Shown here: positions 1 through 64,000 of the stretch, piece by piece | Layout: each line of letters begins with the position of its first letter | Position numbering within the stretch: position 1 is the stretch's first letter | Source: Mobula hypostoma | Lineage: Eukaryota | Length of the DNA stretch: 64,000 nucleotides | Reading direction: 5' to 3' | Assembly: GCF_963921235.1 (NCBI RefSeq) | Contig: NC_086108.1 | Span: forward strand, 25,482,001-25,546,000 | Made by a program: the position numbers and the translations under genes | The notes under the pieces: model-generated | The model's input: only the letters and a program-made list of their open reading frames with translations | What the model was told of the DNA's origin: nothing | Databases searched by the model: none

Positions 1-653
1 ATTTGGTTCACCCAGTCTACATGTAGATTGAAGTCACCCATTATAACTGCTGTTCCTTTATTGCACACATTTCTAATTTCCTGTTTAATACCATCTCCGA
101 CCTCACTACTACTGTTAGGTGGCCTGTACACAACTCCCAGCAGCGTCTTCTGCCCCTTAGTGTTACGCAGCTCTACCCATATCGATTCCACATCTTCCCG
201 GCTTATGTCCTTCCTTTCTATTGCGTTAATCTCTTTTTTAACCAGCAACGCCACCCCACCTCCCCTTCCTTCGTGTCTATCCCTCCTGAATATTGAATAT
301 CCCTGAACGTTGAGCTCCCATCCCTGGTCACCCTGGAGCCATGTCTCTGTGATCCCAACTATATCATAATCATTAATAACAATCTGCACTTTCAATTCAT
401 CCACCTTATTACGAATGCTCCTTGCATTGACACATAAAGCCTTCAGGCGCTCTTTTACAACTCTCTTAGCCCTTTTTAATGCTTGCCCTGGATTTGTCGG
501 CCTGCCACTTTTACTTTTCCCCTTTGTACTTTTTGCTTCTACGCTCACTTTACACTCCTCTGTCTCTCTGCACTGGTTCCCATCCCTCTGTTGTGAACTA
601 ACCTCCTCACACCTAGCCGCTTTAATTTGATTCCCACCCCCCAACCATTCTAG
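1..653 (-). CDS. CR1 ORF2 N-terminus (APE endonuclease), partial; -1 frame relative to ORF1
   Basis: Manual translation gives ...LKALCVNARSIRNKVDEL...GITETWL...RGGGVALL...GVVYRPP...IMGDFNL. The frame is open from 653 to the window edge, and the first ATG is at 41-39. Confidence 0.88.
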
Positions 654-1411
654 TTTAAAGTCACCTCAGTAGCCCCCGCTAATCTCCCTGCCAGGATATT
701 GGTCCCCCTAGGATTTAAGTGTAACCCGTCCTTTTTGTACAGGTCACACCTACGCCAAAAGAGGTCCCAATGATCCAAAAACTTGAATCCCTGCCCCCTG
801 CTCCAATCCCTCAGCCACGCATTTATCCTCCACCTCATCGCATTCCTACTCTCACTGTCGCGTGGCACAGGCAGTAATCCCGAGATTACTACCTTTGCGG
901 TCCTTTTTCTCAACTCCCTTCCTAGCTCCTTATATTCTTCTTTCAGGACCTCATCCCTTTTCCTACCTATGTCATTGGTACCTATATGTACCAGGACCTC
1001 TGGCTCTTCACCCTCCCACTTCAGGATATCTTGGACACGATCAGAAATATCCCGGACCCTGGCACCAGGGAGGCAAACTACCATCCGAGTCTCTGGACTG
1101 CGTCCACAGAATCGCCTATCTGACCCCCTTACTATCGAGTCCCCTATCACAACTGCCCTCCTCTTCCTTGCCCTACCCTTCTGAGCTACAGGGCCAGACT
1201 CTGTGCCGGAGGCAGGGCCACTGTCGCTTCCCCCGGGTAAGCTGTCCCCCCCAACAGTACTCAAACAGGAGTACCTGTTGTTAAGGGGCACAGCCGCCGG
1301 GGTACTCCTCATCACCTGCCTTTTCCCCTTCCCTCTCCTAACCGTGACCCACTTGTCTGCCTCCCGTGGCCCCGGCGTGACCACCTGCCTTCCACTCCTC
1401 TCTATCACCTC
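650..1411 (-). CDS. CR1 ORF1, partial (SGNH/GDSL esterase domain)
   Basis: Motifs VIGDSIVRG, PGARV, HIGTND and DGLHLN. The N-terminal Zn-finger part is missing. The track's start at 1462 is a TTG in flanking DNA. Confidence 0.88.
   Translation of the reverse strand, partial: EVIERSGRQVVTPGPREADKWVTVRRGKGKRQVMRSTPAAVPLNNRYSCLSTVGGDSLPGGSDSGPASGTESGPVAQKGRARKRRAVVIGDSIVRGSDRRFCGRSPETRMVVCLPGARVRDISDRVQDILKWEGEEPEVLVHIGTNDIGRKRDEVLKEEYKELGRELRKRTAKVVISGLLPVPRDSESRNAMRWRINAWLRDWSRGQGFKFLDHWDLFWRRCDLYKKDGLHLNPRGTNILAGRLAGATEVTLN
653..659 (-). promoter_or_regulatory. Candidate -1 ribosomal frameshift slippery heptamer U_UUA_AAC
   Basis: ORF1 ends ACT TTA AAC TAG. The heptamer is in the correct X_XXY_YYZ phase, and a -1 slip enters ORF2. 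Confidence 0.6.
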
Positions 1412-2661
1412 CAGTGATAGTGGGAGCACTGGCTGTTTAGTGCCCCAGAGAGCATCTGACAAAATATTCTTGTGTTGAATATTATTCTTTAATATTTTTC
1501 AGAATAATAACCAGGTAAGATTTGATTAAATCAGCAGTAAATTGATTTATCCTTGATTTATTAGCTTTAATCACTGCGTCAAAACACCACCTGATCTTAC
1601 ATGACTGAACATGACATACAAAAAAATAGGAAGAAATATTCCTAGCTGTATTGGAATAGAGTTTTTTCTAACAATAATGGTGAACTCCAATATGTTCTGA
1701 AGCTTTTAGTATGTTATTTTTAATGGAAGTAGCTTTATTTTAAAGCCTCCTCAGAAAATGTGTGCAAACAGCAGGAAATCGGGATGATGATTAATCTGAT
1801 ATGGACCTACGATCAGTTTTGTCCGAAGATTCAGCTTCAATCTAGCTCTAAAATTTGCACTATATATGATTGCACTAAAATTACGCAAACCTTTGCAAAG
1901 TGGACACAAATTCAAGGAGAATGGCACTGAAAAAAATAATGCATTTGAGTGGAAACTCCAACTCACAATGTTTTGGTAAAGAAAAATGATGAGACACAGG
2001 GAGGAAAACAAATGTACCAGGTTTTCGGCCAAATTACCCTGGGCTAGGGAATATCATCCACCCACACTTACTGATTCTGGATGCTAATAGAAGAATTCAG
2101 ACTCCAGTCCTAAAGCTCTACCCCAACTCCACCCTTATGGCTTATGACAGCTTGCTGGCTGTGAAAGACTTTTCAACAGTTTTTTAAGATCTTGATGATA
2201 GAGACTTTAAAAATAGATACAATAGTTGTAAATAATTTATAAAAAGTAAAAATGTGAAAAATAGAAAATTCCTTTAACCTTTATTTGCCAATTGCACTTA
2301 TTTTCTGTAGCTAGAATGCTGAATTCTGCATAATATCAGCCTCTTTCCATCAATGCCAAATCCTGCTTAGTTAAATTATATTCCATAAGAGATTAAGTAA
2401 AAACTAGAAGTGCTGGAAATCCTCAAAAAAAAAATAACAGGCAGCACTAGTAGAGGGAAATACATAGGTAATGTTTCAGGTTGATGCTTTTCATCAGCTG
2501 AAGAAGCTTCAATTTTAAATCATTCTCGGACCAGAAATATAGATAGCTATCAAAAATTTCAAGTAGTGTTTAATTTGATGTAGGCCAGTGTCAGCTTTGT
2601 GGCGGGAACCAGTTTCAAGGGTATCATGTTTAAACCAATGCTGAGGATAACACTATACACA

Positions 2662-3615
2662 ATTTAGACAAGATGGGAGAATGCGATTGAAAGGAAAGTG
2701 ACCAGGGCTGAGCTTTGGAAAGCCGAGTCACACCGCATCCAATTTCTCATCCAGGCAGTGTACGATGTGCTTCCAAGCCCATCAAACCTGCACACATGGG
2801 GCAAGGCAGAGTCATCTGCGTGCCCACTGTGCTCCAAGCAAGGAACCCTGGAGCACATCCTCAGTGGCTGTGCAAGGGCACTTGGTGAAGGACGGTACTG
2901 ATGGAGACATGATCAGGTCCTGAAGACCATCGCCAAAGCTGTCAGTGCAGGCGTTGAGTGGGCGAAGCGGTCCCGACCCTCCAAGCAGGTCATTGCCTTT
3001 GTCAGAGCTGGGGAGCAGCCAGTACCCGCCAAAAGAACATCTGCAGGCATTCTGACCTCTGCAAGGGACTGGCAGTTGTTGGTGGACCTCGAACAGCAGC
3101 TGAAGTTCCCCAACCATATCGCAGCCACCACCCTGTGGCCAGACATTGTCCCTGTGTCTGAGTCTACTAAGCAAGTGGTGCTGCTGGAGCTGACAGTCCC
3201 ATGGGAAGATCGCTTGGAAGAGGCCTTTGAAAGGAAGCTCTCCAAGTACGCAGGACTGGTCAGCAACTGTCAGCAGGCTGGATGGAGAGCGAGGTGTCTC
3301 CCAGTGGAGGTTGGTTGTAGGGGATTCGTAGCCCGTTCTTTAGCCAGAGCCTTCAGCATTTTGGGCATCGAGGGAGAGAGGAAGAGGAGAGCCATTCGCA
3401 GTACCACCAATGCGGCAGAGAGGGCCTCAAGATGGCTGTGGCTCACAAGAGGGGAGCCATGGAGTCATAAGTAGCTAGCCATCTGGACACAAGCTGGGGT
3501 CTGATCAGCCCCGGATGGGTCACCTGGAGGAGGTTGTATGATGTTGAAAGACCCGAAACACCCGATGATTCCAGGATCATCATTGAAGGTGTGTCCAGGG
3601 ACATCAGTAGATGTA
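2662..3615 (+). mobile_element. 5'-truncated HERO/NeSL-like (R2-group) non-LTR retrotransposon with restriction-like endonuclease
   Basis: CPLC...TLEHILSGC zinc knuckle, WRHDQVL after a frameshift/stop, then PDIV...LLELTVPWE...KLSKY...VEVGCRGF, and a 3'UTR to about 3615. Possible imperfect TSD tatacaca/tgtacaca. Confidence 0.85.
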
Positions 3616-5539
3616 TGTACACAGCAGTTAAAATTACCCAAAAAATGTAATGATGACACAAACAGGATAGATACTTTGAGATGGAAATTTATAAGCAGGA
3701 ATCATTAGCCCTAATTCTCACCACATATATGCCGCCTGATCTTATAAAAATGTATTTCCAACATTTTCTGTTTTTATTCAAACTCCAGCACCTGCAGATG
3801 TTTTTACTTGCTTTTCAATCTCTTTGTTGTGTAGTCTAAAATGCAGAACCAATCTGCCTTAGAACTGTCATTTGGAGAATTTTATTCAATGACAGCTTCA
3901 ATTAGAGGAATATTAGTCATAATGGTGGCAGAGTTTTGTGAGGACAGATGATGCTAAATGGTTTCCTTTCCAACTGAGTGCTCAGAAAGATCCTTTTATG
4001 TTAAAACTATTGACATGGCCAGAACCATTCTGGCTGATAACTATAAAGCTCGGAAAGTGGGCAGCAATGCAAACCTGAGGATGAACTGATGTTTCTGATC
4101 GTCTATTCTACTGTTGGACTCATCCAGTAGACTAGTAGCAGGTTGGAGAGGGAAGCTGGTTGCAAAGTACACTCCGCCCTCCATTTTATGCCATGCAAGG
4201 CCGGTGTACAAAATAATTTGTTCAAATGATGCCTTGGATAAAATTATGGCCAAGCTTATTCATTTCACCTTATTTTAATATTTTAATTTTTTTTGAGGGA
4301 TCAAAGTCAAACACCATAAGGCCATATGACCATGAGACCATAAGGCAAAGGAGTAGAATTAGGCCATTCCAGCATTCAATCATGGCTGATCCTTTGTTTC
4401 CCTCCTCGGTCAAAGTCGAGTTTTTAGTCATGTATAAGTACATGTATGCACAAGTGCAATGAGAAACCTACTTGTAGCAGCATCACAGGAATATAGCATA
4501 AAATATGCAGCATTCACAAGGAAAACACAAATGAAACATAAATTATGCCCAACCTTTACAGGAAAGAACATAATTAGAGCGAAAACGATGTCAAAGTGCA
4601 AAATTCAAAGTACATTTATTATCAAAGTATGCATGCTGTATGTAACCTTGTGATCCATTTCTACATAGGCAGCTTCAAAACGAAGAAACCAAATAGAACC
4701 CATTAATAATGAAGACTGTCAAATGCCCAATGTGCAAAATGAAAGAGCAAATCAGGCAAACAATAAAAAGTAAGCAAATAGAATTCAGAATTAAAGTTCA
4801 TGAAAGTGAGTTCACAGCCACGAAGCCAGTCAACACTGCAGCTGGTCCATGAGCTCATTACTTGCAGGCCACACTCTCAGTTCAGTACTGCAATGAGCAA
4901 GCTGGACGTGCCCATCCCTCATCTCTGGCCCTAACACTTCGACCTTTTCAATCTGGCCCAGCGCTTACATCTGTCAAACATCAGGCCAATCCTCGCTGTC
5001 GGACCTGATGCCTGCCGTTTCGATACACTTTCAGACCCGGGCCCTGTCGCTTTGCTGCGCTCTCAGACTGGGTCCTGCTGCCTCAGTTTGGCCTGTACCA
5101 TTGCAATCTGGCTCGGTGCTAAAATCAGTCAAGAACTGGCTTTTTCCTCACTCTTGGACCCCGGTCCTGCTGCTTCAACTTTGTCTCACCTCAGCTCTGT
5201 TCCAATGCTTGGAATCAGCTCTAAGACTGTTCCAGAAATGGCCAAAAACTAGCTCATTTCTCGCTCTCAAACCCAGGCCGCACCACCCCAATTCAGCCTG
5301 TACACGCCATGCTACAGCCATCATGCACCGTCCAGACTTCAGTTAACACTGCAAAAATGACAGGTCATACAGGCAGTTCAAAAGATCAACTTTGAAAGGG
5401 AAATTACAGGCTATTAAATGCAGTGATCTTTCTCCAGTGCAAGTGTGGTTATTAAAGTATTTAGCAGTTTTGTGTTCATTTCCATGCAAATTGATCTAAG
5501 TGGTCAGAAGTGCTACTCACTGTAGTGTCATTTGCTTCA

Positions 5540-6650
5540 AGAATCCAGAGACTGAATCTGGACCTGACTGAATATGGCACACCTGCCACTGATTTCATCA
5601 AGACCTGGTGGATAAGTGTGTGACTTTGAGAACATACAGAGTCTTCCCAAATCAGAGCCCTGGATGATCCACAAGATTCACAGTCTCCTGAGGGTTAGAT
5701 CGGCAGGGTTCAAGATTGGCGATCCAAAAACCCTACAAGGAATTCAGGTGCAACTTACAGAAGGTCATTGTAAGAGTGAAAGGGCAATTCTGTGTGACAT
5801 TATAGATACACAACACTTAAATCTGACTTGAATTCCACCCTGGTGCCCTCTCTTCCAGTGATGGCTTACCTACGTCTATTTCAAGGTGCCATACCTGCAT
5901 TTCTGAGGGTCAGGTTTGTAGAGTCCTTCAGGAGGTCATAAAATCATTACTTCGTCTGGACAGTTAAAAATTACATTTCTTAAAAGGAGACTACAAGCTA
6001 TGGATTACAGCAATCATAGGTCAGAAGTATACCTGGTAGAATATCTTGTAGTTTTGTGATCTGCCTGCAAAACTTCACCATGCATCATACAGAGCCCATA
6101 GAAGTTATCTGGCCCAGACAAGGTACATCACCGAGTACTGAAGACTCGTGCTCATCAACAAGCTGGAATATTTACTGGCATCTTTAACCTCTTGCTTTGG
6201 CAGTCTAAGATACTCATCTGCTTCAAGCAGGTGTACAATTATACCAGGGCCGAAGAAGATTAGGATAACCTGCCTCAGTGACTTTTGTCCAGGGGCTTTT
6301 ACATCCATGGTGATGAAGTGCTTTGAGAGCTAGGTTATGAAACATATCAACTCCTGCCTGAGAAGCGAATGGGTCCACTTTGATTTGCCTACTGGCACAA
6401 CAGATCAACGGTAGATGCCATCTCATTGGCTCTTCACTCAACCCTGGAACATCTGAATGGCAAAGATGCATGTATTAGGATGCTCTTTGTTGACTACAGC
6501 TCAGCATTCAATACCATCATCCCCTCAAAACTAATCAATAAGCCCTCGGCCTCAATACCTCCTTGAGCAATTGGATTCTCTATTTCCTCATTTGCAGACC
6601 CCAGTCAACAACATCGCCTCCACAATTACATCAGCACAGGTGCATCAGCA
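5540..6650 (+). mobile_element. Degenerate Rex1/Babar LINE fragment
   Basis: Remnants resembling FPNQ.PW, MKCFE and [19 protein letters not shown]. Similar to the element at 35478-38668. Confidence 0.7.
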
Positions 6651-6879
6651 AGGTTCAACCAAAAACCAACTTACTGATTAACACTGTAACAGTGGCATTA
6701 AGAAAAACTAGATTTAAAGTGCATATCCTAATTTGTGAAAAATGGATTGGTAACAAACTACTCCATGTCTGGGGCAAGATAGTGTGATATATTTACTGTG
6801 CTCTTTTTTATTCAAAACTAAAGTATCAAAAATGGTACCATCAGCTACATTATAACTGCCATGCCATGAATCCCTTTGA

Positions 6880-9052
6880 TAGAGTTCCAACATGGATGTG
6901 GAAGGGACAAAATCAGAGCAGTCAGGTCTCTGGCACTGAGTCTGCCTCTGTGATTCAGAAGGGAAGTGGGGAGAAGAGGCATGCTGTAGTAATAGGGGAT
7001 TCGTTAGTTAGGGGAATAGGAAGGAGGCTCTTTAGATGAGAACAAAATTCCCTGATAGTGCCTTCTGGGTGCCAGAGCCAGGAACATCTTGATTTGAGTC
7101 ATCAGCATCCTAAAGTGACAGTGAGCGGCCAGAGGTCGTAGTCCATGTTGGTGCGATACTAGATGTCCTATAGGGAAAGAGACAGGGCAGGTGACACTAG
7201 TTTTTGAAGGGGTACACTTTGTATCTAGTGATCATAATGCCATTGGTTTCAAGGCATTTATGGAAAGGGGTAGGTCTGGTCCTTGGGCCAAGATTCTAAA
7301 TTCTAAAGAAGATATTTTTAAGTCAAGGGATAAATTGGTCCTGTGGAAAATCAGAGTGGTAATCTATGTGTGGAGCTGAGAGAAACGAGGGGGAACTTAA
7401 GTACATTTTTTGCATCTTATTTACTTGGGAGATGGACAAAGAGTCTGTAGAAGTGATGCAAAGCAGCAGCAAGGTCATGGACCCTATACAGATTATAGAG
7501 GAAGTGTTTGCTGTCTTGAGGGAAATTAGGGTAGATGAATGCCCGGGACCTGATATGGTGTCCCCTCAGCGCCTGTAGGAGGGTAGTGCAGAAATTGCAG
7601 GGCCCCTAGCAGAGATAGCCATAGGTGAGGTGCTGGAGGATTGGAGCATAGCTAATGTTGTTCTGTTGTTTAAAAAAGGCTCAAAGAATAAGCCAGGAAA
7701 TTATAGGCCGGTGAACCTGGCATCAGTGGTGGGAAGGTGTTCTAAGGGACCAGATCCATAAGTATTCGGATATACAGGGACTGATTCAGGGTATGGTAGG
7801 GCTTTGTGTATGGTAGGTTGTGTCTAAACATTCTGATTACTTTTCGATAAAGTTGCCAGGAAAGTTCATGAAGGCAAGTCAGTGGATGTTGTCTACATGG
7901 AGTTTATCAAGGCCTTGGACAAAGTCCCGCATGGAAGGTTGATCAAGAAGGTTCAGTTGCTTGGCATATATGATGAGGTAGTAAATTGGATTAAACATTG
8001 ATGTCACAGGATAAGCCGGAGAGAGGTAACAGATGGTTGCCTCTAAGACAGGAGGCCTGTGACTAATAGTGTGCTATAGGGACAGTGCTGGCTCCATTGT
8101 TGTTTGTTGTCTATATCAATGATATGGATGATAATGTGGTAAACTGCATAAGGAAATTTGTGAATGACACCAAGATTGGGGGTGTAGTGGACAGGGAAGA
8201 AGAACATCAAAGCTTGCGGTGGGATCTGGACCAGCTGGAAAAATGTTCTGAAAAAGGCAGGTGGAATTTAATGCAAACAAGTGTGAGGTGTTGTACTTTG
8301 GGACAATGCAACCTGGGTAGGACTTACTCAGTGAGCAGCCGGGCATTGAGTAGTATTGTAGAACAGAGGGATCTGGGACTACAGATCCATAATTCCTAGA
8401 AAGTGGTGTCACAGGTAGAGAGGGTTGTAAAGAAAGCTTTAGGTACATTGCCCCCCATAAATCAATGTATTGAGTACAGGGGTTGGGATGTTATGTTGAA
8501 ATTGTATAAGACTTTGGTGAGGCCTAATTTGGAGTATGGTATGCAGTTTTGATCACCTACCCACAGGAAGAATGAAAACACCATTGAAGGAGTGCAGAGA
8601 AAATTTACAAGGATGTTGCCAAGACTTGAGTTTTAAAAAAGGTTGAATAGATTAGGACTTTATTCCATGGAATGTAAAAGATTAAGGGGAGATTTGATAG
8701 AGGTATACAAATTTACGAGGGGTGTAGATAGGGTAAATGCAGGCAGGCTTTTTCCACTGAGGTTGGGTGAGACAATGACTAGAGGTCACGGGCTAAGGGT
8801 GAAAGGTGAAATGTTTAAGCTGAACGTCTTCACTCAGAGAGTGGTGAGAGTGTGGAACAAGTTGTCAGCTTGTGGTGGATGCAAGTTCAATTTCAACACT
8901 TAAGAGAAATTTGGATAGGTACATGGATGGGAGGGGTATGGAGGGATATGATACAGGTGCAGGTCAATGCAGGTTGATTAATATTTTGGCACAAAATAAA
9001 TGGGCAGAATGTTCTATCTCTATGTTGTAGTGTCCTATGACTCTATGACTCT
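6880..9052 (+). mobile_element. Degenerate, internally deleted CR1 LINE
   Basis: Esterase remnant near 6990-7150, RT motifs (LLFVVYINDMD, KFVNDTKIGG), a CR1-type C-terminus, and a (TATGACTC)n tail at about 9036-9052. Confidence 0.85.
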
Positions 9053-11439
9053 GACAATATTCCTTCAATTGTCAAGGTTCTTGTTTTGCATTTTAATAGA
9101 TTCATTCTATCATTCTATCACAGATGTGTTGGCAGGATCTCCAGTCATACCAAGAAACACTCTTATTTTTCCCTGCCAGCTTCCTTCCTTCTTTTTGTTC
9201 AAATGGGTCTCAGTGGTGAGGTTATCCTGTGTTTTGCCCAAATTACCATTGCTCACCTGTAAGCGTTGGCTGCTAGCTTTGGCATGTGAGTTCGGTTTGA
9301 GAGCACAAATAGACAAGTCACATCCTGCTCTTAAATAACACCTGGGCCTGATACTTCAAACCTCAAGGTAGTATCAACTCAACCTACATTTAGCACGGTG
9401 GTGGTGGAACCGAAAACCTTTCTGCTGTGCAGGCTTAACTAGTTGACAGGTATAGGGTAGATTGCAGGACACTTTTTTTCTCCCCATAAGAGCGTTACAT
9501 AAAACTAGTGGACTTAGATTTAAGGAAGGCGTTAGAGATTTAAAGGGAATCTGAGGGGGGGACATTTTTTTCCTCTAGAGAGTGGTGAGTTGGTGGAATA
9601 CACTACCAGAGAGAGTGGTGGAAGCAGAATCTCTGACGGCATTTAAGAAGAATCGAGATGAACACTTGAATCACTCAGGTACGGAAGGCTGTGGGCCAAG
9701 TGCTGGAAGATGGGAATAATGCAGAAGAGGGCTTATTATTTGGTCAGAATGTGGTGGCCCAAATGGCCTGTTTCCATGTTGATTAATTCTTCTGGCTCCA
9801 TAATTAAACCTAGCTCTACTGTAGGGAAGAACATATTAACTGAGGTTTGACGTAGAATTAATACCAAGACTTCCTATGCTCATAAATGCTGACAGCTGGA
9901 TAAGGCGGTATCTATGATACTATTCCATTGCTGAGGGGTTTACATTATTTTTCCCCTATCTGCCTCAGAGATTGTCTTCTATCAGAGAATATAATTCCGG
10001 GACAGATGAGGGCTTGCTAGATGGAAAGATCAAGGTTTTGTGAATCAGCGTTATAATGCTTCCAGAATGACTAGATGAAGTTCTTGACCAGTTACTTCAG
10101 ACCTCACTTTACCCTCCTTAGCTTATCACTGAGGTGTGTCCATCCCATCTGTCACGCCATCAGCAGCATGGGGATGCTTTGTGTCCCTGTTCGTGTGACA
10201 ATCTCAGTGTCTGAGACCTTAACATACCTTCATAAGTTCACATTAAAGGGCTCCTCTTTTTACTCAGAGGATTGTCACTGTATAACTGAAGTTCCAGATG
10301 AAGTGGTTAATGCAGGTACCTTAAAAACTTTAAAAAAACTAAGACAGGGACGTACTGTAGATAAGAAAAGTTTAGAGCGATTTGGGCCAAATGCTGGCAA
10401 GCAGGACTAAACTCAGGTAGGAATCTTGGTCTGCATGAACCTGTTGGCCTGAAGGACCTATTTCTGTGATATGACTCCTTTGTCGCATGGTGGTTTCAAT
10501 TTCACATGCTGACATCAGGGCTGACCACACAATAGCTTTGTAGATGTTCATTACTTACTTGTTTACCTTGGTGCTTTGATTTGGAATTGTTATAAAAATC
10601 CATTAGAGTAAGTTGTTGGCGTGACCAAAGCATGATTCCTGATCCATGGCTAGCTGGTGGCCTCTTGGTTTCCTTCCAAACAGTTCAAAGGTCAATACTG
10701 GCAACTGGTGTACCCAGTACAGCTTGGCTTCAGTAAAACTTTCTAAGGAGCAGGTAAATATGACTTCACAATTACTGTCAATCAGTCTCAGGTGGTACTC
10801 GCACAATGCATGCTAATAAGCACAATTGGGACTAGTGAGATAAAAATTGGGGTTCATGAGCAAGCCACACTAACACAAGGGTCTCTTACATGCTGTGATT
10901 TCAGTGCAATCACATACTTAGGTTAGTGAATTGATTCACGTAAGGGAAAGGTGGGCACACAAGTGAGAAAAAAATTGAGGGAATAAGTTTAGGTAATGTA
11001 GTAGGCAGAGAGGTCTGTGTAAAACATAAACTGCCACAGACCTAATGCACCAAAAGAAGTGGATCAGTGATGGAAATGCCATGTAATTTTCATGTAAATT
11101 GGTAGTCATATTCCAGCCCAAATGTGGCATTTATTAGCAATGCACAACTGGGTATGGATCTGGAAACACTAATCCCAGCTCTTTTGTAATCAGGGTGGAA
11201 AATACTCCCCCCTCCTGACTATATTCAGTTCCTGGATACAATAAACTTTTAAAAAATATTATCTTTCCCTAATTCACTAAGAATTTCATTAATTTGACAG
11301 TGAATTGCTTCTTCTGCATGTATTTATATTTCAAACATATGGCACATTAATTATAGATTTTTTTAACAGATGATTCCTTCCGAAGCAGGTAACAGATGTC
11401 TTGCTTCCATTATTTCTCACACTTCCTCATGAAAGGAAA

Positions 11440-11705
11440 GGAAGCCATTCAACCCACTAAGTTTATGCCAGTCCTCAGGCAATCCCATTTCCCCAGTTTA
11501 CCTACCTGTAATCTATTCTCTCTCACTTGCTCATCAGCTCCACTTTATTCCTGCCTGTTGTCCATCTACCTATCTCCCCCTGTTAGCTTATTAACATACC
11601 AACACATATAACTTTGGCATGTGGAGGGAAACCGGAGCACCCAGGAAAAATTCCATAAAGGGAATCTACAAACTCCCTACAGATTGAACCTGAGGCATTG
11701 GAGAT
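11440..11705 (-). mobile_element. V-SINE / HE1-like SINE
   Basis: Reverse complement of the V-core GGGTGCTCCGGTTTCCTCCCACATGCCAAAG, plus a CR1-like tail. Confidence 0.6.
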
Positions 11706-11706
11706 G

Positions 11707-12159
11707 CGAGGGGTGATTGATAAGTTTGTGGCCTAAGGTAGAAGGAGTCAATTTTAGAAAACCTAGCACATTTATTTTTCAACATAATCCCCTCCTATCC
11801 ACACTTCCACACTTAGTCCAGCGATCATGGAGCATATGACCTAAGGTGGAAGGAGATGAGTTATTAACTTCAAACTTTCTGCATAATCACTCAAAGAATT
11901 GAACTGCACATGTATGTAACAAAAGCTGTATAACTCATCTCCTTCTACCTTAGGCCACAAACTTATCAATCACCCTTGCTGTGGACTACTTTCTGGAGGT
12001 CAAAGGTGCCGACTTCTACAAAGAAGGGATCCATATGCTCCATGACCAGTGGACTAAGTGTGTAAATGTAGGAGGAGACTATGTTGAAAAGAAAATGTGC
12101 TAGGTTTTCTAAAATTGACTCCTTCTACCTTAGGCCACAAACTTATCAATCACCCCTCA
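11707..12159. mobile_element. Mariner-derived palindromic MITE
   Basis: Long TIRs (CGAGGGGTGATTGATAAGTTTGTGGCCTAAGG...), flanked by TG and TA. The right arm encodes a mariner C-terminus, DFYKEGIHMLHDQWTKCVNVGGDYVEK. Confidence 0.85.
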
Positions 12160-12506
12160 TATGAAAAAGCAGCAATTCCTGCTGTGTCCCTATTAATCCC
12201 TTTTTTTTTGCACATGAGAGGAACCACATTGCAGATTATTGTAGATAATAAAAGCTCCTGGCGTGGAAGGAAACATACTGAAGTGAATAGTGGATTTTCT
12301 CACTAGCAGAATACAGAGAGAGAGCAGGGCAGGAAAGTCGAGTATTAGAGGACATAGATGTAATGTGAGATGGGAGAAATTTAAAGGAGATCTGAGAGGT
12401 AGAATTTTTCACACAAAGTATAGTCAATATCTATAATGAACTGCCAAGATAATTACTAAGTTTGAAAGTCATTTGGACAAGTACTTAGATAGGAAAAGCA
12501 TAATGT

Positions 12507-12582
12507 GAGTTCCCAACCTAGGGTCCACGGACCCCTTGCTTAATGATTTTGGTCCATGCATAAAAAAGGTTGGGAAGGTCTG
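12507..12582. mobile_element. Tiny hAT-Charlie-like MITE
   Basis: GTTCCCAACCT...AGGTTGGGAA termini with the internal palindrome GGGTCCACGGACCC. Confidence 0.5.
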
Positions 12583-12847
12583 GCATAGAGGGATATGACC
12601 TTAACAGAGACAAATGGGATCAGTATAAATAGACATCAAGGTTGACATGGTCATGGACTGTAAGTCGATGAGAAAACAGGTTTCTTTCCAATTGGCAAAT
12701 TGTGTGCTAAAGCCTCAGCGTTTTGAAACTTACGAAAATGAATGATGGCACGGAATGTACAGTTGTTAAATTTCATGATGATACAAAGATAAATTGGAAG
12801 TTTTGTTGTAAAGACATAAGGAAGTTCTTTTGGGATATACGGTAGGT

Positions 12848-13659
12848 CAGGGGTCCCCAACCCTTTTTTGCACCACGGACCGGTTTAATATTGACAATAG
12901 TCTTGCGGACCGGCCGACCTGGGGCGGGGGGGAGGTGTTCAAGTAGGGTTAAATTCACCTCAACATGTCTTTTACAGTTAGGGTTGCCAACTTTCTCACT
13001 CCCAAGTAGGGACAAAAGTAGCAGTCAAATCCCGGGACACCTGTGTTTACCCCAAAAAAGACTACCATGACCATGAAGCCTTGCAGGGGTACCTGTGTGC
13101 GCATGAGTGAGTGATGTACGGATATGTGAAGTGCACATGCGCGTATATGCCAATTTTTCTCCCCCACAAATCGGTTTTGGCTTAATCTTTCTGACTATAC
13201 TGTACGTACATTACTTCTACTTTATACAGGCTGTGTATTTATCATATAATTCCTGCTTTTACTATATGTTAGTGTTATTTTAGGTTTTATGTGTTATTTG
13301 GTATGATTTGGTAGGTTATTTTTTGGGTCTGGGAACGCTCAAAAATTTTTCCCCATATAAACTAATGGTAATTGCATCTTCGCTTTACGCCATTTCGGCA
13401 CGAAAGGTTTCATAAGAACGCTGTACCTTAGCGGGGGAAATACGGGACAAGTGCAGTCCCGTATGGGACAAACCAATTTAGCCCAATATACGGGATGTCC
13501 CGGCAAATACGGGACAGTTGGCAACCCTATGTTCGAATTCAACAGTGTGTGACAGGGAATGAGGAAAGGTGCAGCTGACTCATATCGTTTCCTCATGGCC
13601 CAGTAGCACATGCTCTGTGGCCCAGTACTGGTCCGTGGCCCGGTGGTTGGGGACCACTG
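12848..13659. mobile_element. Non-autonomous hAT (Charlie/Buster-type) element, copy 1
   Basis: TIRs CAGGGGTCCCCAACC / GGTTGGGGACCACTG, with an imperfect 8-bp TSD cggTAggt/cagTAgat. Inserted in an old CR1. Confidence 0.85.
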
Positions 13660-14087
13660 CAGTAGATAGACAGAAAAGGCATAGATTAGGACACTGGGAG
13701 TATTGTACTGTATAGGGAAATGATTCATTTTAGTAGGAGAAATGAAGTAGTATTCGATTGAGAATTCTGAGATCCAGAGTGTTGTTACAGTGCATAATTT
13801 GTAAGAAGCCAGAATATGTAACTAGGAGAGCTAACATGTTGTAATTACTATTAATATTATCATTATCAAGGGGCAATATATACAAAAGTAAAGTGGTTAT
13901 GTTTAAATTATATGATCTGGTGAGACCATATCTGACATACTCTTGTTATTAAAAAAATAATGCTGATGTTCAGTGAAGATTAACAGTATGAATACCTGGC
14001 ATGGATAAGTTATGCTAGGAGGAAAAATTAGACAAATAATGTTTAAGTCCACTGCAGCTTAGAAGAGGAAGCAGTGTGTTGATTGAC

Positions 14088-17000
14088 TAATTAATGGCAG
14101 ACCAATCAATTCGAAGAGAGAGATAACTTCACACGGGTCGGGGAGAAAAGTTTTAAAAAGGAGCGTTTTGCGGGGCTTAGCGCATTAGAATAGTGGGTAT
14201 GACTGCAAGGCCAATTTTCTGTTCTGGGAGTCAGATGGGGGATGTCTGGGAGACTTCCAACCTCCTTGATGGCCACATCTGCGCCAGGTGTATCGAGTTA
14301 CAGCTCCTCAGAGACCAAGTTAGGGAACTGGAGCTGCAACTCAATGACCTTGTTAGGGAGAGTGAAGAGGTGATCGACAGGAGCTACAGGCAGGTAGTCA
14401 ACCTGGGGCCACAGGAGACTGATAAGTGGGTGACCATCAGGAGAGGGAAGGGAGGGCGACAGGTAGTGAAGAGCACATCTGTGGTTGTCCCCCTTAACAA
14501 TAAGTACTCCATTTTGAGTGCTGTTGGGGGGGGGGGGGACCTACCTGAGAGAAGCAGCAGTGGCACTGTGTCTGGCCCTATGGCTCAGAAAGGTAGGGAA
14601 CGGAAGAGGATGGCAGTAGTGATAGGGGACTCTATATGTAGGGAGACAGATAGGCAATTCTGTGGACACGAAAAATAAACCCAAGTTCATGATGTTTCTG
14701 AGCGCGTCTACAATATCCTGAAATGGGAGGGTGAGCAGCTAGAGGTCTAGGTACATATTAGTACCAATGACATAGGTAGAAAAAGGGTGGAGGTCCTGAA
14801 AGAAGAATTCCGGGAGTTTGGAAGGAAGCTGAGACACAGGACCTCAAAGGTGGTAATCTTGGGATTGTTGCCTGTGCCATGCGACAGTGAGTATAGGAAT
14901 AGAATGAGGTGGAGGATAAATGCGTGGCTGAGGGATTGGAGCAGGGGGCAGGGATTCAGATTTTTGGATCATTGGGACCTCATCTGGGGCAGGTGTGACC
15001 TGTACAAAAAGGATGGGTTGCACTTGAATCTGGGGGGGGACCAATATCCTGGCGGAGAGGTTTGCTGAAGCTATTGGGGAGAACTTAAACTAGATTTGCA
15101 GGGGGGTGGGAACCGAAGTGAAGAGGCAGAGGATGGGGTGGTTGGCGCACAAATAGGGACAGCTTGTAGGGTGTTTGTGAGGAAGGATAGGCAGATGTTA
15201 CAGCAAAGATGCACTCAGCCTGATGGTTTGAGATGTGTCAATTTTAATGCAAGGAGTATCATAAACAAGAGCATAGATCAATATGTGGAACCGTGATGTT
15301 GTGGCCATTACATTGTGGATGACTCAGGAGTAGGAATGGCTGCTGAGTGCGCCAGGCTTTAGATGTTTCAAAAAGAACAGAGTGGGAGGCAAAAGAGGTG
15401 GGACTGTGGCATTGTTAATTAGGGATAGTGTCACGGCTGCAGAAAAGGAGGAAGTCATGCAGGGATTGTCTACTGATTCAGTGTGTGTGGAAGTCAGAAA
15501 AAGGAAAGCAGCAATAACTCTGCTGGGTGTTTTTTATAGACGTCCCAATAGTAACAGGGATGTCGAAGAGCATATAGAAAGGCAGATTCTGGAATGGTGC
15601 AATAATAATAGGGTTGTTGTAATGGGAGATTTTAACTTTCCTAATATTGACTGGCATGGGTGGAGCTTGTTATGTGTGTTCAGGAGGTTTTCTGTCACAA
15701 TATCCAGATAAGCCGACTAGAGCAGAGGCTGTACTTGATATGGTATTTGGAAATGAACCTCGTCAGGTGTCAAATCTCTCGGTGGGAGAGCATTTTGGAG
15801 GTAGTGACCACAAATCTACCTCCCTCACCGTTGCGCAGGAGAGGGATAGGAGCAGACAATCTGGGAAAACATTTAATTGGGGTAGGGGGAAATATGATGC
15901 TATTAGGCATGAACTTGGAAGCATGAATTGGGAGCAGATGTTCTCAGGGAACTGCACGGCAGTAATGTGGCATACATTCAGGGAACATTTGCATGGAGTT
16001 CTGCATAGATATGTTCCATTGAGGCAGGGAAAAGATGGTAGAGTTAAAGAACCATGGTGTACAAAGTATGTAAAAAATCTAGTTAAGAGGAAAAGAAAAG
16101 TTTATGAAAGGTTCAAGAAACTAGGTACTGTTGGAGCTCTGGAAAATTACAAGGTTACAAGGAATGATCTTAAGAATGGAATTAGAAGAGCCAGAAAGGG
16201 CCATGAGAAGGTCTTGGTGAGCAGGATTAAGGAAAACCCCAAGGCATTCTACAAGTACGTGAAGAGCAAGAGGATGAGTCATGTGAGAATAGGACCAATC
16301 AGGTGTGAAAGTGAAATGTGTGCATGGAGTCAGAGGAGGCAGCTGAGATACTTAATGAATACTTCGCTTCAGTATTCACTAGGTAAAAAGACCTTGGCAA
16401 TTGTGGGGAATGCTTACAGCAGACTGAAACGCTTGTGCATATAGATATCAAGAAAAAAGATGTGCTGGAGCTTTTGAAAAGCATTGAGTTAGATAAGTCA
16501 CTGGGACTGGATGATATATACCCCAGGCTACTGTGGGAAGTGAGGGAGGAGATTGCTAAGCCTCTTGCGATGATGTTTGCATCATCAATAGGGACAGGAG
16601 AAGTACCAGAGGATTGGAGGTTTGCAAGTGTTGTTCCCTTTTTCAAGAAAGGGAGTAGGGATAACCCGAGAAATTATAGACCAGTGAATTTGACTTCAGC
16701 AGTGGGCCAGTTGTTGAAGAAGATCCTGAAAGGCAGGATTTATGAGCACTTGGAGAGACATAATCTGATTAGGACTAGTCAGCATGGCTTTGTCAAGGGC
16801 AGGTCGTGCCATACAAGCCCGATTAAATTCTTTGAGAAAGTAACAAACACATTATTGGAGGTAGAGCAGTAGATGTAGTGTATATGGATTTCAGCAAGGC
16901 ATTTGATAAGGTACCCCATGGAATGCTTATGAGAAAGTAAGGAGGCATGGGATCCAAGGGGACCTTGCTTTGTGGATCCAGAACTGGCTTGCCCACAGAA

Positions 17001-19260
17001 GGCAAAGAGTGGTTGTAGATGGTTTGTATTCTGCATGGATGTCGGTGACTAGTGCTGTTCCACAGGGATCTGTTCTGGGAACTCTCCTCTTTGTGATTTT
17101 AATAAATGACCTGCATGAAGAAGTAGAAGGGTGGGTTAGTAAGCTTGTTGATGACAGAAAGGTTGGGGGTGTTGTGGGTAGTCTGGAGGGTTGTTAGAGT
17201 TTACAGCAGGACATCAGAAGGATGCAGAACTGGGCTGAGAAGTGGCAGATGGACATCAACCCAGATAAGTTTGAAGTGGTTTAGTTTGGTAGGTCCAATT
17301 TGAAGACAGAATATAATATAAATGGTAAGATTCTTAGCAATGTGGATAGTCTGAGAGATCTTGGGGTCCATGTCAATACGACACTGAAATCTGCTGTGCA
17401 GGTTGACAGTGAGTGTTGCTAAGAAGGCATATTGTGTGTTGGCATTCATCAACCGTGGAGCTGAGTTTAAGAACGTGAGGTAATTTTATAGATATAAAAG
17501 ACCTTGGTCAGACCCCACTAGGAGTGCTGTGTTCAGTTCTGGTCACCTCATTACAGGAAGGATGTGGATACTATAGAGAGAATGCAGAGGAGATTTACAA
17601 GGATGTTGCCTGGATTGGAGGGCGTACCTTATGACAGCGGTCCCCAACCACCGGGCTGCGGACCGGTACCGGGCCACAAAGCACGTGCTAACGGGCAGCG
17701 AGGAAACGATATGATTTGGTGATATGAGTCAGCTGCACCTTTCCTCATTCCCTGTCATGCACTGTTGAGCTTGAACGCATGCGAGGTCATTACTCATGCG
17801 TCATCCATGTCAGCACGCGAAGGAGGTCAACTCCTCAAGCTTGCAAATGACGAAGGGCTGAGAAGTATGTTTGACATAACATCTCTGCCGGCATTCTGGA
17901 TCAAAGTCAAGGCTAAATATCTTGAGATAGCCATGAAATCACTGAAAATGTTGCTTCCATTTCCAACATATCTCTGTGAAGCGGGCTTTTCTGCAATGAG
18001 TGCAACGAAAACTAAATTGCGGAATAGACTGGACATAAGGAACCCCGTTTGAGTATCGCTGTCTCCCGTCACCCCTCGATAGGACCGGCTTGTTGAAGGG
18101 AAACAAGCCCAGGGCTCCCACTGATTCACCGATATTGGTGTGTTGCAATGATTTTATATGTTCATACGGGGAAATTATGTGCTGTGTGTTTAATATCCAA
18201 ACATTACTTAAAATGTTATGATGCTATTGACTTATAAGTGACTTTTATAACCATATAACAATTACAGCATAGTAACAGGCGATCTCAGCCCTTCTAGTCC
18301 GTGCCGAACTCTTACTCTCTCCTAGTCCCATCGACCTACCCTCAGCCCATAACCCTCCATTCCTTTCCTGTCCATATACCTATTCGTTCAACACTTACTT
18401 CAGGCTCCCCTGTCCTCCCCTGATAATTGACTTATCACTATATTCATGCAAGGAAAATATGCGCTGTGTGTTTAATATTAAATTCGTTAGATAAACCCTT
18501 TTAGAAATGAAATTGAGTGCATTAGCCACTTATCAACTATATTCCGGTCATGATTAACCACCCCCCCCTCGCCCCGATCAGAATCACAAAAAATGATTTG
18601 TAGGAAATAATCGGCACATACATGCATGCGCACTGGTGCCTGTGCAAGGCTTCATGGTCATTGTAGTCTTTCTCGGGGTAAACACTTTGTATTTGACAGC
18701 TACTCTTCTCTGTTGGCAACCCTACCACGCCCCCCACCCCCAGGTCGGCCGGTCCGCAAGAATATTGTCAATTGTCAATATTAAACCGGTCCGCAGTGCA
18801 AATTAGGTTGGGGTCCCCTGCCTTATGAGAATAGGTTGAGTGTACTTGGCCTTTTTCTCCTTGGAGCAACGGAGGATGAGAGGTGACCTGATGGAGGTGT
18901 ATAAGATGATGAGGGGCATTCATCGTGGGAATAACTAGAGGCTTTTTCCCAGGGCTCATATTGCTAACACGAGGGGGCATAGTTTTAAGGTGCTTGGAAA
19001 TAAGTACTGAGGGGATGTCAGGGTAAGTTTTTCACACAGAGAGTAGTGGGTGCATGGAATGCACTGCTGGTGATGGTGTTGGAAGCGGATACAATAAGGT
19101 CTTTTAAGAGCCTCTTAGATAGGTACATGGAGCTTAGAAAAATAGAGGGATATGCGCTAGGAAGTTCTAGGCAGTCTCTAGAGTAGGTTACGTGGTCGGC
19201 ACAACATTGTGGGCCAAAGGGTCTATAATGTGCAGTAAATTTCTGTGTTCTATGTTCTGT
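14088..19260 (+). mobile_element. Near full-length frameshifted CR1 LINE, interrupted by a hAT element and nested in an older CR1
   Basis: ORF1 has a Cys motif (HICARC), a Leu-rich coil and an esterase. ORF2 has APE (NARS, YRRP, GDFN, SDH) and RT (QHGF, PQGSVLG). It ends in a (TTCTATG)n-like tail. Older CR1 sequence continues on both sides. Confidence 0.92.
17635..18820 (+). mobile_element. Non-autonomous hAT (Charlie/Buster-type) element, copy 2, with a transposase C-terminal fragment
   Basis: TIRs CAGCGGTCCCCAACC / GGTTGGGGTCCCCTG and a perfect 8-bp TSD CCTTATGA (17627-17634, 18821-18828). Dimerisation-domain fragment FWIKVK...LLPFPTYLCEAGFSAM...KTKLRNRL. Confidence 0.93.
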
Positions 19261-21144
19261 ATAAAAAAAATCCTGTGTTGTCCTGACAGGGTGGATATGA
19301 AGAGGAAGTTCTCCCTCAGGAAGAACCTAGAACTGGGGGTAACTGTTTACAAATGATGGTTTGCCCAATTAAGGTAGAAATGAGATGGCATCGTGAACTC
19401 TTTGTCAAAGGATGGTGGAAGCAGTGTCATTAAATATTTTGAGTTTTTTGATAGTAAGGGATTGCAAAGTTGCCGAGCATAGATGGGCATTTGAATTGCA
19501 ATTGGAATTACAATTTAATCAGACATGATTTCACTAAATGCAGAGCAGATACCAGAAACTAAGAGGTGTAGATCTTCTTAATTCATACTATATGTCCTTA
19601 TGTGTCTTACTTTACAGACAAGTTTTAGCATATGAATTTAGTATATTGTACCTTATTTTTAAATTGAAGCTATTTTAAATAATTTTTTGTTAAATGTGCA
19701 AGTGTATCCTCAAGTTAGAAGCTCTGTTATGCTAAAATAACAATTAATATACATAATTTAACCCTGCATAATATTATTATACTTCTGATTACCTGCATTC
19801 ATTGCTAAGATTTTAAATCTAATGAGAAGTAACACTAAAACAGACTATACTACTTCAAAGTATACTGCTATGTATAATGGAAAACTGTTGTACAAACCAT
19901 TAATATATTCCTGAAAATACACCAAGGAGTGTGAGTCACTGCGTTATAAACTACCGCTCTGGAACCTGGGACAAAAAAGATCTCAGTTCTAGCGATTTAT
20001 AGTTTTAAGACATTTACTCCCATAAAATTGTGTTTGTTTCACAATTCTTTGTCAGATTTATTGTGTATTACTGTGTCTGAGTCACTCAGGTTCTAAAATT
20101 ATACCATTTTTGTTGTAAAACAGGTCAGGTGGGATACATCACCAACGAATGATAAACCTTAATTATCTCGTGTGAAGTATAATATAAATTCAGAAGCTTC
20201 ATTATAATATGACTACTGAAGCTGTTACTGTGACAGTAACTTTGAAGTATTTAATTGCACTGAAGTGCCAATGACTCAAAATGAGTTCTGAATGTTGTTA
20301 TCTCTGGTATTTGGGGGCACTAGCTGGTTTGTGGATTGATCATTTCCCACTTTCTGAAACTGTGTGGGAAATATTAAAGAGTGTGATCTGAAATTAAGAA
20401 AGAAAAGGATAGAAAGACAGCAAACTATTGAAGATTCAAAGAGTTTCAAATCTTGAAAACCACACTTCAAGTATGCTGATTGTGAAGAACTATAAAAATA
20501 CAGAGGAATAGTCTGAATTTATGCGATATTTACGAGACAACGAACACTTTGTAAAACAACTAAATTACATCTTCAGTCTGTTATAGCACTATGTTTTAAT
20601 TACCCGCCTTCAAGTACTTGACTGAGAATACAATATACGATTTATAGGGAAAAGGCAAGAGAATGGATTTGAGGAGGAAAATAAATGAGCCATAATTAAA
20701 TGGCAGAGCAGACTTGATGGGCCAAATGGCTGAATTCTGCTCCTATGTCTTATGGTCTTATACTAGTGTATTATAGACACCACTTGACTGGAAAAAGAAA
20801 TTCTCAATTATGCACATTGTCATATTAATTGTCCTTTATATAACGGTAGAATTAACCAAAATAGTTAAGATTCTCCAGAATACAGTTCTTATCTTAGAAA
20901 AATTCCAGACCTGAGACATAGAACTGCAGAGTTGTACCATAAAGGAATGGGTCCTTTGGCCCACTGTACCCAATCCAACATTCTTGTGCACCTACAATGA
21001 TTCCCATTTGCCCACACTAGGATTTTATCTATCATTCTGCGCCTAGCCTATTTAAGTGTCTGTCTACAAACTTGTCAAGGAAGAATAATTTATCAGCTAT
21101 TTGAGATGAAATAGTTTTCCTTGCAAGTGGACCAAGAATGGGCG

Positions 21145-21445
21145 ATCGGTGGCACAGGAGAACGGCTGGGTGAGCAGCACCAGGATCCCAAGTTCAGTCC
21201 TGACCTCAGGTGCTTTCTGGGTGGAGTAAACAGGTGATCTTCTTCCGGGTGCTCTGGTTTCTTCTCACACCCCAAAGACGTACTGATTAGCAGGAAACTT
21301 ATCCATGGTAAATTGTGGAATGAGTGGTAGATTATGGATGCAGTTGATACAAATGTGGGGAGAATTAAGTGGGATTAGTTTAAACAGTTGGTGTGTGCTC
21401 AATGGACCAAAGGACCTTTTTCCATGCTATATATTGCTCTGCACC
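21145..21445 (+). mobile_element. V-SINE / HE1-like SINE
   Basis: tRNA-like head remnant, V-core CCGGGTGCTCTGGTTTCTTCTCACACCCAAAGAC, and a CR1-type 3' tail. Confidence 0.6.
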
Positions 21446-22184
21446 CTTCATACAACAGCTAATATATACTTTGGATGCTTTTTGTTTCTGTGCAATTTTG
21501 AAGTTCTCTGTAAAAATCTGAAGCAGAACCTCTTATTCCCTAATAGAAGCAGTATTGCTTTGTCAACACCAGAGGTTTGATATCTATTCCTTCAAGATTT
21601 CAGAAGACCACCACCCAGAAAAAAATGCCATCTTCCTCATGCAAAGTAACTCTGGAAGCCTGGCTTAAGTAAAAGCAATTCTGCGTCATTTCTACTTGAA
21701 GACAATGTCACGGTGTGAAAAAGTTGAAATAGCTTCAAATAGAATCAGAGCCACAATGGACTCGTTAAACAAAACTATTAACTGAGCGTTGAGTTACATA
21801 TTGGTTGATGGTCTAGCTAATGGATTAGTGCCCTAAAGCTGGAACTTTCTGATGGGAAGACGGAAGTTCAAATCCCATTGAGATTGTTGGGCAATTTAAA
21901 TTCAAGTAAATCAATAAAACTAGAAGCAAGAATTAACCATGAAACTTCTGCAATATCATAAATTATTTGGGCTCTCAGGGAAAGACATTTGAGATTCAGA
22001 AACTAAATCACTTTTGAGGGCCACATCTGAGTAACATATTTTATGTTAACCTGATACTTCTAACTTTATTCAGATTCTTGAGTATACCAAAGCTAGAACT
22101 TATTAACACGCTGATTTATATTTAGGTTACTACCAAACAATGGCAAGCCAGGATTGATTTCTTCATTCATAATGCTGAGTAAGG

Positions 22185-25100
22185 TCATAAGATGTAGCAG
22201 CAGAATTGGGCCATTTGGCCCATCGACTCTATCCTGCCATTACATCATGGCTGATCCATTTTCCCTCTCAGCCCTATTCTCCTGCCTTCTCCTCGTAACC
22301 TTTCACATCTTGAGTAATCAAGAACCTATTATCTTCTGCCTTAAATACATCCACTCATCTGGCCGCCACGGCCTCCTGTGTCAATGCATTCGACAGATTC
22401 ACCAACCTCTGGCTGAAGAAATTCCTCCTCACCCCCGTTCTAAACGCACGTCCCTCTAATTTGAGGGTGTGCCCTTTGGTCCTAGACCCCCCTACTATGT
22501 GGAACATCCTCTCCACATCCACTCTATCTAGGCCTTTCAACATTCAATAGGTTTCAAAGATCCCCTCTCATTCTTCTAACTTTCAGAAAGTCTAGGCCCA
22601 GAGCCAACGAACATATCTCATGTGATAAATCTTTCATGCATGGAAGCATTCTTGTGAACCTCCTCTGAAACTTTTCCAATGTCAGCAAATCCTTTCTTAA
22701 ATAAGGTGCCCAAAATTGTTCACAATACTCCAAGTTAGGCTTCTCCAATGCCCTGGTAAAGTCTCAGAATTATATCCTTGCTTTTATATTCTAGTCCTCT
22801 CTAAATGAATGCTTACATTAAATTTGCCTTCTTCACTACCGACTCAACCTGCAAGTTAACTTTTGGAGAATTCTGCACAAGGACTCCCAAATCTCTTGGC
22901 ACCTCGGATTTGTGAATTTCCTCCCCATTTAGAAAATAGTCTACACTTTTATTCCTTTTACCAAAGTACATGGCCATATACTTCTCAACACTGTATTCCA
23001 TCTGCCACTTCTTTGTCCATCTTCCTATCTGTATAACTCAATTTGCAGCCTCCCTGCTTCCTCAACACTACCTGCCCCTCCACCTATTTTTGTATCATCT
23101 GCAATCTTGGCCACAAATCTATCCCAACACCAACTCCTGTGGAACACACTAATCTTTGACAGCTAACCAGAAAAGTCTCAATTTACTTCCACTCTTTGCC
23201 TCCAGCCCTTCCGTCTGTTCTCTATCCATGCTAGGATCTTTCCTGTAATACCATGGGCTCCTGTTAAGCAGCCTTATGTGGGCATCTTGTCAAAGGCCTT
23301 CTGAAAATACAAATGTACAACATCCACTAATTCTCCTTTGTATATCCTGCTTGTTATTTCCTCAGAGTTCCAATAGATTTGACAGGGAAGATTTTCTCTT
23401 AAGAAAATAATAATGACTTTGGCCTATTTTATCATTTGCCTCCAAGTACCCTGAGACCTTATGCTTATCTCCAGCATCTTCCCAACTGCTGGAATCAGAA
23501 TAACTGGCCTATAATTTCCTTTCTTCTTTATCTCTCCTTTCTTGAAGACTGAAGTGCCATTTCTAATTTTCTAGTCTTCCGGAACCTTTCCAGAATCTAA
23601 TGAATATTGAAACATTATTACTAATGCCTCCATATTCTCTTCAGCTACCTCTTTCAGCATGCTGGGGTGTAGTCTGTCTAGTCCAGCTGACTTATCTACT
23701 ATCAGACCGTTCAGCTTCCCAAGCACCTTCTCCTTAGTAATGGCAACTTCACACACTTTTGTCCCCTGACCCTCTAAAACTTCCGGCACACTGTTAGTGT
23801 TTTCCACAGTGAAGACAGATGCAAAATATTTATTCAGTGTGTCTGCCATTTCCTTATCTTCCACTATTACCTTTCTAGGGTCATTTTCCAGCAGTCCGAT
23901 ATCCACTCTCATCTCTCTTTTAATCTTTATATATTTGAAAAAAAAGCTTTTGGCATCCTCTATTTTTTGGCTAGCTTTGTTTCATATTTCATCTTTTCTC
24001 TCCTTATGGCTTTTTCAGTCGCCTTCTGTCTGTTTTTAAAAGCTTCCCAATTCCCTAATTTCGCACTAATTTTTGCTGTGATATATTCCCTCTCTTTTGC
24101 CTTTATGTTGTCTTTGACTTTCCTTTTCAGTCACAGTCATGTCATGCTGCCTTCAGAATACTTCTTCTTCTTTGGGATGTACCTATCCTGTGCCTTCCGA
24201 ATTGCTGCCGGAAGCTCCAGCTATTGCTGTTCTTCCATCATCTCTGCTAGTGTCCCCTTCCAATCAACGTTAGCCAGCTTCTTTCTCAAGCCTCTATAAT
24301 TTCCTTTACTCCTCTGTAATACTGATACATCTGAACTTAGCTTCTCCCTCTCGAATTGCAGGGTGAAGTCTATCATATTATGCTTATTGTCTCCTAAAGG
24401 TTCATTTATCTTAAGCTCCTGAATCAAATCCAGTTCAATGCACAACACCCAATCTGGAAAAGCTGATCCCCTCGTGGGCTCACCATGAGCTGCTGTAAAA
24501 AGGCGTCACATGAGCATTCTACAAATTCTCTTTTTTTGGGAAACAGCACCAACCTAATTTTCCCAGTCTGTCTGTATATTGTAATCCCCCATGACTATCA
24601 TAACATTGTCCTTTTAACATCTCTATTCTATCTGCCTTTTGTAATTTGTAGCCCATATCCTCACTGGTGTTCAGAGACCTGTATATAACTCCCATCAATG
24701 TCTATTTATCCTTACAGTTTTTTTCCACTCTACCCACAAGGATTTTACATCTTCTGATGCTATGGCACCTCTTTCTAATGATTTGATTTCATTTTTTACC
24801 AAGGGATCCATGCCACTCCTTCTGCCTACCTGTCTGTTATTTTGATACAATATCCTTGCATGTTAAGCTCCCAATTATTATCATCTTTCAGCCCATAATT
24901 TCATATCTGCCAATCTCTAACTGCGCTAAAAGATCATCCATCTTATTTCGTCTACTACATGCTTTCAAGTATAACACCTTCAGTCCTGTATTCATCACTC
25001 TTCACAGCTTTGCCCCCATATTACAGTGCAACTCATCCCATTTTCTGCAATTGTGCCTGCTCATCTGCTTGTCCTTCCTGACAATGTCACTACATACTGC

Positions 25101-25480
25101 ATCTACTTGTATACTATTCTCAGCCCGACCACTCTGGTTCCCATTCTCTTGCCAAATTAGTTTTAACTCTCCCCAATAGCTCTAGCAAACCTGCCCGCAA
25201 GTATATTGTACACCCTTGGGTTCAGGTGTAACCTGTCTCTTTTGTACAGGTCACACCTTCCCCAAAAGAGATCCTGGTGATCCAGAAATCTGAAACCCTA
25301 CCCCCTGTACCAGTTCCTCAGCCGTGCATTCTTTTGCCAAATCATCCTGCTCTTACCCTCAATGGCCAGTGGCACAGGCAGTAATCCAGAGATTACTAAC
25401 CTGGAGGTTCTGTATTCCAGCTATCCACCTAACTCCCTAAAATCTCACTTCAGGACTTTTTCCCTTTTCCTACCTATGTC
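22185..25480 (-). mobile_element. Degenerate CR1 LINE (end of ORF1 through 3' tail)
   Basis: Esterase C-terminus at 25170-25480, and APE and RT remnants (LNKYFASVFT, LEYCEQFWAP, RNFFSQR). Confidence 0.88.
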
Positions 25481-25889
25481 ACTATGATGTGTATTATATA
25501 GAAATATAATACTATAGCATAATGACACAGGCAGGAAAATTATAATGTAGTGTGACAACAAAACAAATTTGAATCTTTATCATTCCCAGTAACTCAGTAA
25601 GAGTCTGGATTTTAATTGTCTCATTATTCATTTTAAAATATTCAATCTGTTACTCTCAGCTGCCTGCGCTCAGTATTAATTCGTTCATATTACTAGCCAT
25701 TTATCCACTGACCACAGTCAAGCCATCCTTAGGTTTAATCTTACTAAAACACTGAACATTCCTTGGAACAAATCATCAACATTGACAGTACACATTCGTC
25801 CCATCTGGCTCCTTCACTGTTTCTCTTGCACACCCCCAACCCAACACCAGCACCTGCCTGACCAACCCTGAGACGATTTAGCAATAAAC

Positions 25890-26352
25890 ACACATGGGAC
25901 TGCAGATATTGTAATCTGGAGTATATTTTAAAAAAAACTGCTGATAGAACTCAGCAACTCAGCCCAGAGAGTTCCTCCAGCATATACCTATCACCAGGGA
26001 GGAAGAGGCGAGATAGGAAAGAGCACCATTAAATTGGAATGGTTGGCCAGACATCTTGCATCCCTGCCCTGGGATCATCAACCTCCTTCGTGGTCTGTGA
26101 AAGGTTATCTGCAGACACAAGGGGGTGAGTGAGAAGGAATTATTGGGTGTTGAGAAAGGTGTAACACAAGATTAGCTGAGCTGTATGTGTCTGCCATGCA
26201 CCCTGATTTCTATATCCCTTGCTGCGATTATGTTGATACCCAGAAGGAAGCAGTGAGTCTTAAGACTTTCCTGAAGGGTGAGTAGGATGGTATAGGGACT
26301 GGACATTCATGGTGAAAATGAGGCATCCAGGGAACTGGAGGTTGTTGAAGGC
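25890..26352 (-). mobile_element. Highly degenerate Penelope-like fragment, inverted relative to its neighbour
   Basis: The reverse complement reads like QFPG..LIFTMNVQSLY and matches 54770-54870. pLTR-like sequence lies at about 25890-25985. Confidence 0.55.
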
Positions 26353-26359
26353 CACAGGG

Positions 26360-27655
26360 TTCTCTGCTTCTTTCTGGATTACGCCCTCAATCAGACCATA
26401 ACCTTACAGCCCTTCTCTGTTTGGCAGAACTGATTCTCACCCTCAGTAATTTCTCTTTCAGTTCCTCCCAACTTCTCCAGACCAAAGGTGTAGCAATGGG
26501 TACTCGCACGGGCCTCAGCTATGCCTGCCTTTCCATTGGCTACATAGAACAATTGATATTCCAACTGTTTCTCCATTACGCTGATGACTGCATTGGGATT
26601 TATTGCTGCACCCATGTTGAGCTCGCCAATTTCATCAGCTTTGCCACCATTTTCCACCCCTCACACAAATTCACTTGGACCATCTCCAACATCTCTCTTA
26701 ATCTCCCTGTCTCCATCTCGGTAGACAGATTATCCGCCTGCATCTCCTACAATGTCACTGACACCCATTTACTTTGATACAACACTTCACACTCTGTCAG
26801 TTACAAGGATTCTGTTTCTTTCCCTTATTTCCTCCACCTCCTCGGCATCTGTCCCCATGATGAGGCTTTCCATTCCAGCATATCCTAGATGTCCCATATC
26901 AGAAAATGGGGCTTTTCCCCATTCTGTCACCCCAATGCTATTGATACAGCTTTCCCCTGCATCTCTTCTATTTCTCTCACTCCATCCCTTACCTAGCCAA
27001 TTCCCTTGTCCTCACCTATTACCCCATGAGACTCTGCAACCAACACATCACTTTCCACAACTTCTGCAATCTCCAATGGGATCCCATCACCAGGCACATC
27101 TTCACCTCCCTTCTTCTCTCCTCTCTGCTTTCTGTAGGCAGTGCACCCTTCATGACTTCCTTGTTTGCTCCCCCCTCCCCACTGACCCAGTCTCCGTACG
27201 CTTATCCCTGCTATTGTGCTGTGCCCCTACAACTCCTGCCTGACGACAATTCAGGATCCTTATGAATGCTTCCAGGTGAGGAAGTTCTTCACTTGTAAAT
27301 CTATTGGTATCAGCTATTGCATCCAGTGCTCCTGGTATGGGTTCCTTATTCCTTTATGTCAGCTTCTACCCATGTCCTTGCAGTTTCCCATATCATCTAT
27401 GCTCCCTCTATCCCCACCATTTATCTTCCTCCCTTCTCACCTGGATTCACCTTATCTCTTGTCAGTTCTCACTCCGTCCCTGTCCTTCCTCCTTTTATAC
27501 TAGCTATCTGCCTTTATCATACCAATCCTGAAGAATTTCAGCCCGAAAGTTCAACTGTCTATTTCTCTCCATAAATGATGCCTGACCCGCAGTGTTCCTC
27601 CAGCAGTTATTGTGCTGTTCCAGATTTCCAGTATTTGCAGTCTTTCTTGTGTCTG
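26360..27655 (+). mobile_element. Degenerate 5'-truncated Penelope-like element
   Basis: LAELILTLSNFSF...QTKGVAMG...YADD and FTCKS..., a decayed hammerhead at about 27525-27557, and a pLTR tail. Confidence 0.82.
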
Positions 27656-28334
27656 TACACAGGTAACTGATGTCAGGATTGAACCCATATCAGTAAAAGT
27701 ATAACAATATATGAAGTATAAGTATAAAGACCTACCAACTGTGTTGCTGCCGACACTCTTATTTCTTCTTTTTTTTTGCTCTGGTTAAGTTGAAGATGTG
27801 AACTCTGCTGGATCATTGTTAGGAACAACCATTCAATCCAATGATAATGATTAGCAATGCCCCTTCTCTATAAAGTTTGTACCTCCAGTGTGGACATTAA
27901 ACCCACAACTACACCAGACTCCCTCCCACAGCTGCTTGGTCAACTGTAGTCACCTGATCCAGGGCCATCTGACAATTCAGGGATGATGTAAGCACTGACA
28001 TCACAGAGACCCAGGACTGGACAAAATATGGCAGAGTGGGACAGGATATGAACTTATTTTGGGAGAGAAATGAGTAGGGGAGACATAACACAAGCTCTTC
28101 AATAAATCCATTCGCATTTGAGAACGTCTAACAGTGAGGAGAGTGTTTTAAATGCTCCACTGTACTTTGGAATGGACCACAACATGTAATACTTTGCAGT
28201 CCCTCTTGTGATGGTGATAGGCAAGGAAAAAAATGTTTTCAGCAGAGGATTTCAAAGGTCTTGTAAGCATGGGGCATAAGCCTGCTGAAATAATGTTAAT
28301 GAGCTGCCTTACTCCAGGTTCCAACAATATACAT

Positions 28335-28642
28335 AGGAGATGAGTTATACAGCTCTTGCTACATGCACGTGCTGTTCAACTCTTTAAGTGATTATGCAGA
28401 AAGTTTGAAGTTAATAACTCATCTCCTTCTACCTTAGACCACAAACTTATCCATCACTCCAGCTGTGGACCACTTTCTGGAGGTCCAAGATGCTGACTTC
28501 TACAAAGAAGGGATCCGTATGCTCCATGACCACTGGACTAAGTGTGTAAATGTAGGAGGGGACTATGCTGAAAAATAAATGTGCTAGGTTTTCTAAAATT
28601 GACTCCTTTTACCTTAGGCTACAAACTTATCAATCACCCCTG
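28335..28642. mobile_element. Partial second copy of the mariner-derived MITE
   Basis: Matches one arm and the central spacer of 11707-12159. Confidence 0.8.
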
Positions 28643-29925
28643 GTATTTCAATAGCTCTTTTACATATATGTTTTGCTCCATTTGGAACCTGTCTTTGATT
28701 CATTTGTTGTAAGATTCCACAAACTAAGTGATCTTTCAGTGCACCATTAAGCTGATCATTGAACTGAAAATGCTCAGACAGCTTCTTCAATTCAGCCACT
28801 TATACTGAAACTTATTGAATGGTGAAAGGTTTTGATGGAGTGGATGTGGGGAGGATGTTTCCTATGGTGAGGGAGTCTAAGACCAGAGGACAAAGCCTCA
28901 GAATAGAGGGGTGTCCTTTTAGAACAGAGATGAAGAGGAACTTCTTAAGTCGGGGAACGGTAAATCAATGGAACTCTTTGCCACACGCAGCTGTGGAGGC
29001 CAAGTCTTTAGGTATATTTAAGACAGAGGTTAATAGATTCTTGATTGGTCAGGGCATGAAGGGGTATGGATAGAAAGCAGGAGATTGGGGATGAGTGATA
29101 AATTGGATCAGTCACGATGAAATGACCGAGCAGGCTTGATGGGCCAAATGGCCTAATTCTGCTCCTATATTTTATGGTCTTATGGTCCAATGGAAACATA
29201 GTCCTGATTCTTTTGCTTCTGCTTATTACACCTAAAGTGTTTTGCAATCAACTATGATTTCAGTTCTAATAATTCCTGCTCACTTCAACTGGTTTGGCTG
29301 GAGCAGTCAAATTCCTAAGAAAACTGTATGCTTTTTCACCCAATGCACTCAGCAAAACTGCTACTCATTGGCTATTTCATTTGCTTCAAAATTCTGCATG
29401 TTTTGCTCAGTATACAATATCCAGTTATCTGTTGTGTGATCAAACACATTCATCTTTCTGATGTAGCCAGCCATTTCTGTCTTTTTGCTTTATCAGCTGT
29501 TACTCACTGTTTATGAAGCCGTAAAATCTTTAGTTTTCTGTCTTCTTTTAAAACTCAACTGTCTTTCCTTTTAAACTCAACCGTTTCATTGCACTTTTTA
29601 AATCTCAAATATCTTGCTGTGCTTCAACAGGTAGGTAATCATCTCAGGTTCATTTAAATCTTTCTCACTGCCAGTGTTATGTTTTGTAACTCCATAAATT
29701 AAACTGATCGAAAGAAAGTCAAGAGAGCCAAGAGATGTATGATTGAATTTAGTTATTTTTTTGTAATTTAAGCTAGGCACGTGCATTTATTGCTGTGATG
29801 TGATGATGTGTACCATTCATGTATTTCGCTCATGTAACCATAACGAATTATACAACAAAAATGCTTAATCAAACAACATGTTTGCATATTAGTCAAATAT
29901 TACTGAAATGTTTAATGCACAAAGC
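28643..29925 (-). mobile_element. Truncated old Gypsy element (5' LTR at about 29675-29925 plus gag remnant)
   Basis: AELKKLSEHFQF...LKDHLVCGI. The LTR is homologous to 47976-48175 and 62595-62837, and ends CATAACA followed by a PBS-like TGGCAGTGAG. Confidence 0.78.
28813..29186 (+). mobile_element. CR1 3' fragment inserted in Gypsy gag
   Basis: RTEMKRNF...WNSLP...IFKTEVNRFL and a (TTATGGTC)n tail. Confidence 0.82.
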
Positions 29926-29929
29926 ATCA

Positions 29930-31350
29930 GAGGTAGAAAGGGTTGTAAGAAAGCTTTTGGCATACTAACCTTCACAAATCAATATATTAAGTACAGGAGT
30001 TGGGAGGTTATGTTGAAATTGTACAAGACATTGGTGAGGCTGAATTTAGAGTATTGCGTGCAGTTTTGATCAACTCCCTACTATATAGAAAAGATGTAAA
30101 TAAGATCAGTAGAGCTACTAGGAGTTGATGTTTCAATCCCTATGGTAAATTGGCACTTTCGATGTTGGCAGTGGGTTTGGAGTGGTGACAAGGAGGGAGG
30201 GTAGGTATGTCATTGGGGTCATCAAGTGGGCACCCTCCTTCTTTGACGTTTCGTTGATAAACCCACAACGTCTCCAGAGGGCTCAGTGGTGCTACCTGGT
30301 GTCCCAGAGACACCCACTTCAGTTCCATACCCTCCTGTCTTCATCTTGCAGCCCAGTTGTTGCCTTTCCTTTTAATCCAACTCCAATTGCTGCTTTCTTC
30401 TGCTGCGTTAGACATGGACTTGATTGCTTGTTGGAGGGAGTGACCCCTCACCCCTATCTTCCTCAATAGATGGTCGTAGATGTAGCAACGAATCCCCTGC
30501 ATCCCACTTCTACAGGGGAAATCTTGGTCTTCCAGACATTCTGGGCAGCTTCAGTTGCCAGTTCAGTGTACCTGGTCTTTTTCCTCTCATAAGCTTCTTC
30601 GACACTATCTTCCCATGGTACTGTCAATTCCACAACATATGCCAGCTTGGCTGCTGTGGACCACAGGACCATGTCTGGCCGGAGTGTTGTAGCTACAATG
30701 TCTGGGGGAAACACAAGCTTTTTTTACAAGTCCATGTCTATTTTCCAATCCCGAGCAACCTGCAGAATGCTTACATCTTTTGATGTTATATGGTGCTCTG
30801 GAGGTTGGCCTGCTGATACAAATCGCGTAATGTGGACATTTCCTGCCAATGTTTGTGGGAGAGCATTTGTGATGATTCGCCTCTGTTCCAAGAGTGCAGA
30901 GAAAATTTACAAGGATGTTGCTGGGACTTGAGGTACTGAGTTATAGGGAAAGGTTCAATAGGTTAGGACTTTATTCCTTAAAACATAGAAGATTGAGGGG
31001 AGATTTGATAGAGGTATACAAAATCTTGAGGTATATAGACAGGGTAAATACCAGCAGGCTTTTTCCACTGAAACTGTGTGAGACTACAACTAGAGGTAAT
31101 GAGTTAAGGGTGAAATGGTTAAAGGGAACATAAGGGGAAACTTCTTCACTCAGAGGGTGGTGAGAGTGTGAAACAAACTGTTAGTGCAAGTTGTAGATGC
31201 AGGTTCGACTTCAAAATTTAAGAAAAGATTGGATAGGTTCCTGTACATAGATGGGAGGGGTATGGAGGACTATTGTCTGGGGGCAGGTTGATGGGACTAG
31301 GCAGATTAATGGTTTGGCTTATTTCTGCACTGTAGTGTTCTATGACTCTA
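29930..31350 (+). mobile_element. CR1 3' fragment split by a HERO-like insertion
   Basis: ...gatgtaaataagat resumes as agagtgcagagaaaatttac (QRKFTRML...RGDLIEVYK). Ends in a TATGACTC tail. Confidence 0.8.
30105..30890 (-). mobile_element. Second 5'-truncated HERO-like RLE retrotransposon (different subfamily)
   Basis: FPPDIVATTLRPDMVLWS...VELTVPWE...KKTRY...PVEVGCRGFVA. Confidence 0.83.
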
Positions 31351-32269
31351 ACAAATATCTTCTCCCAGTGTTAAAATATCTAATACTGGAAGGCATGCAT
31401 TTAAGGTGAGAGTGGAAAGTTCAAGGGAGATGCACATGGCATTTTTGATTTACACAGAGAGTGGTTCATTCCTGGAATGGACCTCTAGGAGTGAAGGTGG
31501 ATGAACTATGGTAGAGATGTTTAAATAACTTTTAGATATTTACGTGAATATGTAGAGATAGAGGGATATAGACCATATGCAGGCAGAAGAGTTTAGACAT
31601 TATTAGCTTATTGAGGTCAGCACAACAGTGTGGGCTAAAGGGCTTATTCCTTTACTCTACTGTCGTATGTCCAGTTGGTTTGGACACTCCTCCCCCCCCC
31701 CCAAATCAATGTCAACTGTAGCACAATGGATCCACCCTCACTTCAGAGTCCAAGGGATGCAAGTCTGAATTACAGCCATCTGCATAATCCAGACAAACAC
31801 TCCAGGGCAGTAAGGGAGTAGAATGAATTATTAATGATGAAACGTTACGGATGACATGGTAAACCATGAACCATTAGCTTTCTCAGCTGGATATGACACT
31901 ATTTAGAAGAGAAAGATTTATTTCCCAATCAATAGATTAGCTGTTCAATATCAGACATTCACTCACAGAGCTTTGCTGTGTACAAATTAGGGAGTTGCTT
32001 TTATGACATTACAAAGTAATTAGTTGCCTGTAAAGTGCAAGATGAATATTTCAATTAATATTTGATTAATATTTTATGAGACTTTGATAGGCATGAAAAC
32101 TTCCATCTTTTTACATTCAATAATGCAGTAGATATATAAGTAATTTCTACTTTGGAAGACAAGTTAGAGTATATTGCAACAGACAGGTAAGAGGAGATAA
32201 TATATGGGAGAGGAGCTAAAGAAAAGCATGAATTCTGCTGTATACTGTACCTTATTTTAAAGACCATAG

Positions 32270-33245
32270 TTCAATTAAAAATTCAAAATACATTTATTAT
32301 CATAGTATATACAGTATTTGTCACCATATACAACCCTAAGATTCATTATCTTGTGGGTGATCACAGTAAATACAAGAAACTCAATAGAATCATTGAAAGT
32401 CTGCACCCAACAGTGCAACAACCAATGTGCAAAAAACATGCAAACTGTGCAAATACAAAAAGAAAGAGTAAAAATAATAGTAGTAAATAAATAAGCAATA
32501 AATATCGAGAATCTGAGATGAAGAGTACTTTTGGTAGGCTTTTTCATACAAGGCCATTGTTGTTTCCATAGTCGTTCGTCAAAGTTTTAGATGAATGTTG
32601 AATCTTCACAAACTTCTAAGAAAGTAGAGATGCTGTCATGCTTTCTTTGTAATGCCACCTGAAATGATAACACCGAGGAATTTAAAGTTGTTGACCCTCT
32701 CCACCCCGATCCTCTGATAAGGACTGGCACATGGACTTCCAGTTTTCTCCTCCTGAAGTCAAAAATCATCTCCTTGGTCTTGTTGACATTGAGTGAGAGG
32801 TTTTGTTGTGGCACTTCTCAGCCAGATTTTTAATCCCCCTCCCATGTACTGTATTTGCTGATTCATCACAACCCTTGATTCACCCAGCGACATTGGTGTT
32901 GTCAGCAAAATTAAATATGGCATTGGAGCTGTGCTTAGCCTCACATTCATAAGTATAAAGCGAGAAGAGCAGAGGGCTAGGCAAAATGGTTTGTGGTGCA
33001 CCTGTGCTGAAGAAGATTGTGAAGGAGATGTTGTTGCCAATCCGAACTGACTAGGATTTGCAAGTGAGGAAATTGAGGATCCAATTGTGCAAGGATGTAT
33101 TGAGGCTAAGGTTTTGAAGCTTATTGATTAGTTTTGAGGGGAATGCGGAGCTTTAGTCAATGAAGAGCATCTTCACTGTCCAGATGTTCCAGGATTGAGT
33201 GAAGAGCCAATGAAATGGCATCTGCTGTCGACCTGTTGTGACAGT
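32270..33245 (-). mobile_element. Rex1/Babar 3' fragment
   Basis: FADNT-like motif, NLSLNVNKTKEMIFDFRR, and an AT-rich 3'UTR shared with 63133-63520. Confidence 0.75.
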
Positions 33246-33574
33246 CAGTTTAAACTTCATTTACTATACCAAGGACTATTCTGTTCATTCATATTCATCA
33301 TTTATTAAATATTAATCAGGCCCAAATTAAAACACTAATCTCTGAATATATTTTGTTTTTTTCAACACCATATTTGAGACAGTGTCGGTTGCTAAGTAAT
33401 TTCTTTATCATGAGGAAGTTCCAAATGGAATTATTAAAGATTTGGCATCATGATATTGACTGAATTTTTGCATCACAGACTGACAATAGACAGTGGCAGT
33501 CAGAAGGAAAGTAGAGAAGAATAGAACATGCCAAAAAACACTGATGGTCCAGAAATTTAGTGTTTGATTTGCTG

Positions 33575-34830
33575 TTCAATGTTGTTGGATTCAAAATTGG
33601 CTCAGCAGGGGAAACCAAAGCTGGCAGTAGATGGTTGCCTCTCTGACTGGCAGTGTGCCACAGGGATCAGTTCTGGGTCCATTGTTGTTTGTCATCTATA
33701 TTAACGATCCACATGAAAATACAATAAACTGGATCAGTAAATTTGCAGATGACACCAAGATTAGGGGTGTAGTGGACAGCAAAGAAAGCCATCAAAGTTT
33801 GCAGTGGAATCTAGACCAGCTAGAAAAATAAGCTGGAAAATGACAGATGGAATTTATTGCAGTCAAGTGTGAAGTGTTGCACTTCAGGAGGACAAAATAG
33901 GGTAGGACTGACACAACAAATGATGGAGCACTGCAGAGTTTGGCAGAACAAAGGGTTCTGGGAATATAGGTCCATAATTCTTTGAAAGTGGAATCTTAGG
34001 TGGATAGGGTCAAGAACATAGAACATAGAACAATACAGCACTGGAATAGGACCTTCAACCCACAATGATGTGTCAAACCAATTAAATTAGGATTCAAGTA
34101 GCTTATTAAACTAATCTCTTCTTCTTATACAATGTGCATATCCTTCCATATTCCTGTTTTCATGTGTCTATCTCAATGTCACTTGAGCTCTCTAATATTT
34201 ATGAATCTGCCACCACCTCAGGCAGTGCAGTTCAGACACCACCACTCTGTGCAAAAAATCTTGCCCCTCACATCTCCTTTGAAGTTGCCTACTCTCACCT
34301 TGAATGCATGCCCCCTATTGTTAATTATTTCAATGCTTGGAAAATGAGTTTGTCTGTCTACTTTACCAATGCTTCTCAGTGTCGTATAAACCTTCCTCTG
34401 ATTTGCCCTCAGCCTCTGCCGCTCCACAGAAAACAAACCCAAATTTGTCCAACATGCCCTCAAATCCAGGTAACATCCTGGTAAACCTCTTCTGCACTCT
34501 TTCCAAAGCCTCAAGATCGTTCCTATAATGAGCCCACCAAAATTGGCTGCAATACTCCAGATGTGGCCTAACTGGAGTTTTATAAAGCTACAAATAGAGC
34601 TTTTATAGGGTTATATATAGAGCTTTTGGCACATTTGCCTTCATACAGTAAATCAACGTATTGAGTACAGGAATTAGGATGCTATATTGAAGTTGTGAAC
34701 GAAGTTGGTGAGGCCTAATTTGGAGCATTGTGTGCAATTCTGGTCATCAACCTACAGGAAAGGTGTCAATAAGATTGAAAGAATACAAAGATAATTTAGA
34801 AAGATGTTGCCAGGACTGAAGAATCTGAGG
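33575..34830 (+). mobile_element. CR1 RT fragment with an antisense CR1 3' piece nested at about 34013-34590
   Basis: [18 protein letters not shown]...KFADDTK. The nested piece begins with (AGAACAT)n, the reverse complement of the CR1 tail. Confidence 0.75.
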
Positions 34831-34859
34831 CATTTGGAGGTACATACTTGGCTGAAGTT

Positions 34860-35477
34860 ACCATGGTTTCCTTCAGGGGAAATTTTGTCTGACAAATCTG
34901 TTGGAATTCTTTGAGGAACAGGCAGGATAGATAAAGGACAGTCAGTGGATGTTGTTTACTTGGATTTTTAGAAGAGTTTTATTTAAAGCACATGGTACGA
35001 TGGTATTAAATGAAAGATACTAGTATGGATAGAAGACTGGCAGGAGGCAAAGAGTGGGAATAAAAGGGGCTTTTTCAGGTTGGCTGCCAGTCACTAGTGG
35101 CATTCTATAGGAGTTCTTTATGTATTATATGTCAATGATTTGCATAACAATATTGATATCCCTATGCCCAAATTGGCAAAAAGGAAATGAACAGATTAGC
35201 AAAATGGACAAATAAGTTGCAGTTGAAATACAGTACAGAGAAGTGTATGGTCATGCACTTTGATAGAAGGAGTAAAAGCATAGACTGTTTTCTAAATGTG
35301 GAGAAAATTCAGAAATCAGAGGTACAAGAGAATGAGCAAGATTTCCCAAAGGCTAACTTTCAGGTTGATTCGGTAGTAAGGAAAGCAAACACAATGTTAT
35401 CATTCATTTTGAGAGGGGTCGAGTATAAGAACAAGAATGCAATGAAGAGGCTTTGTAAGTCATTGGTCAGGCTGCAT
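34860..35477 (+). mobile_element. Degenerate CR1 RT fragment that resumes at 38669-38735 after the Rex1 insertion
   Basis: ...LVRLHL | EYCEQF... is continuous across the insertion. Confidence 0.75.
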
Positions 35478-38400
35478 TTAGATTAGATTAGATTAGATTC
35501 ATCTTTATTGTCATTGCGCTGAGTACAGATACAAAGCCAATAAAATGCAGTTAACATCTGACCAGAAATGCAAAGAATAGTGTTATTTACAAAATAACTG
35601 CAAATGAAAAGTAAGTGCTACAGCACACAAATATAAAAGTACTGAGACAGTACAATATTGGTGCAATACTGCTTAGCGCTGTGATGTAAGGTTCAGCAGG
35701 GTTACGGCCTGAGGGAAGAAGCTTTTCCTGTGCCTGCTGGTGCGGGAGCGGAGGCTCCTGTAGTGCCTACCAGATGGAAGGAGAGTAAAAAGTCCATGGT
35801 TAGGGTGAGATGCATTCTTGATAATGCTTTTCACCCTGCCCAGGCAGCGTTTATGGTAGATGTTCTCAATGGTGGGCAATTGGGTGCTGATAATCCGCTG
35901 GGCAGTTCTCACTACATGCTGGAGTGCTTTGCGGTCTAATATGAGACTATGCCATACCACACTGAGATGCAGTTGGTGAGTATGCTCGTATACTCTCAAT
36001 GGTACAGCGGTAAAAGTCTGTCAGTATCCTGGGACAGAGGTGAGCTTTCTTGATGCTCGGCAGGAAATAAAGGTGCTGTTGCGCCTTTTTGATCAGGATG
36101 GAGGAGTTCAGGGACCAGGTGAGATCCTCGGAAATGTGGACACCAAGGAATTTGAAGCTTGATACACGCTCCACTACAGCTCCTTTGATGTAGATGGGGA
36201 CGTGAGTGTGGCTCCTAGCATGCCTGAAGTCCACAACGATCTCCTTGGTCTTCTGGGTGTTAAGGGCCAGATTGCTGTCGGCACACCACGCGGCCAGATG
36301 CTGGACCTCATCCCTGTAGGCCGTCTCGTCATCCCCTCTGATCAGGCCAACCACCCTGGTGTCGACTGCAAACTTGATTATGGAGTTAGAACCATGTACA
36401 GGAACGCAGTCATAGCTGAAAAGGAATTACAGAAGAGGGCTCAGCACACAGCCTTGAGGCACGCCGGTGTTCAGGGTGAGAGTGGAGGAGGAGAGGTTGT
36501 CTATCTGAACTGATTGGGGTCTGTTGGTCAGAAAGTCCAAGGTCCAATTGCAGAGGGATGAACTGATACCAAGCCGGTGAAGTTTGACGATCAGCTTGGA
36601 GGGGATCACAATATTGAATGCCGAACAAAAGTCAATGAACAGCATTCTGATGTAAGAGTTGGGGCTGTCCAGGTGGGTCAGGGCAGAGTGAAGTGCTGTG
36701 GAGATGGCGTCCTCTGTTGACCTGTTGGTGCAATAGGCAAATTGATGGGGGTCCAGGGTAGTGGGCAGACAGGATTTCTGATGTGGTAGAACTAGTCTCT
36801 CAAAGCACTTTGCAATGATGGGGGTGAGGGCAACTGGGTGGAAATCATTCAGGCCCGTGGCAGTGGAATGCTTTGGCACTGGCACAATGGAGGTGATCTT
36901 GAAGCTTATGGGGACAACTACCTGGACCATGGACAGATTAAAATTGTCCATGAAGACCCCGGCCAACTGCCCTGCACAGATGCTGAGCACACAGCCAGGT
37001 ATTCCATCCAGACCAGCTGCCTTCTGTACATTCACCCTGCTCAGGGTGGCGCAAACATCGGAGGTGGAAAGTGAGAGAGACAGTTCACCAGGTGGGAGAT
37101 CCACTTTGAGGGTGACCTCCTTGTTCTCTCAGTCAAAGCGATCATAGAAGTAATTGAGCTCATCAGGGAGGAAAGCAGAGCTGGAAGCGGGCACAGTACT
37201 AGGTGGTTCGAAGTCTCTAATGACTGGTATGCCTTGCCACATGTGCTGGGCGTCTGAGGAGTTGAAATGCTCCTCGATTCTCTGTTTGTATATGTGTTTA
37301 GCCTGAGAGATTCCCCTCCTCAGGTTGGCCCTGGCTGAGCTGTAAGCCTCCCGGTCTCCAGACCTGAAGGCTGAATCTCTGGCTTTGAGCAGGAAGCGAA
37401 CTTCTCTGTTCATCCATGGTTTCTGATTGGGAAAACATTTATTTGTTTTTGTGATGTCACCCTATCTACACACTTGTTGATGTGCTCAAGGACAGAGTTG
37501 GTATATAAATAGATGTTAATCAGAGAGTCTGTGGTGGCACGGGCAGCAAACGCTCTCCAGTCTGTGTGCTGGAATTGGTGCTGAAGAGCAGAGTCAGCAC
37601 CCTCCAGCCAGATCTTAATAGTCTTCATTGTGGGTTTCACACGTTTAGTGACCCGGCTATACTTGGGAAACAGAAATACTGAAAGATGTTCAGACTGTCC
37701 CAGGTAGGGGAGGGTAGTGGTTTTGTAAGTGTCAGCCACATTTGTGTAGACATAATCGAAGGTTTTATTACCCCTTGTGGTGCATGATACATTTTGGTAA
37801 AATCTTGGAAGCACGGTACGTAGGTTACAATGATTAAAGTTCCCAACAACAATAAAGGCTCCGTCTGGATGAAATGTCTGCAGCTTGCTAATAGCGGCAC
37901 TGAGGTCTTTCATGGCTACTTTAGCGTTAGCATCCGGTGGAACATAAACTGTGACAGTAATGATGCTTGTAAACTCTCGAGATTGGTAAAAAGGTCTACA
38001 CTTAATAATTAGGTATTCCAGATCAGCAGAGCAATAAGTGTCAGCAATAGTAGAGTTAGTGAACCATGATTGATTCACGTAGATGCATAAACCACCTCCC
38101 CTACTTTTACCTGTCGCTTTTGCAGCTCTGTCAGCTCTGAAGACCCTGCGCCCTTCCAGTTCCACCACGTTGTTTGGGACATCACTGTTTAGCCACGTCT
38201 CCATAGAAATACATGATGTTGCAACCTTTAAGCCTTCTTTGTATAAGGGTCCAAGTCCTTAGTTCGTCCAGCTTGGTCATCAGAGACCGAACATTGGCGA
38301 GGAAGATGCTAGGTAGCGCTGGATGGTGTGGATTTAGCCTTAGTTTAGCATGCAAACCTCCACGCTTCCCCCATCTTTGTTTACGGTCTCGGCACCGGGC

Positions 38401-38668
38401 CCTTCTGGTTGGAGCGAGTTGAATGCAGGTCCGCGGTGCCCTTACTAACTCTGGAGGTAGTTGGTCGAAGTTGAATGGATAGTCTAAAACTGTGTTGGTG
38501 CATTGATAGTTAATATCCAAAAGTGACTGTTTGCTGTAAGTGTAATTCGCATAGCCGAATCGAGCGAACATGCAGGAATCAGCAGATAAATTAACACTAT
38601 TTTTCGAAATCTGGTAAGACACTGAGCCTCGCGATACACATGAGCCACCGCCATCTCCAGGTGTATTC
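35478..38668 (-). mobile_element. Full-length (about 3.2 kb) frameshifted Rex1/Babar LINE
   Basis: KRGG...LPSIFLANVRSL, APE motifs (ETWL, GGGLCIYV, VYVPP), and RT (PVALT, HQFAY, RMLFIDF, PQG; FADD mutated to FAVD). It has a (TCTAA)n tail and sits cleanly inside a CR1. Confidence 0.9.
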
Positions 38669-39535
38669 GGAGTATTGTGAGCAGTTTCGGGCCCCATATG
38701 TATGAAAGTATGTGCTGCAATTGAGAAGAGTGATAAGTGAATGTCTTGCTTCAAGTAAAACATACGTAAGTTATCTCTTGGTTCTGTGCTTCTGCTTTCA
38801 ATTTTTTTTTGTTTTAGAGTTACAAAGCATAACTTGAGATGACTATATACTTCTTGAAGTGCAGCGAGAAGTTCGAGTTAAAAAAATTACAGTAAAATAT
38901 CTGAATTTTAAAAAAACGCAGAGGGATGGTCAGGTTTCGAAAAAAAGTGCAGATCATAATCTTTTCTTTGGAACACCACATTTATTTGCAAAAGGAAAAA
39001 TGATTGAGTTTAAAGAAAAGGCAGAAAGCGGACAAATTCATTGGTTCATAAACAGTGAGTATGGGTGATAATAGTCATGTTTTAAAAAAAAAGCAGAAAT
39101 AGCTGGCTACATTGGAAAAAGAGCAGATGGTGTAGTCGCATTCAATTCCACAAAAGCTAACTGGCTACTGAATACTGAATGACTTGAGCAGTATTTTGAA
39201 GAAATAGACAATGAGAAGTAAATGCCATTTTTGCTGTTCACATTCAATTTAAAGGCATACAGTTTGCTTAGAAGATTAACTGCTCCAACCAAACCAGCCA
39301 AAATGTGGATACCATGAAATAATGCAGGAACATTTAGAACTGAAACATTGTTGGTTACAGAACGCTTTAGGTTTCAAAAGTGGAATCAAAAGTCCATTCA
39401 GTGTATGTGGCTGAATCGAAGAGATCGTCTGAACATTGTCAGTTCAGTGATGGGCTTAATAATGCACTGCAAGATCACTTAGCTTGTGGAATCTTACAAG
39501 AAAACATTAAAAAACAGCTCCTAACTGAAGCATAA

Positions 39536-39893
39536 CTAGAGGTGTAAAAGATGATGAGAGGCATTGATCATGTGGATATTCATAGGCTTTCTTCCCAGGG
39601 CTGAAATGGCTGCCACAAGAGGGCACAAGTTTAAGGTGCTTGGGAGTAGGTACAGAGACGATATCAGGGTAAGTGTCTTACGCAGAAAGTGGTGAGTGCG
39701 TGGAATGGGCTGCCGGCAACGGTGGTGGAGACAGATACGATAGGGTCTTTTAAGAGGCTTTTGGATAGGTACATGGAGCTTAGAAAAATAGAGGGCTATG
39801 GGTAACCCAAGTAATTTCTAAGGTAGGGACATGTTTGGCACAGCTTTGTGGGCTGAATGGCCTGTATTGTGCTGTAGGTTTTCTATGTTTCTA
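39536..39893 (+). mobile_element. CR1 3' fragment inserted in Gypsy gag
   Basis: Close match to 18895-19260, with a TTTCTATG tail. Gag resumes as in the uninterrupted copy at 63820-63850. Confidence 0.85.
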
Positions 39894-40981
39894 CATTTAA
39901 AAGAGCAGTTAAAATAGCTGTATCAATGGAAACAGAAGACAGAGACACAATTCTGTTGCAATCGGGAATGAAAGTGAGCATGAATAAAATTGCAACATCT
40001 GAACAGAAACCTGCTTGGCAGAACAAATTCTGTTATTGTAGTACCAGGGGCTCACATACATCAGACCAATGCAGATTTAAAGGCGAAACTTGCAGAAAAT
40101 GCAACAAATTAGGACACATGCAAAGTGAATGTGGGGCAGAAAAAAATAAATGGACTGCATTGGGAAGAGAAAAAGATAAAAAGTTAAATTGCACTTTCAA
40201 AAAGAGTAGTGGTTTGCTTGCTGTTGATGAAAAACCTTACAGTGATGAGAGTGACACAGGACTGAGTAGCCTTAGATTTACAATGTGAAAACTAACAATA
40301 GACAAGCCATATAGCTTAAACCAGAAGTGAACAGCAAATTAATTAAAATGAAATTGGACATCGGCTCAGCTGTTTCAGTCATTCCACAAAATTAGTTTCA
40401 ACAACATTTCAAATATGCTGAACTGAAGCCTGCAACTATCAAACTAAAGTATATGTACTGGAGAAAAGGTAACTTCTGTAGGAATGACATTCATAACAGT
40501 GAAGTCACATTGATATTATATTTGATAAAAAAACAGGAGGACCAGCATTGTGGAGACATGATTAGATGAGACAACTACAACTTGATTAGAGATCCATCCA
40601 CAACTTGCATGCCACACCCTGTGCAATAGAGTCTGCTGAAAGTGAATTAAGAAAGGCACTGGATGATGCCACAGCAGTGTTCAAGAATGGCACTGGAAAT
40701 CTCAGACATATGAAAGGTAAAATAGTGTTAATGGAAATTCTACGCCCAAGTTATGGAAAGCCCTTCTGCTTTCTTATACAATCTGTGATGAAGTTGCCAG
40801 TGGGCTAGATCAAATGGAATGTGAAGGAATTCGTTCCAAGTTTGAGTGAACCCAATGGTCAATGCCAGTTGTCCCAGTAGCCAAGAAGAATGGGTCTATC
40901 AGCATCTGTGATGACTTAAGGTTATGTCAACCCATACAGAAAGTAGATCAATACCCTCTGCCCAGGATAGAGAGTATCTTT

Positions 40982-41822
40982 TGTTACGAGAATACACATA
41001 AAATTAAGATGTTTGCTGGCCTGGGCTAGCATCAGTGGCATCAGCAGTTGGTCTGCCACCTGCCCTCAGGGGAAGGAGAGATAAGGAACAATGGAGCAGC
41101 GTCTGGAGATGTGTAATGAAGGGATGTGGGAGGAAGAGCTGTCTGGAGCGGCTCCCCCCTTTGAACCCTGAACTGTTTGAAGTGATGGACAGGCGATACC
41201 CCAGCAGGGGGATAAAAAGGGACAGGTTCGCTAAGACAGACACACACGCCACCCGAGGTAACGAGACCCTGGAAGCGGTGCGCTTCTCACGAGTGGTGAG
41301 AAGAACCGGACAACGCACAGGGTGGAAAGGTACGATCAGCGGGAACCCGGTGTGTGTCCGCCCTTGCCTGGGTGCCGGGTTCACTGCAGAGGATCGACCG
41401 CATCTGGAGGAGGGGTCACAGTCGGTGACCTCAGGTGACATCACCAAGGACCCGCCCAAATGCTGTTTGTGAGCCATCTCGCTGGTCTGTGAGTGAAGCT
41501 GTGCTGAATGATGAGTTGTTCCTATTCTATGTCTCTCTTCCCCACCTTGTCCATCGCCATGGCAACGATTACTGCGAACTGAACTTTGAGTCATTTTGAA
41601 TTTGGTCATTTAACCCCTAGACAACGATAGAGCTTGATTGATGCTGTTATCTTAATGCTGTGCACATGTGTGTTTATCATCACTGAACTGTTGCATTTAT
41701 TACCCTTTCGATTACTATGTTGCTTGTTTCTTTAATAAAACTTTCTTAGTTCTAGTACTCCAGACTCCAACTGAGTGATCCATTTCTGCTGGTTTGGCAA
41801 CCCAGTTACGGGGTACGTAACA
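40982..41822 (+). repeat. 5' LTR (841 bp)
   Basis: Direct repeat of 44913-45752, with GATAAAA near 41211 and AATAAA near 41734. Confidence 0.97.
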
Positions 41823-41826
41823 TAAG

Positions 41827-41844
41827 TGGGGGCTCGTCCGGGAT
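41827..41844 (+). promoter_or_regulatory. Primer-binding site complementary to tRNA-Pro
   Basis: TGGGGGCTCGTCCGGGAT, the same 18-mer as the MLV PBS-Pro, located 4 nt after the LTR. Confidence 0.92.
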
Positions 41845-41920
41845 TTTGAACGCTAAATTTGGGACGGAGTAAATTGATTGGGTTAAAATTCCCGAAAGAA
41901 AGAAAAGACAAACAGCAGAA

Positions 41921-44740
41921 ATGGAGGTTGAGGAATTTATAAAGGCGCCGACCTTGGAGGCATTAGAGGATGCCAGGAAATCGGAATTGATAGCTGTGGC
42001 AAAACGGGTGAATCTTGCTAAGGTGAAGTCGACAATGAGGAGAGAGGAGATACACAGAGCTATTGTAGAGCACTATGTATCTAAAGGTGTGTTTCCCCAA
42101 GGTGAGCTGGGGGAGGTGTCTATTGAAAAACCTGCTGGAGACGCGGTACAGGTACAGCTTGAAAAACTGAGACTCGAGCACGAGTTCCGGGTACGGCAGT
42201 TAGAAAGGCAGGAGAAAGAGAGAGAGTTAGAAAGGCAAGAGAGAGAAAGACAGTTGGAGAGAGAAGAGAGAGAGAGGGACAGACAGTTGGAGAGAGAGGA
42301 GAAACAGAGGGAAAGGGAATTTGAGCTGGAGAAGTTAAAGATAAGGGCCGAGCAGGGGCTCGTGCCGAACCAAGGTGGAGGGTTCCGGGCGACCCAGGAG
42401 GTTAGGCTGGTTCCCCCATTTGACGATACCGATGTGGATCGGTACTTTCTCCACTTCGAAAAAGTAGCTATAAGTCAGGAATGGCCGAGGGATAAGTGGG
42501 TTGTCTTACTTCAGAGTGTACTGAAAGGGAAAGCCCAACAAGCTTACTCCGCTTTATCCCCGGAAGATGCCCAGAAGTATGAGGTGGTGAAGGAGGCCAT
42601 CCTCAGGACTTATGAGTTGGTCCCGGAGGCATACCGGCAGAGGTTCCGGAATGCGAGGAAGCGGTGGGACCGCACGTATTTGGAGTTTGCTCGCGAGATG
42701 CAAACATATTGTGAGCGTTGGTGCGCCTCGAAAGGGGTAGAGGGGGATTATGACAGACTGCTGCAGCTGATTCTGATTGAGCAGTTTAAAGGTTGTGTCC
42801 CTGAGGGTATGAGACCCTACCTCGATGAGAAAGAGGCAGCCACGTTAGCCGCAACTGCTAAGTTAGCGGATGAGTATGCGTTGACGCATAAAATGAAGTT
42901 TGCCCCGAGTAAAGGCTACCAGAAGGGTAGTCAGGACGGCGGGGAGAGTCCACCGGAAAAGTCAGAAAGTAAGCCGGGGACTAGTGAAAAGGATAAGGTA
43001 GACCGGGAGCAGTCTGGTAGGAAGTCTCCTGGAGTCGTCTGTTATAATTGTGGGAAAGTCGGACACTTTGCGTCCAGGTGCTTTGCCCCAAGGAAGGAGA
43101 CGGGGAAAGGAAAAGCGGAAATTTTGAATGGCTGTATTGAGCTGTTAAGCGAACCGCTAGGGAAGGACAGGTCTGAAAAAGTCCAGGAAGGGCGCGAGAG
43201 GTTTATCTCGGCCGGACTGGTGTCAGTGAAGGAGAGGTTAAAACCAGTTCCAGTGCGGATCTGGAGAGACACGGGAGCGTGTCAGTCACTAATACTGAAG
43301 AGTGTATTAGAGTTTAGCTCAGAGACCCAGACTGGGGAGGTAGAGGTCAAAGGTGTTGGGGAAGGGACAGAGTCAGTCCCTTTGCACCAGATACATTTAC
43401 AGAGCAACCTGGTCTCTGGACTAGTCACGATCGGGGTGAGGTCCGAATTACCGATGAAAGACGTGGAAGTCTTGCTCGGTAATGACATCGCCGGAGGAAT
43501 CGTGTTCCCAGTCGTGAGATTGACGGGTCAGCCTGCCAGCATGGAGGCCCCGCCCGCGATGGTGAATTTGGCTGAAACATTTCTGCCAACCTTGTATGAG
43601 ACAGGGTGTAGTGAGATAAGTGGTAGTGAGGGAGCTGGGACGGACGTAGCAGTAGCCAGGAAAGAATTTGTGCAGACGCAGGAGCGAGACGAGGGGCTGA
43701 TGGTTTTGGCAGAGACCGCTCTCTCTGACACAGCCTTGACAAGCTATTGTGCGGATGAGGAAGTGCTAAGGAAGAAAGGGAAATCAAGTACAGCATCCGC
43801 AGATGAGGAGTGGGGGGTGGTGCAAAAGAGTTATGGGGATGAGGTTTTTAACATGGCCCACGAGGTACCCCCCGGTGGACATTTTGCGGTGCTGGAGGAA
43901 ACAGTTGGTGGAACCATGAAAGAGAGTTACCGGCTGCCCAGGGGGAAAAATGTTATTGATCATGACCGACGCGAACTGAGACGGTCACCGGCTTTTGATA
44001 TGCTAACAAACCTAGTCGGTGTTAGCGTGGAAATCAATGAAGCTAGGGGCCCCTTGCTAAGAGGAAAAAACCATTTTGAAAAGATTAGGATGGGATCGGT
44101 CAGATGGGAGAAGGCTATTGTTTTGGCCAGGTCTACTGATAAGGTCTCTCCCTTAATCCCCGAAGGAGTAATTAAACGACTCGCACCCATGTGTTTGATT
44201 GTCCCGAGGAAATGCAAAGAACTGGGACGTTGGGTGATTGTGGTTACAATAGGGCGGCCAAGCAAACAACACCCATATTTTTTGAGTAATTCAGTGACTA
44301 AAGGGCTGATGAACACAGAGGTGTGTATTGGCAATTTAACACGGCTGTCTGAAGCCAGCTTGATAGTGAACCTTAGAGAAAATGAATTCGGCCACGCGAA
44401 TGTCACTTACCTGGGAATTGTGGTGACACAGGGGCAGCTGGCAGTGATGCAAGCTACAGTGCAGGCTATCGCTGACCTCCCAACCCCGACAGACAAGAGG
44501 GCCCTCAGAAGGCTTTTGGAGATGGTGGGGTACTGCAGGAAGTTTTGCAATAACTCTGCGGTCAATACCCGTCCCCCTCCTACTAAGCCCTTGCGAGGGA
44601 AAATTGAGTCGGAATGGGACGACCCTTGTTGTTGTGGTCCGGGACAAAACCAAATGAGAGGTTACATTGGTCGCAATTCATCAGTGTTTTTGGCCACTAT
44701 GAAGTTTGCTGAGTTGGAGCCTGGTCTAAGGAGTTATTAA
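41921..44740 (+). CDS. Gag-protease polyprotein with vestigial IN-RT-RNase H remnants (939 aa)
   Basis: E/R coiled coil, capsid with a SCAN-like CTD (YRQRFR...LILIEQF), CCHC knuckle CYNCGKVGHFASRC, protease RDTGA...LLGND, then AHEVPPGGH (IN), KQHPY, and an RT thumb YLG...GYCRKF. Confidence 0.92.
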   Translation: MEVEEFIKAPTLEALEDARKSELIAVAKRVNLAKVKSTMRREEIHRAIVEHYVSKGVFPQGELGEVSIEKPAGDAVQVQLEKLRLEHEFRVRQLERQEKERELERQERERQLEREERERDRQLEREEKQREREFELEKLKIRAEQGLVPNQGGGFRATQEVRLVPPFDDTDVDRYFLHFEKVAISQEWPRDKWVVLLQSVLKGKAQQAYSALSPEDAQKYEVVKEAILRTYELVPEAYRQRFRNARKRWDRTYLEFAREMQTYCERWCASKGVEGDYDRLLQLILIEQFKGCVPEGMRPYLDEKEAATLAATAKLADEYALTHKMKFAPSKGYQKGSQDGGESPPEKSESKPGTSEKDKVDREQSGRKSPGVVCYNCGKVGHFASRCFAPRKETGKGKAEILNGCIELLSEPLGKDRSEKVQEGRERFISAGLVSVKERLKPVPVRIWRDTGACQSLILKSVLEFSSETQTGEVEVKGVGEGTESVPLHQIHLQSNLVSGLVTIGVRSELPMKDVEVLLGNDIAGGIVFPVVRLTGQPASMEAPPAMVNLAETFLPTLYETGCSEISGSEGAGTDVAVARKEFVQTQERDEGLMVLAETALSDTALTSYCADEEVLRKKGKSSTASADEEWGVVQKSYGDEVFNMAHEVPPGGHFAVLEETVGGTMKESYRLPRGKNVIDHDRRELRRSPAFDMLTNLVGVSVEINEARGPLLRGKNHFEKIRMGSVRWEKAIVLARSTDKVSPLIPEGVIKRLAPMCLIVPRKCKELGRWVIVVTIGRPSKQHPYFLSNSVTKGLMNTEVCIGNLTRLSEASLIVNLRENEFGHANVTYLGIVVTQGQLAVMQATVQAIADLPTPTDKRALRRLLEMVGYCRKFCNNSAVNTRPPPTKPLRGKIESEWDDPCCCGPGQNQMRGYIGRNSSVFLATMKFAELEPGLRSY

Positions 44741-44900
44741 TAACACGTGTAAAAGGAACAGAAAATGTGATGACTGTCTGTCAAGGTGTTGACAGCTTCA
44801 AATTCTCTGTATTAGCTAAATAACTGTTAAAGATGTATATTGTGTATGTATCAGACAATGTAGTCATGTTTGTAATTTTTACCTCCCGGTAAAAATCCTT

Positions 44901-44912
44901 AAAGGGGGGAAG
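44901..44912 (+). promoter_or_regulatory. Polypurine tract
   Basis: AAAGGGGGGAAG directly abuts the 3' LTR. Confidence 0.9.
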
Positions 44913-45752
44913 TGTTACGAGAATACACATAAAATTAAGATGTTTGCTGGCCTGGGCTAGCATCAGTGGCATCAGCAGTTGGTCTGCCACCTGCCCTCAG
45001 GGGAAGGAGAGATAAGAACAATGGAGCAGCGTCTGGAGATGTGTAATGAAGGGATGTGGGAGGAAGAGCTGTCTGGAGCGGCTCCCCCCTTTGAACCCTG
45101 AACTGTTTGAAGTGATGGACAGGCGATACCCCAGCAGGGGGATAAAAAGGGACAGGTTCGCTAAGACAGACACACACGCCACCCGAGGTAACGAGACCCT
45201 GGAAGCGGTGCGCTTCTCACGAGTGGTGAGAAGAACCGGACAACGCACAGGGTGGAAAGGTACGATCAGCGGGAACCCGGTGTGTGTCCGCCCTTGCCTG
45301 GGTGCCGGGTTCACTGCAGAGGATCGACCGCATCTGGAGGAGGGGTCACAGTCGGTGACCTCAGGTGACATCACCAAGGACCCGCCCAAATGCTGTTTGT
45401 GAGCCATCTCGCTGGTCTGTGAGTGAAGCTGTGCTGAATGATGAGTTGTTCCTATTCTATGTCTCTCTTCCCCACCTTGTCCATCGCCATGGCAACGATT
45501 ACTGCGAACTGAACTTTGAGTCATTTTGAATTTGGTCATTTAACCCCTAGACAACGATAGAGCTTGATTGATGCTGTTATCTTAATGCTGTGCACATGTG
45601 TGTTTATCATCACTGAACTGTTGCATTTATTACCCTTTCGATTACTATGTTGCTTGTTTCTTTAATAAAACTTTCTTAGTTCTAGTACTCCAGACTCCAA
45701 CTGAGTGATCCATTTCTGCTGGTTTGGCAACCCAGTTACGGGGTACGTAACA
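44913..45752 (+). repeat. 3' LTR (840 bp)
   Basis: Same as the 5' LTR by eye, except for one G (ataaggaaca vs ataagaaca). Confidence 0.97.
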
Positions 45753-47858
45753 CTTTGCAAAACTTTCTGGAGGAAAACATTTCAGCAAAGTGGATTTAGC
45801 AGAGGCCTACCTATGGGTGGAGATGGAAGAACAGTCCAAAGTGTTTCTCGCCATAAACACTCACAAAGGGCTTTATTGCCATAATAGGCTTGTTTTTGGA
45901 GTAGCATCTGCACCTACACTCTGGCAGAAAGTTAGGGACCAGGTGCTGCAAGGCCTCCCAGGCACTCAGTGTTAACTGGATGACATCATTATCACCGGTA
46001 AGGGTGAGAAGGAACATCTCCAAAATCATAAGACGGTGTTAAAATGATTAGAAGATTATAGGCTGAGAGAAAGATGCAAAAAGTGTGAATTATTTAAAAC
46101 AAACATCACTTACCATTGATGCACAACAATTATACAAGTGTGCTGAGAAAATTCAAACAGTGATGGATGCCCTAAGGCTAAAGGATGTGTCACAGTTGCC
46201 GTCCTTTTTAGGATCTGCCAATTGCTATAACTAGTTCCTATCAAACCTGGCTATTGTGCTCCATCCTTTGAACACAGGAAGAAATGGCAATGGACAAAGC
46301 AGTGTGAGGTAGCTTTCCAAAAGGCAAAAGTAATGGTGACGTCAAACACTGTACTTACAAATTATGATCCATATCATCCAGTGAAGCTAGCTTGTGATGC
46401 CTCACCTTATGGTATAGGTGCAGTTATATTATGAGTGATGGAAGCAAAAGCCCCCTTACCTTTGTATCACATTCTCTTACAGCTGCAGAGAAAAGGTATG
46501 TATAGATTGACAGAGAGGCCTTGAGTCTGATTTGGGGTGTAAAATGTTTCAAACGATATTTCCATGGGAGTGAGTTTACCCTCATTACTAATCATCAACC
46601 ACTCGTGTCTATCTTCAGTCTCTAGATGGGTGTTCCACTACCAGCTGAAGCATGAAAGCAGAAATAGGTTCTATTTTTTACAGGACACAATTACAAGATC
46701 AAATTCAAGAAGATGACTAATCATGGAAATGCTGATGGAGTGTCCCATTTACCCTTGCAAAAGGAAATACCCAAAAAATTCACAGAAGTGGACACTCCTC
46801 TTGACGTATTCTCCCTAATACAAATTGAATGTCTCCCAATTACGGTAGAGATGATCTAAAGGGAAACCAGGAAAAGATCCCACACTGTCTCTGGTCTGCA
46901 TGGAAAACCAAAATGGCTGGAGTGTGCAGCAGGAATTCCAGTTCCCTCATTTCTACAAGTGCCAGGATGATTTTGCCTTTGGCGGGGGTTGACTTATGTG
47001 GAGATTGGGGGTCATTGTACCATTCAAGCTGAGAGCTAAGGTGTTGGAGGAACTACATGCCAGTCATCTAGGCATAGTCAAAATGAAAACTTTGGCTCTA
47101 TCCTTTATCTAGTGGCCTGGGATAGATCAGTATCAGTATCAGATTGAAAAGCTTGCCATGCACTGATTGAGATAGCAACATGTCCAGAAGATGCCAAGAG
47201 ACGTGCCTCTCCATCCCTGGCAATGGACTGCATTGCCCTGACAGAGGATTCATGTGGGTTTTGCCTGACCACTCCTGGGCATAAATTTCTTGGTGGTAGT
47301 GGATGCATCTACAAAGTGGCCAGAAGTGTTCCCAGTAGTCTCTACTATAGCCTTGCACACTGTTGATACATTGAGATCAGTTAGTCAGTGACAGTGGACC
47401 ACAGTTTGTTGTGGAACAGTTTCAGGCATTCCTGAAAGTGAATGGAATAAGAAATATTACATCTGTTCTGTACTATTCAGCTACAAATGCCTTGGTGGCA
47501 AGGTTGGTGCAGAGTCTAAAGAAAGCCACACGAACAATGTCAGCAGAACACAATACACTGACACTGAATCAGAAGCTCACCAATTTCTTCCTTGTATATC
47601 ACAGTGCAGTACACACCACAACCAACAGCTCACCAGCTATTCTGTTCCAGTTGTCCCCTGCATTTACGCTTGGATCTCCTCAAACTAAACCTCAGAAGGA
47701 TTATGCAGGAAAACAGCTGAGACAAATTAAGGGCTCCTCAAACAAAGAAGTTCAATATTTCACACCTGGACAAGCAGTCCTGGTGAGGGACTACAGAGGT
47801 GGTCAAAAGTGGGTACTCAGGAAGATTAAGGACAGAACTGGACCACTCTCCTACACAT

Positions 47859-47879
47859 TATATATATAATGCGCGCGTG

Positions 47880-47927
<48 letters not shown>
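47859..47927. repeat. Compound microsatellite (TA)n(GC)n(CA)n
   Basis: Directly visible in the sequence. Confidence 0.95.
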
Positions 47928-49019
47928 AGATGCATCCTTATATTAAGTTGGAGTTTATAGCTAAGCAAGGAGCAGTGTTGTGTATTTAATATTTTAGTAA
48001 TATTTGAGTGATATTGTAAATATGTTTAATTAAGCAACCTTTGCTTGTTTAAATCATTCATTATATGTTAAAATAAGTGATTTGCATATGTCATGATACT
48101 ACCACATCATTAGATAAATACAAATGAACGTGTTGCCTTCAATTAATTTTATGTTTTGGAATTACAGCACATAACCAGAATCTGAGTAGGAACTTCTTTC
48201 AGAGGGTGTTAGAAGTGCAGAACAAGCTGACTGTGGATGTGGTGAGTGTGGGTTTGATTGCAACAGAAGTTTGGACAGATACATTCATAGGGTAGGGGTG
48301 CAGATGGAGGTCTATATTCCAGGTGCCGGTCGATGCGATGAGGAAGAATAACAGTTCTGCATAGACTAGATTGGCCAAATGACCCATTTCTTTACTGCGG
48401 TAGTCTATCACTCCATAATTGACCAAAGGTGTCAAATTGGAGGGAAAAGTTACTTGGAGCTTTGTAGTGCACATACCACATGATGAACTTGGATCCCATT
48501 CATTTAGATTCATATCTCTTTACCAACTGTAGAAAGTCCATGCCTATTCCCAGAAAAACCTAGATACAATTCATTTATTGGCTGATGACTGGCAAGAAAG
48601 ATGTGTTCTTCAGAAGTACCAGGAAATGACTGAGATTCAGCCACCTATCTTTGACTTTCAAGCTGCCAGCAACTTGTACTCAGCTGCTATCTGGGTGAAT
48701 GTTCTCCCTGCGACTAGATTCATGTCCCCCAGCTGTTTTTACATATATATTCAGCGATAACCCTTCTGGCCCTTTCAGCCATGCTGCCCCAGCGATCCCC
48801 TGTTTCCAGAGGTATATAAATTGGCTATTGTAAATTGCCTCGTGTAGGTGAGTGTCAGGATAATCAGGGTATGATTGGCATGTAAAATAGAATGGGTTGC
48901 AGGGAGAAAAGTTGACTATGGTTCTGATAGATATGTTGTGAGAGCTATCATGGTGTCAGTGGGCTGAATAACCTCCCTCTACGTAAAGAAACTGCAAAAA
49001 ATTGCATTACCAGTACCAG

Positions 49020-49570
49020 AACTTAATCATCGATGTCCTGGAATCACCATTGATTAGAAAGTTACCTCCTCACTTTGAAAACCTTTCATGAATATACAAG
49101 GCACAGGTCAGGAGAGTAATGGAACCCCCTCCATTTGTTCGGCTGTATGCATTACCAATAGCTCTCAAGAAACTTTACACCTTCCAGAGCAAAGCAGCCT
49201 GCTTGACTGCACACCAACAGCTACTTTAAACGTTTATTCTCTTCACCGCTGATACACAGTGGCCGCATTATGTTCCATTGACTACTGTCCCAGTTATTCC
49301 CACAGACTACTGCAATCACATCTCCCAGAAATGCAACCTCTATTACTGAGGCCAAAAGCAGCAATTGCTTGAGAACACCATTAACTGTCAGTGCTCCTAC
49401 AAGTCACATGCCATCCTGATCCAGAAATATATTGCCAGTCATTCTGGAATTCCCTGACCAATATCACTGTGGGAGTACCATCACCAAAGCATCAAGAAGG
49501 TGGCTAAACACCACTTTCTCAAGAGCGATATGGATGGGCAATAAATCCTGACATGTCTGTAATGCCCAAA
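49020..49570 (+). mobile_element. Old CR1/L2-group LINE 3' fragment
   Basis: IYKAQVRRVME...LKKLYTFQSKAACL resembles a LINE ORF2 C-terminus. Confidence 0.5.
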
Positions 49571-49996
49571 TTTTAAAAAAAACGTAAAAGAATTCCAAGT
49601 AAAAATACGTCATTTTTGATACGTTTTTCATCAGCTTAGGTGCAAACTTGTCTGACTTTGACGAACATTCAGTTAAACAAATCAATGACCAGTAACAAGA
49701 AGCCCTCTGCCCTTTTTAACATAAAATTACTCTCTATCATTGTTCTTCCTGAGATGTGGCTTTATTGTCAATCACGCTTGATCCATGCTGTCAACGCAGC
49801 ATATTGCCATTTATTCCACAGTAACCTCCTGCCTTTCTGCCACTCTGCAGCCTGGAATTTCATCCCTAGTCAATAGTGGTTCTGAACTCATTGTGTGGTA
49901 GCAACTACATGTTGCACTTTGCCTTTGAAATTCAATCAGTTGACCTGAATGAAATGAATTTTGGAAGCAAAGTACAATGCCCCTGATACTAATATG

Positions 49997-50370
49997 GTAC
50001 TGTCCAAAAATCTTCAGACACGTATAAAAAAAAATTCTGTAAAGCAAAGATGCTTCCAAAAACAATGAAATGAAAAGTTTCTAAATATCAAAAAACTACT
50101 ATAAAGAGCAGTAACCAGTAAAATAACTAAATCAAATCAATATTTGGTGTGACCGTCCTTTGCCTATACACTATCGTGCAGTTTTATAAGAAAATCGGCT
50201 GGTAGGTTGTTCCAAGCATCTTGAAGAACTTGCCACAGTTCTTCTGCAGATCTTCACTGTCTTAGTGGCTTCTGTCTCTCCAGGTAATCCCAGACAGCCT
50301 CGATGATGTTGAGATCAGGGCTCTGAAACTATATAAAAGATCTCAGGTACCTAAGACTTCTGGTACTGTA
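49997..50370 (-). mobile_element. Tc1-like transposon deletion derivative
   Basis: The minus strand reads QSPDLNIIEAVWDYLE...EELWQVLQDAWNNLP...GHTKY*. Degenerate TIRs resemble TACTGTGCAAAAGTCTTAGG. Confidence 0.78.
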
Positions 50371-52083
50371 TACATCACATTCAGCTCTACTGGGGAGAGA
50401 TGAATCTCTCAGCATTTATACACTAATATTTGAAATTCTTTAAGCTCCACATTTCTTGAATCCAATTTATCTACCTACATTTGCATACCCTAATTCTGAA
50501 ACCTGTTCATTCCACAAAATACCATCTGAGGAGAAACCGCATTGTTTTTGAGAGTACAATTAAAACTAGTTGTATTTATATGACCTTGTTTTCAAAGTAG
50601 ATGAAACACTAAGGTAAGAAAAATTCTTACAACTAGCAGCAAGCGTTACAAGAAGTGTTTCTATTGCAATATAAACTGCATGCAATAATACAACTTATCA
50701 GCGAAACTTGTCGGCTCCTAACCTTGTACCTATGCTTTAATCTGATTTACACTGGAGCATTGCTTGACCCTGCAGCCATGTGCAACACCATTATAGGAAG
50801 GGTTGTTTCTTAATGGAACTGTGTAACTGTGACCTTTAAGAGCACACCATTCATCAACATACTGACAACAAGCACAGTAAGTTCATCAATCTGCAATCAA
50901 CCTTCATCAGCAGACAGTGATATTATGTGTGAGAATGAAAGCCAGAAGAGAGAAAATTTAAAACGGGAAAGGTGTATTGCACAGTTAAGAATTCAATTAT
51001 TCAATTTTGAATAAAGGAGAATGTTTTAAGATGCAAAGACATCTGGAAAATGTTAAGCATGAATGTAATTTCTTCTTCCAGCAACAAATTGCGGCTTTAT
51101 AAAATTCTGGTTAGACCACATCTGGAACTTTGCAATAAATTTGGGTCACCCCATTGTAGAAAGGGTGTAGAGTCTATGGAGTGGGTGCAGAAGAGTTTTA
51201 CCAGGATGCTGCCTGGATTAGCGGGCATTTGCTGTAAGGAGAGCTGTTAGTAGGGCTGCTTTCTCTGCAGTGGCAGAGGCTGACGGGAGATCTGGTAGAA
51301 GTTCCTAAAGATATGAGGGACCGAGATAGAGTAAAGTTGTTGAAGAGGCTCTTAACTAGATACAAGAATATACAGAGAATGGAGGTATATGGACCACATG
51401 CAGTCAGAAGGATTGAGGAGTCATCAGCTTAATTAGTTCAGCACAGCATTGTGGGCCAAAGAGTCTGTTTTATTCTGTACAATTCTATGCTCTCAATTCA
51501 AACAAAATTCCCAAAACTAAAGGAACAATTTTGTGCTTCAGCAGTATCAATAGATATTAATTATTTCTGTGGCAATAAATTAAATGACAAACCAGCATCA
51601 ATTTCTCATTTTTTTCCCAATCTTGTTTGCTGAAAGAAAGAGTTGTGGCAGGGAGAGATGGTTAATAGAGAGGACAAACTTACTGTTAGGAGCATTAATT
51701 CATATGGAGTGGAAACAAGTCCTTTGGTGCATTGTGTTCATGCAGGCCATCAAGTACCTATCTATACTAATCACATTCTCCGGTACTCAGTCCATGCCTT
51801 CCAGGGCTGCTGTTCAAGTCATCATCGAAATATTTGGAACTGTTGTGAGAGCCTCTGATTCAACTAAGCTCCGCACAGTGCATTCCAGATATCAGCCACC
51901 TACTTGGTAAAAAAAAATCCTTCAAGTCCCCATAAGACTTCTACTCTTACCTAATCCTCTGTCCTCTGAAAATAGACAACTCTGCTCTGTGGATGAGCTT
52001 GTCATACAATATACCCCTCATAATAATGCACACCTTGGTCTCGTCCACCACTCCCAAGAGTTCTGCACTCTACATAAAACTAA

Positions 52084-52410
52084 TGGCACAGACATAGAGC
52101 TGCATCCTCACTGGGCCAGGGACCTGGGTTCATTCCCGACTTTGGGTGCTAACTTCCTGTGACTGCCAGAGTTTCCTTCCTGTGCTCTGCTACCCTCCCA
52201 CATCCCAATGACATGCAGGTTGGTAGGTTAATTAGCTGCTGTAATGTGTTACTCGTGTACAGGTGAGTGGCAGACTTCAGGAGGAAACTGGTTAAAATGT
52301 GAGGTGAATGAGGTAAAATGGAAATTAACAATGGCCTAGTGCAGCTGATGGCCACCACAGACTCTGTACACTAAATGACCTGTTTCATGCAGCATTTCTC
52401 TATAACTAAT
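52084..52410 (+). mobile_element. V-SINE / HE1-like SINE
   Basis: B-box-like GGTTCATTCCC, the V-core CCTCCCACATCCCAATGACATGCAGGTTGGTAGG, and a CR1-type tail. Confidence 0.62.
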
Positions 52411-52644
52411 CGAGTCTACCCAACTGATCACCCGGCTCTCTCAATGTGATGACTGCCATCGTAATCAATGTGTGAGGGTAACACTGGCTTTGCGTGGCAT
52501 TTCAATCAAAATGTGAAGTGTGAAAATATTTGACTCTCCACACCCAAAAACAAAAAAGAAAATGCTGGAGGAACTCAGCAAGCCAGGAAAAGAGTACAGT
52601 TGACGTTTCAGGCCGAGATGTACTGGTTAATTGGTCTTTGTAGT

Positions 52645-53017
52645 TTGTCAATGGACAATAGACAATAGGTGCAGGAGTAGGCCATTTGGCCTTTCAAGCC
52701 AGCACCGCCATTCACTGTGATCATTGCTGATCACCCACAATCAGTATCCAGTTCCTGCCTTATCCCCATAACCTTTGATTCTGCTATCTTTAAAAGCTCT
52801 ATCCATCTCTTTCTTGAAAGCATCCAAAGACTTGGCCTCCACAGCCTTCTGGGGCAGAACATTCCATATATCCACCACTCTCTGGGTGAAAAAGTTTTTC
52901 CTCATCTCCATTCTAAATGGCCTACCCTTTATTCTTAAACTGTGGCCTCTGGTTCTGGACTCACCCATCAGCGGGAACATGCTTCCTGCCTCCAATGTGT
53001 CCAATCCCTTAATAATA
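52645..53017 (-). mobile_element. 3' end of a CR1 split by the Penelope-like insertion
   Basis: IIKGLD...RKNFFTQRVV...GY*, with an (ATTGTCT)n-type tail. Confidence 0.88.
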
Positions 53018-53119
53018 TGGCGTTCACCAGCAACTTTGATGTGTGTTGCTTGAATTTCCAGCATCTGCGAATTCCTGTTGTTTGCATTTAAATTCACTAC
53101 TGCGAAGTCTCTTCCGGTG

Positions 53120-56100
53120 ATGCCTGCACCGAAGAAGTTTAGATCCTCTCTTCGACGGGAGTTCAGTGAAACCATCTCTCACTGCTCCCCATCTGTAATT
53201 TCTTCGGCTCTTCAACTTTTCAACCACACTTTGACTCAGACTCGCTATCACAGCCATATACCCTTTCTTGGAACGTGCTTCCGTCGCCAACTTACTCCAG
53301 TTGGCTTTAGGATTCGTTTCCAAGCCTCTCAATTTGGACCTTCTGAGGATCCCAGGTACTCACATTTTATTGACTCTGCCTCTCGCCGCTTCTCCTGTCA
53401 AGCTCTGAAGGCGACTCTCTCCGCCATGAGGAGGTACTTGGTGAACCTATCCCAGACCCTTCCACACCTTCGGGACACTTTCTTCGCCGTCTGTAATGGT
53501 CCTACCCGTTATTTCATCCTTCGTCGGATTCACGCCTGCAATCGCCGTTTTTTTGACTTTGTCATGTTAGGCAAAGATCGCAAGATCCTACATCTACGGA
53601 CTCCAGAGCCTGCCGGCCCCGACGCTAGCAGGCATGAACTTCACATTGCGGCCCCTGCCATTGATCTCGGCGGCTCCAACACCTCAGGGCATATTCAAAA
53701 CCCGGACTCCAGCAACGACCATGGACACCTTCACAGCGATTGCGCAACCACCAACTGTGACGCCAGCCTTGAACTCCAGGCCAGATCTTTATGTGCTGCT
53801 GTTGTGACTCCCGTCTCCCCTTCCCCCACCACCACTCCGCAGCCCCGCCTTCCTCAGATCCCACCGTCAACTCCTGGGCCCTCAGAGGCTCCATCTTCCT
53901 CTCACCCCAACCCTCCCCTCTCCACTGACACCCCCAGCCTCCCCCCTCTCCCCTCTGATCCCAGCTCTCATCCGTGCCAGGTCTTTACCATCCCCTCCGA
54001 CCTTCAACTGTCGGAGGCAGAACGCTCTGTTCTCGGTAAGGGCCTCACCTTTGTCCCCCTTCGCCCATGCCTCAGCGAGTTCCATGTTCGCCATGATGCG
54101 GAACTTTTCTTCCGCCGTCTCCGTCTCCGAGCCTACTTCTTCGGCAAGGACTCTTCCACCCCCACCGATGACCCCTTCTCCCGTCTTCAACCCTCCTCTT
54201 CTTCATGGACACGACGCTCTGGTCTTCTGCCTGCTCTGGATCTCTTTATTGCTAACTGCCGACGGGATATCAACCGTCTCAACTTCACCGCACCTTGTCC
54301 CCATTCCAACCTCACTCCTTCCGAACGCTCTGCTCTCCACTCCCTCCGCACTAATCCTAACATTATTAAACCCGCCGATAAGGGGGGTGCTGTTGTAGTC
54401 TGGCGTACTGACCTCTACCTTGCCGAGGCACAGTGACAACTCGCGGATACCTCCTCTTATTTACCCCTCGATCGTGACCCCACTAAGGAGCACCAGGCCA
54501 TAATCTCCCACACCATCACCGACTTTATCCGCTCAGGGGATCTCCCATCCACTGCTACCAACCTTATAGTTCCCACACCTCGCACTTCCCGTTTCTACCT
54601 CCTACCCAAGATCCACAAACCTGCCTGTCCTGGCCGACCTATTGTCTCAGCTTGCTCCTGCCCCACCAAACTCATTTCTGCATACCTCGACACTGTTTTA
54701 TCACCCCTTGTTCAATCCCTTCCGACCTATGTTCGTGACACTTCTCACGCTCTTAAACTTTTCGATGATTTTAAGTTCCCTGGCCCACACCGCTTTATTT
54801 TACACCATGGATGTCCAGTCCTTATATACTTCCATCCCCCATCAGGAAGGTCTCAAAGATCTACGCTTCTTTTTGGATTCCAGACCTAATCAGTTCCCCT
54901 CTACTACCACTCTGCTCCGTCTAGCGGAATTAGTCCTTACTCTTAATAATTTCTCCTTTTGCTCCTCCCACTTCCTCCAAACTAAAGGTGTAGCTATGGG
55001 CATCTGTATGGGTCCCAGCTATGCCTGCCTTTTTGTTGGGTTTGTGGAACAATCTATGTTCCGTGCCTATTCTGGTATCTGTCCCCCACTTTTCCTTTGC
55101 TACATCGACGACTGCAATGGCGCTGCTTCCTGCATGCATGCAGAACTCGTTGACTTTATTAACTTTGCCTCTAACTTTCACCCTGCCCTCAAGTTTACCT
55201 GGTCCATTTCCGACACCTCCTTCCCCTTTCTAGATCTTTCTGTCTCTGTCTCTGGAGACAGCTTATCCACTGATGTCTACTATAAGCCTACTGACTCTCA
55301 CAGCTATCAGGACTATTCCTTTTCTCACCCTGTCTCTTGCAAAAATGCCATCCCCTTCTCGCAATTCCTCCGTCTCCGCCGCATCTGCTGTCAGGATGAA
55401 GCTTTTCATTCTAGGACGAGGGAGATGTCTTCCTTTTTTAAAGAAAGGGGCTTCCCTTCCTCCACTATCAACTCTGCTCTTAAACGCATCTCTCCCATTT
55501 CACGTACATCTGCTCTCACTCCATCCTCCCACCACCCCACTAGGAATAGGGTTCCCCTGGTCCTCACCTACCACCCCACCAGCCTCCGGGTCCAACATAT
55601 TATTCTCTGTAACTTCCGCCACCTCCAACGGGATCCCACCACTAAGCACATCTTTCCCTCGTCCCCTCTCTCTGCATTCCGCAGGGATCGCTCCCTACAC
55701 AACTCCCTTGTCCATTCATCTCCCCCATCCCTCCCCACTGATCTCCCTCCTGACACTTATCCGTGTAAGTGGAACAAGTGCTACACATGCCCTTACACTT
55801 CCTCCCTTACCACCATTCAGGGCTCCAAACAGTCCTTCCAGGTGAGGCAACACTTCACCTGTGAGTCGACTGGGGTGATATACTGCGTCCGGTGCTCCCG
55901 ATGTGGCCTTTTATATATTGGCGAGACCCGACGCAGACTGGGAGACCGCTTTGCTGAACATCTACGCTCTGTCTGCCAGAGAAAGCAGGATCTCCCAGTA
56001 GCCACGCATTTTAATTCCACATCTCATTCCCATTCTGACATGTCTATCCACGGCCTCCTCTACTGTAAAGATGAAGCCACACTCAGGTTGGAGGAACAAC

Positions 56101-56168
56101 ACCTTATATTCCGTCTGGGTAGCCTCCAACCTGATGGCATGAACATCGACTTCTCTAACTTCCGCTAA
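53120..56168 (+). pseudogene. Penelope RT-GIY-YIG ORF with a premature stop (54434-54436) and a frameshift near 54800
   Basis: IKPADKGG, FYLLPKIHK, PGRPIVS, MDVQSLYTSIP, GVAMG, YIDD, FLD, VIYCVRCSRCGLLYIGET, RFAEH, LEEQHLI...GMN. Confidence 0.9.
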
Positions 56169-56461
56169 GGCCCCACCTCCCCCTCACACCCCATCCGTTA
56201 TTTATTTTTATGCACACATTCTTTCGCTCACTCTCCTTTTTCTCCCTCTGTCCCTCTGAATATACCTCTTGCCCATCCTCTGGGTCCCCCCCCCCTTGTC
56301 TTTCTTCCCGGACCTCCTGTCCCATGATCCTCTCGTATCCCCTTTTGCCTATCACCTGTCCAGCTCTTGGCTCTATCCCTCCCCCTCCTGTCTTCTCCTA
56401 TCATTTTGGATCTCCCCCTCCCCCTCCAACTTTCAAATCCCTTACTCACTCTTCCTTCAGT

Positions 56462-56499
56462 TAGTCCTGACGAAGGGTCTCGGCCTGAAACGTCGACTG
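56462..56499 (+). ncRNA. Minimal type I hammerhead ribozyme motif
   Basis: UAGUC-CUGACGA-AGGGUCUCGGCCU-GAAAC-GUC/GACUG. Stem I is UAGUC:GACUG, stem III is the palindrome ACGU, and predicted cleavage is after 56494. Confidence 0.75.
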
Positions 56500-56598
56500 C
56501 ACCTCTTCCTACAGATGCTGCTTGGCCTGCTGCGTTCACCAGCAACTTTGATGTGTGTTGCTTGAATTTCCAGCATCTGCAGAATTCCTGTTGTTTGC

Positions 56599-57555
56599 CT
56601 TTAGTAATCTTATATGTTTCAATAAGATCCCTTCTAAATTCCAGAGTATACAAGCCCAGTCCCTCCAATCTTTCAAGATATGACAGTCCCGCCATCCTGG
56701 GAATTAACCTTGTGAACCTACGTTGCACTCCCTCAATAGTAAGAATGTCCTTCCTCAAATTTGGAGACCAAAACTGCACACAGTACTCCAGGTGTGGTCT
56801 CACCAGGGCCCTGTACAGCTGCAGAAGAAGCTCTTTGCTCTTATACTCAATTCCCCTTGTCATGAAGGCCAGCATGCCATTAGCTTTCTTCACTGCCTGC
56901 TGTACTTGCATGCTTGCTTTCAGTGACTGATGTACAAGAACACCTAGATCTCGTTGTACTTCCCCTTTTCCTAACTTGACTCCATTTAGATAATAATCTG
57001 CCTTCCTGTTCTTACCACCAAAGTGGATAACCTTATATTTATCCACATTAAACTGCATCTGCCATGCACCTGCCCACTCACCCAGCCTGTCCAAGTCACC
57101 CTGCATTCTCATAACATCCTCCTCACATTTCACACTGCCACCCAGCTCTGTGTCATCGGCAAATTTGCTAATGTTACTTTTAATTCCCTCATCTAAATCA
57201 TTAATATATATTGTAAACAACTGCGGTCCCAGCACTGAACCCTGCAGTACCCAACTGGTTACCGCCTGCCATTCCAAAAGGGAGCCGTTAATCGCTACTC
57301 TTTGTTTTCTGTCAGCCAGCCAATTTTCAATCCACGTCAGTACTCTGCCCCCAATACCATGTGCCCTAATTTTGCCCACTAATCTCCTATGTGGGACTTT
57401 ATCAAAGGCTTTCTGAAAGTCCGGGTACACTACATCCATTTGCTCTCCCTTGGGTACATCCTCAAGAAATTCCAGAAGATTAGTCAAGCACGATTTCCCC
57501 TTCGTAAATCCATGCTGACTCAGACCGATCCTGTTACTGCTATCCAGATGTGTTA
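56599..57555 (-). mobile_element. 5'-truncated CR1 RT segment (upstream half of the split CR1)
   Basis: SQHGFTKGKSC, DFQKAFD, QGSVLGP, KFADDT and LEYCVQFW. The frame continues at 53017 once the Penelope element is removed. Confidence 0.9.
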
Positions 57556-60324
57556 ACCTGTGAGGGTTAATCGGTGGTTGCAGAGCGGCATGGTTCAAAG
57601 GGCTGGAAGAGCTGTAGCTCAATAAATAAAATAAATGCTTTAATGCACAATATTCTGAAGACACAATAGACTGCAGATGTTGGGATATGCAGCAAAAATA
57701 CAAGCTGCAGGAGAAATTCAGCCGGTTAGGGAGCAACAGTGGGAGGAAATGGACAGCAAACATGTTAATGAAGTCCAAAGGTGTGGGCGGGTTGTCTAAT
57801 GAGTAAAGGTAAGATAAAAGACACTGGTCTGATAGAGCGATGGTTTAACTGAGGTGATGTTTCCTCTTGTGGGAGAACCCCTGGTTCACTATTTAAAAAT
57901 AAGGGTTCACCACTTAAGGTAGAGATGAGATAATACGTTTTCTTTCTGTGTAATGAGTCTTCTGAACTCTATCTCAGTTCAGATTACAAGACTGATAGTT
58001 GGACTTTTTATTTAGTATGTATTTATTTATCGAGAAAACAGCATGGAATAGATCTTTCTGGCCTTTTGAGCTGCATTGCCCAGCAACTCTCGATTTAACA
58101 TTAGACTAATCACAGGACAATTTACTGTAACCAATTAGCTTACTGTGGGCAATTCGTCCATGAAGAAAGTTTGGGCAAACTAGATGTATTGCTGGAGTTC
58201 TGAAGACTGAGAAGTAACTTGATTCAAAAATCTAAGATCCTCGGTGGACTTCATAGGGCATATGTAGAAGGGATATTTTGTCTTGGGAAGGATCTAGAAC
58301 TCAGCCTCACAGTTTAAAAATAACGTATTGAAAATAAAAAAAAAATGCAGGAATTTTAAAATAAAAATGGAAATGCTGGATACACTCAGCAGGTCAGGCC
58401 ATATCTACGGGAAGAGAAATAGGGTTAACATTTCAGGTTGAAGATCCTTTGTCAGAACGGGTCATCCTCAATGGTGTCTCTTTGCCTTAAAAAAGTGGAG
58501 ATACCTAATCAAGATAAATGTGAGTTAGAATTTTATTCTCTCACCATGTCCTGAATCTTTGAGATTCCTTTCTTCAAAGAACGGGCATTTAAATATATTT
58601 AAGACAGAAGTAAATAGAGTTGTGATCAGCAAAGCAGTAGAAGTTATTATGGTTAGAAGGGAATATGAATTTGAGGTAGCGTTCACATCAGCTGAGAATC
58701 TATTGAATGGTGGAGCAGGCTCCTGTACTCAGTGGCCTACTGCTGCTTGTACTAATTCATGTTACTTTGAATGCTATATGAAATAACTCAGCCAAGCATG
58801 TTTATGAGATGAAATTAGGATACCTCATCTACAAACTCCTTTCTCTTTTGCATAGAATATGCTGGGAATGCAAAGTGATGTCTAAAGGTGTGTATTACAT
58901 GTTTAAGAAATAGAAACAGGAGTGGGCTCTTCATCCTTTCTCTGCCATTCTATGTAACAGAGACAATCTTATATTACAAAGTCACCTTTGTGTGTCTTCT
59001 GATTCATTTAAAACTGTTGATCTTTGCCTTGAATGCATAATATGACCAAACCATTCTTTCAAGTACAAAAATCCAAAGATTCACCACCTTCTAGGTGAAG
59101 AGAATTGTTTTCCTCATCTCTACGTTGAATGACTAGCATTGTAATTTGAGACTGTAACTCTTGATTCAAGACATCCAATCCAAGGTGAAAGATAACCCTG
59201 CATCTCTGCTGTCACATTGCTTAAGAACTTTTGATGAGATCTTCTCTGATTCATCAAATCTCAGTCAGCTTCATCTGTCCAGATAAATCCCAGCTTGATG
59301 AAGCTTGATATTGAGAATTTGGCGAAGGTTCACTTAGGTAAACCTTTCTGTAACTAGGGAAACCAAACTTCTAGGCAATATTACAAATATGGTTTCACCT
59401 GTATAAATAGAGCATGGTGTCTCACCTTTTCACCTGAAATCTTGCAATAAAGGTAGTGAGAGAGAGCAGTTGCCTCTCTCACTACCTGCTGTACCTGCAA
59501 GTTACCTTCTAGTAATCTGTGTGTCAGAACACCCTGATTAATACAATCTTTGGGATTCTACATCACAGAGGAAGGTGCTGTTCAGTCACATGGTGCCTGT
59601 AAGCGAAAGGTCAATATATTTTTCAATATTAAAAGAACTAAAGGATTTAAGCTGAGTACATAGCTTATGGTGTCGAGGTGCTTTCCTGGTCTTTTCTATG
59701 TATAAGGACAAAGAGCTGCTGGAACAAATTTTGAAGTGTTCAACCCTTGCCCATTATTGCCTACCTGCACTGTACTTTCTCCCTAAGTGTTACTGCAATA
59801 ATATATTCTGCATTTTGTTTTTTTTTTATCCCTTCATACTATCTTGATGTACATACAGTTCTGTGTAAAAATGTCTTCGGCATATATACATTTACAGCTA
59901 GGGAGCCTATGACTTCTGCACAGTACTTCATTTGTCAATGTGGAGAGCGAGTTTATAAATCTGGCAGGAACAAAGGGTGCTGGAAATGGGGAAGATAGAG
60001 TGCCGCAGGAGCGGTATGGGACAGGTGGCAGAGAAGGAGTGTCAGAGGTGGGGGTGTCGTGGGTGCAGACACATCCAGCCCTGAGTCACCAGGCAAGGTA
60101 ACTTGATTCTGAACATTTGGTTTATTGATCATTACAGAATGTCTCTCTGATGCTTCCCACTCCCTCCCCTTTCCCAACGATGATTCCCCTCTCCCTGCCC
60201 CCTTCCTACTCCCAGTCCACAATAGAGACCCATATAGGAATCACATTTATCATCACTCACATATATCATGAAATTTGTTTTTTTTTTTTGCGGCAGCAGT
60301 ACAGTGTAATATATAGAATTACTG

Positions 60325-60390
60325 CAGTACTGTGTAAAAGTCTTAAGCTCCCTAGTTATATATATGTGCCTAAGACTTTTGCACAATACA
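60325..60390. mobile_element. Tiny palindromic Tc1-related MITE
   Basis: CAGTACTGTGTAAAAGTCTTAAG...CCTAAGACTTTTGCACAATAC. A further half-site lies near 59905-59927. Confidence 0.6.
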
Positions 60391-60687
60391 TATGTTTTAA
60401 AATATTAACAATGGTTAAAAGTTATGGACAGGTACATGGATAGGAAAGGTTTAGAAGGATATGGGTTAAACACAGACAAATAGGACTTGCTGAGATGGGA
60501 ACCTTGGTTGGTATAATTCAATTGGGCCAAAGGGTTGTATGAATCTGTGACACTTTTTGACTCTACTTGATGTGTCCCTTGCTATTAAATTTCCTGTCTA
60601 TATTCTCTGGAAACCTCCCTGGGTTTCTCCAACAGGCCAGACAGTCATTAACCTTCATATCATCATAAAACTTGCATTGATCACACT

Positions 60688-61250
60688 TAGAACATAGAAC
60701 ATAGAAGAGTACAGCTCAGAAACAGGCCATTCGGCCCACAATGTTGTGTCAAACAAGCTAAAAAGCAAATCAAAAAGCTCCAAACACTAATCCCTCCTAC
60801 CTACACCATGTCCATATCCTTCCAACTTCCTTGCATCCATGTGCCTAACCAAATATCTCTTAAAAATCTCTAATCTATTTGCCTCTGTCACCAGGTAGCA
60901 CACTCCAGGCATCTACAACTCTCTGAATAAAAAAACTTAGCCCTCACATCCCCCTTGAACTCACTCTCTCTCACCTCCAATGCATACCCTCAGGAACAAG
61001 ACACTTCAACCCTGGGAAACAAATAATCTCTGCCCACTTGACCTATGCCTCTCATAATCCTGTAAACCTCTATCAGATGTCCTCTCAGCCTCCAACACTC
61101 CAAAAAAAGCAATCAAGTTTATCCAACCTTTCACGATAACACATACCCTCTAAACCAGGCAGCATCTGGGTAAACCTCTTCCGCACCCTCTCCAAAGCCT
61201 CAATATCCTTCATATAGTGGGGGACTAGAACTGTAGACGATACTCCAGAT
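60688..61250 (-). mobile_element. CR1 3' fragment
   Basis: (AGAACAT)n reversed tail followed by the CR1 3'UTR and ORF2 end. Confidence 0.8.
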
Positions 61251-62594
61251 CGCCTACTTCAAATTGATACCGATTCAGAAGATAAAGGATTTTCTGCAGT
61301 AAAATCTTTCTGGGCTCACAAACCTAATTATTCTAACAAAAGGTGGTGAATTTCTGGAATTCTGTTGGCTTGATTATCGGAGATACTTGAAAAAGTAGAT
61401 ACAGTTTTGAAAGCATGAGGAAAATAGGTGAAACACACACAAAATGCTGGTGGAACGCAGCAGGCCAGGCAGCATGTATAGGAAGAAGTATAGTCGATGT
61501 TTGAGGCCGAGACCCTTTGTCAGGAAAATAGGTAACTGGATGAAGTGAAGTTAATGCCAAATGTTGATCAGCCATGATCACATTGAAGGGTGGAGAAGAC
61601 TTGAGGACCTTGATGGTCTCTTCATGCTCCTATTTTCTTGTGTTCATATACTCTTATCAGGATGTGCAATGGTAATTTCAGGGTATGACTGAAATTTTTG
61701 CTTCACTTAAGCGCTTGTTCTTTTTTCCCAGTATCTATCTTAGCTTTAATTTCTTTGTCAATATGCAGGATTTCACTGACTTCTTTTGGATAATTCTAAA
61801 TCCTACAGGACATTTGCTCTATCTGTTCGTCTAACATTTAGAATTTTAAACTTCGATGCTTGAGTTAATGCCAATTGACAGTTTCCAGTTGAGCTGAGGC
61901 GTCCTTAGTAAACTGCAGCACTGACTTTGGTACTATTTTTAAATTTAGATTGTAGCTCAGTTGAATGTCAAATCCAGAGTGTCTCCTCGATGGATATTAG
62001 CCACTACGTTTAGAAAAGTAAGGATGGTTTGGGCAAAGCTATCACTCAACTTGCCAAAATGTGGAAAGGATACAGTATATCACAGAATGTGGAATACTCC
62101 AGTGACATTTACCAATGGTGTATGATCTAACTTAATACAGAAGTCTGCACTATGAACCAAATGAAAAAGAGTAATTTGCAATCTAGTCAAATGCAAACAT
62201 AAACTTAACCTCCATTTCTTTATTCTTTTGATCTGCAAATACTATTTTTTGTTTTTTCTGAGTAAAGCGTAACAATCACTTGGATGTGAATAGATTAAAA
62301 TCACAATAATGCATTGTATGTGTGCTTATATTTCCTTTCCTCCAATCCCTGCAGAAGCTTATTGTCAGGCAAGGTTGGTTCAACTGCGATGCCCCCAAAC
62401 TATTAGTTTCTAAAAAATAAACTGCATGGTCTTGTCCTTTGCTGTTTTTTGTAAATTCTTTCAGTTTACAACATGGCAGGAGTTCTAATAAATAGTCATA
62501 GAGTTGCACAGTACAGAAACAGGACCTTTTACCCCACCATGTCCATAAAACATACATATCTACACTAATCCCATTTACCCACATAGGTCCATAG

Positions 62595-64000
62595 TGTTGT
62601 GTATTTAATATTTCAGTATTATTTGAATAGTTTTGTAAGTATGTTGTTGATTAGGCATTCTTTGTTTGTTTAAACAATTCATCATGGGTTATATGTAAAA
62701 ATAAATGAATTGCATAGGTGATGACACCACCACATGATACATGCATTCCTTGCTTAAAGTAAAGGCACAAAGTTAAGCTCACATTTCAGACTCCTTTGCT
62801 TTTCTTTGAATTAATTTTATGCTTTGAACTTACAAAAGTGAGATGTATGCGTTTAAAGGAGCAGCTTAGCGCATATTCTTCAGAAGGGAAACATGATCGA
62901 GTTTTTAAAAAGGCTGAAAACAGAAGAATTCATGGATTCATAAGCAGTGAGTATCAAATGACAATAATAATTAAAAAAGAACAGAAATGGCTGGCTACAG
63001 TGGAAAGATTGATATGTTTCATTACACAACAGATAATGGGATATTGTATACGGAACAAATTAAGCTGTACTTTAAAGCAAATGGAATAACCAATGAGGAA
63101 CAAGTACCAGTTTTGCTGAGTGCATTGGAGTGAACCACCAGTTTCAGGAACAGTTATTACTACTCAACTACCAGGCTTTTGAACCAAAGGGGATAACTTT
63201 ACTTGCCCCATCACTGAAATGATCTCATAACCCATGGACTCACTTTCAAGGATGCTTCATCTTATGTTCTTGATATTTATTGTTTATTTATTTATCATTA
63301 TTATTTCTTTCCTTCTTTTTCCATTTGCAATTTGTTGTCTTTTGCACACTGGCTGAATACTCAAGTTGATATAGACTTTCATTGAATCTAATATGGTTGT
63401 CATTTTAATATAGATTTATTGAGTATGCCCACAATAAAATGAATCTCAGAGTTGCATATGGTGACATATGTTTACTTTGATAATATTTATAAATTATTTT
63501 GAATTTTGAAATTTGAACTACAAAGGCACACAGTTTGCTTAGGAGTATGACTACTCCAACCAAACCAGCAGAAATGAGTTTTGCTGATATCATCAAAGTA
63601 ATGTAGGAGTGTTTAGAACCAAAACTATTGTTGAATGCAGGATGTTTTAGGTTTCAGTTTCATATGTGGAATCAAAAGAAGGGGGAGTCCATTTCAGCAT
63701 ACGTGGCTGAATTGAAGAGATTGTCTGAGAATTGTCAATTGGGTAATGGGTTTAAAGATGCACTAAAAGAACATTTGGTTTGTAGAATCATACAAGAAAG
63801 CATTCAAAAATGGCTCCTAACTGAAGCACAATTTAAATTTAAAAGAGCAGTTGAAATTGCGGTATCAATAGAAACAGCAGACAGAGATGCAATTGAGTTG
63901 CAGACAGGAATGTAACTGAGCGTGAACAAAATTACATCTCCTAAACAGAAACCGGCCTGGCCAAATAAATTGTATTATCATTGTGGCTGAGGCTCACATA
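62595..64000 (+). mobile_element. Third copy of the old Gypsy family (5' LTR 62595 to about 62837, then gag), running off the window
   Basis: The LTR begins TGTTGTGTATTTAATA as at 47976. Gag reads NQKKGESISAYVAELKRLSENCQ...LKEHLVC. Confidence 0.85.
63133..63520 (+). mobile_element. Rex1/Babar 3' end inserted in Gypsy gag
   Basis: ACCAGTTTCAGGAACAGTTAT ORF end, a 3'UTR related to 32270-32520, and a (TTTGAA)n-like tail. Confidence 0.65.

Follow-up and report, generated by a model that had tools for sequence, protein, structure and literature searches.

Elements of the CR1 clade have been described as the dominant retrotransposons in most vertebrate species (PMC13343379, in the portion available), and the initiation of ORF2 in non-LTR elements was called unresolved in the available text of a 2013 review (PMC3894237). 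The closest described systems are the vertebrate CR1 elements with an esterase ORF1 (Metcalfe and Casane type IV; PMC13343379; ZfL2-1). As far as the available portions of these sources describe them, they share with the element studied here a Cys-rich and putatively coiled-coil N-terminus, an SGNH esterase, an ORF2 with an AP endonuclease and a reverse transcriptase (RT), an octamer-repeat 3′ end and a near-identical ORF1/ORF2 junction, and the present element appears to be a member of this group. No mention of a frameshift, an overlap or a slippery site was found in the available portions of the published descriptions of CR1-clade elements with an esterase ORF1, PMC13343379 and PMC4120745 included. 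A search of the literature on a CR1 slippery site or on frameshifting in CR1 and other LINEs, the scope of which did not reach the original 1990s accounts of CR1 in chicken and turtle, likewise found no description for CR1.

Among APE-type non-LTR elements, TRE5-A and TRE3-A of Dictyostelium have two overlapping ORFs, and their APE-RT ORF2 is said to need a −1 frameshift (PMC5911963, in the portion available). These elements differ from the present one in their amoeba host, unrelated ORF1, targeting of tRNA genes and oligo(A) end, and are likened to it by description only. In retroviral Gag-Pol and coronavirus ORF1a/1b the logic is alike, with an abundant upstream protein and a rare polymerase fusion, and the heptamer U_UUA_AAC is common to the coronaviruses and the present element; indeed, UUUAAAC is named as a coronavirus-type slippery site, as a first-pass annotation of this DNA had stated, in the available text of PMC8499926 and PMC5009743. 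SART1 and human L1 are likewise LINEs without a normal scanning-dependent ORF2 start. What the first-pass annotation said of these two holds in the available portions of the literature, SART1 using UAAUG plus a downstream structure (PMC3894237) and human L1 ORF2 being translated independently of its AUG and without frameshifting (PMC5009743). Unlike SART1 and L1, the family described here has an out-of-frame AUG nearby, a conserved canonical heptamer and an ORF2 that overlaps ORF1 in the −1 frame.

The window, which is the whole stretch of 64,000 nucleotides of Mobula hypostoma DNA that was analysed, begins within a truncated copy of this element. Its main features are as follows.

1..1412, minus strand: 5′-truncated copy of a young CR1-type LINE, continuing past the window start (blastn against a full-length copy).
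653..1412, minus strand: what is left of ORF1, 253 C-terminal codons that encode an SGNH/GDSL esterase domain (Pfam Lipase_GDSL_2, E 3.3e-16).
447..665, minus strand: ORF2-frame spacer of 73 codons from the putative slip site to the endonuclease, basic, Ser/Lys-rich and without ATG (translation).
3..446, minus strand: N-terminal part of the AP-endonuclease domain (Pfam Exo_endo_phos); RVT_1 and the rest of ORF2 fall outside the window, ahead of its first base.
39..41, minus strand: first in-frame ORF2 ATG, codon 209, inside the endonuclease domain (translation).

The whole genomic copy spans 3865 bp, compared with 4741 bp in full-length copies, and in reversed orientation (L033) matched positions 3704-7568 of the full-length copy L031 with 99.85% identity by blastn. 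Comparison between copies by blastn placed their 5′ end points at varying positions, and that of the window copy at about window position 1412. The ORF1 frame listed at 650..1498 overruns this point and was rejected as being element throughout, bases 1413-1498 being flank. The truncation has removed the initial Met of ORF1 (311 aa when complete) from the window copy. The family is very young and includes full-length copies with intact ORFs: the window copy and two full-length copies are 99.8% alike, each has an ORF2 of 1006 codons, and ORF1 is complete in both full-length copies. The junction between the ORFs was 100% identical in 40 of 40 scored copies, which were the best 40 of 1519 first-look candidates in this genome. 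Because identical junctions and intact ORFs occur in near-identical copies, the junction arrangement belongs to working elements.

Full-length ORF1 contained Lipase_GDSL_2 (Pfam, E 2.9e-16) and matched PDB 4c1b ('ORF1-encoded protein', E 2.3e-28), the ZfL2-1 esterase structure. The N-terminal part of the ORF1 translation shows a zinc-finger-like CCSRC...YICAKC followed by ELELQLDDLRL, a putative coiled coil, with no Pfam match in this part. In a genome search with PF13472 for more distant esterase families, the best 150 of 29,326 candidates all fell into the same family group, as did six others of low score. In the 1006-aa ORF2, Pfam placed the endonuclease (Exo_endo_phos, E 3.5e-12) at the N-terminus and the RT (RVT_1, E 3e-33) centrally. 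CR1 elements end in short direct octamer repeats and lack poly-A. The full-length copy L031 ends in ...TTTTCTATGTTTCTATGTTTCTA, at which point the similarity between copies stops, with octamer repeats and no poly-A. The element probably belongs to CR1, judged by the near-identity of its junction to rows named CR1 in the available part of the PMC13343379 library.

The junction itself comprises the following features.

666..668, minus strand: TGA that closes the −1 frame shortly before the heptamer (sequence and ORF list).
653..659, minus strand: slippery heptamer T_TTA_AAC in ORF1 phase (X_XXY_YYZ), the predicted −1 frameshift site (sequence and conservation).
650..652, minus strand: ORF1 stop TAG, directly 3′ of the heptamer (sequence).
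646..648, minus strand: third-frame ATG after the ORF1 stop, open for 8 codons and ending at TAA 624-622.
633..646, minus strand: G-rich tract GGTTGGGGGGTGGG, a candidate stimulator, starting 6 nt after the heptamer and containing a conserved core.

The first-pass annotation had read the end of ORF1 as ...GAG GTG ACT TTA AAC TAG with T_TTA_AAC in slippery phase, and this reading is exact to the base on the minus strand. Its claim that the −1 frame opens only after the TGA at 668-666 was confirmed from the sequence and the ORF list. The ORF2 frame thus opens two codons before the heptamer and is open over 3..665 to the first bases of the window (221 codons), and over 1006 codons in the genomic copy. 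The TGA at 668-666 and the TAG at 652-650 would confine any change of frame to the 13 nt between them, and those 13 nt contain the heptamer in phase. The 4741-nt element has a single TTTAAAC, which is also the sole in-phase XXXYYYZ (Y = A/T) among the 312 codons of ORF1. The chance of such a heptamer at one in-phase position is about 0.0018, and the 13 nt offer three positions, giving about 0.005.

The ATG at 648-646 lies in the wrong frame, as had been claimed; it is in the third frame and only 8 codons from a TAA. This ATG is not conserved, being replaced by AATTG in the related copies L055 and L058 and absent from the majority states of the second and third families of this genome. The sequence at the window junction is UAGAAUG, not an overlapping UAAUG of the SART1 type with its AUG in the ORF2 frame. 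The first in-frame AUG of ORF2 lies far downstream at 41-39, as the first-pass annotation had it, and is codon 209, beyond the NARS and ETW motifs at about codons 80-109. An in-frame AUG before the endonuclease, also looked for, is absent from the window family, with the caveat that related older families have one. On the sequence evidence, the junction is probably a programmed −1 ribosomal frameshift site yielding an ORF1-ORF2 fusion. The Gag-Pol-like fusion proposed in the first-pass annotation is supported to this extent by the conservation of the heptamer and by an ORF2 without an AUG in the window family.

Heptamer and phase, the conservation of which the first-pass annotation had left to be checked, are the majority state in all three family groups of this genome and are present in vertebrate CR1 consensus rows. 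Among 30 copies from subfamilies with 98-83% identity, 28 carried the exact heptamer. These include L055 and L058, which retain it despite differences in the flanking sequence, in the TGA upstream and in the ATG past the stop. In each of the two older families (2 and 3), 29 copies were compared, of which 23 and 20, respectively, had the exact heptamer; the endonuclease of these families has only about 30-40% protein identity. Both older families have a junction in the window, each mutated from its majority state.

15084..15093, plus strand: junction of a second, older CR1 family, CTTAAAC TAG, mutated from the majority TTTAAAC TAG; ORF2 in the −1 frame.
25157..25166, minus strand: junction of a third CR1 family, older again than the second, TTAAAAC TAA, mutated from the majority TTTAAAC TAA; ORF2 in the −1 frame.

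Between the majority states of the families, the heptamer was identical at 7/7 positions and the 12-nt core of the G-run at 11-12/12, whereas the 30 nt upstream were identical at 17-26/30 and the 7-nt spacer at 3-5/7. From the heptamer to the endonuclease, the −1 frame of the old-family majority states had 0 stops over 79 and 85 codons, whereas the other two frames over the same stretches had 6 and 9 stops, and 12 and 10 stops. In the old families, the −1 frame is blocked 5 codons upstream of the heptamer. Families 2 and 3 and the L055/L058 type share a conserved in-frame AUG (K/R-Q-M) 38 codons after the heptamer. Between the heptamer and this AUG, families 2 and 3 differ at the three codon positions by 4, 9 and 9 changes, with 3 synonymous versus 13 non-synonymous codon changes, and thus show no clear coding signature.

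Conservation extended to other vertebrates. In the available part of Supplementary Table 2 of PMC13343379, at least 17 CR1-named rows had TTTAAAC followed by a stop at the end of ORF1, a lower bound that counts matching rows only. The 11 species represented are alligator, crocodile, bearded dragon, bullfrog, coelacanth, bowfin, elephant shark, catshark, dogfish, stingray and sawfish. Among the matches listed from this library, none of the CR1 rows was from a bird, and one Crack row also carried the motif. The heptamer is followed by a stop in every family, which is TAG, TAA or, in one of the available lizard rows, TGA. In the crocodilian rows AllMis_CR1-1b and CroPor_CR1-3a, a TGA interrupts the expected ORF1 frame of the printed consensus 8 codons before the heptamer, which is tentatively attributed to an indel among low-confidence letters.

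The region downstream was analysed for a stimulator. Gag-Pol and coronavirus sites have a pseudoknot or hairpin 5-9 nt downstream, whereas in the present CR1 none was predicted, and a stop follows at once and then the G-run. Folds of 73 and 123 nt were no better than shuffled sequences (z −0.27 and −0.37, respectively), giving no sign of ordinary downstream RNA structure, and a Watson-Crick structure as frameshift stimulator was dropped on these scores. This result makes a canonical signal less likely, not a frameshift. The G-tract, the core of which (GGGGGGTGGG) starts 10 nt after the heptamer, has similar counterparts in the PMC13343379 library, among the matches listed in the part available. 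For the young family and family 3, and not for family 2 (two of three), a two-layer G-quadruplex was predicted 6 nt past the heptamer, and such a quadruplex is, by this modelling, a possible stimulator.

In the proposed mechanism, most ribosomes would terminate at the UAG and release ORF1p. In a minority, the tRNA-Leu paired with UUA and the tRNA-Asn paired with AAC would shift one base backwards to UUU AAA, after which reading would continue through CUA GAA UGG... to give a fusion of about 1313 aa (...EVTLN-LEWLGGG...). The predicted order of this protein is esterase, linker, endonuclease and RT, in the manner of Gag-Pol. Slippage would fix a low ratio of ORF2 to ORF1 and keep the enzyme on the RNA that encodes it. 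Stimulation would come from the adjacent stop and from the conserved G-run 6-10 nt downstream, which may act as a G-quadruplex, through a bound protein or by contact with the ribosome.

The alternative that best withstands these data is termination-reinitiation or AUG-independent initiation, which we regard as rather unlikely. A 40S subunit would restart nearby in the −1 frame, at a non-AUG codon in the window family and at an AUG where one is present, and ORF2p would be a separate protein, as in SART1 and human L1; the G-run may then hold the ribosome or bind a factor. Besides these two precedents, this account can draw on the lack of a predicted structured frameshift stimulator, on the near-cognate UUG at ORF2 codon 8 shortly after the ORF1 stop, and on the conserved in-frame AUG before the endonuclease in older families. 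It can also draw on UAAUG with its AUG in the ORF2 frame, found in 3 of the 17 rows listed from the available library, all from sharks (ScyCan_CR1-1a, SquAca_CR1-17a and SquAca_CR1-6c). Reinitiation, however, leaves unexplained the retention of each letter of U_UUA_AAC, even at third positions, alongside the varying presence of UAAUG and other AUGs. The stop-adjacent AUG of the window family is in the wrong frame and not conserved, and in every family the −1 frame can already be read at the heptamer, far ahead of the conserved internal AUG. Moreover, a motif 7-20 nt past the stop would fall inside the terminating ribosome, where calicivirus-type tethering motifs are not known to be located.

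It is very improbable that the heptamer has been kept for a reason unrelated to ORF2 translation, such as a motif in the RNA or DNA or a need for Leu-Asn at the C-terminus, with ORF2 expressed by some other route. The C-terminus of ORF1 is indeed well conserved as protein (61-66% identity between families in this genome), and ORF1 modules are exchanged between lineages (PMC4120745, in the portion available) and could carry the junction along. Against this, UUA and AAC are fixed, although the window element uses UUA for 21 of 124 Leu and AAC for 18 of 53 Asn codons, and a third-position U in 64 of 311 codons. In the available library rows and the families described here, the codon before UUA was GCU, GGU, ACU, AGU, GAU, UGU or CUU (compared by eye), so that seven amino acids are encoded and the third position is always U. 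Since UUA, AAC and third-position U are minority choices, the heptamer would not be expected from conservation of a Leu-Asn end by itself, and the motif lies exactly where the −1 frame opens.

Least probable of all is production of ORF2 from a different RNA (spliced, edited, polymerase-slipped or from an internal promoter) that places it in frame with an upstream AUG, an account considered since multi-copy elements make many RNA forms and for which no positive support was found: the frame-correcting indel would have to fall in the 13 nt from TGA to TAG, a stretch with no homopolymer longer than T3 or A3 and with no indel at a share of at least 5% listed in contigs of runs X1, X5, X9 and X10 (of putative RNA origin), and the conserved in-phase heptamer would be a coincidence. 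Of the 24 sequencing runs covered, 18 of them putatively RNA, none is recorded as an RNA run that carries the element. When these contigs were compared with window positions 450-900, none of the best 40 of 72 differences lay in 627-662, the nearest being at 623, 626, 663 and 666 and the only listed indels at 710 and 713; contigs of sequencing runs cannot show transcription, translation or rare variants, and the comparison is a weak remark on the junction.

The frameshift reading may extend beyond the window family. We suggest, tentatively, that all canonical jawed-vertebrate CR1 LINEs could make their endonuclease-RT only as an ORF1p-ORF2p fusion through U_UUA_AAC. Frameshifting would be driven by the adjacent stop and a short linear G-run 6-10 nt downstream, with no pseudoknot, the G-run acting either as a minimal G-quadruplex or by binding a host protein or the ORF1p of the element itself; the stimulator would then be more than 400 million years old. 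The translation of LINE ORF2 is a long-standing open question, for L1 ascribed to 'an unconventional mechanism', and the conserved canonical slippery site makes the question approachable for CR1 by a one-week reporter experiment. The fusion reading predicts an esterase-endonuclease-RT protein of about 150 kDa and would alter the annotation of ORF2 starts in CR1 libraries. Should the G-run be the stimulator, a very short frameshift enhancer without a pseudoknot would join the known set. If fusion is universal in these elements, it would set the ratio of ORF1 to ORF2 and would explain both cis-preference and why the esterase travels with the RT.

The ORF1-ORF2 junction was compared among the following CR1 elements of the window. 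For both old families together, ORF1 was 61-66% and the endonuclease about 30-40% identical to the young family.

CR1 elements compared at the junction
1-1412, minus strand: young family, CR1-type LINE copy, 5′ part, running off the window start (sequence, and blastn against genome copies)
14199-19156, plus strand: family 2, older CR1
25504-22295, minus strand: family 3, older CR1

ORF1 of the young element ended GAG GTG ACT TTA AAC TAG, its stop at 652-650 (minus strand) directly preceded by T_TTA_AAC at 659-653 (minus strand) in exact X_XXY_YYZ phase. The −1 frame was closed by a TGA at 668-666, was open downstream of it as far as the window edge, and comprised 1006 codons once followed into the genome beyond. 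Its first ATG was codon 209 (41-39), deep within the endonuclease; the ATG at 648-646 lay in the third frame, open for only 8 codons. The first-pass annotation had described a slippery heptamer in phase immediately before the ORF1 stop, an ORF2 frame opening after the TGA and running stop-free into the endonuclease, no early AUG in that frame, and a post-stop AUG in the wrong frame; each point was borne out, the stop-free run by the sequence, the ORF list and Pfam together. Pfam matches were Lipase_GDSL_2 for ORF1 and Exo_endo_phos and RVT_1 for ORF2, and the young-family esterase matched the solved structure 4c1b ('ORF1-encoded protein') with E 2.3e-28. The young element is an ordinary CR1 LINE of the esterase-ORF1 clade. 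Because the window copy is 5′-truncated at about 1412, its ORF1 frame as listed (650..1498) extended ~86 bases beyond the element into flanking DNA.

The reading best supported by sequence comparison is that the junction works by programmed −1 frameshifting. The majority of ribosomes would terminate at UAG, releasing ORF1p, and a minority would slip from UUA AAC to UUU AAA and then read CUA GAA UGG, giving a fusion of ~1313 aa composed of the esterase, a basic 73-codon linker, the endonuclease and the reverse transcriptase. TTTAAAC occurred once in the 4741-nt element, and the 312 codons of ORF1 held no other in-phase XXXYYYZ. A change of frame must fall within the 13 nt that separate the two stops and offer three in-phase positions; given the element's base composition, a canonical heptamer would arise there by chance with a probability of ~0.005.

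A 281-nt junction query returned 1519 first-look candidates, and the best 40 of the 1519, which were scored, were all 100% identical. Among 30 fetched copies the 5′ end points varied from 0 to >1475 nt upstream of the anchor, which is the LINE pattern of 5′ truncation. The full-length genome copies L031 and L032 were 99.83% alike across 4741 nt, and the window copy was 99.85% identical to the full-length copy in L031 across 3865 nt. Full-length copies carried a 311-aa ORF1 (counted from the first Met), an ORF2 of 1006 codons as in the window copy, ~173-bp 5′ UTR repeats in variable number, and octamer repeats at the 3′ end. Since the copies are near-identical and intact, an ORF1 overlapping an AUG-less ORF2 is how very recently mobile elements are organised and not a product of decay.

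The ~173-bp tandem repeats lay at L031:2828-3368 and L032:2480-3495 and differed in number by blastn self-offsets. The full-length copy in L032 was embedded in a satellite-like tandem array (L032:1538-2074 and 7976-9319) whose translation repeats '...TVSDGTVSIQVDTVCSE...'. Runs under 14 organism labels contained 16-68% of the 31-letter words sampled from window 200-1300; near-identical pieces of the young family thus occur under several organism labels.

A Pfam-guided genome search recovered 30 copies from subfamilies that share 98-83% identity with the young one, with the heptamer kept in 28/30 and TAG in 29/30. The most distant of the 30, L055 and L058, retained both despite differing flanks, in which the upstream TGA was replaced by TGG and the post-stop ATG was absent. 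In these two copies the ORF2 frame also had a TGA 10 codons past the heptamer, at a position occupied by CGA in the matching library row, a difference that resembles CpG decay of dead copies. In L059 and other Pfam-found relatives (among L034-L063; ~94% identical to the young family), the ORF2 spacer was extended by an insertion of 27 nt lying ~230 nt past the heptamer (827 versus 800 aligned letters); this length, a multiple of three, would fit a translated linker.

ORF2 lay in the −1 frame in families 2 and 3 also. The heptamers of their window copies were mutated (CTTAAAC and TTAAAAC); TTTAAAC was present in 23/29 and 20/29 of the other copies, and the majority state was GGT TTA AAC followed by TAG or TAA. 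Between heptamer and endonuclease, the −1 frame of the two majority states had 0 stops in 79 and 85 codons, the other two frames having 6 and 9 stops and 12 and 10 stops, and it was closed 5 codons upstream of the heptamer. In every family compared, the open ORF2 frame therefore begins shortly upstream of the slippery site. Heptamer and phase, the conservation of which had been proposed as a check, were the majority state in all three family groups compared in the genome.

Identity between family majority states
30 nt upstream: 17-26/30
Heptamer: 7/7
7-nt spacer past the stop: 3-5/7
12-nt G-run (GGGGGGTGGGAA or GGGGGATGGGAA): 11-12/12

More CR1-like reverse transcriptase fragments, 27-80% identical in protein to the young ORF2, lay at 6848-9707, 28807-31255, 33586-37455 and 51089-61222, most of them 5′-truncated and lacking the junction; the window is thus dense in CR1 debris. 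Open frames overlapped on both strands at 2664-3474, where a 190-aa plus-strand frame containing '...LELTVPWEDRLEEAFERKLSKY...' may be left over from another mobile element.

Agreement extended to vertebrate CR1 consensus sequences, the other comparison that had been proposed. The search of Supplementary Table 2 of PMC13343379 covered rows starting near the junction, which included no bird row, and its counts are lower bounds without a denominator. TTTAAAC plus a stop ended an esterase-type ORF1 in at least 17 rows named CR1 from at least 11 species.

CR1 rows with heptamer and stop (at least)
Alligator 2, Crocodylus 3, Pogona 1 (stop TGA), Aquarana 1, Latimeria 1, Amia 1
Callorhinchus 1, Scyliorhinus 2, Squalus 3, Hypanus 1, Pristis 1

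One Crack row among the matches listed had both as well, and the heptamer was incomplete or gapped in HypSab_CR1-13 and ScyCan_CR1-14. Four further TTTAAAC matches, at other places in their rows, are probably coincidental. Phase was judged by eye in a few rows: AllMis_CR1-6a read ...RLADLIRRALN-stop, and ScyCan_CR1-1a read ...GEGLN-stop if one G is taken as missing from the upstream G-run. The TGA that two crocodilian rows print in the expected ORF1 frame, 8 codons upstream, probably stems from indels at low-confidence letters.

The codon before UUA AAC specified Ala, Gly, Thr, Ser, Asp, Cys or Leu according to lineage, and its third base was always U. In the young element UUA supplied 21/124 Leu codons, AAC 18/53 Asn codons, and U 64/311 third positions. 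An invariant U across seven amino acids, together with minority codons UUA and AAC, argues for selection on the nucleotides U_UUA_AAC beyond a Leu-Asn end alone. A G-run (GGGGGATGGG, GGGGAGGGG and similar) followed 6-10 nt past the heptamer in most of the 17 rows, SquAca_CR1-17a being without one. Every family used GGG for the Gly codons spanning it, a hint of constraint at the RNA level. The adjoining stop was the other invariant neighbour. Downstream of the heptamer, predicted RNA folding did not exceed that of shuffled sequences (z −0.27 and −0.37). When quadruplexes were included in the folding, a two-layer G-quadruplex was predicted 6 nt past the heptamer in two of the three families. The young element offers an apparently structure-poor, unusual context for the predicted frameshift.

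The serious rival, which we consider possible if rather unlikely, is that ORF2 is reached by termination-reinitiation or AUG-independent initiation. SART1 is described in text of PMC3894237 as using UAAUG, and text of PMC5009743 states that L1 ORF2 translation needs no AUG. The SART1 type of stop-start overlap, with the AUG in the ORF2 frame, recurred in three of the at least 17 rows; these shark rows (ScyCan_CR1-1a, SquAca_CR1-17a and SquAca_CR1-6c) combine it with the slippery heptamer. Families 2 and 3 retain an in-frame AUG (K/R-Q-M) 38 codons past the heptamer, and spacer differences by codon position (4, 9, 9) gave no clear coding signature. However, AUGs were gained and lost between lineages while heptamer, phase and silent positions stayed fixed, and the young active family has zero usable AUG. 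The expectation of no in-frame AUG before the endonuclease held for the young family; the older ones have such an AUG. Slippage and stop-start routes to ORF2 may coexist or substitute for each other between lineages. That the motif is kept for a non-translational reason is very improbable. RNA-level frame correction is less likely still: the longest homopolymer in the 13-nt interval is three, and contigs of four runs, whose RNA origin is unproven, had no listed indel there.

Programmed −1 frameshifting at a LINE junction would have a parallel in Dictyostelium, where ORF2 expression of TRE5-A and TRE3-A is stated, in text of PMC5911963, to be frameshift-dependent. The only non-LTR elements named in the accessible portion of a large review of recoding (PMC5009743) are HeT-A, TART and L1. 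The word 'frameshift' was absent from accessible portions of a CR1 survey (PMC13343379), an ORF1 study (PMC4120745), the esterase structure paper (PMC3905857) and a review of non-LTR protein synthesis (PMC3894237). Full-text search returned no account of a CR1 slippery site; an early remark in CR1 papers of the 1990s or in Kapitonov and Jurka 2003 is possible. The comparative evidence supports the ORF1-ORF2 fusion that the first-pass annotation had inferred, and predicts a −1 frameshift of the Gag-Pol kind within one of the major LINE clades of vertebrates.

Follow-up and report, generated by a model that had tools for sequence, protein, structure and literature searches.

An Abundant Gmr1-like LTR Element Family of Mobula hypostoma with a Degenerate Pol Tail Retained in an Open Reading Frame

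Anatomy of the Element in the Window

The window (the whole 64,000-nucleotide stretch of DNA analyzed here) contains a very young Gmr1-like LTR element at 40982-45752. Two CTTT target-site duplications, to which no strand is assigned, enclose it at 40978..40981 and 45753..45756, and all of its internal features lie on the plus strand. The 5' LTR (40982-41822, 841 nt, TG...CA, with a TATA-like motif at 41211) and the 3' LTR (44913-45752, 840 nt, with AATAAA at 45664) differ by a single 1-nt indel and by no substitutions. The primer binding site (PBS, 41827..41844) is a perfect complement of the 3' end of tRNA-Pro, for which genes are present in the same genome, and is the minority form in the family; when a variant tRNA fitting the majority form was sought in this genome, the standard form accounted for 35 of 35 T-arm matches. 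A polypurine tract occupies 44901..44912. We note that the element is inserted into an older gypsy RT gene.

Between the LTRs runs a stop-free frame of 939 aa (41921-44740), in which Pfam recognizes a SCAN domain (PF02023, E 1.5e-12) and a zf-CCHC domain; the nearest named proteins are labeled Mobula hypostoma. The frame opens with gag (41921..43100), comprising an N-terminal domain, an E/R-rich repeat, the capsid (with the SCAN domain at 42623-42892) and a zinc knuckle (43037-43081), and this region has been swapped with a full-length partner described below. It is followed by an aspartic protease under purifying selection (43101..43555, DTG at 43268), with which a cassette specific to the short lineage begins.

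The remainder of the frame is a hollow tail, which a preliminary description of this DNA had read as ordered Pol fragments. Its first section (43556..43996) consists of the linker between protease (PR) and integrase (IN) and of an integrase zinc-finger remnant in which the His pair is present and the Cys pair is gone; after 43996, the entire IN core and C-terminal domain are missing compared to the full-length partner. The second section (43997..44287) is the IN-RT linker up to KQHPY, after which 128 aa of RT are missing, and the third (44288..44629) comprises an RT palm remnant, with its YIDD site substituted, and the thumb. After 44629, 88 aa of the connection and the start of RNase H are missing compared to the same partner, leaving a fourth section (44630..44740) that is an RNase H scrap, with a family-wide terminal frameshift after 44704 and the stop codon at 44738-44740. 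What is left of the RNase H end follows at 44741..44900 and is not translated; from ~44750 the sequence is again 97-99% like the full-length partner.

The Hollow Tail Compared with a Full-Length Copy

As the reference for mapping the tail we took L113, a full-length copy in this genome whose frame is unbroken. The tail pieces are colinear with L113 and in its Pol frame, corresponding to L113 aa 582-735, 753-760, 1040-1141, 1270-1287, 1306-1400 and 1489-1511, which bears out the reading as ordered Pol fragments, including the integrase His pair that lacks both the Cys pair and a DDE core. Ten in-frame deletions (21, 7, 4, 5, 17, 279, 6, 128, 18 and 88 aa) and four in-frame insertions of 1-2 aa separate the two, leaving a tail of ~380 codons in which the IN DDE, RT YxDD and RNase H centers are not intact, in agreement with the Pfam search, which returned no domain match and thus no intact RT or IN core. 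The single-sequence AlphaFold2 model of the tail has a mean pLDDT of 32.7.

Three details of the preliminary description required revision. The apparent jump over the YIDD site is a substitution: the site is present and reads CIGN, and older copies show states in between. While the tail is indeed stop-free, it is not free of frameshifts: one shift after aa 928 places the final 11 residues out of frame and ends translation 37 partner codons early. Finally, the KGTENV and CLSR motifs do lie past the stop, but in two different frames. The distance from stop to 3' LTR is 172 nt in the short form versus 120 nt in the partner; a hypothetical stop placed right after the protease would lie 1,357 nt from the 3' LTR.

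The expectation that the deletions would be shared and multiples of three was correct: in addition to the ten deletions being in frame, the three large ones are already present, likewise in frame, in the old copies L164 (the oldest short form) and L166, together with the same shifted end. Younger short subfamilies carry further small in-frame trims on top of the large deletions.

Family Size and the Full-Length Partner

Searching the genome with the tail gave 2,333 first-look candidates, of which 40 were scored, all at least 99%. To sample without reference to the tail, we used the LTR-PBS junction, which has 394 exact matches in one form and 1,321 in another; from the first form, 60 of the first 61 listed were fetched (one tandem neighbor being omitted), and from the second the first 40. 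Of these 100 copies, 95 span the window's integrase-deletion junction, two are of the full-length type, and three, L164 among them, are neither type by the junction probe. The LTR-LTR divergence across 92 copies has a median of 0.7% and a maximum of 5.8%, and, of the 100 copies examined, 78 of the 82 with both ends located have 4-nt target duplications. The deletions are thus shared by 95 of 100 copies, each with its own flanks and target duplication, indicating that the family was amplified after its enzymes had been lost. We read the window element as a young member of a defective Gmr1-like family that is abundant in this genome.

Full-length copies came to light in a search that used the RT from an intact but unrelated polyprotein as its query. 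They agree with the short form in PBS, in LTR termini and in the regulatory half of the LTR, which are the shared features by which non-autonomous partners are recognized in PMC11302176, and they supply the partner with common LTR ends and PBS that had been predicted. Some have unbroken frames of 1,414-1,580 aa, and all catalytic motifs are present in the one copy examined, in the order PR, IN, RT, RNase H, with which the Pfam domain order in relatives agrees. Full-length copies are few, with ~12 places matching an IN-core probe at 98% or higher. On our reading, the family makes its own capsid and protease and likely borrows IN and RT from this rare partner.

Gmr1-like elements of the Ty3/gypsy group are described, in the accessible part of bioRxiv 10.1101/2025.03.03.638093, as encoding a SCAN capsid followed by PR, IN and RT-RNase H in one frame. 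The window element shares the SCAN capsid and the domain order, but lacks the IN core, the RT fingers and the start of RNase H, its other catalytic residues are substituted, and here a short and a full form are paired through a common LTR and gag. Its assignment as Gmr1-like is supported by the SCAN capsid, the colinear PR-IN-RT-RNase H remnants, the LTR features and the similarity to SCAN-IN-RT polyproteins; together with the shared deletions, this upholds the originally proposed Gmr1-like origin and non-autonomous lineage.

Three other classifications were considered and rejected. An autonomous Gmr1-like element is ruled out by the state of the IN DDE, RT YxDD and RNase H centers. TR-GAG elements are Gag-only non-autonomous elements with no pol sequence past gag, and this type is ruled out by the protease and the 380 codons of pol remnants. 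A domesticated host gene is ruled out by the >1,700 LTR-PBS junctions, which do not represent one locus, and by the neutral tail.

Recombination between the Short and Full Forms

Compared to young full-length copies, the window element is 93-100% identical up to 43100 and from 44750, versus 69-90% in between (the capsid being 98-99% identical between the short form and the partner), whereas no such step along the element is seen against old short copies. A tree of the tail, built from 17 short copies and 16 full ones, separates the two types with support 100. In the capsid-NC tree, in contrast, short and full copies are interleaved, with 12 changes, and a single short clade is rejected (p-AU 5e-33); the tree of the 3' end and U3 (29 rows) is likewise interleaved, with 10 changes and the single short clade again rejected (p-AU 8e-4). 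L037 and L140 are recombinant copies, in both directions. Taken together, the identity steps and the trees show that the LTR, gag and 3' end, at 95-100% identity, are freely exchanged between the two forms, and that the protease and tail are an old cassette riding on a current LTR-gag backbone. This recombination with the partner was not foreseen in the preliminary description.

Template switching between co-packaged RNAs is a known recombination route, as outlined in the available text of PMC6894440, and the exchange would plausibly have occurred in this way, in particles containing both RNAs. The presence of both RNAs in one particle would also account for access to the partner's enzymes.

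Selection on Residues

We aligned 89 short copies to the window (90 rows), leaving out L077, seven copies of the second sample that fell outside the length filter, and L155, L164 and L166 (most diverged). Variants in at least three rows were treated as inherited, and single-row (private) variants as the neutral control. The ratio of nonsynonymous to synonymous changes (N/S) for inherited relative to private variants is 0.37 in gag-PR (p = 5e-7; by part, capsid 0.30, NC 0.32, protease 0.51) and 0.83 in the tail (p = 0.34), the two regions differing at p = 4e-4. A codon model (first 60 rows, singletons masked) puts ω at 0.31 in gag-PR and at 0.74 in the tail, and the protease Asp is present in 89 of the 89 short copies. 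Pairwise ω for the tail is 0.58-0.77 between short subfamilies, compared to 0.18-0.23 for the corresponding comparison between full copies, and changes found in the short lineage only (66 N, 27 S) match the private control (284/121, p = 0.90). The capsid and protease are thus under purifying selection, in line with the earlier description of Gag and protease as intact, while the tail residues drift at the neutral rate.

Selection on the Reading Frame

The frame of the tail behaves differently from its residues. Of the 10 tail indels found in at least three copies, 7 are in frame, compared to 8 of 46 in non-coding sequence (p = 0.002) and 9 of 33 among private tail indels (p = 0.024). As these private indels are mostly frameshifts, there is no mechanistic bias toward in-frame deletion. 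The in-frame shared indels reach 45 copies, whereas the three out-of-frame ones, all 1-nt changes, are each found in 3-4 copies, which the tree does not place together. Since its split from the full form, the lineage has accumulated 0.296 substitutions/site (~296 substitutions), for which ~10.6 stops would be expected; none was fixed (P 2.5e-5). Ten consecutive in-frame deletions by chance have a P of 2e-6 to 2e-5. The proposal that selection keeps the tail open is therefore sustained.

Within the sample, three tail stops occur in at least three copies against 6.7 expected, which alone is not significant (p = 0.098); one of these three, an apparently inherited stop at 43592 in three copies, is an alignment artifact near an in-frame deletion. 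Sibling copies do carry tail breaks, 70 in all versus 40 in gag-PR, but the most widespread is found in at most 4 of the 89 copies, and the only lineage-wide break is the late terminal shift. When nine multi-copy tail breaks were placed on the tree, seven turned out to be recurrent throughout, another traced to two origins among its three carriers, and the last united a pair of copies (support 80). Part of the excess of breaks in the tail follows from its four CGA codons (none in gag-PR) and nine homopolymer runs (versus four), and the remainder may come from weaker selection. The breaks that did spread are all late: the family-wide shift lies 37 codons before the end, and a further break, in the second family described below, ~130 codons before it; widely inherited early tail breaks are absent.

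A Second Family and Stingray Relatives

In stingray-labeled relatives, Gag-PR is followed by an open filler of similar length to the hollow tail but unrelated to it. Searching the Mobula hypostoma genome with this filler yielded a second family (family B), with LTRs and breakpoints different from those of the window family, and lacking the capsid, the zinc knuckle, the protease site and the IN core. At four loci, picked for long frames, its frames span 817-1,110 codons. An alignment of 33 rows, of which DNA similarity was the basis of choice for 29, has 15 shared indels, 12 of them in frame, versus 46 of 140 private ones (p = 5e-4), and we therefore take family B as an independent replicate of frame retention. 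Its dead gag-PR part shows near-neutral drift (N/S 0.75, p = 0.11), while the RT-RNase H part carries a purifying signal (0.32, p = 3e-8) that was possibly imported by recombination. Six stop codons occur in 3-6 rows each, five of them at CGA sites, and one shared frameshift, ~130 codons from the end, is found in 7 of the 33 rows.

Why the Frame Is Kept Open

Given a tail that is neutral, and a family B frame that is retained with a dead capsid and protease, it is the frame that is selected and not the protein, which disfavors a scaffold or decoy and favors a requirement for translation to the end. Of the three reasons initially offered, the RNA-level one, namely avoidance of nonsense-mediated decay (NMD) or a similar translation requirement, fits these data; a scaffold or decoy and dominant-negative interference would predict conserved residues, contrary to the neutral N/S of the tail.

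Our preferred explanation, which we hold with slightly better than even confidence, is that the dead Pol tail stays open because the RNA escapes decay only if ribosomes travel almost to its 3' end. Long 3' untranslated regions trigger UPF1-dependent decay, an established pathway. In a single-frame element, the natural stop would place the ribosome 120 nt upstream of the 3' LTR, a distance that the short form would hold at 172 nt, and a stop after the protease would create a long 3' untranslated region of 1,357 nt and so lead to decay. Copies with early breaks could still insert, or arise after insertion, without founding lineages. NMD is most likely the pathway being escaped, a reading drawn solely from the positions at which breaks are tolerated. 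We note, however, that this explanation leaves unaccounted for why the tail is retained rather than deleted outright; L143, with a near-total tail deletion, is one of the 100 sampled copies. Also weighing against it are the surplus of breaks in the tail over gag-PR, the shortfall of shared stops that alone lacks significance, and, in family B, the purifying signal of the RT-RNase H part and the six stops present in several rows.

Translation-coupled packaging in cis, in which the RNA would be captured into particles while it is translated to the end, would leave the same frame-only signature through a different step, and fits the same population data on the tail frame. In a variant of this scenario, the long Gag-PR-tail product would favor its own RNA, as in the mouse IAP I-delta-1 element, the gag-pol fusion of which acts in cis according to the accessible text of a review (PMC6466679); the fact that short copies vastly outnumber full ones would also be in keeping with such a preference. 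However, the frame of family B is retained although no capsid is there to bind the RNA of that family, and the part of PMC3945221 available to us describes Ty1 proteins without cis preference, such that we consider packaging in cis unlikely.

A function of the tail peptide as scaffold, decoy or dominant-negative partner of the helper Pol, for example via the RT thumb remnant, appears more doubtful still. In its favor is the RT palm-thumb block, the best-preserved tail piece (74% aa identity to the partner, pairwise ω 0.42-0.78), which may be under mild residue constraint, although its 17 N and 12 S changes do not depart from neutrality (p = 0.21); the integrase His pair, moreover, is retained in 88 and 91 of ~92 copies. 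Against these stand the overall tail N/S, which equals that of the neutral control, the stepwise erosion with repeated in-frame trimming, and the stingray relatives, in which unrelated filler of similar length follows Gag-PR.

We give little credence to a sequence-independent spacer, whereby the protease or particle would need to be extended at length at the C terminus, be it for timing, for folding or for filling, and the short form would also be an extra source of Gag-PR for a single-frame partner making Gag and Pol one-to-one. The capsid held in common with the partner and the selection on the protease are compatible with such a role, as is the proposal in the available text of PMC11302176 that wheat Quinta supplies Gag, but the family B frame is kept although its protease and capsid are dead, and the Gag-supply part fits escape from decay equally and gives no reason for an open tail. 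Chance combined with few master copies, with the frame open by luck or the deletions in frame by mechanism, is already largely refuted and scarcely credible, for even though this element was selected for study because its frame is open and the ladder-like tail tree implies few source lineages, the probabilities are ~2.5e-5 for the stops and 2e-6 to 2e-5 for the deletions, private tail indels are mostly frameshifts, and the pattern recurs in the independent family B.

Comparison with Known Systems and Implications

The closest working parallel, as far as the accessible texts of PMC6466679 and PMC7411935 describe it, is IAP I-delta-1, a non-autonomous element with an internal deletion and a gag-pol fusion frame, of which the translation helps mobilization in cis and which dominates new insertions. 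I-delta-1 is a retrovirus-type element with one 1.9-kb deletion, whereas the window family has at least ten successive deletions over 0.3 substitutions/site, intact Gag and protease, and a measured neutrality of its tail residues. For Gag supply, the closest parallel in the consulted part of PMC11302176 is wheat RLG_Quinta, which has an intact Gag along with a domain whose function is unknown, and a PBS and LTR ends in common with the autonomous RLG_Cereba. At the DNA level, the Gag of Quinta is hardly homologous to its partner, while in the window family gag is continually re-imported, the protease is retained, and the extra domain can be traced to neutral Pol wreckage.

For the pairs bovine ERVK C/D, MusD/ETn and KoRV/RecKoRV, the available text of PMC10924933 describes a defective form that is more numerous than its competent counterpart, with which it swaps a central segment and recombines; bovine ERVK C/D is the closest parallel for takeover by the defective form. 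The bovine D-type elements lack intact frames, whereas the window family keeps a full-length open frame. Soybean LTR swapping, in the accessible portion of PMC6894440, likewise involves short/full pairs with shared flanks. Selection on the frame with the protein irrelevant is also indicated for the defective RNAs of coronaviruses, which are RNA viruses, by a title cited in PMC8255065. Our literature search, which was thin on subscription journals and had repeat databases outside its scope, turned up neither a description of this family nor one of Gmr1 elements under frame-only selection.

We tentatively suggest, at somewhat less than even confidence, that Gmr1 elements of rays repeatedly spawn parasites that conserve only an unbroken frame to the 3' end, in at least two independent families, one of them without any working protein, and in a stingray form with a dead gag copy after Gag-PR; the dated copies would then constitute a natural screen, and the hollow cassette a selfish pol allele. 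If so, thousands of dated copies would amount to a mutagenesis screen, codon by codon, of how near the 3' end a stop must be if the RNA of an intronless retroelement is to get through germline surveillance, offering a tractable system for how such RNAs get past decay pathways. Throughout its history, the cassette would have traveled on the current LTR-gag backbone, recombination carrying it into every new generation of LTR and gag, and it would now outnumber the working pol allele by about fifty to one. In this vertebrate retrotransposon, selection on the act of translation is told apart from selection on the protein, the neutral control being internal to the data and the replicate independent. 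This is also a warning: several of the long open frames in repeats are annotated as host proteins, and such frames may encode nothing useful.

With regard to other species, a contig from a second organism (organism B) spans 43927-44134 without a gap, which hints at the short form there as well.

An Independent Hollow Family and a Shorter Relative

Family B (L191–L194, L197, L205–L207 and L211–L240), which has its own LTRs and breakpoints and for which a first look returned 810 candidates, is a hollow Gmr1-like family independent of that of the window element. Its capsid, protease and IN core are all dead, and its frames, of at most 1,110 codons, end close to the 3′ LTR. A shorter relative, represented by L198, L200 and L209, is composed of a gag-PR part that is no longer functional plus an RNase H end, with an LTR-to-LTR interior of ~1.7 kb in L200 and L209; the frame of L200 covers 478 codons and stops ~260 nt ahead of its 3′ LTR. 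We note also six database proteins in which Gag-PR is followed by gag-like filler (P0025, P0027, P0028, P0030, P0033 and P0035), five of which carry stingray source labels, and where the filler, of up to ~380 aa, looks like a decayed second gag-PR and not like Pol.

Primer Binding Site, Recombinants and Gag Repeat

The primer binding site (PBS) of the element (window 41823–41850) exists in two forms, as determined by a genome-wide search for exact LTR–PBS junctions in G000: a perfect tRNA-Pro complement (394 exact junctions), and a form mismatched in two places (1,321 exact junctions). Both occur among short and full copies, old and young alike, and no variant tRNA fitting the mismatched form was present among 35 hits. 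This two-form PBS matches that of mouse ETn, MusD and IAP, whose pattern is ascribed to an escape from tRNA fragments (PMC7472051).

Two loci are reciprocal recombinants of the short and partner types, with a short tail joined to a partner-type protease in L037, and a nearly full Pol behind a short-type start in L140. The E/R-rich gag repeat (window 42150–42345) differs in length among copies, and all 16 indels common to at least three copies are in frame. Separately, short elements form a tandem array with LTRs in common and 4-kb spacing (L018–L020; G000:C18:110879559-110895960).

Host Gene Names and Surrounding Sequence

P0002 and P0022, which are the element's frame or proteins containing it, are annotated at source as MACC1 and phosphatidylserine decarboxylase, reflecting either misannotation or exon capture. 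The element itself interrupts a Ty3/gypsy element that is older and has decayed, lying within its RT gene (flanks at window 40860–40981 and 45757–47870); the RT frame split in this way resumes beyond the insertion. Other long frames in the window, at 53054–56168 (+), 56228–57844 (−), 35947–38877 (−) and 14181–16872 (+), probably belong to a Penelope-type RT that ends in GIY-YIG and sits inside a CR1-type LINE, to a Rex1/L2-type LINE, and to a further LINE of CR1 type.
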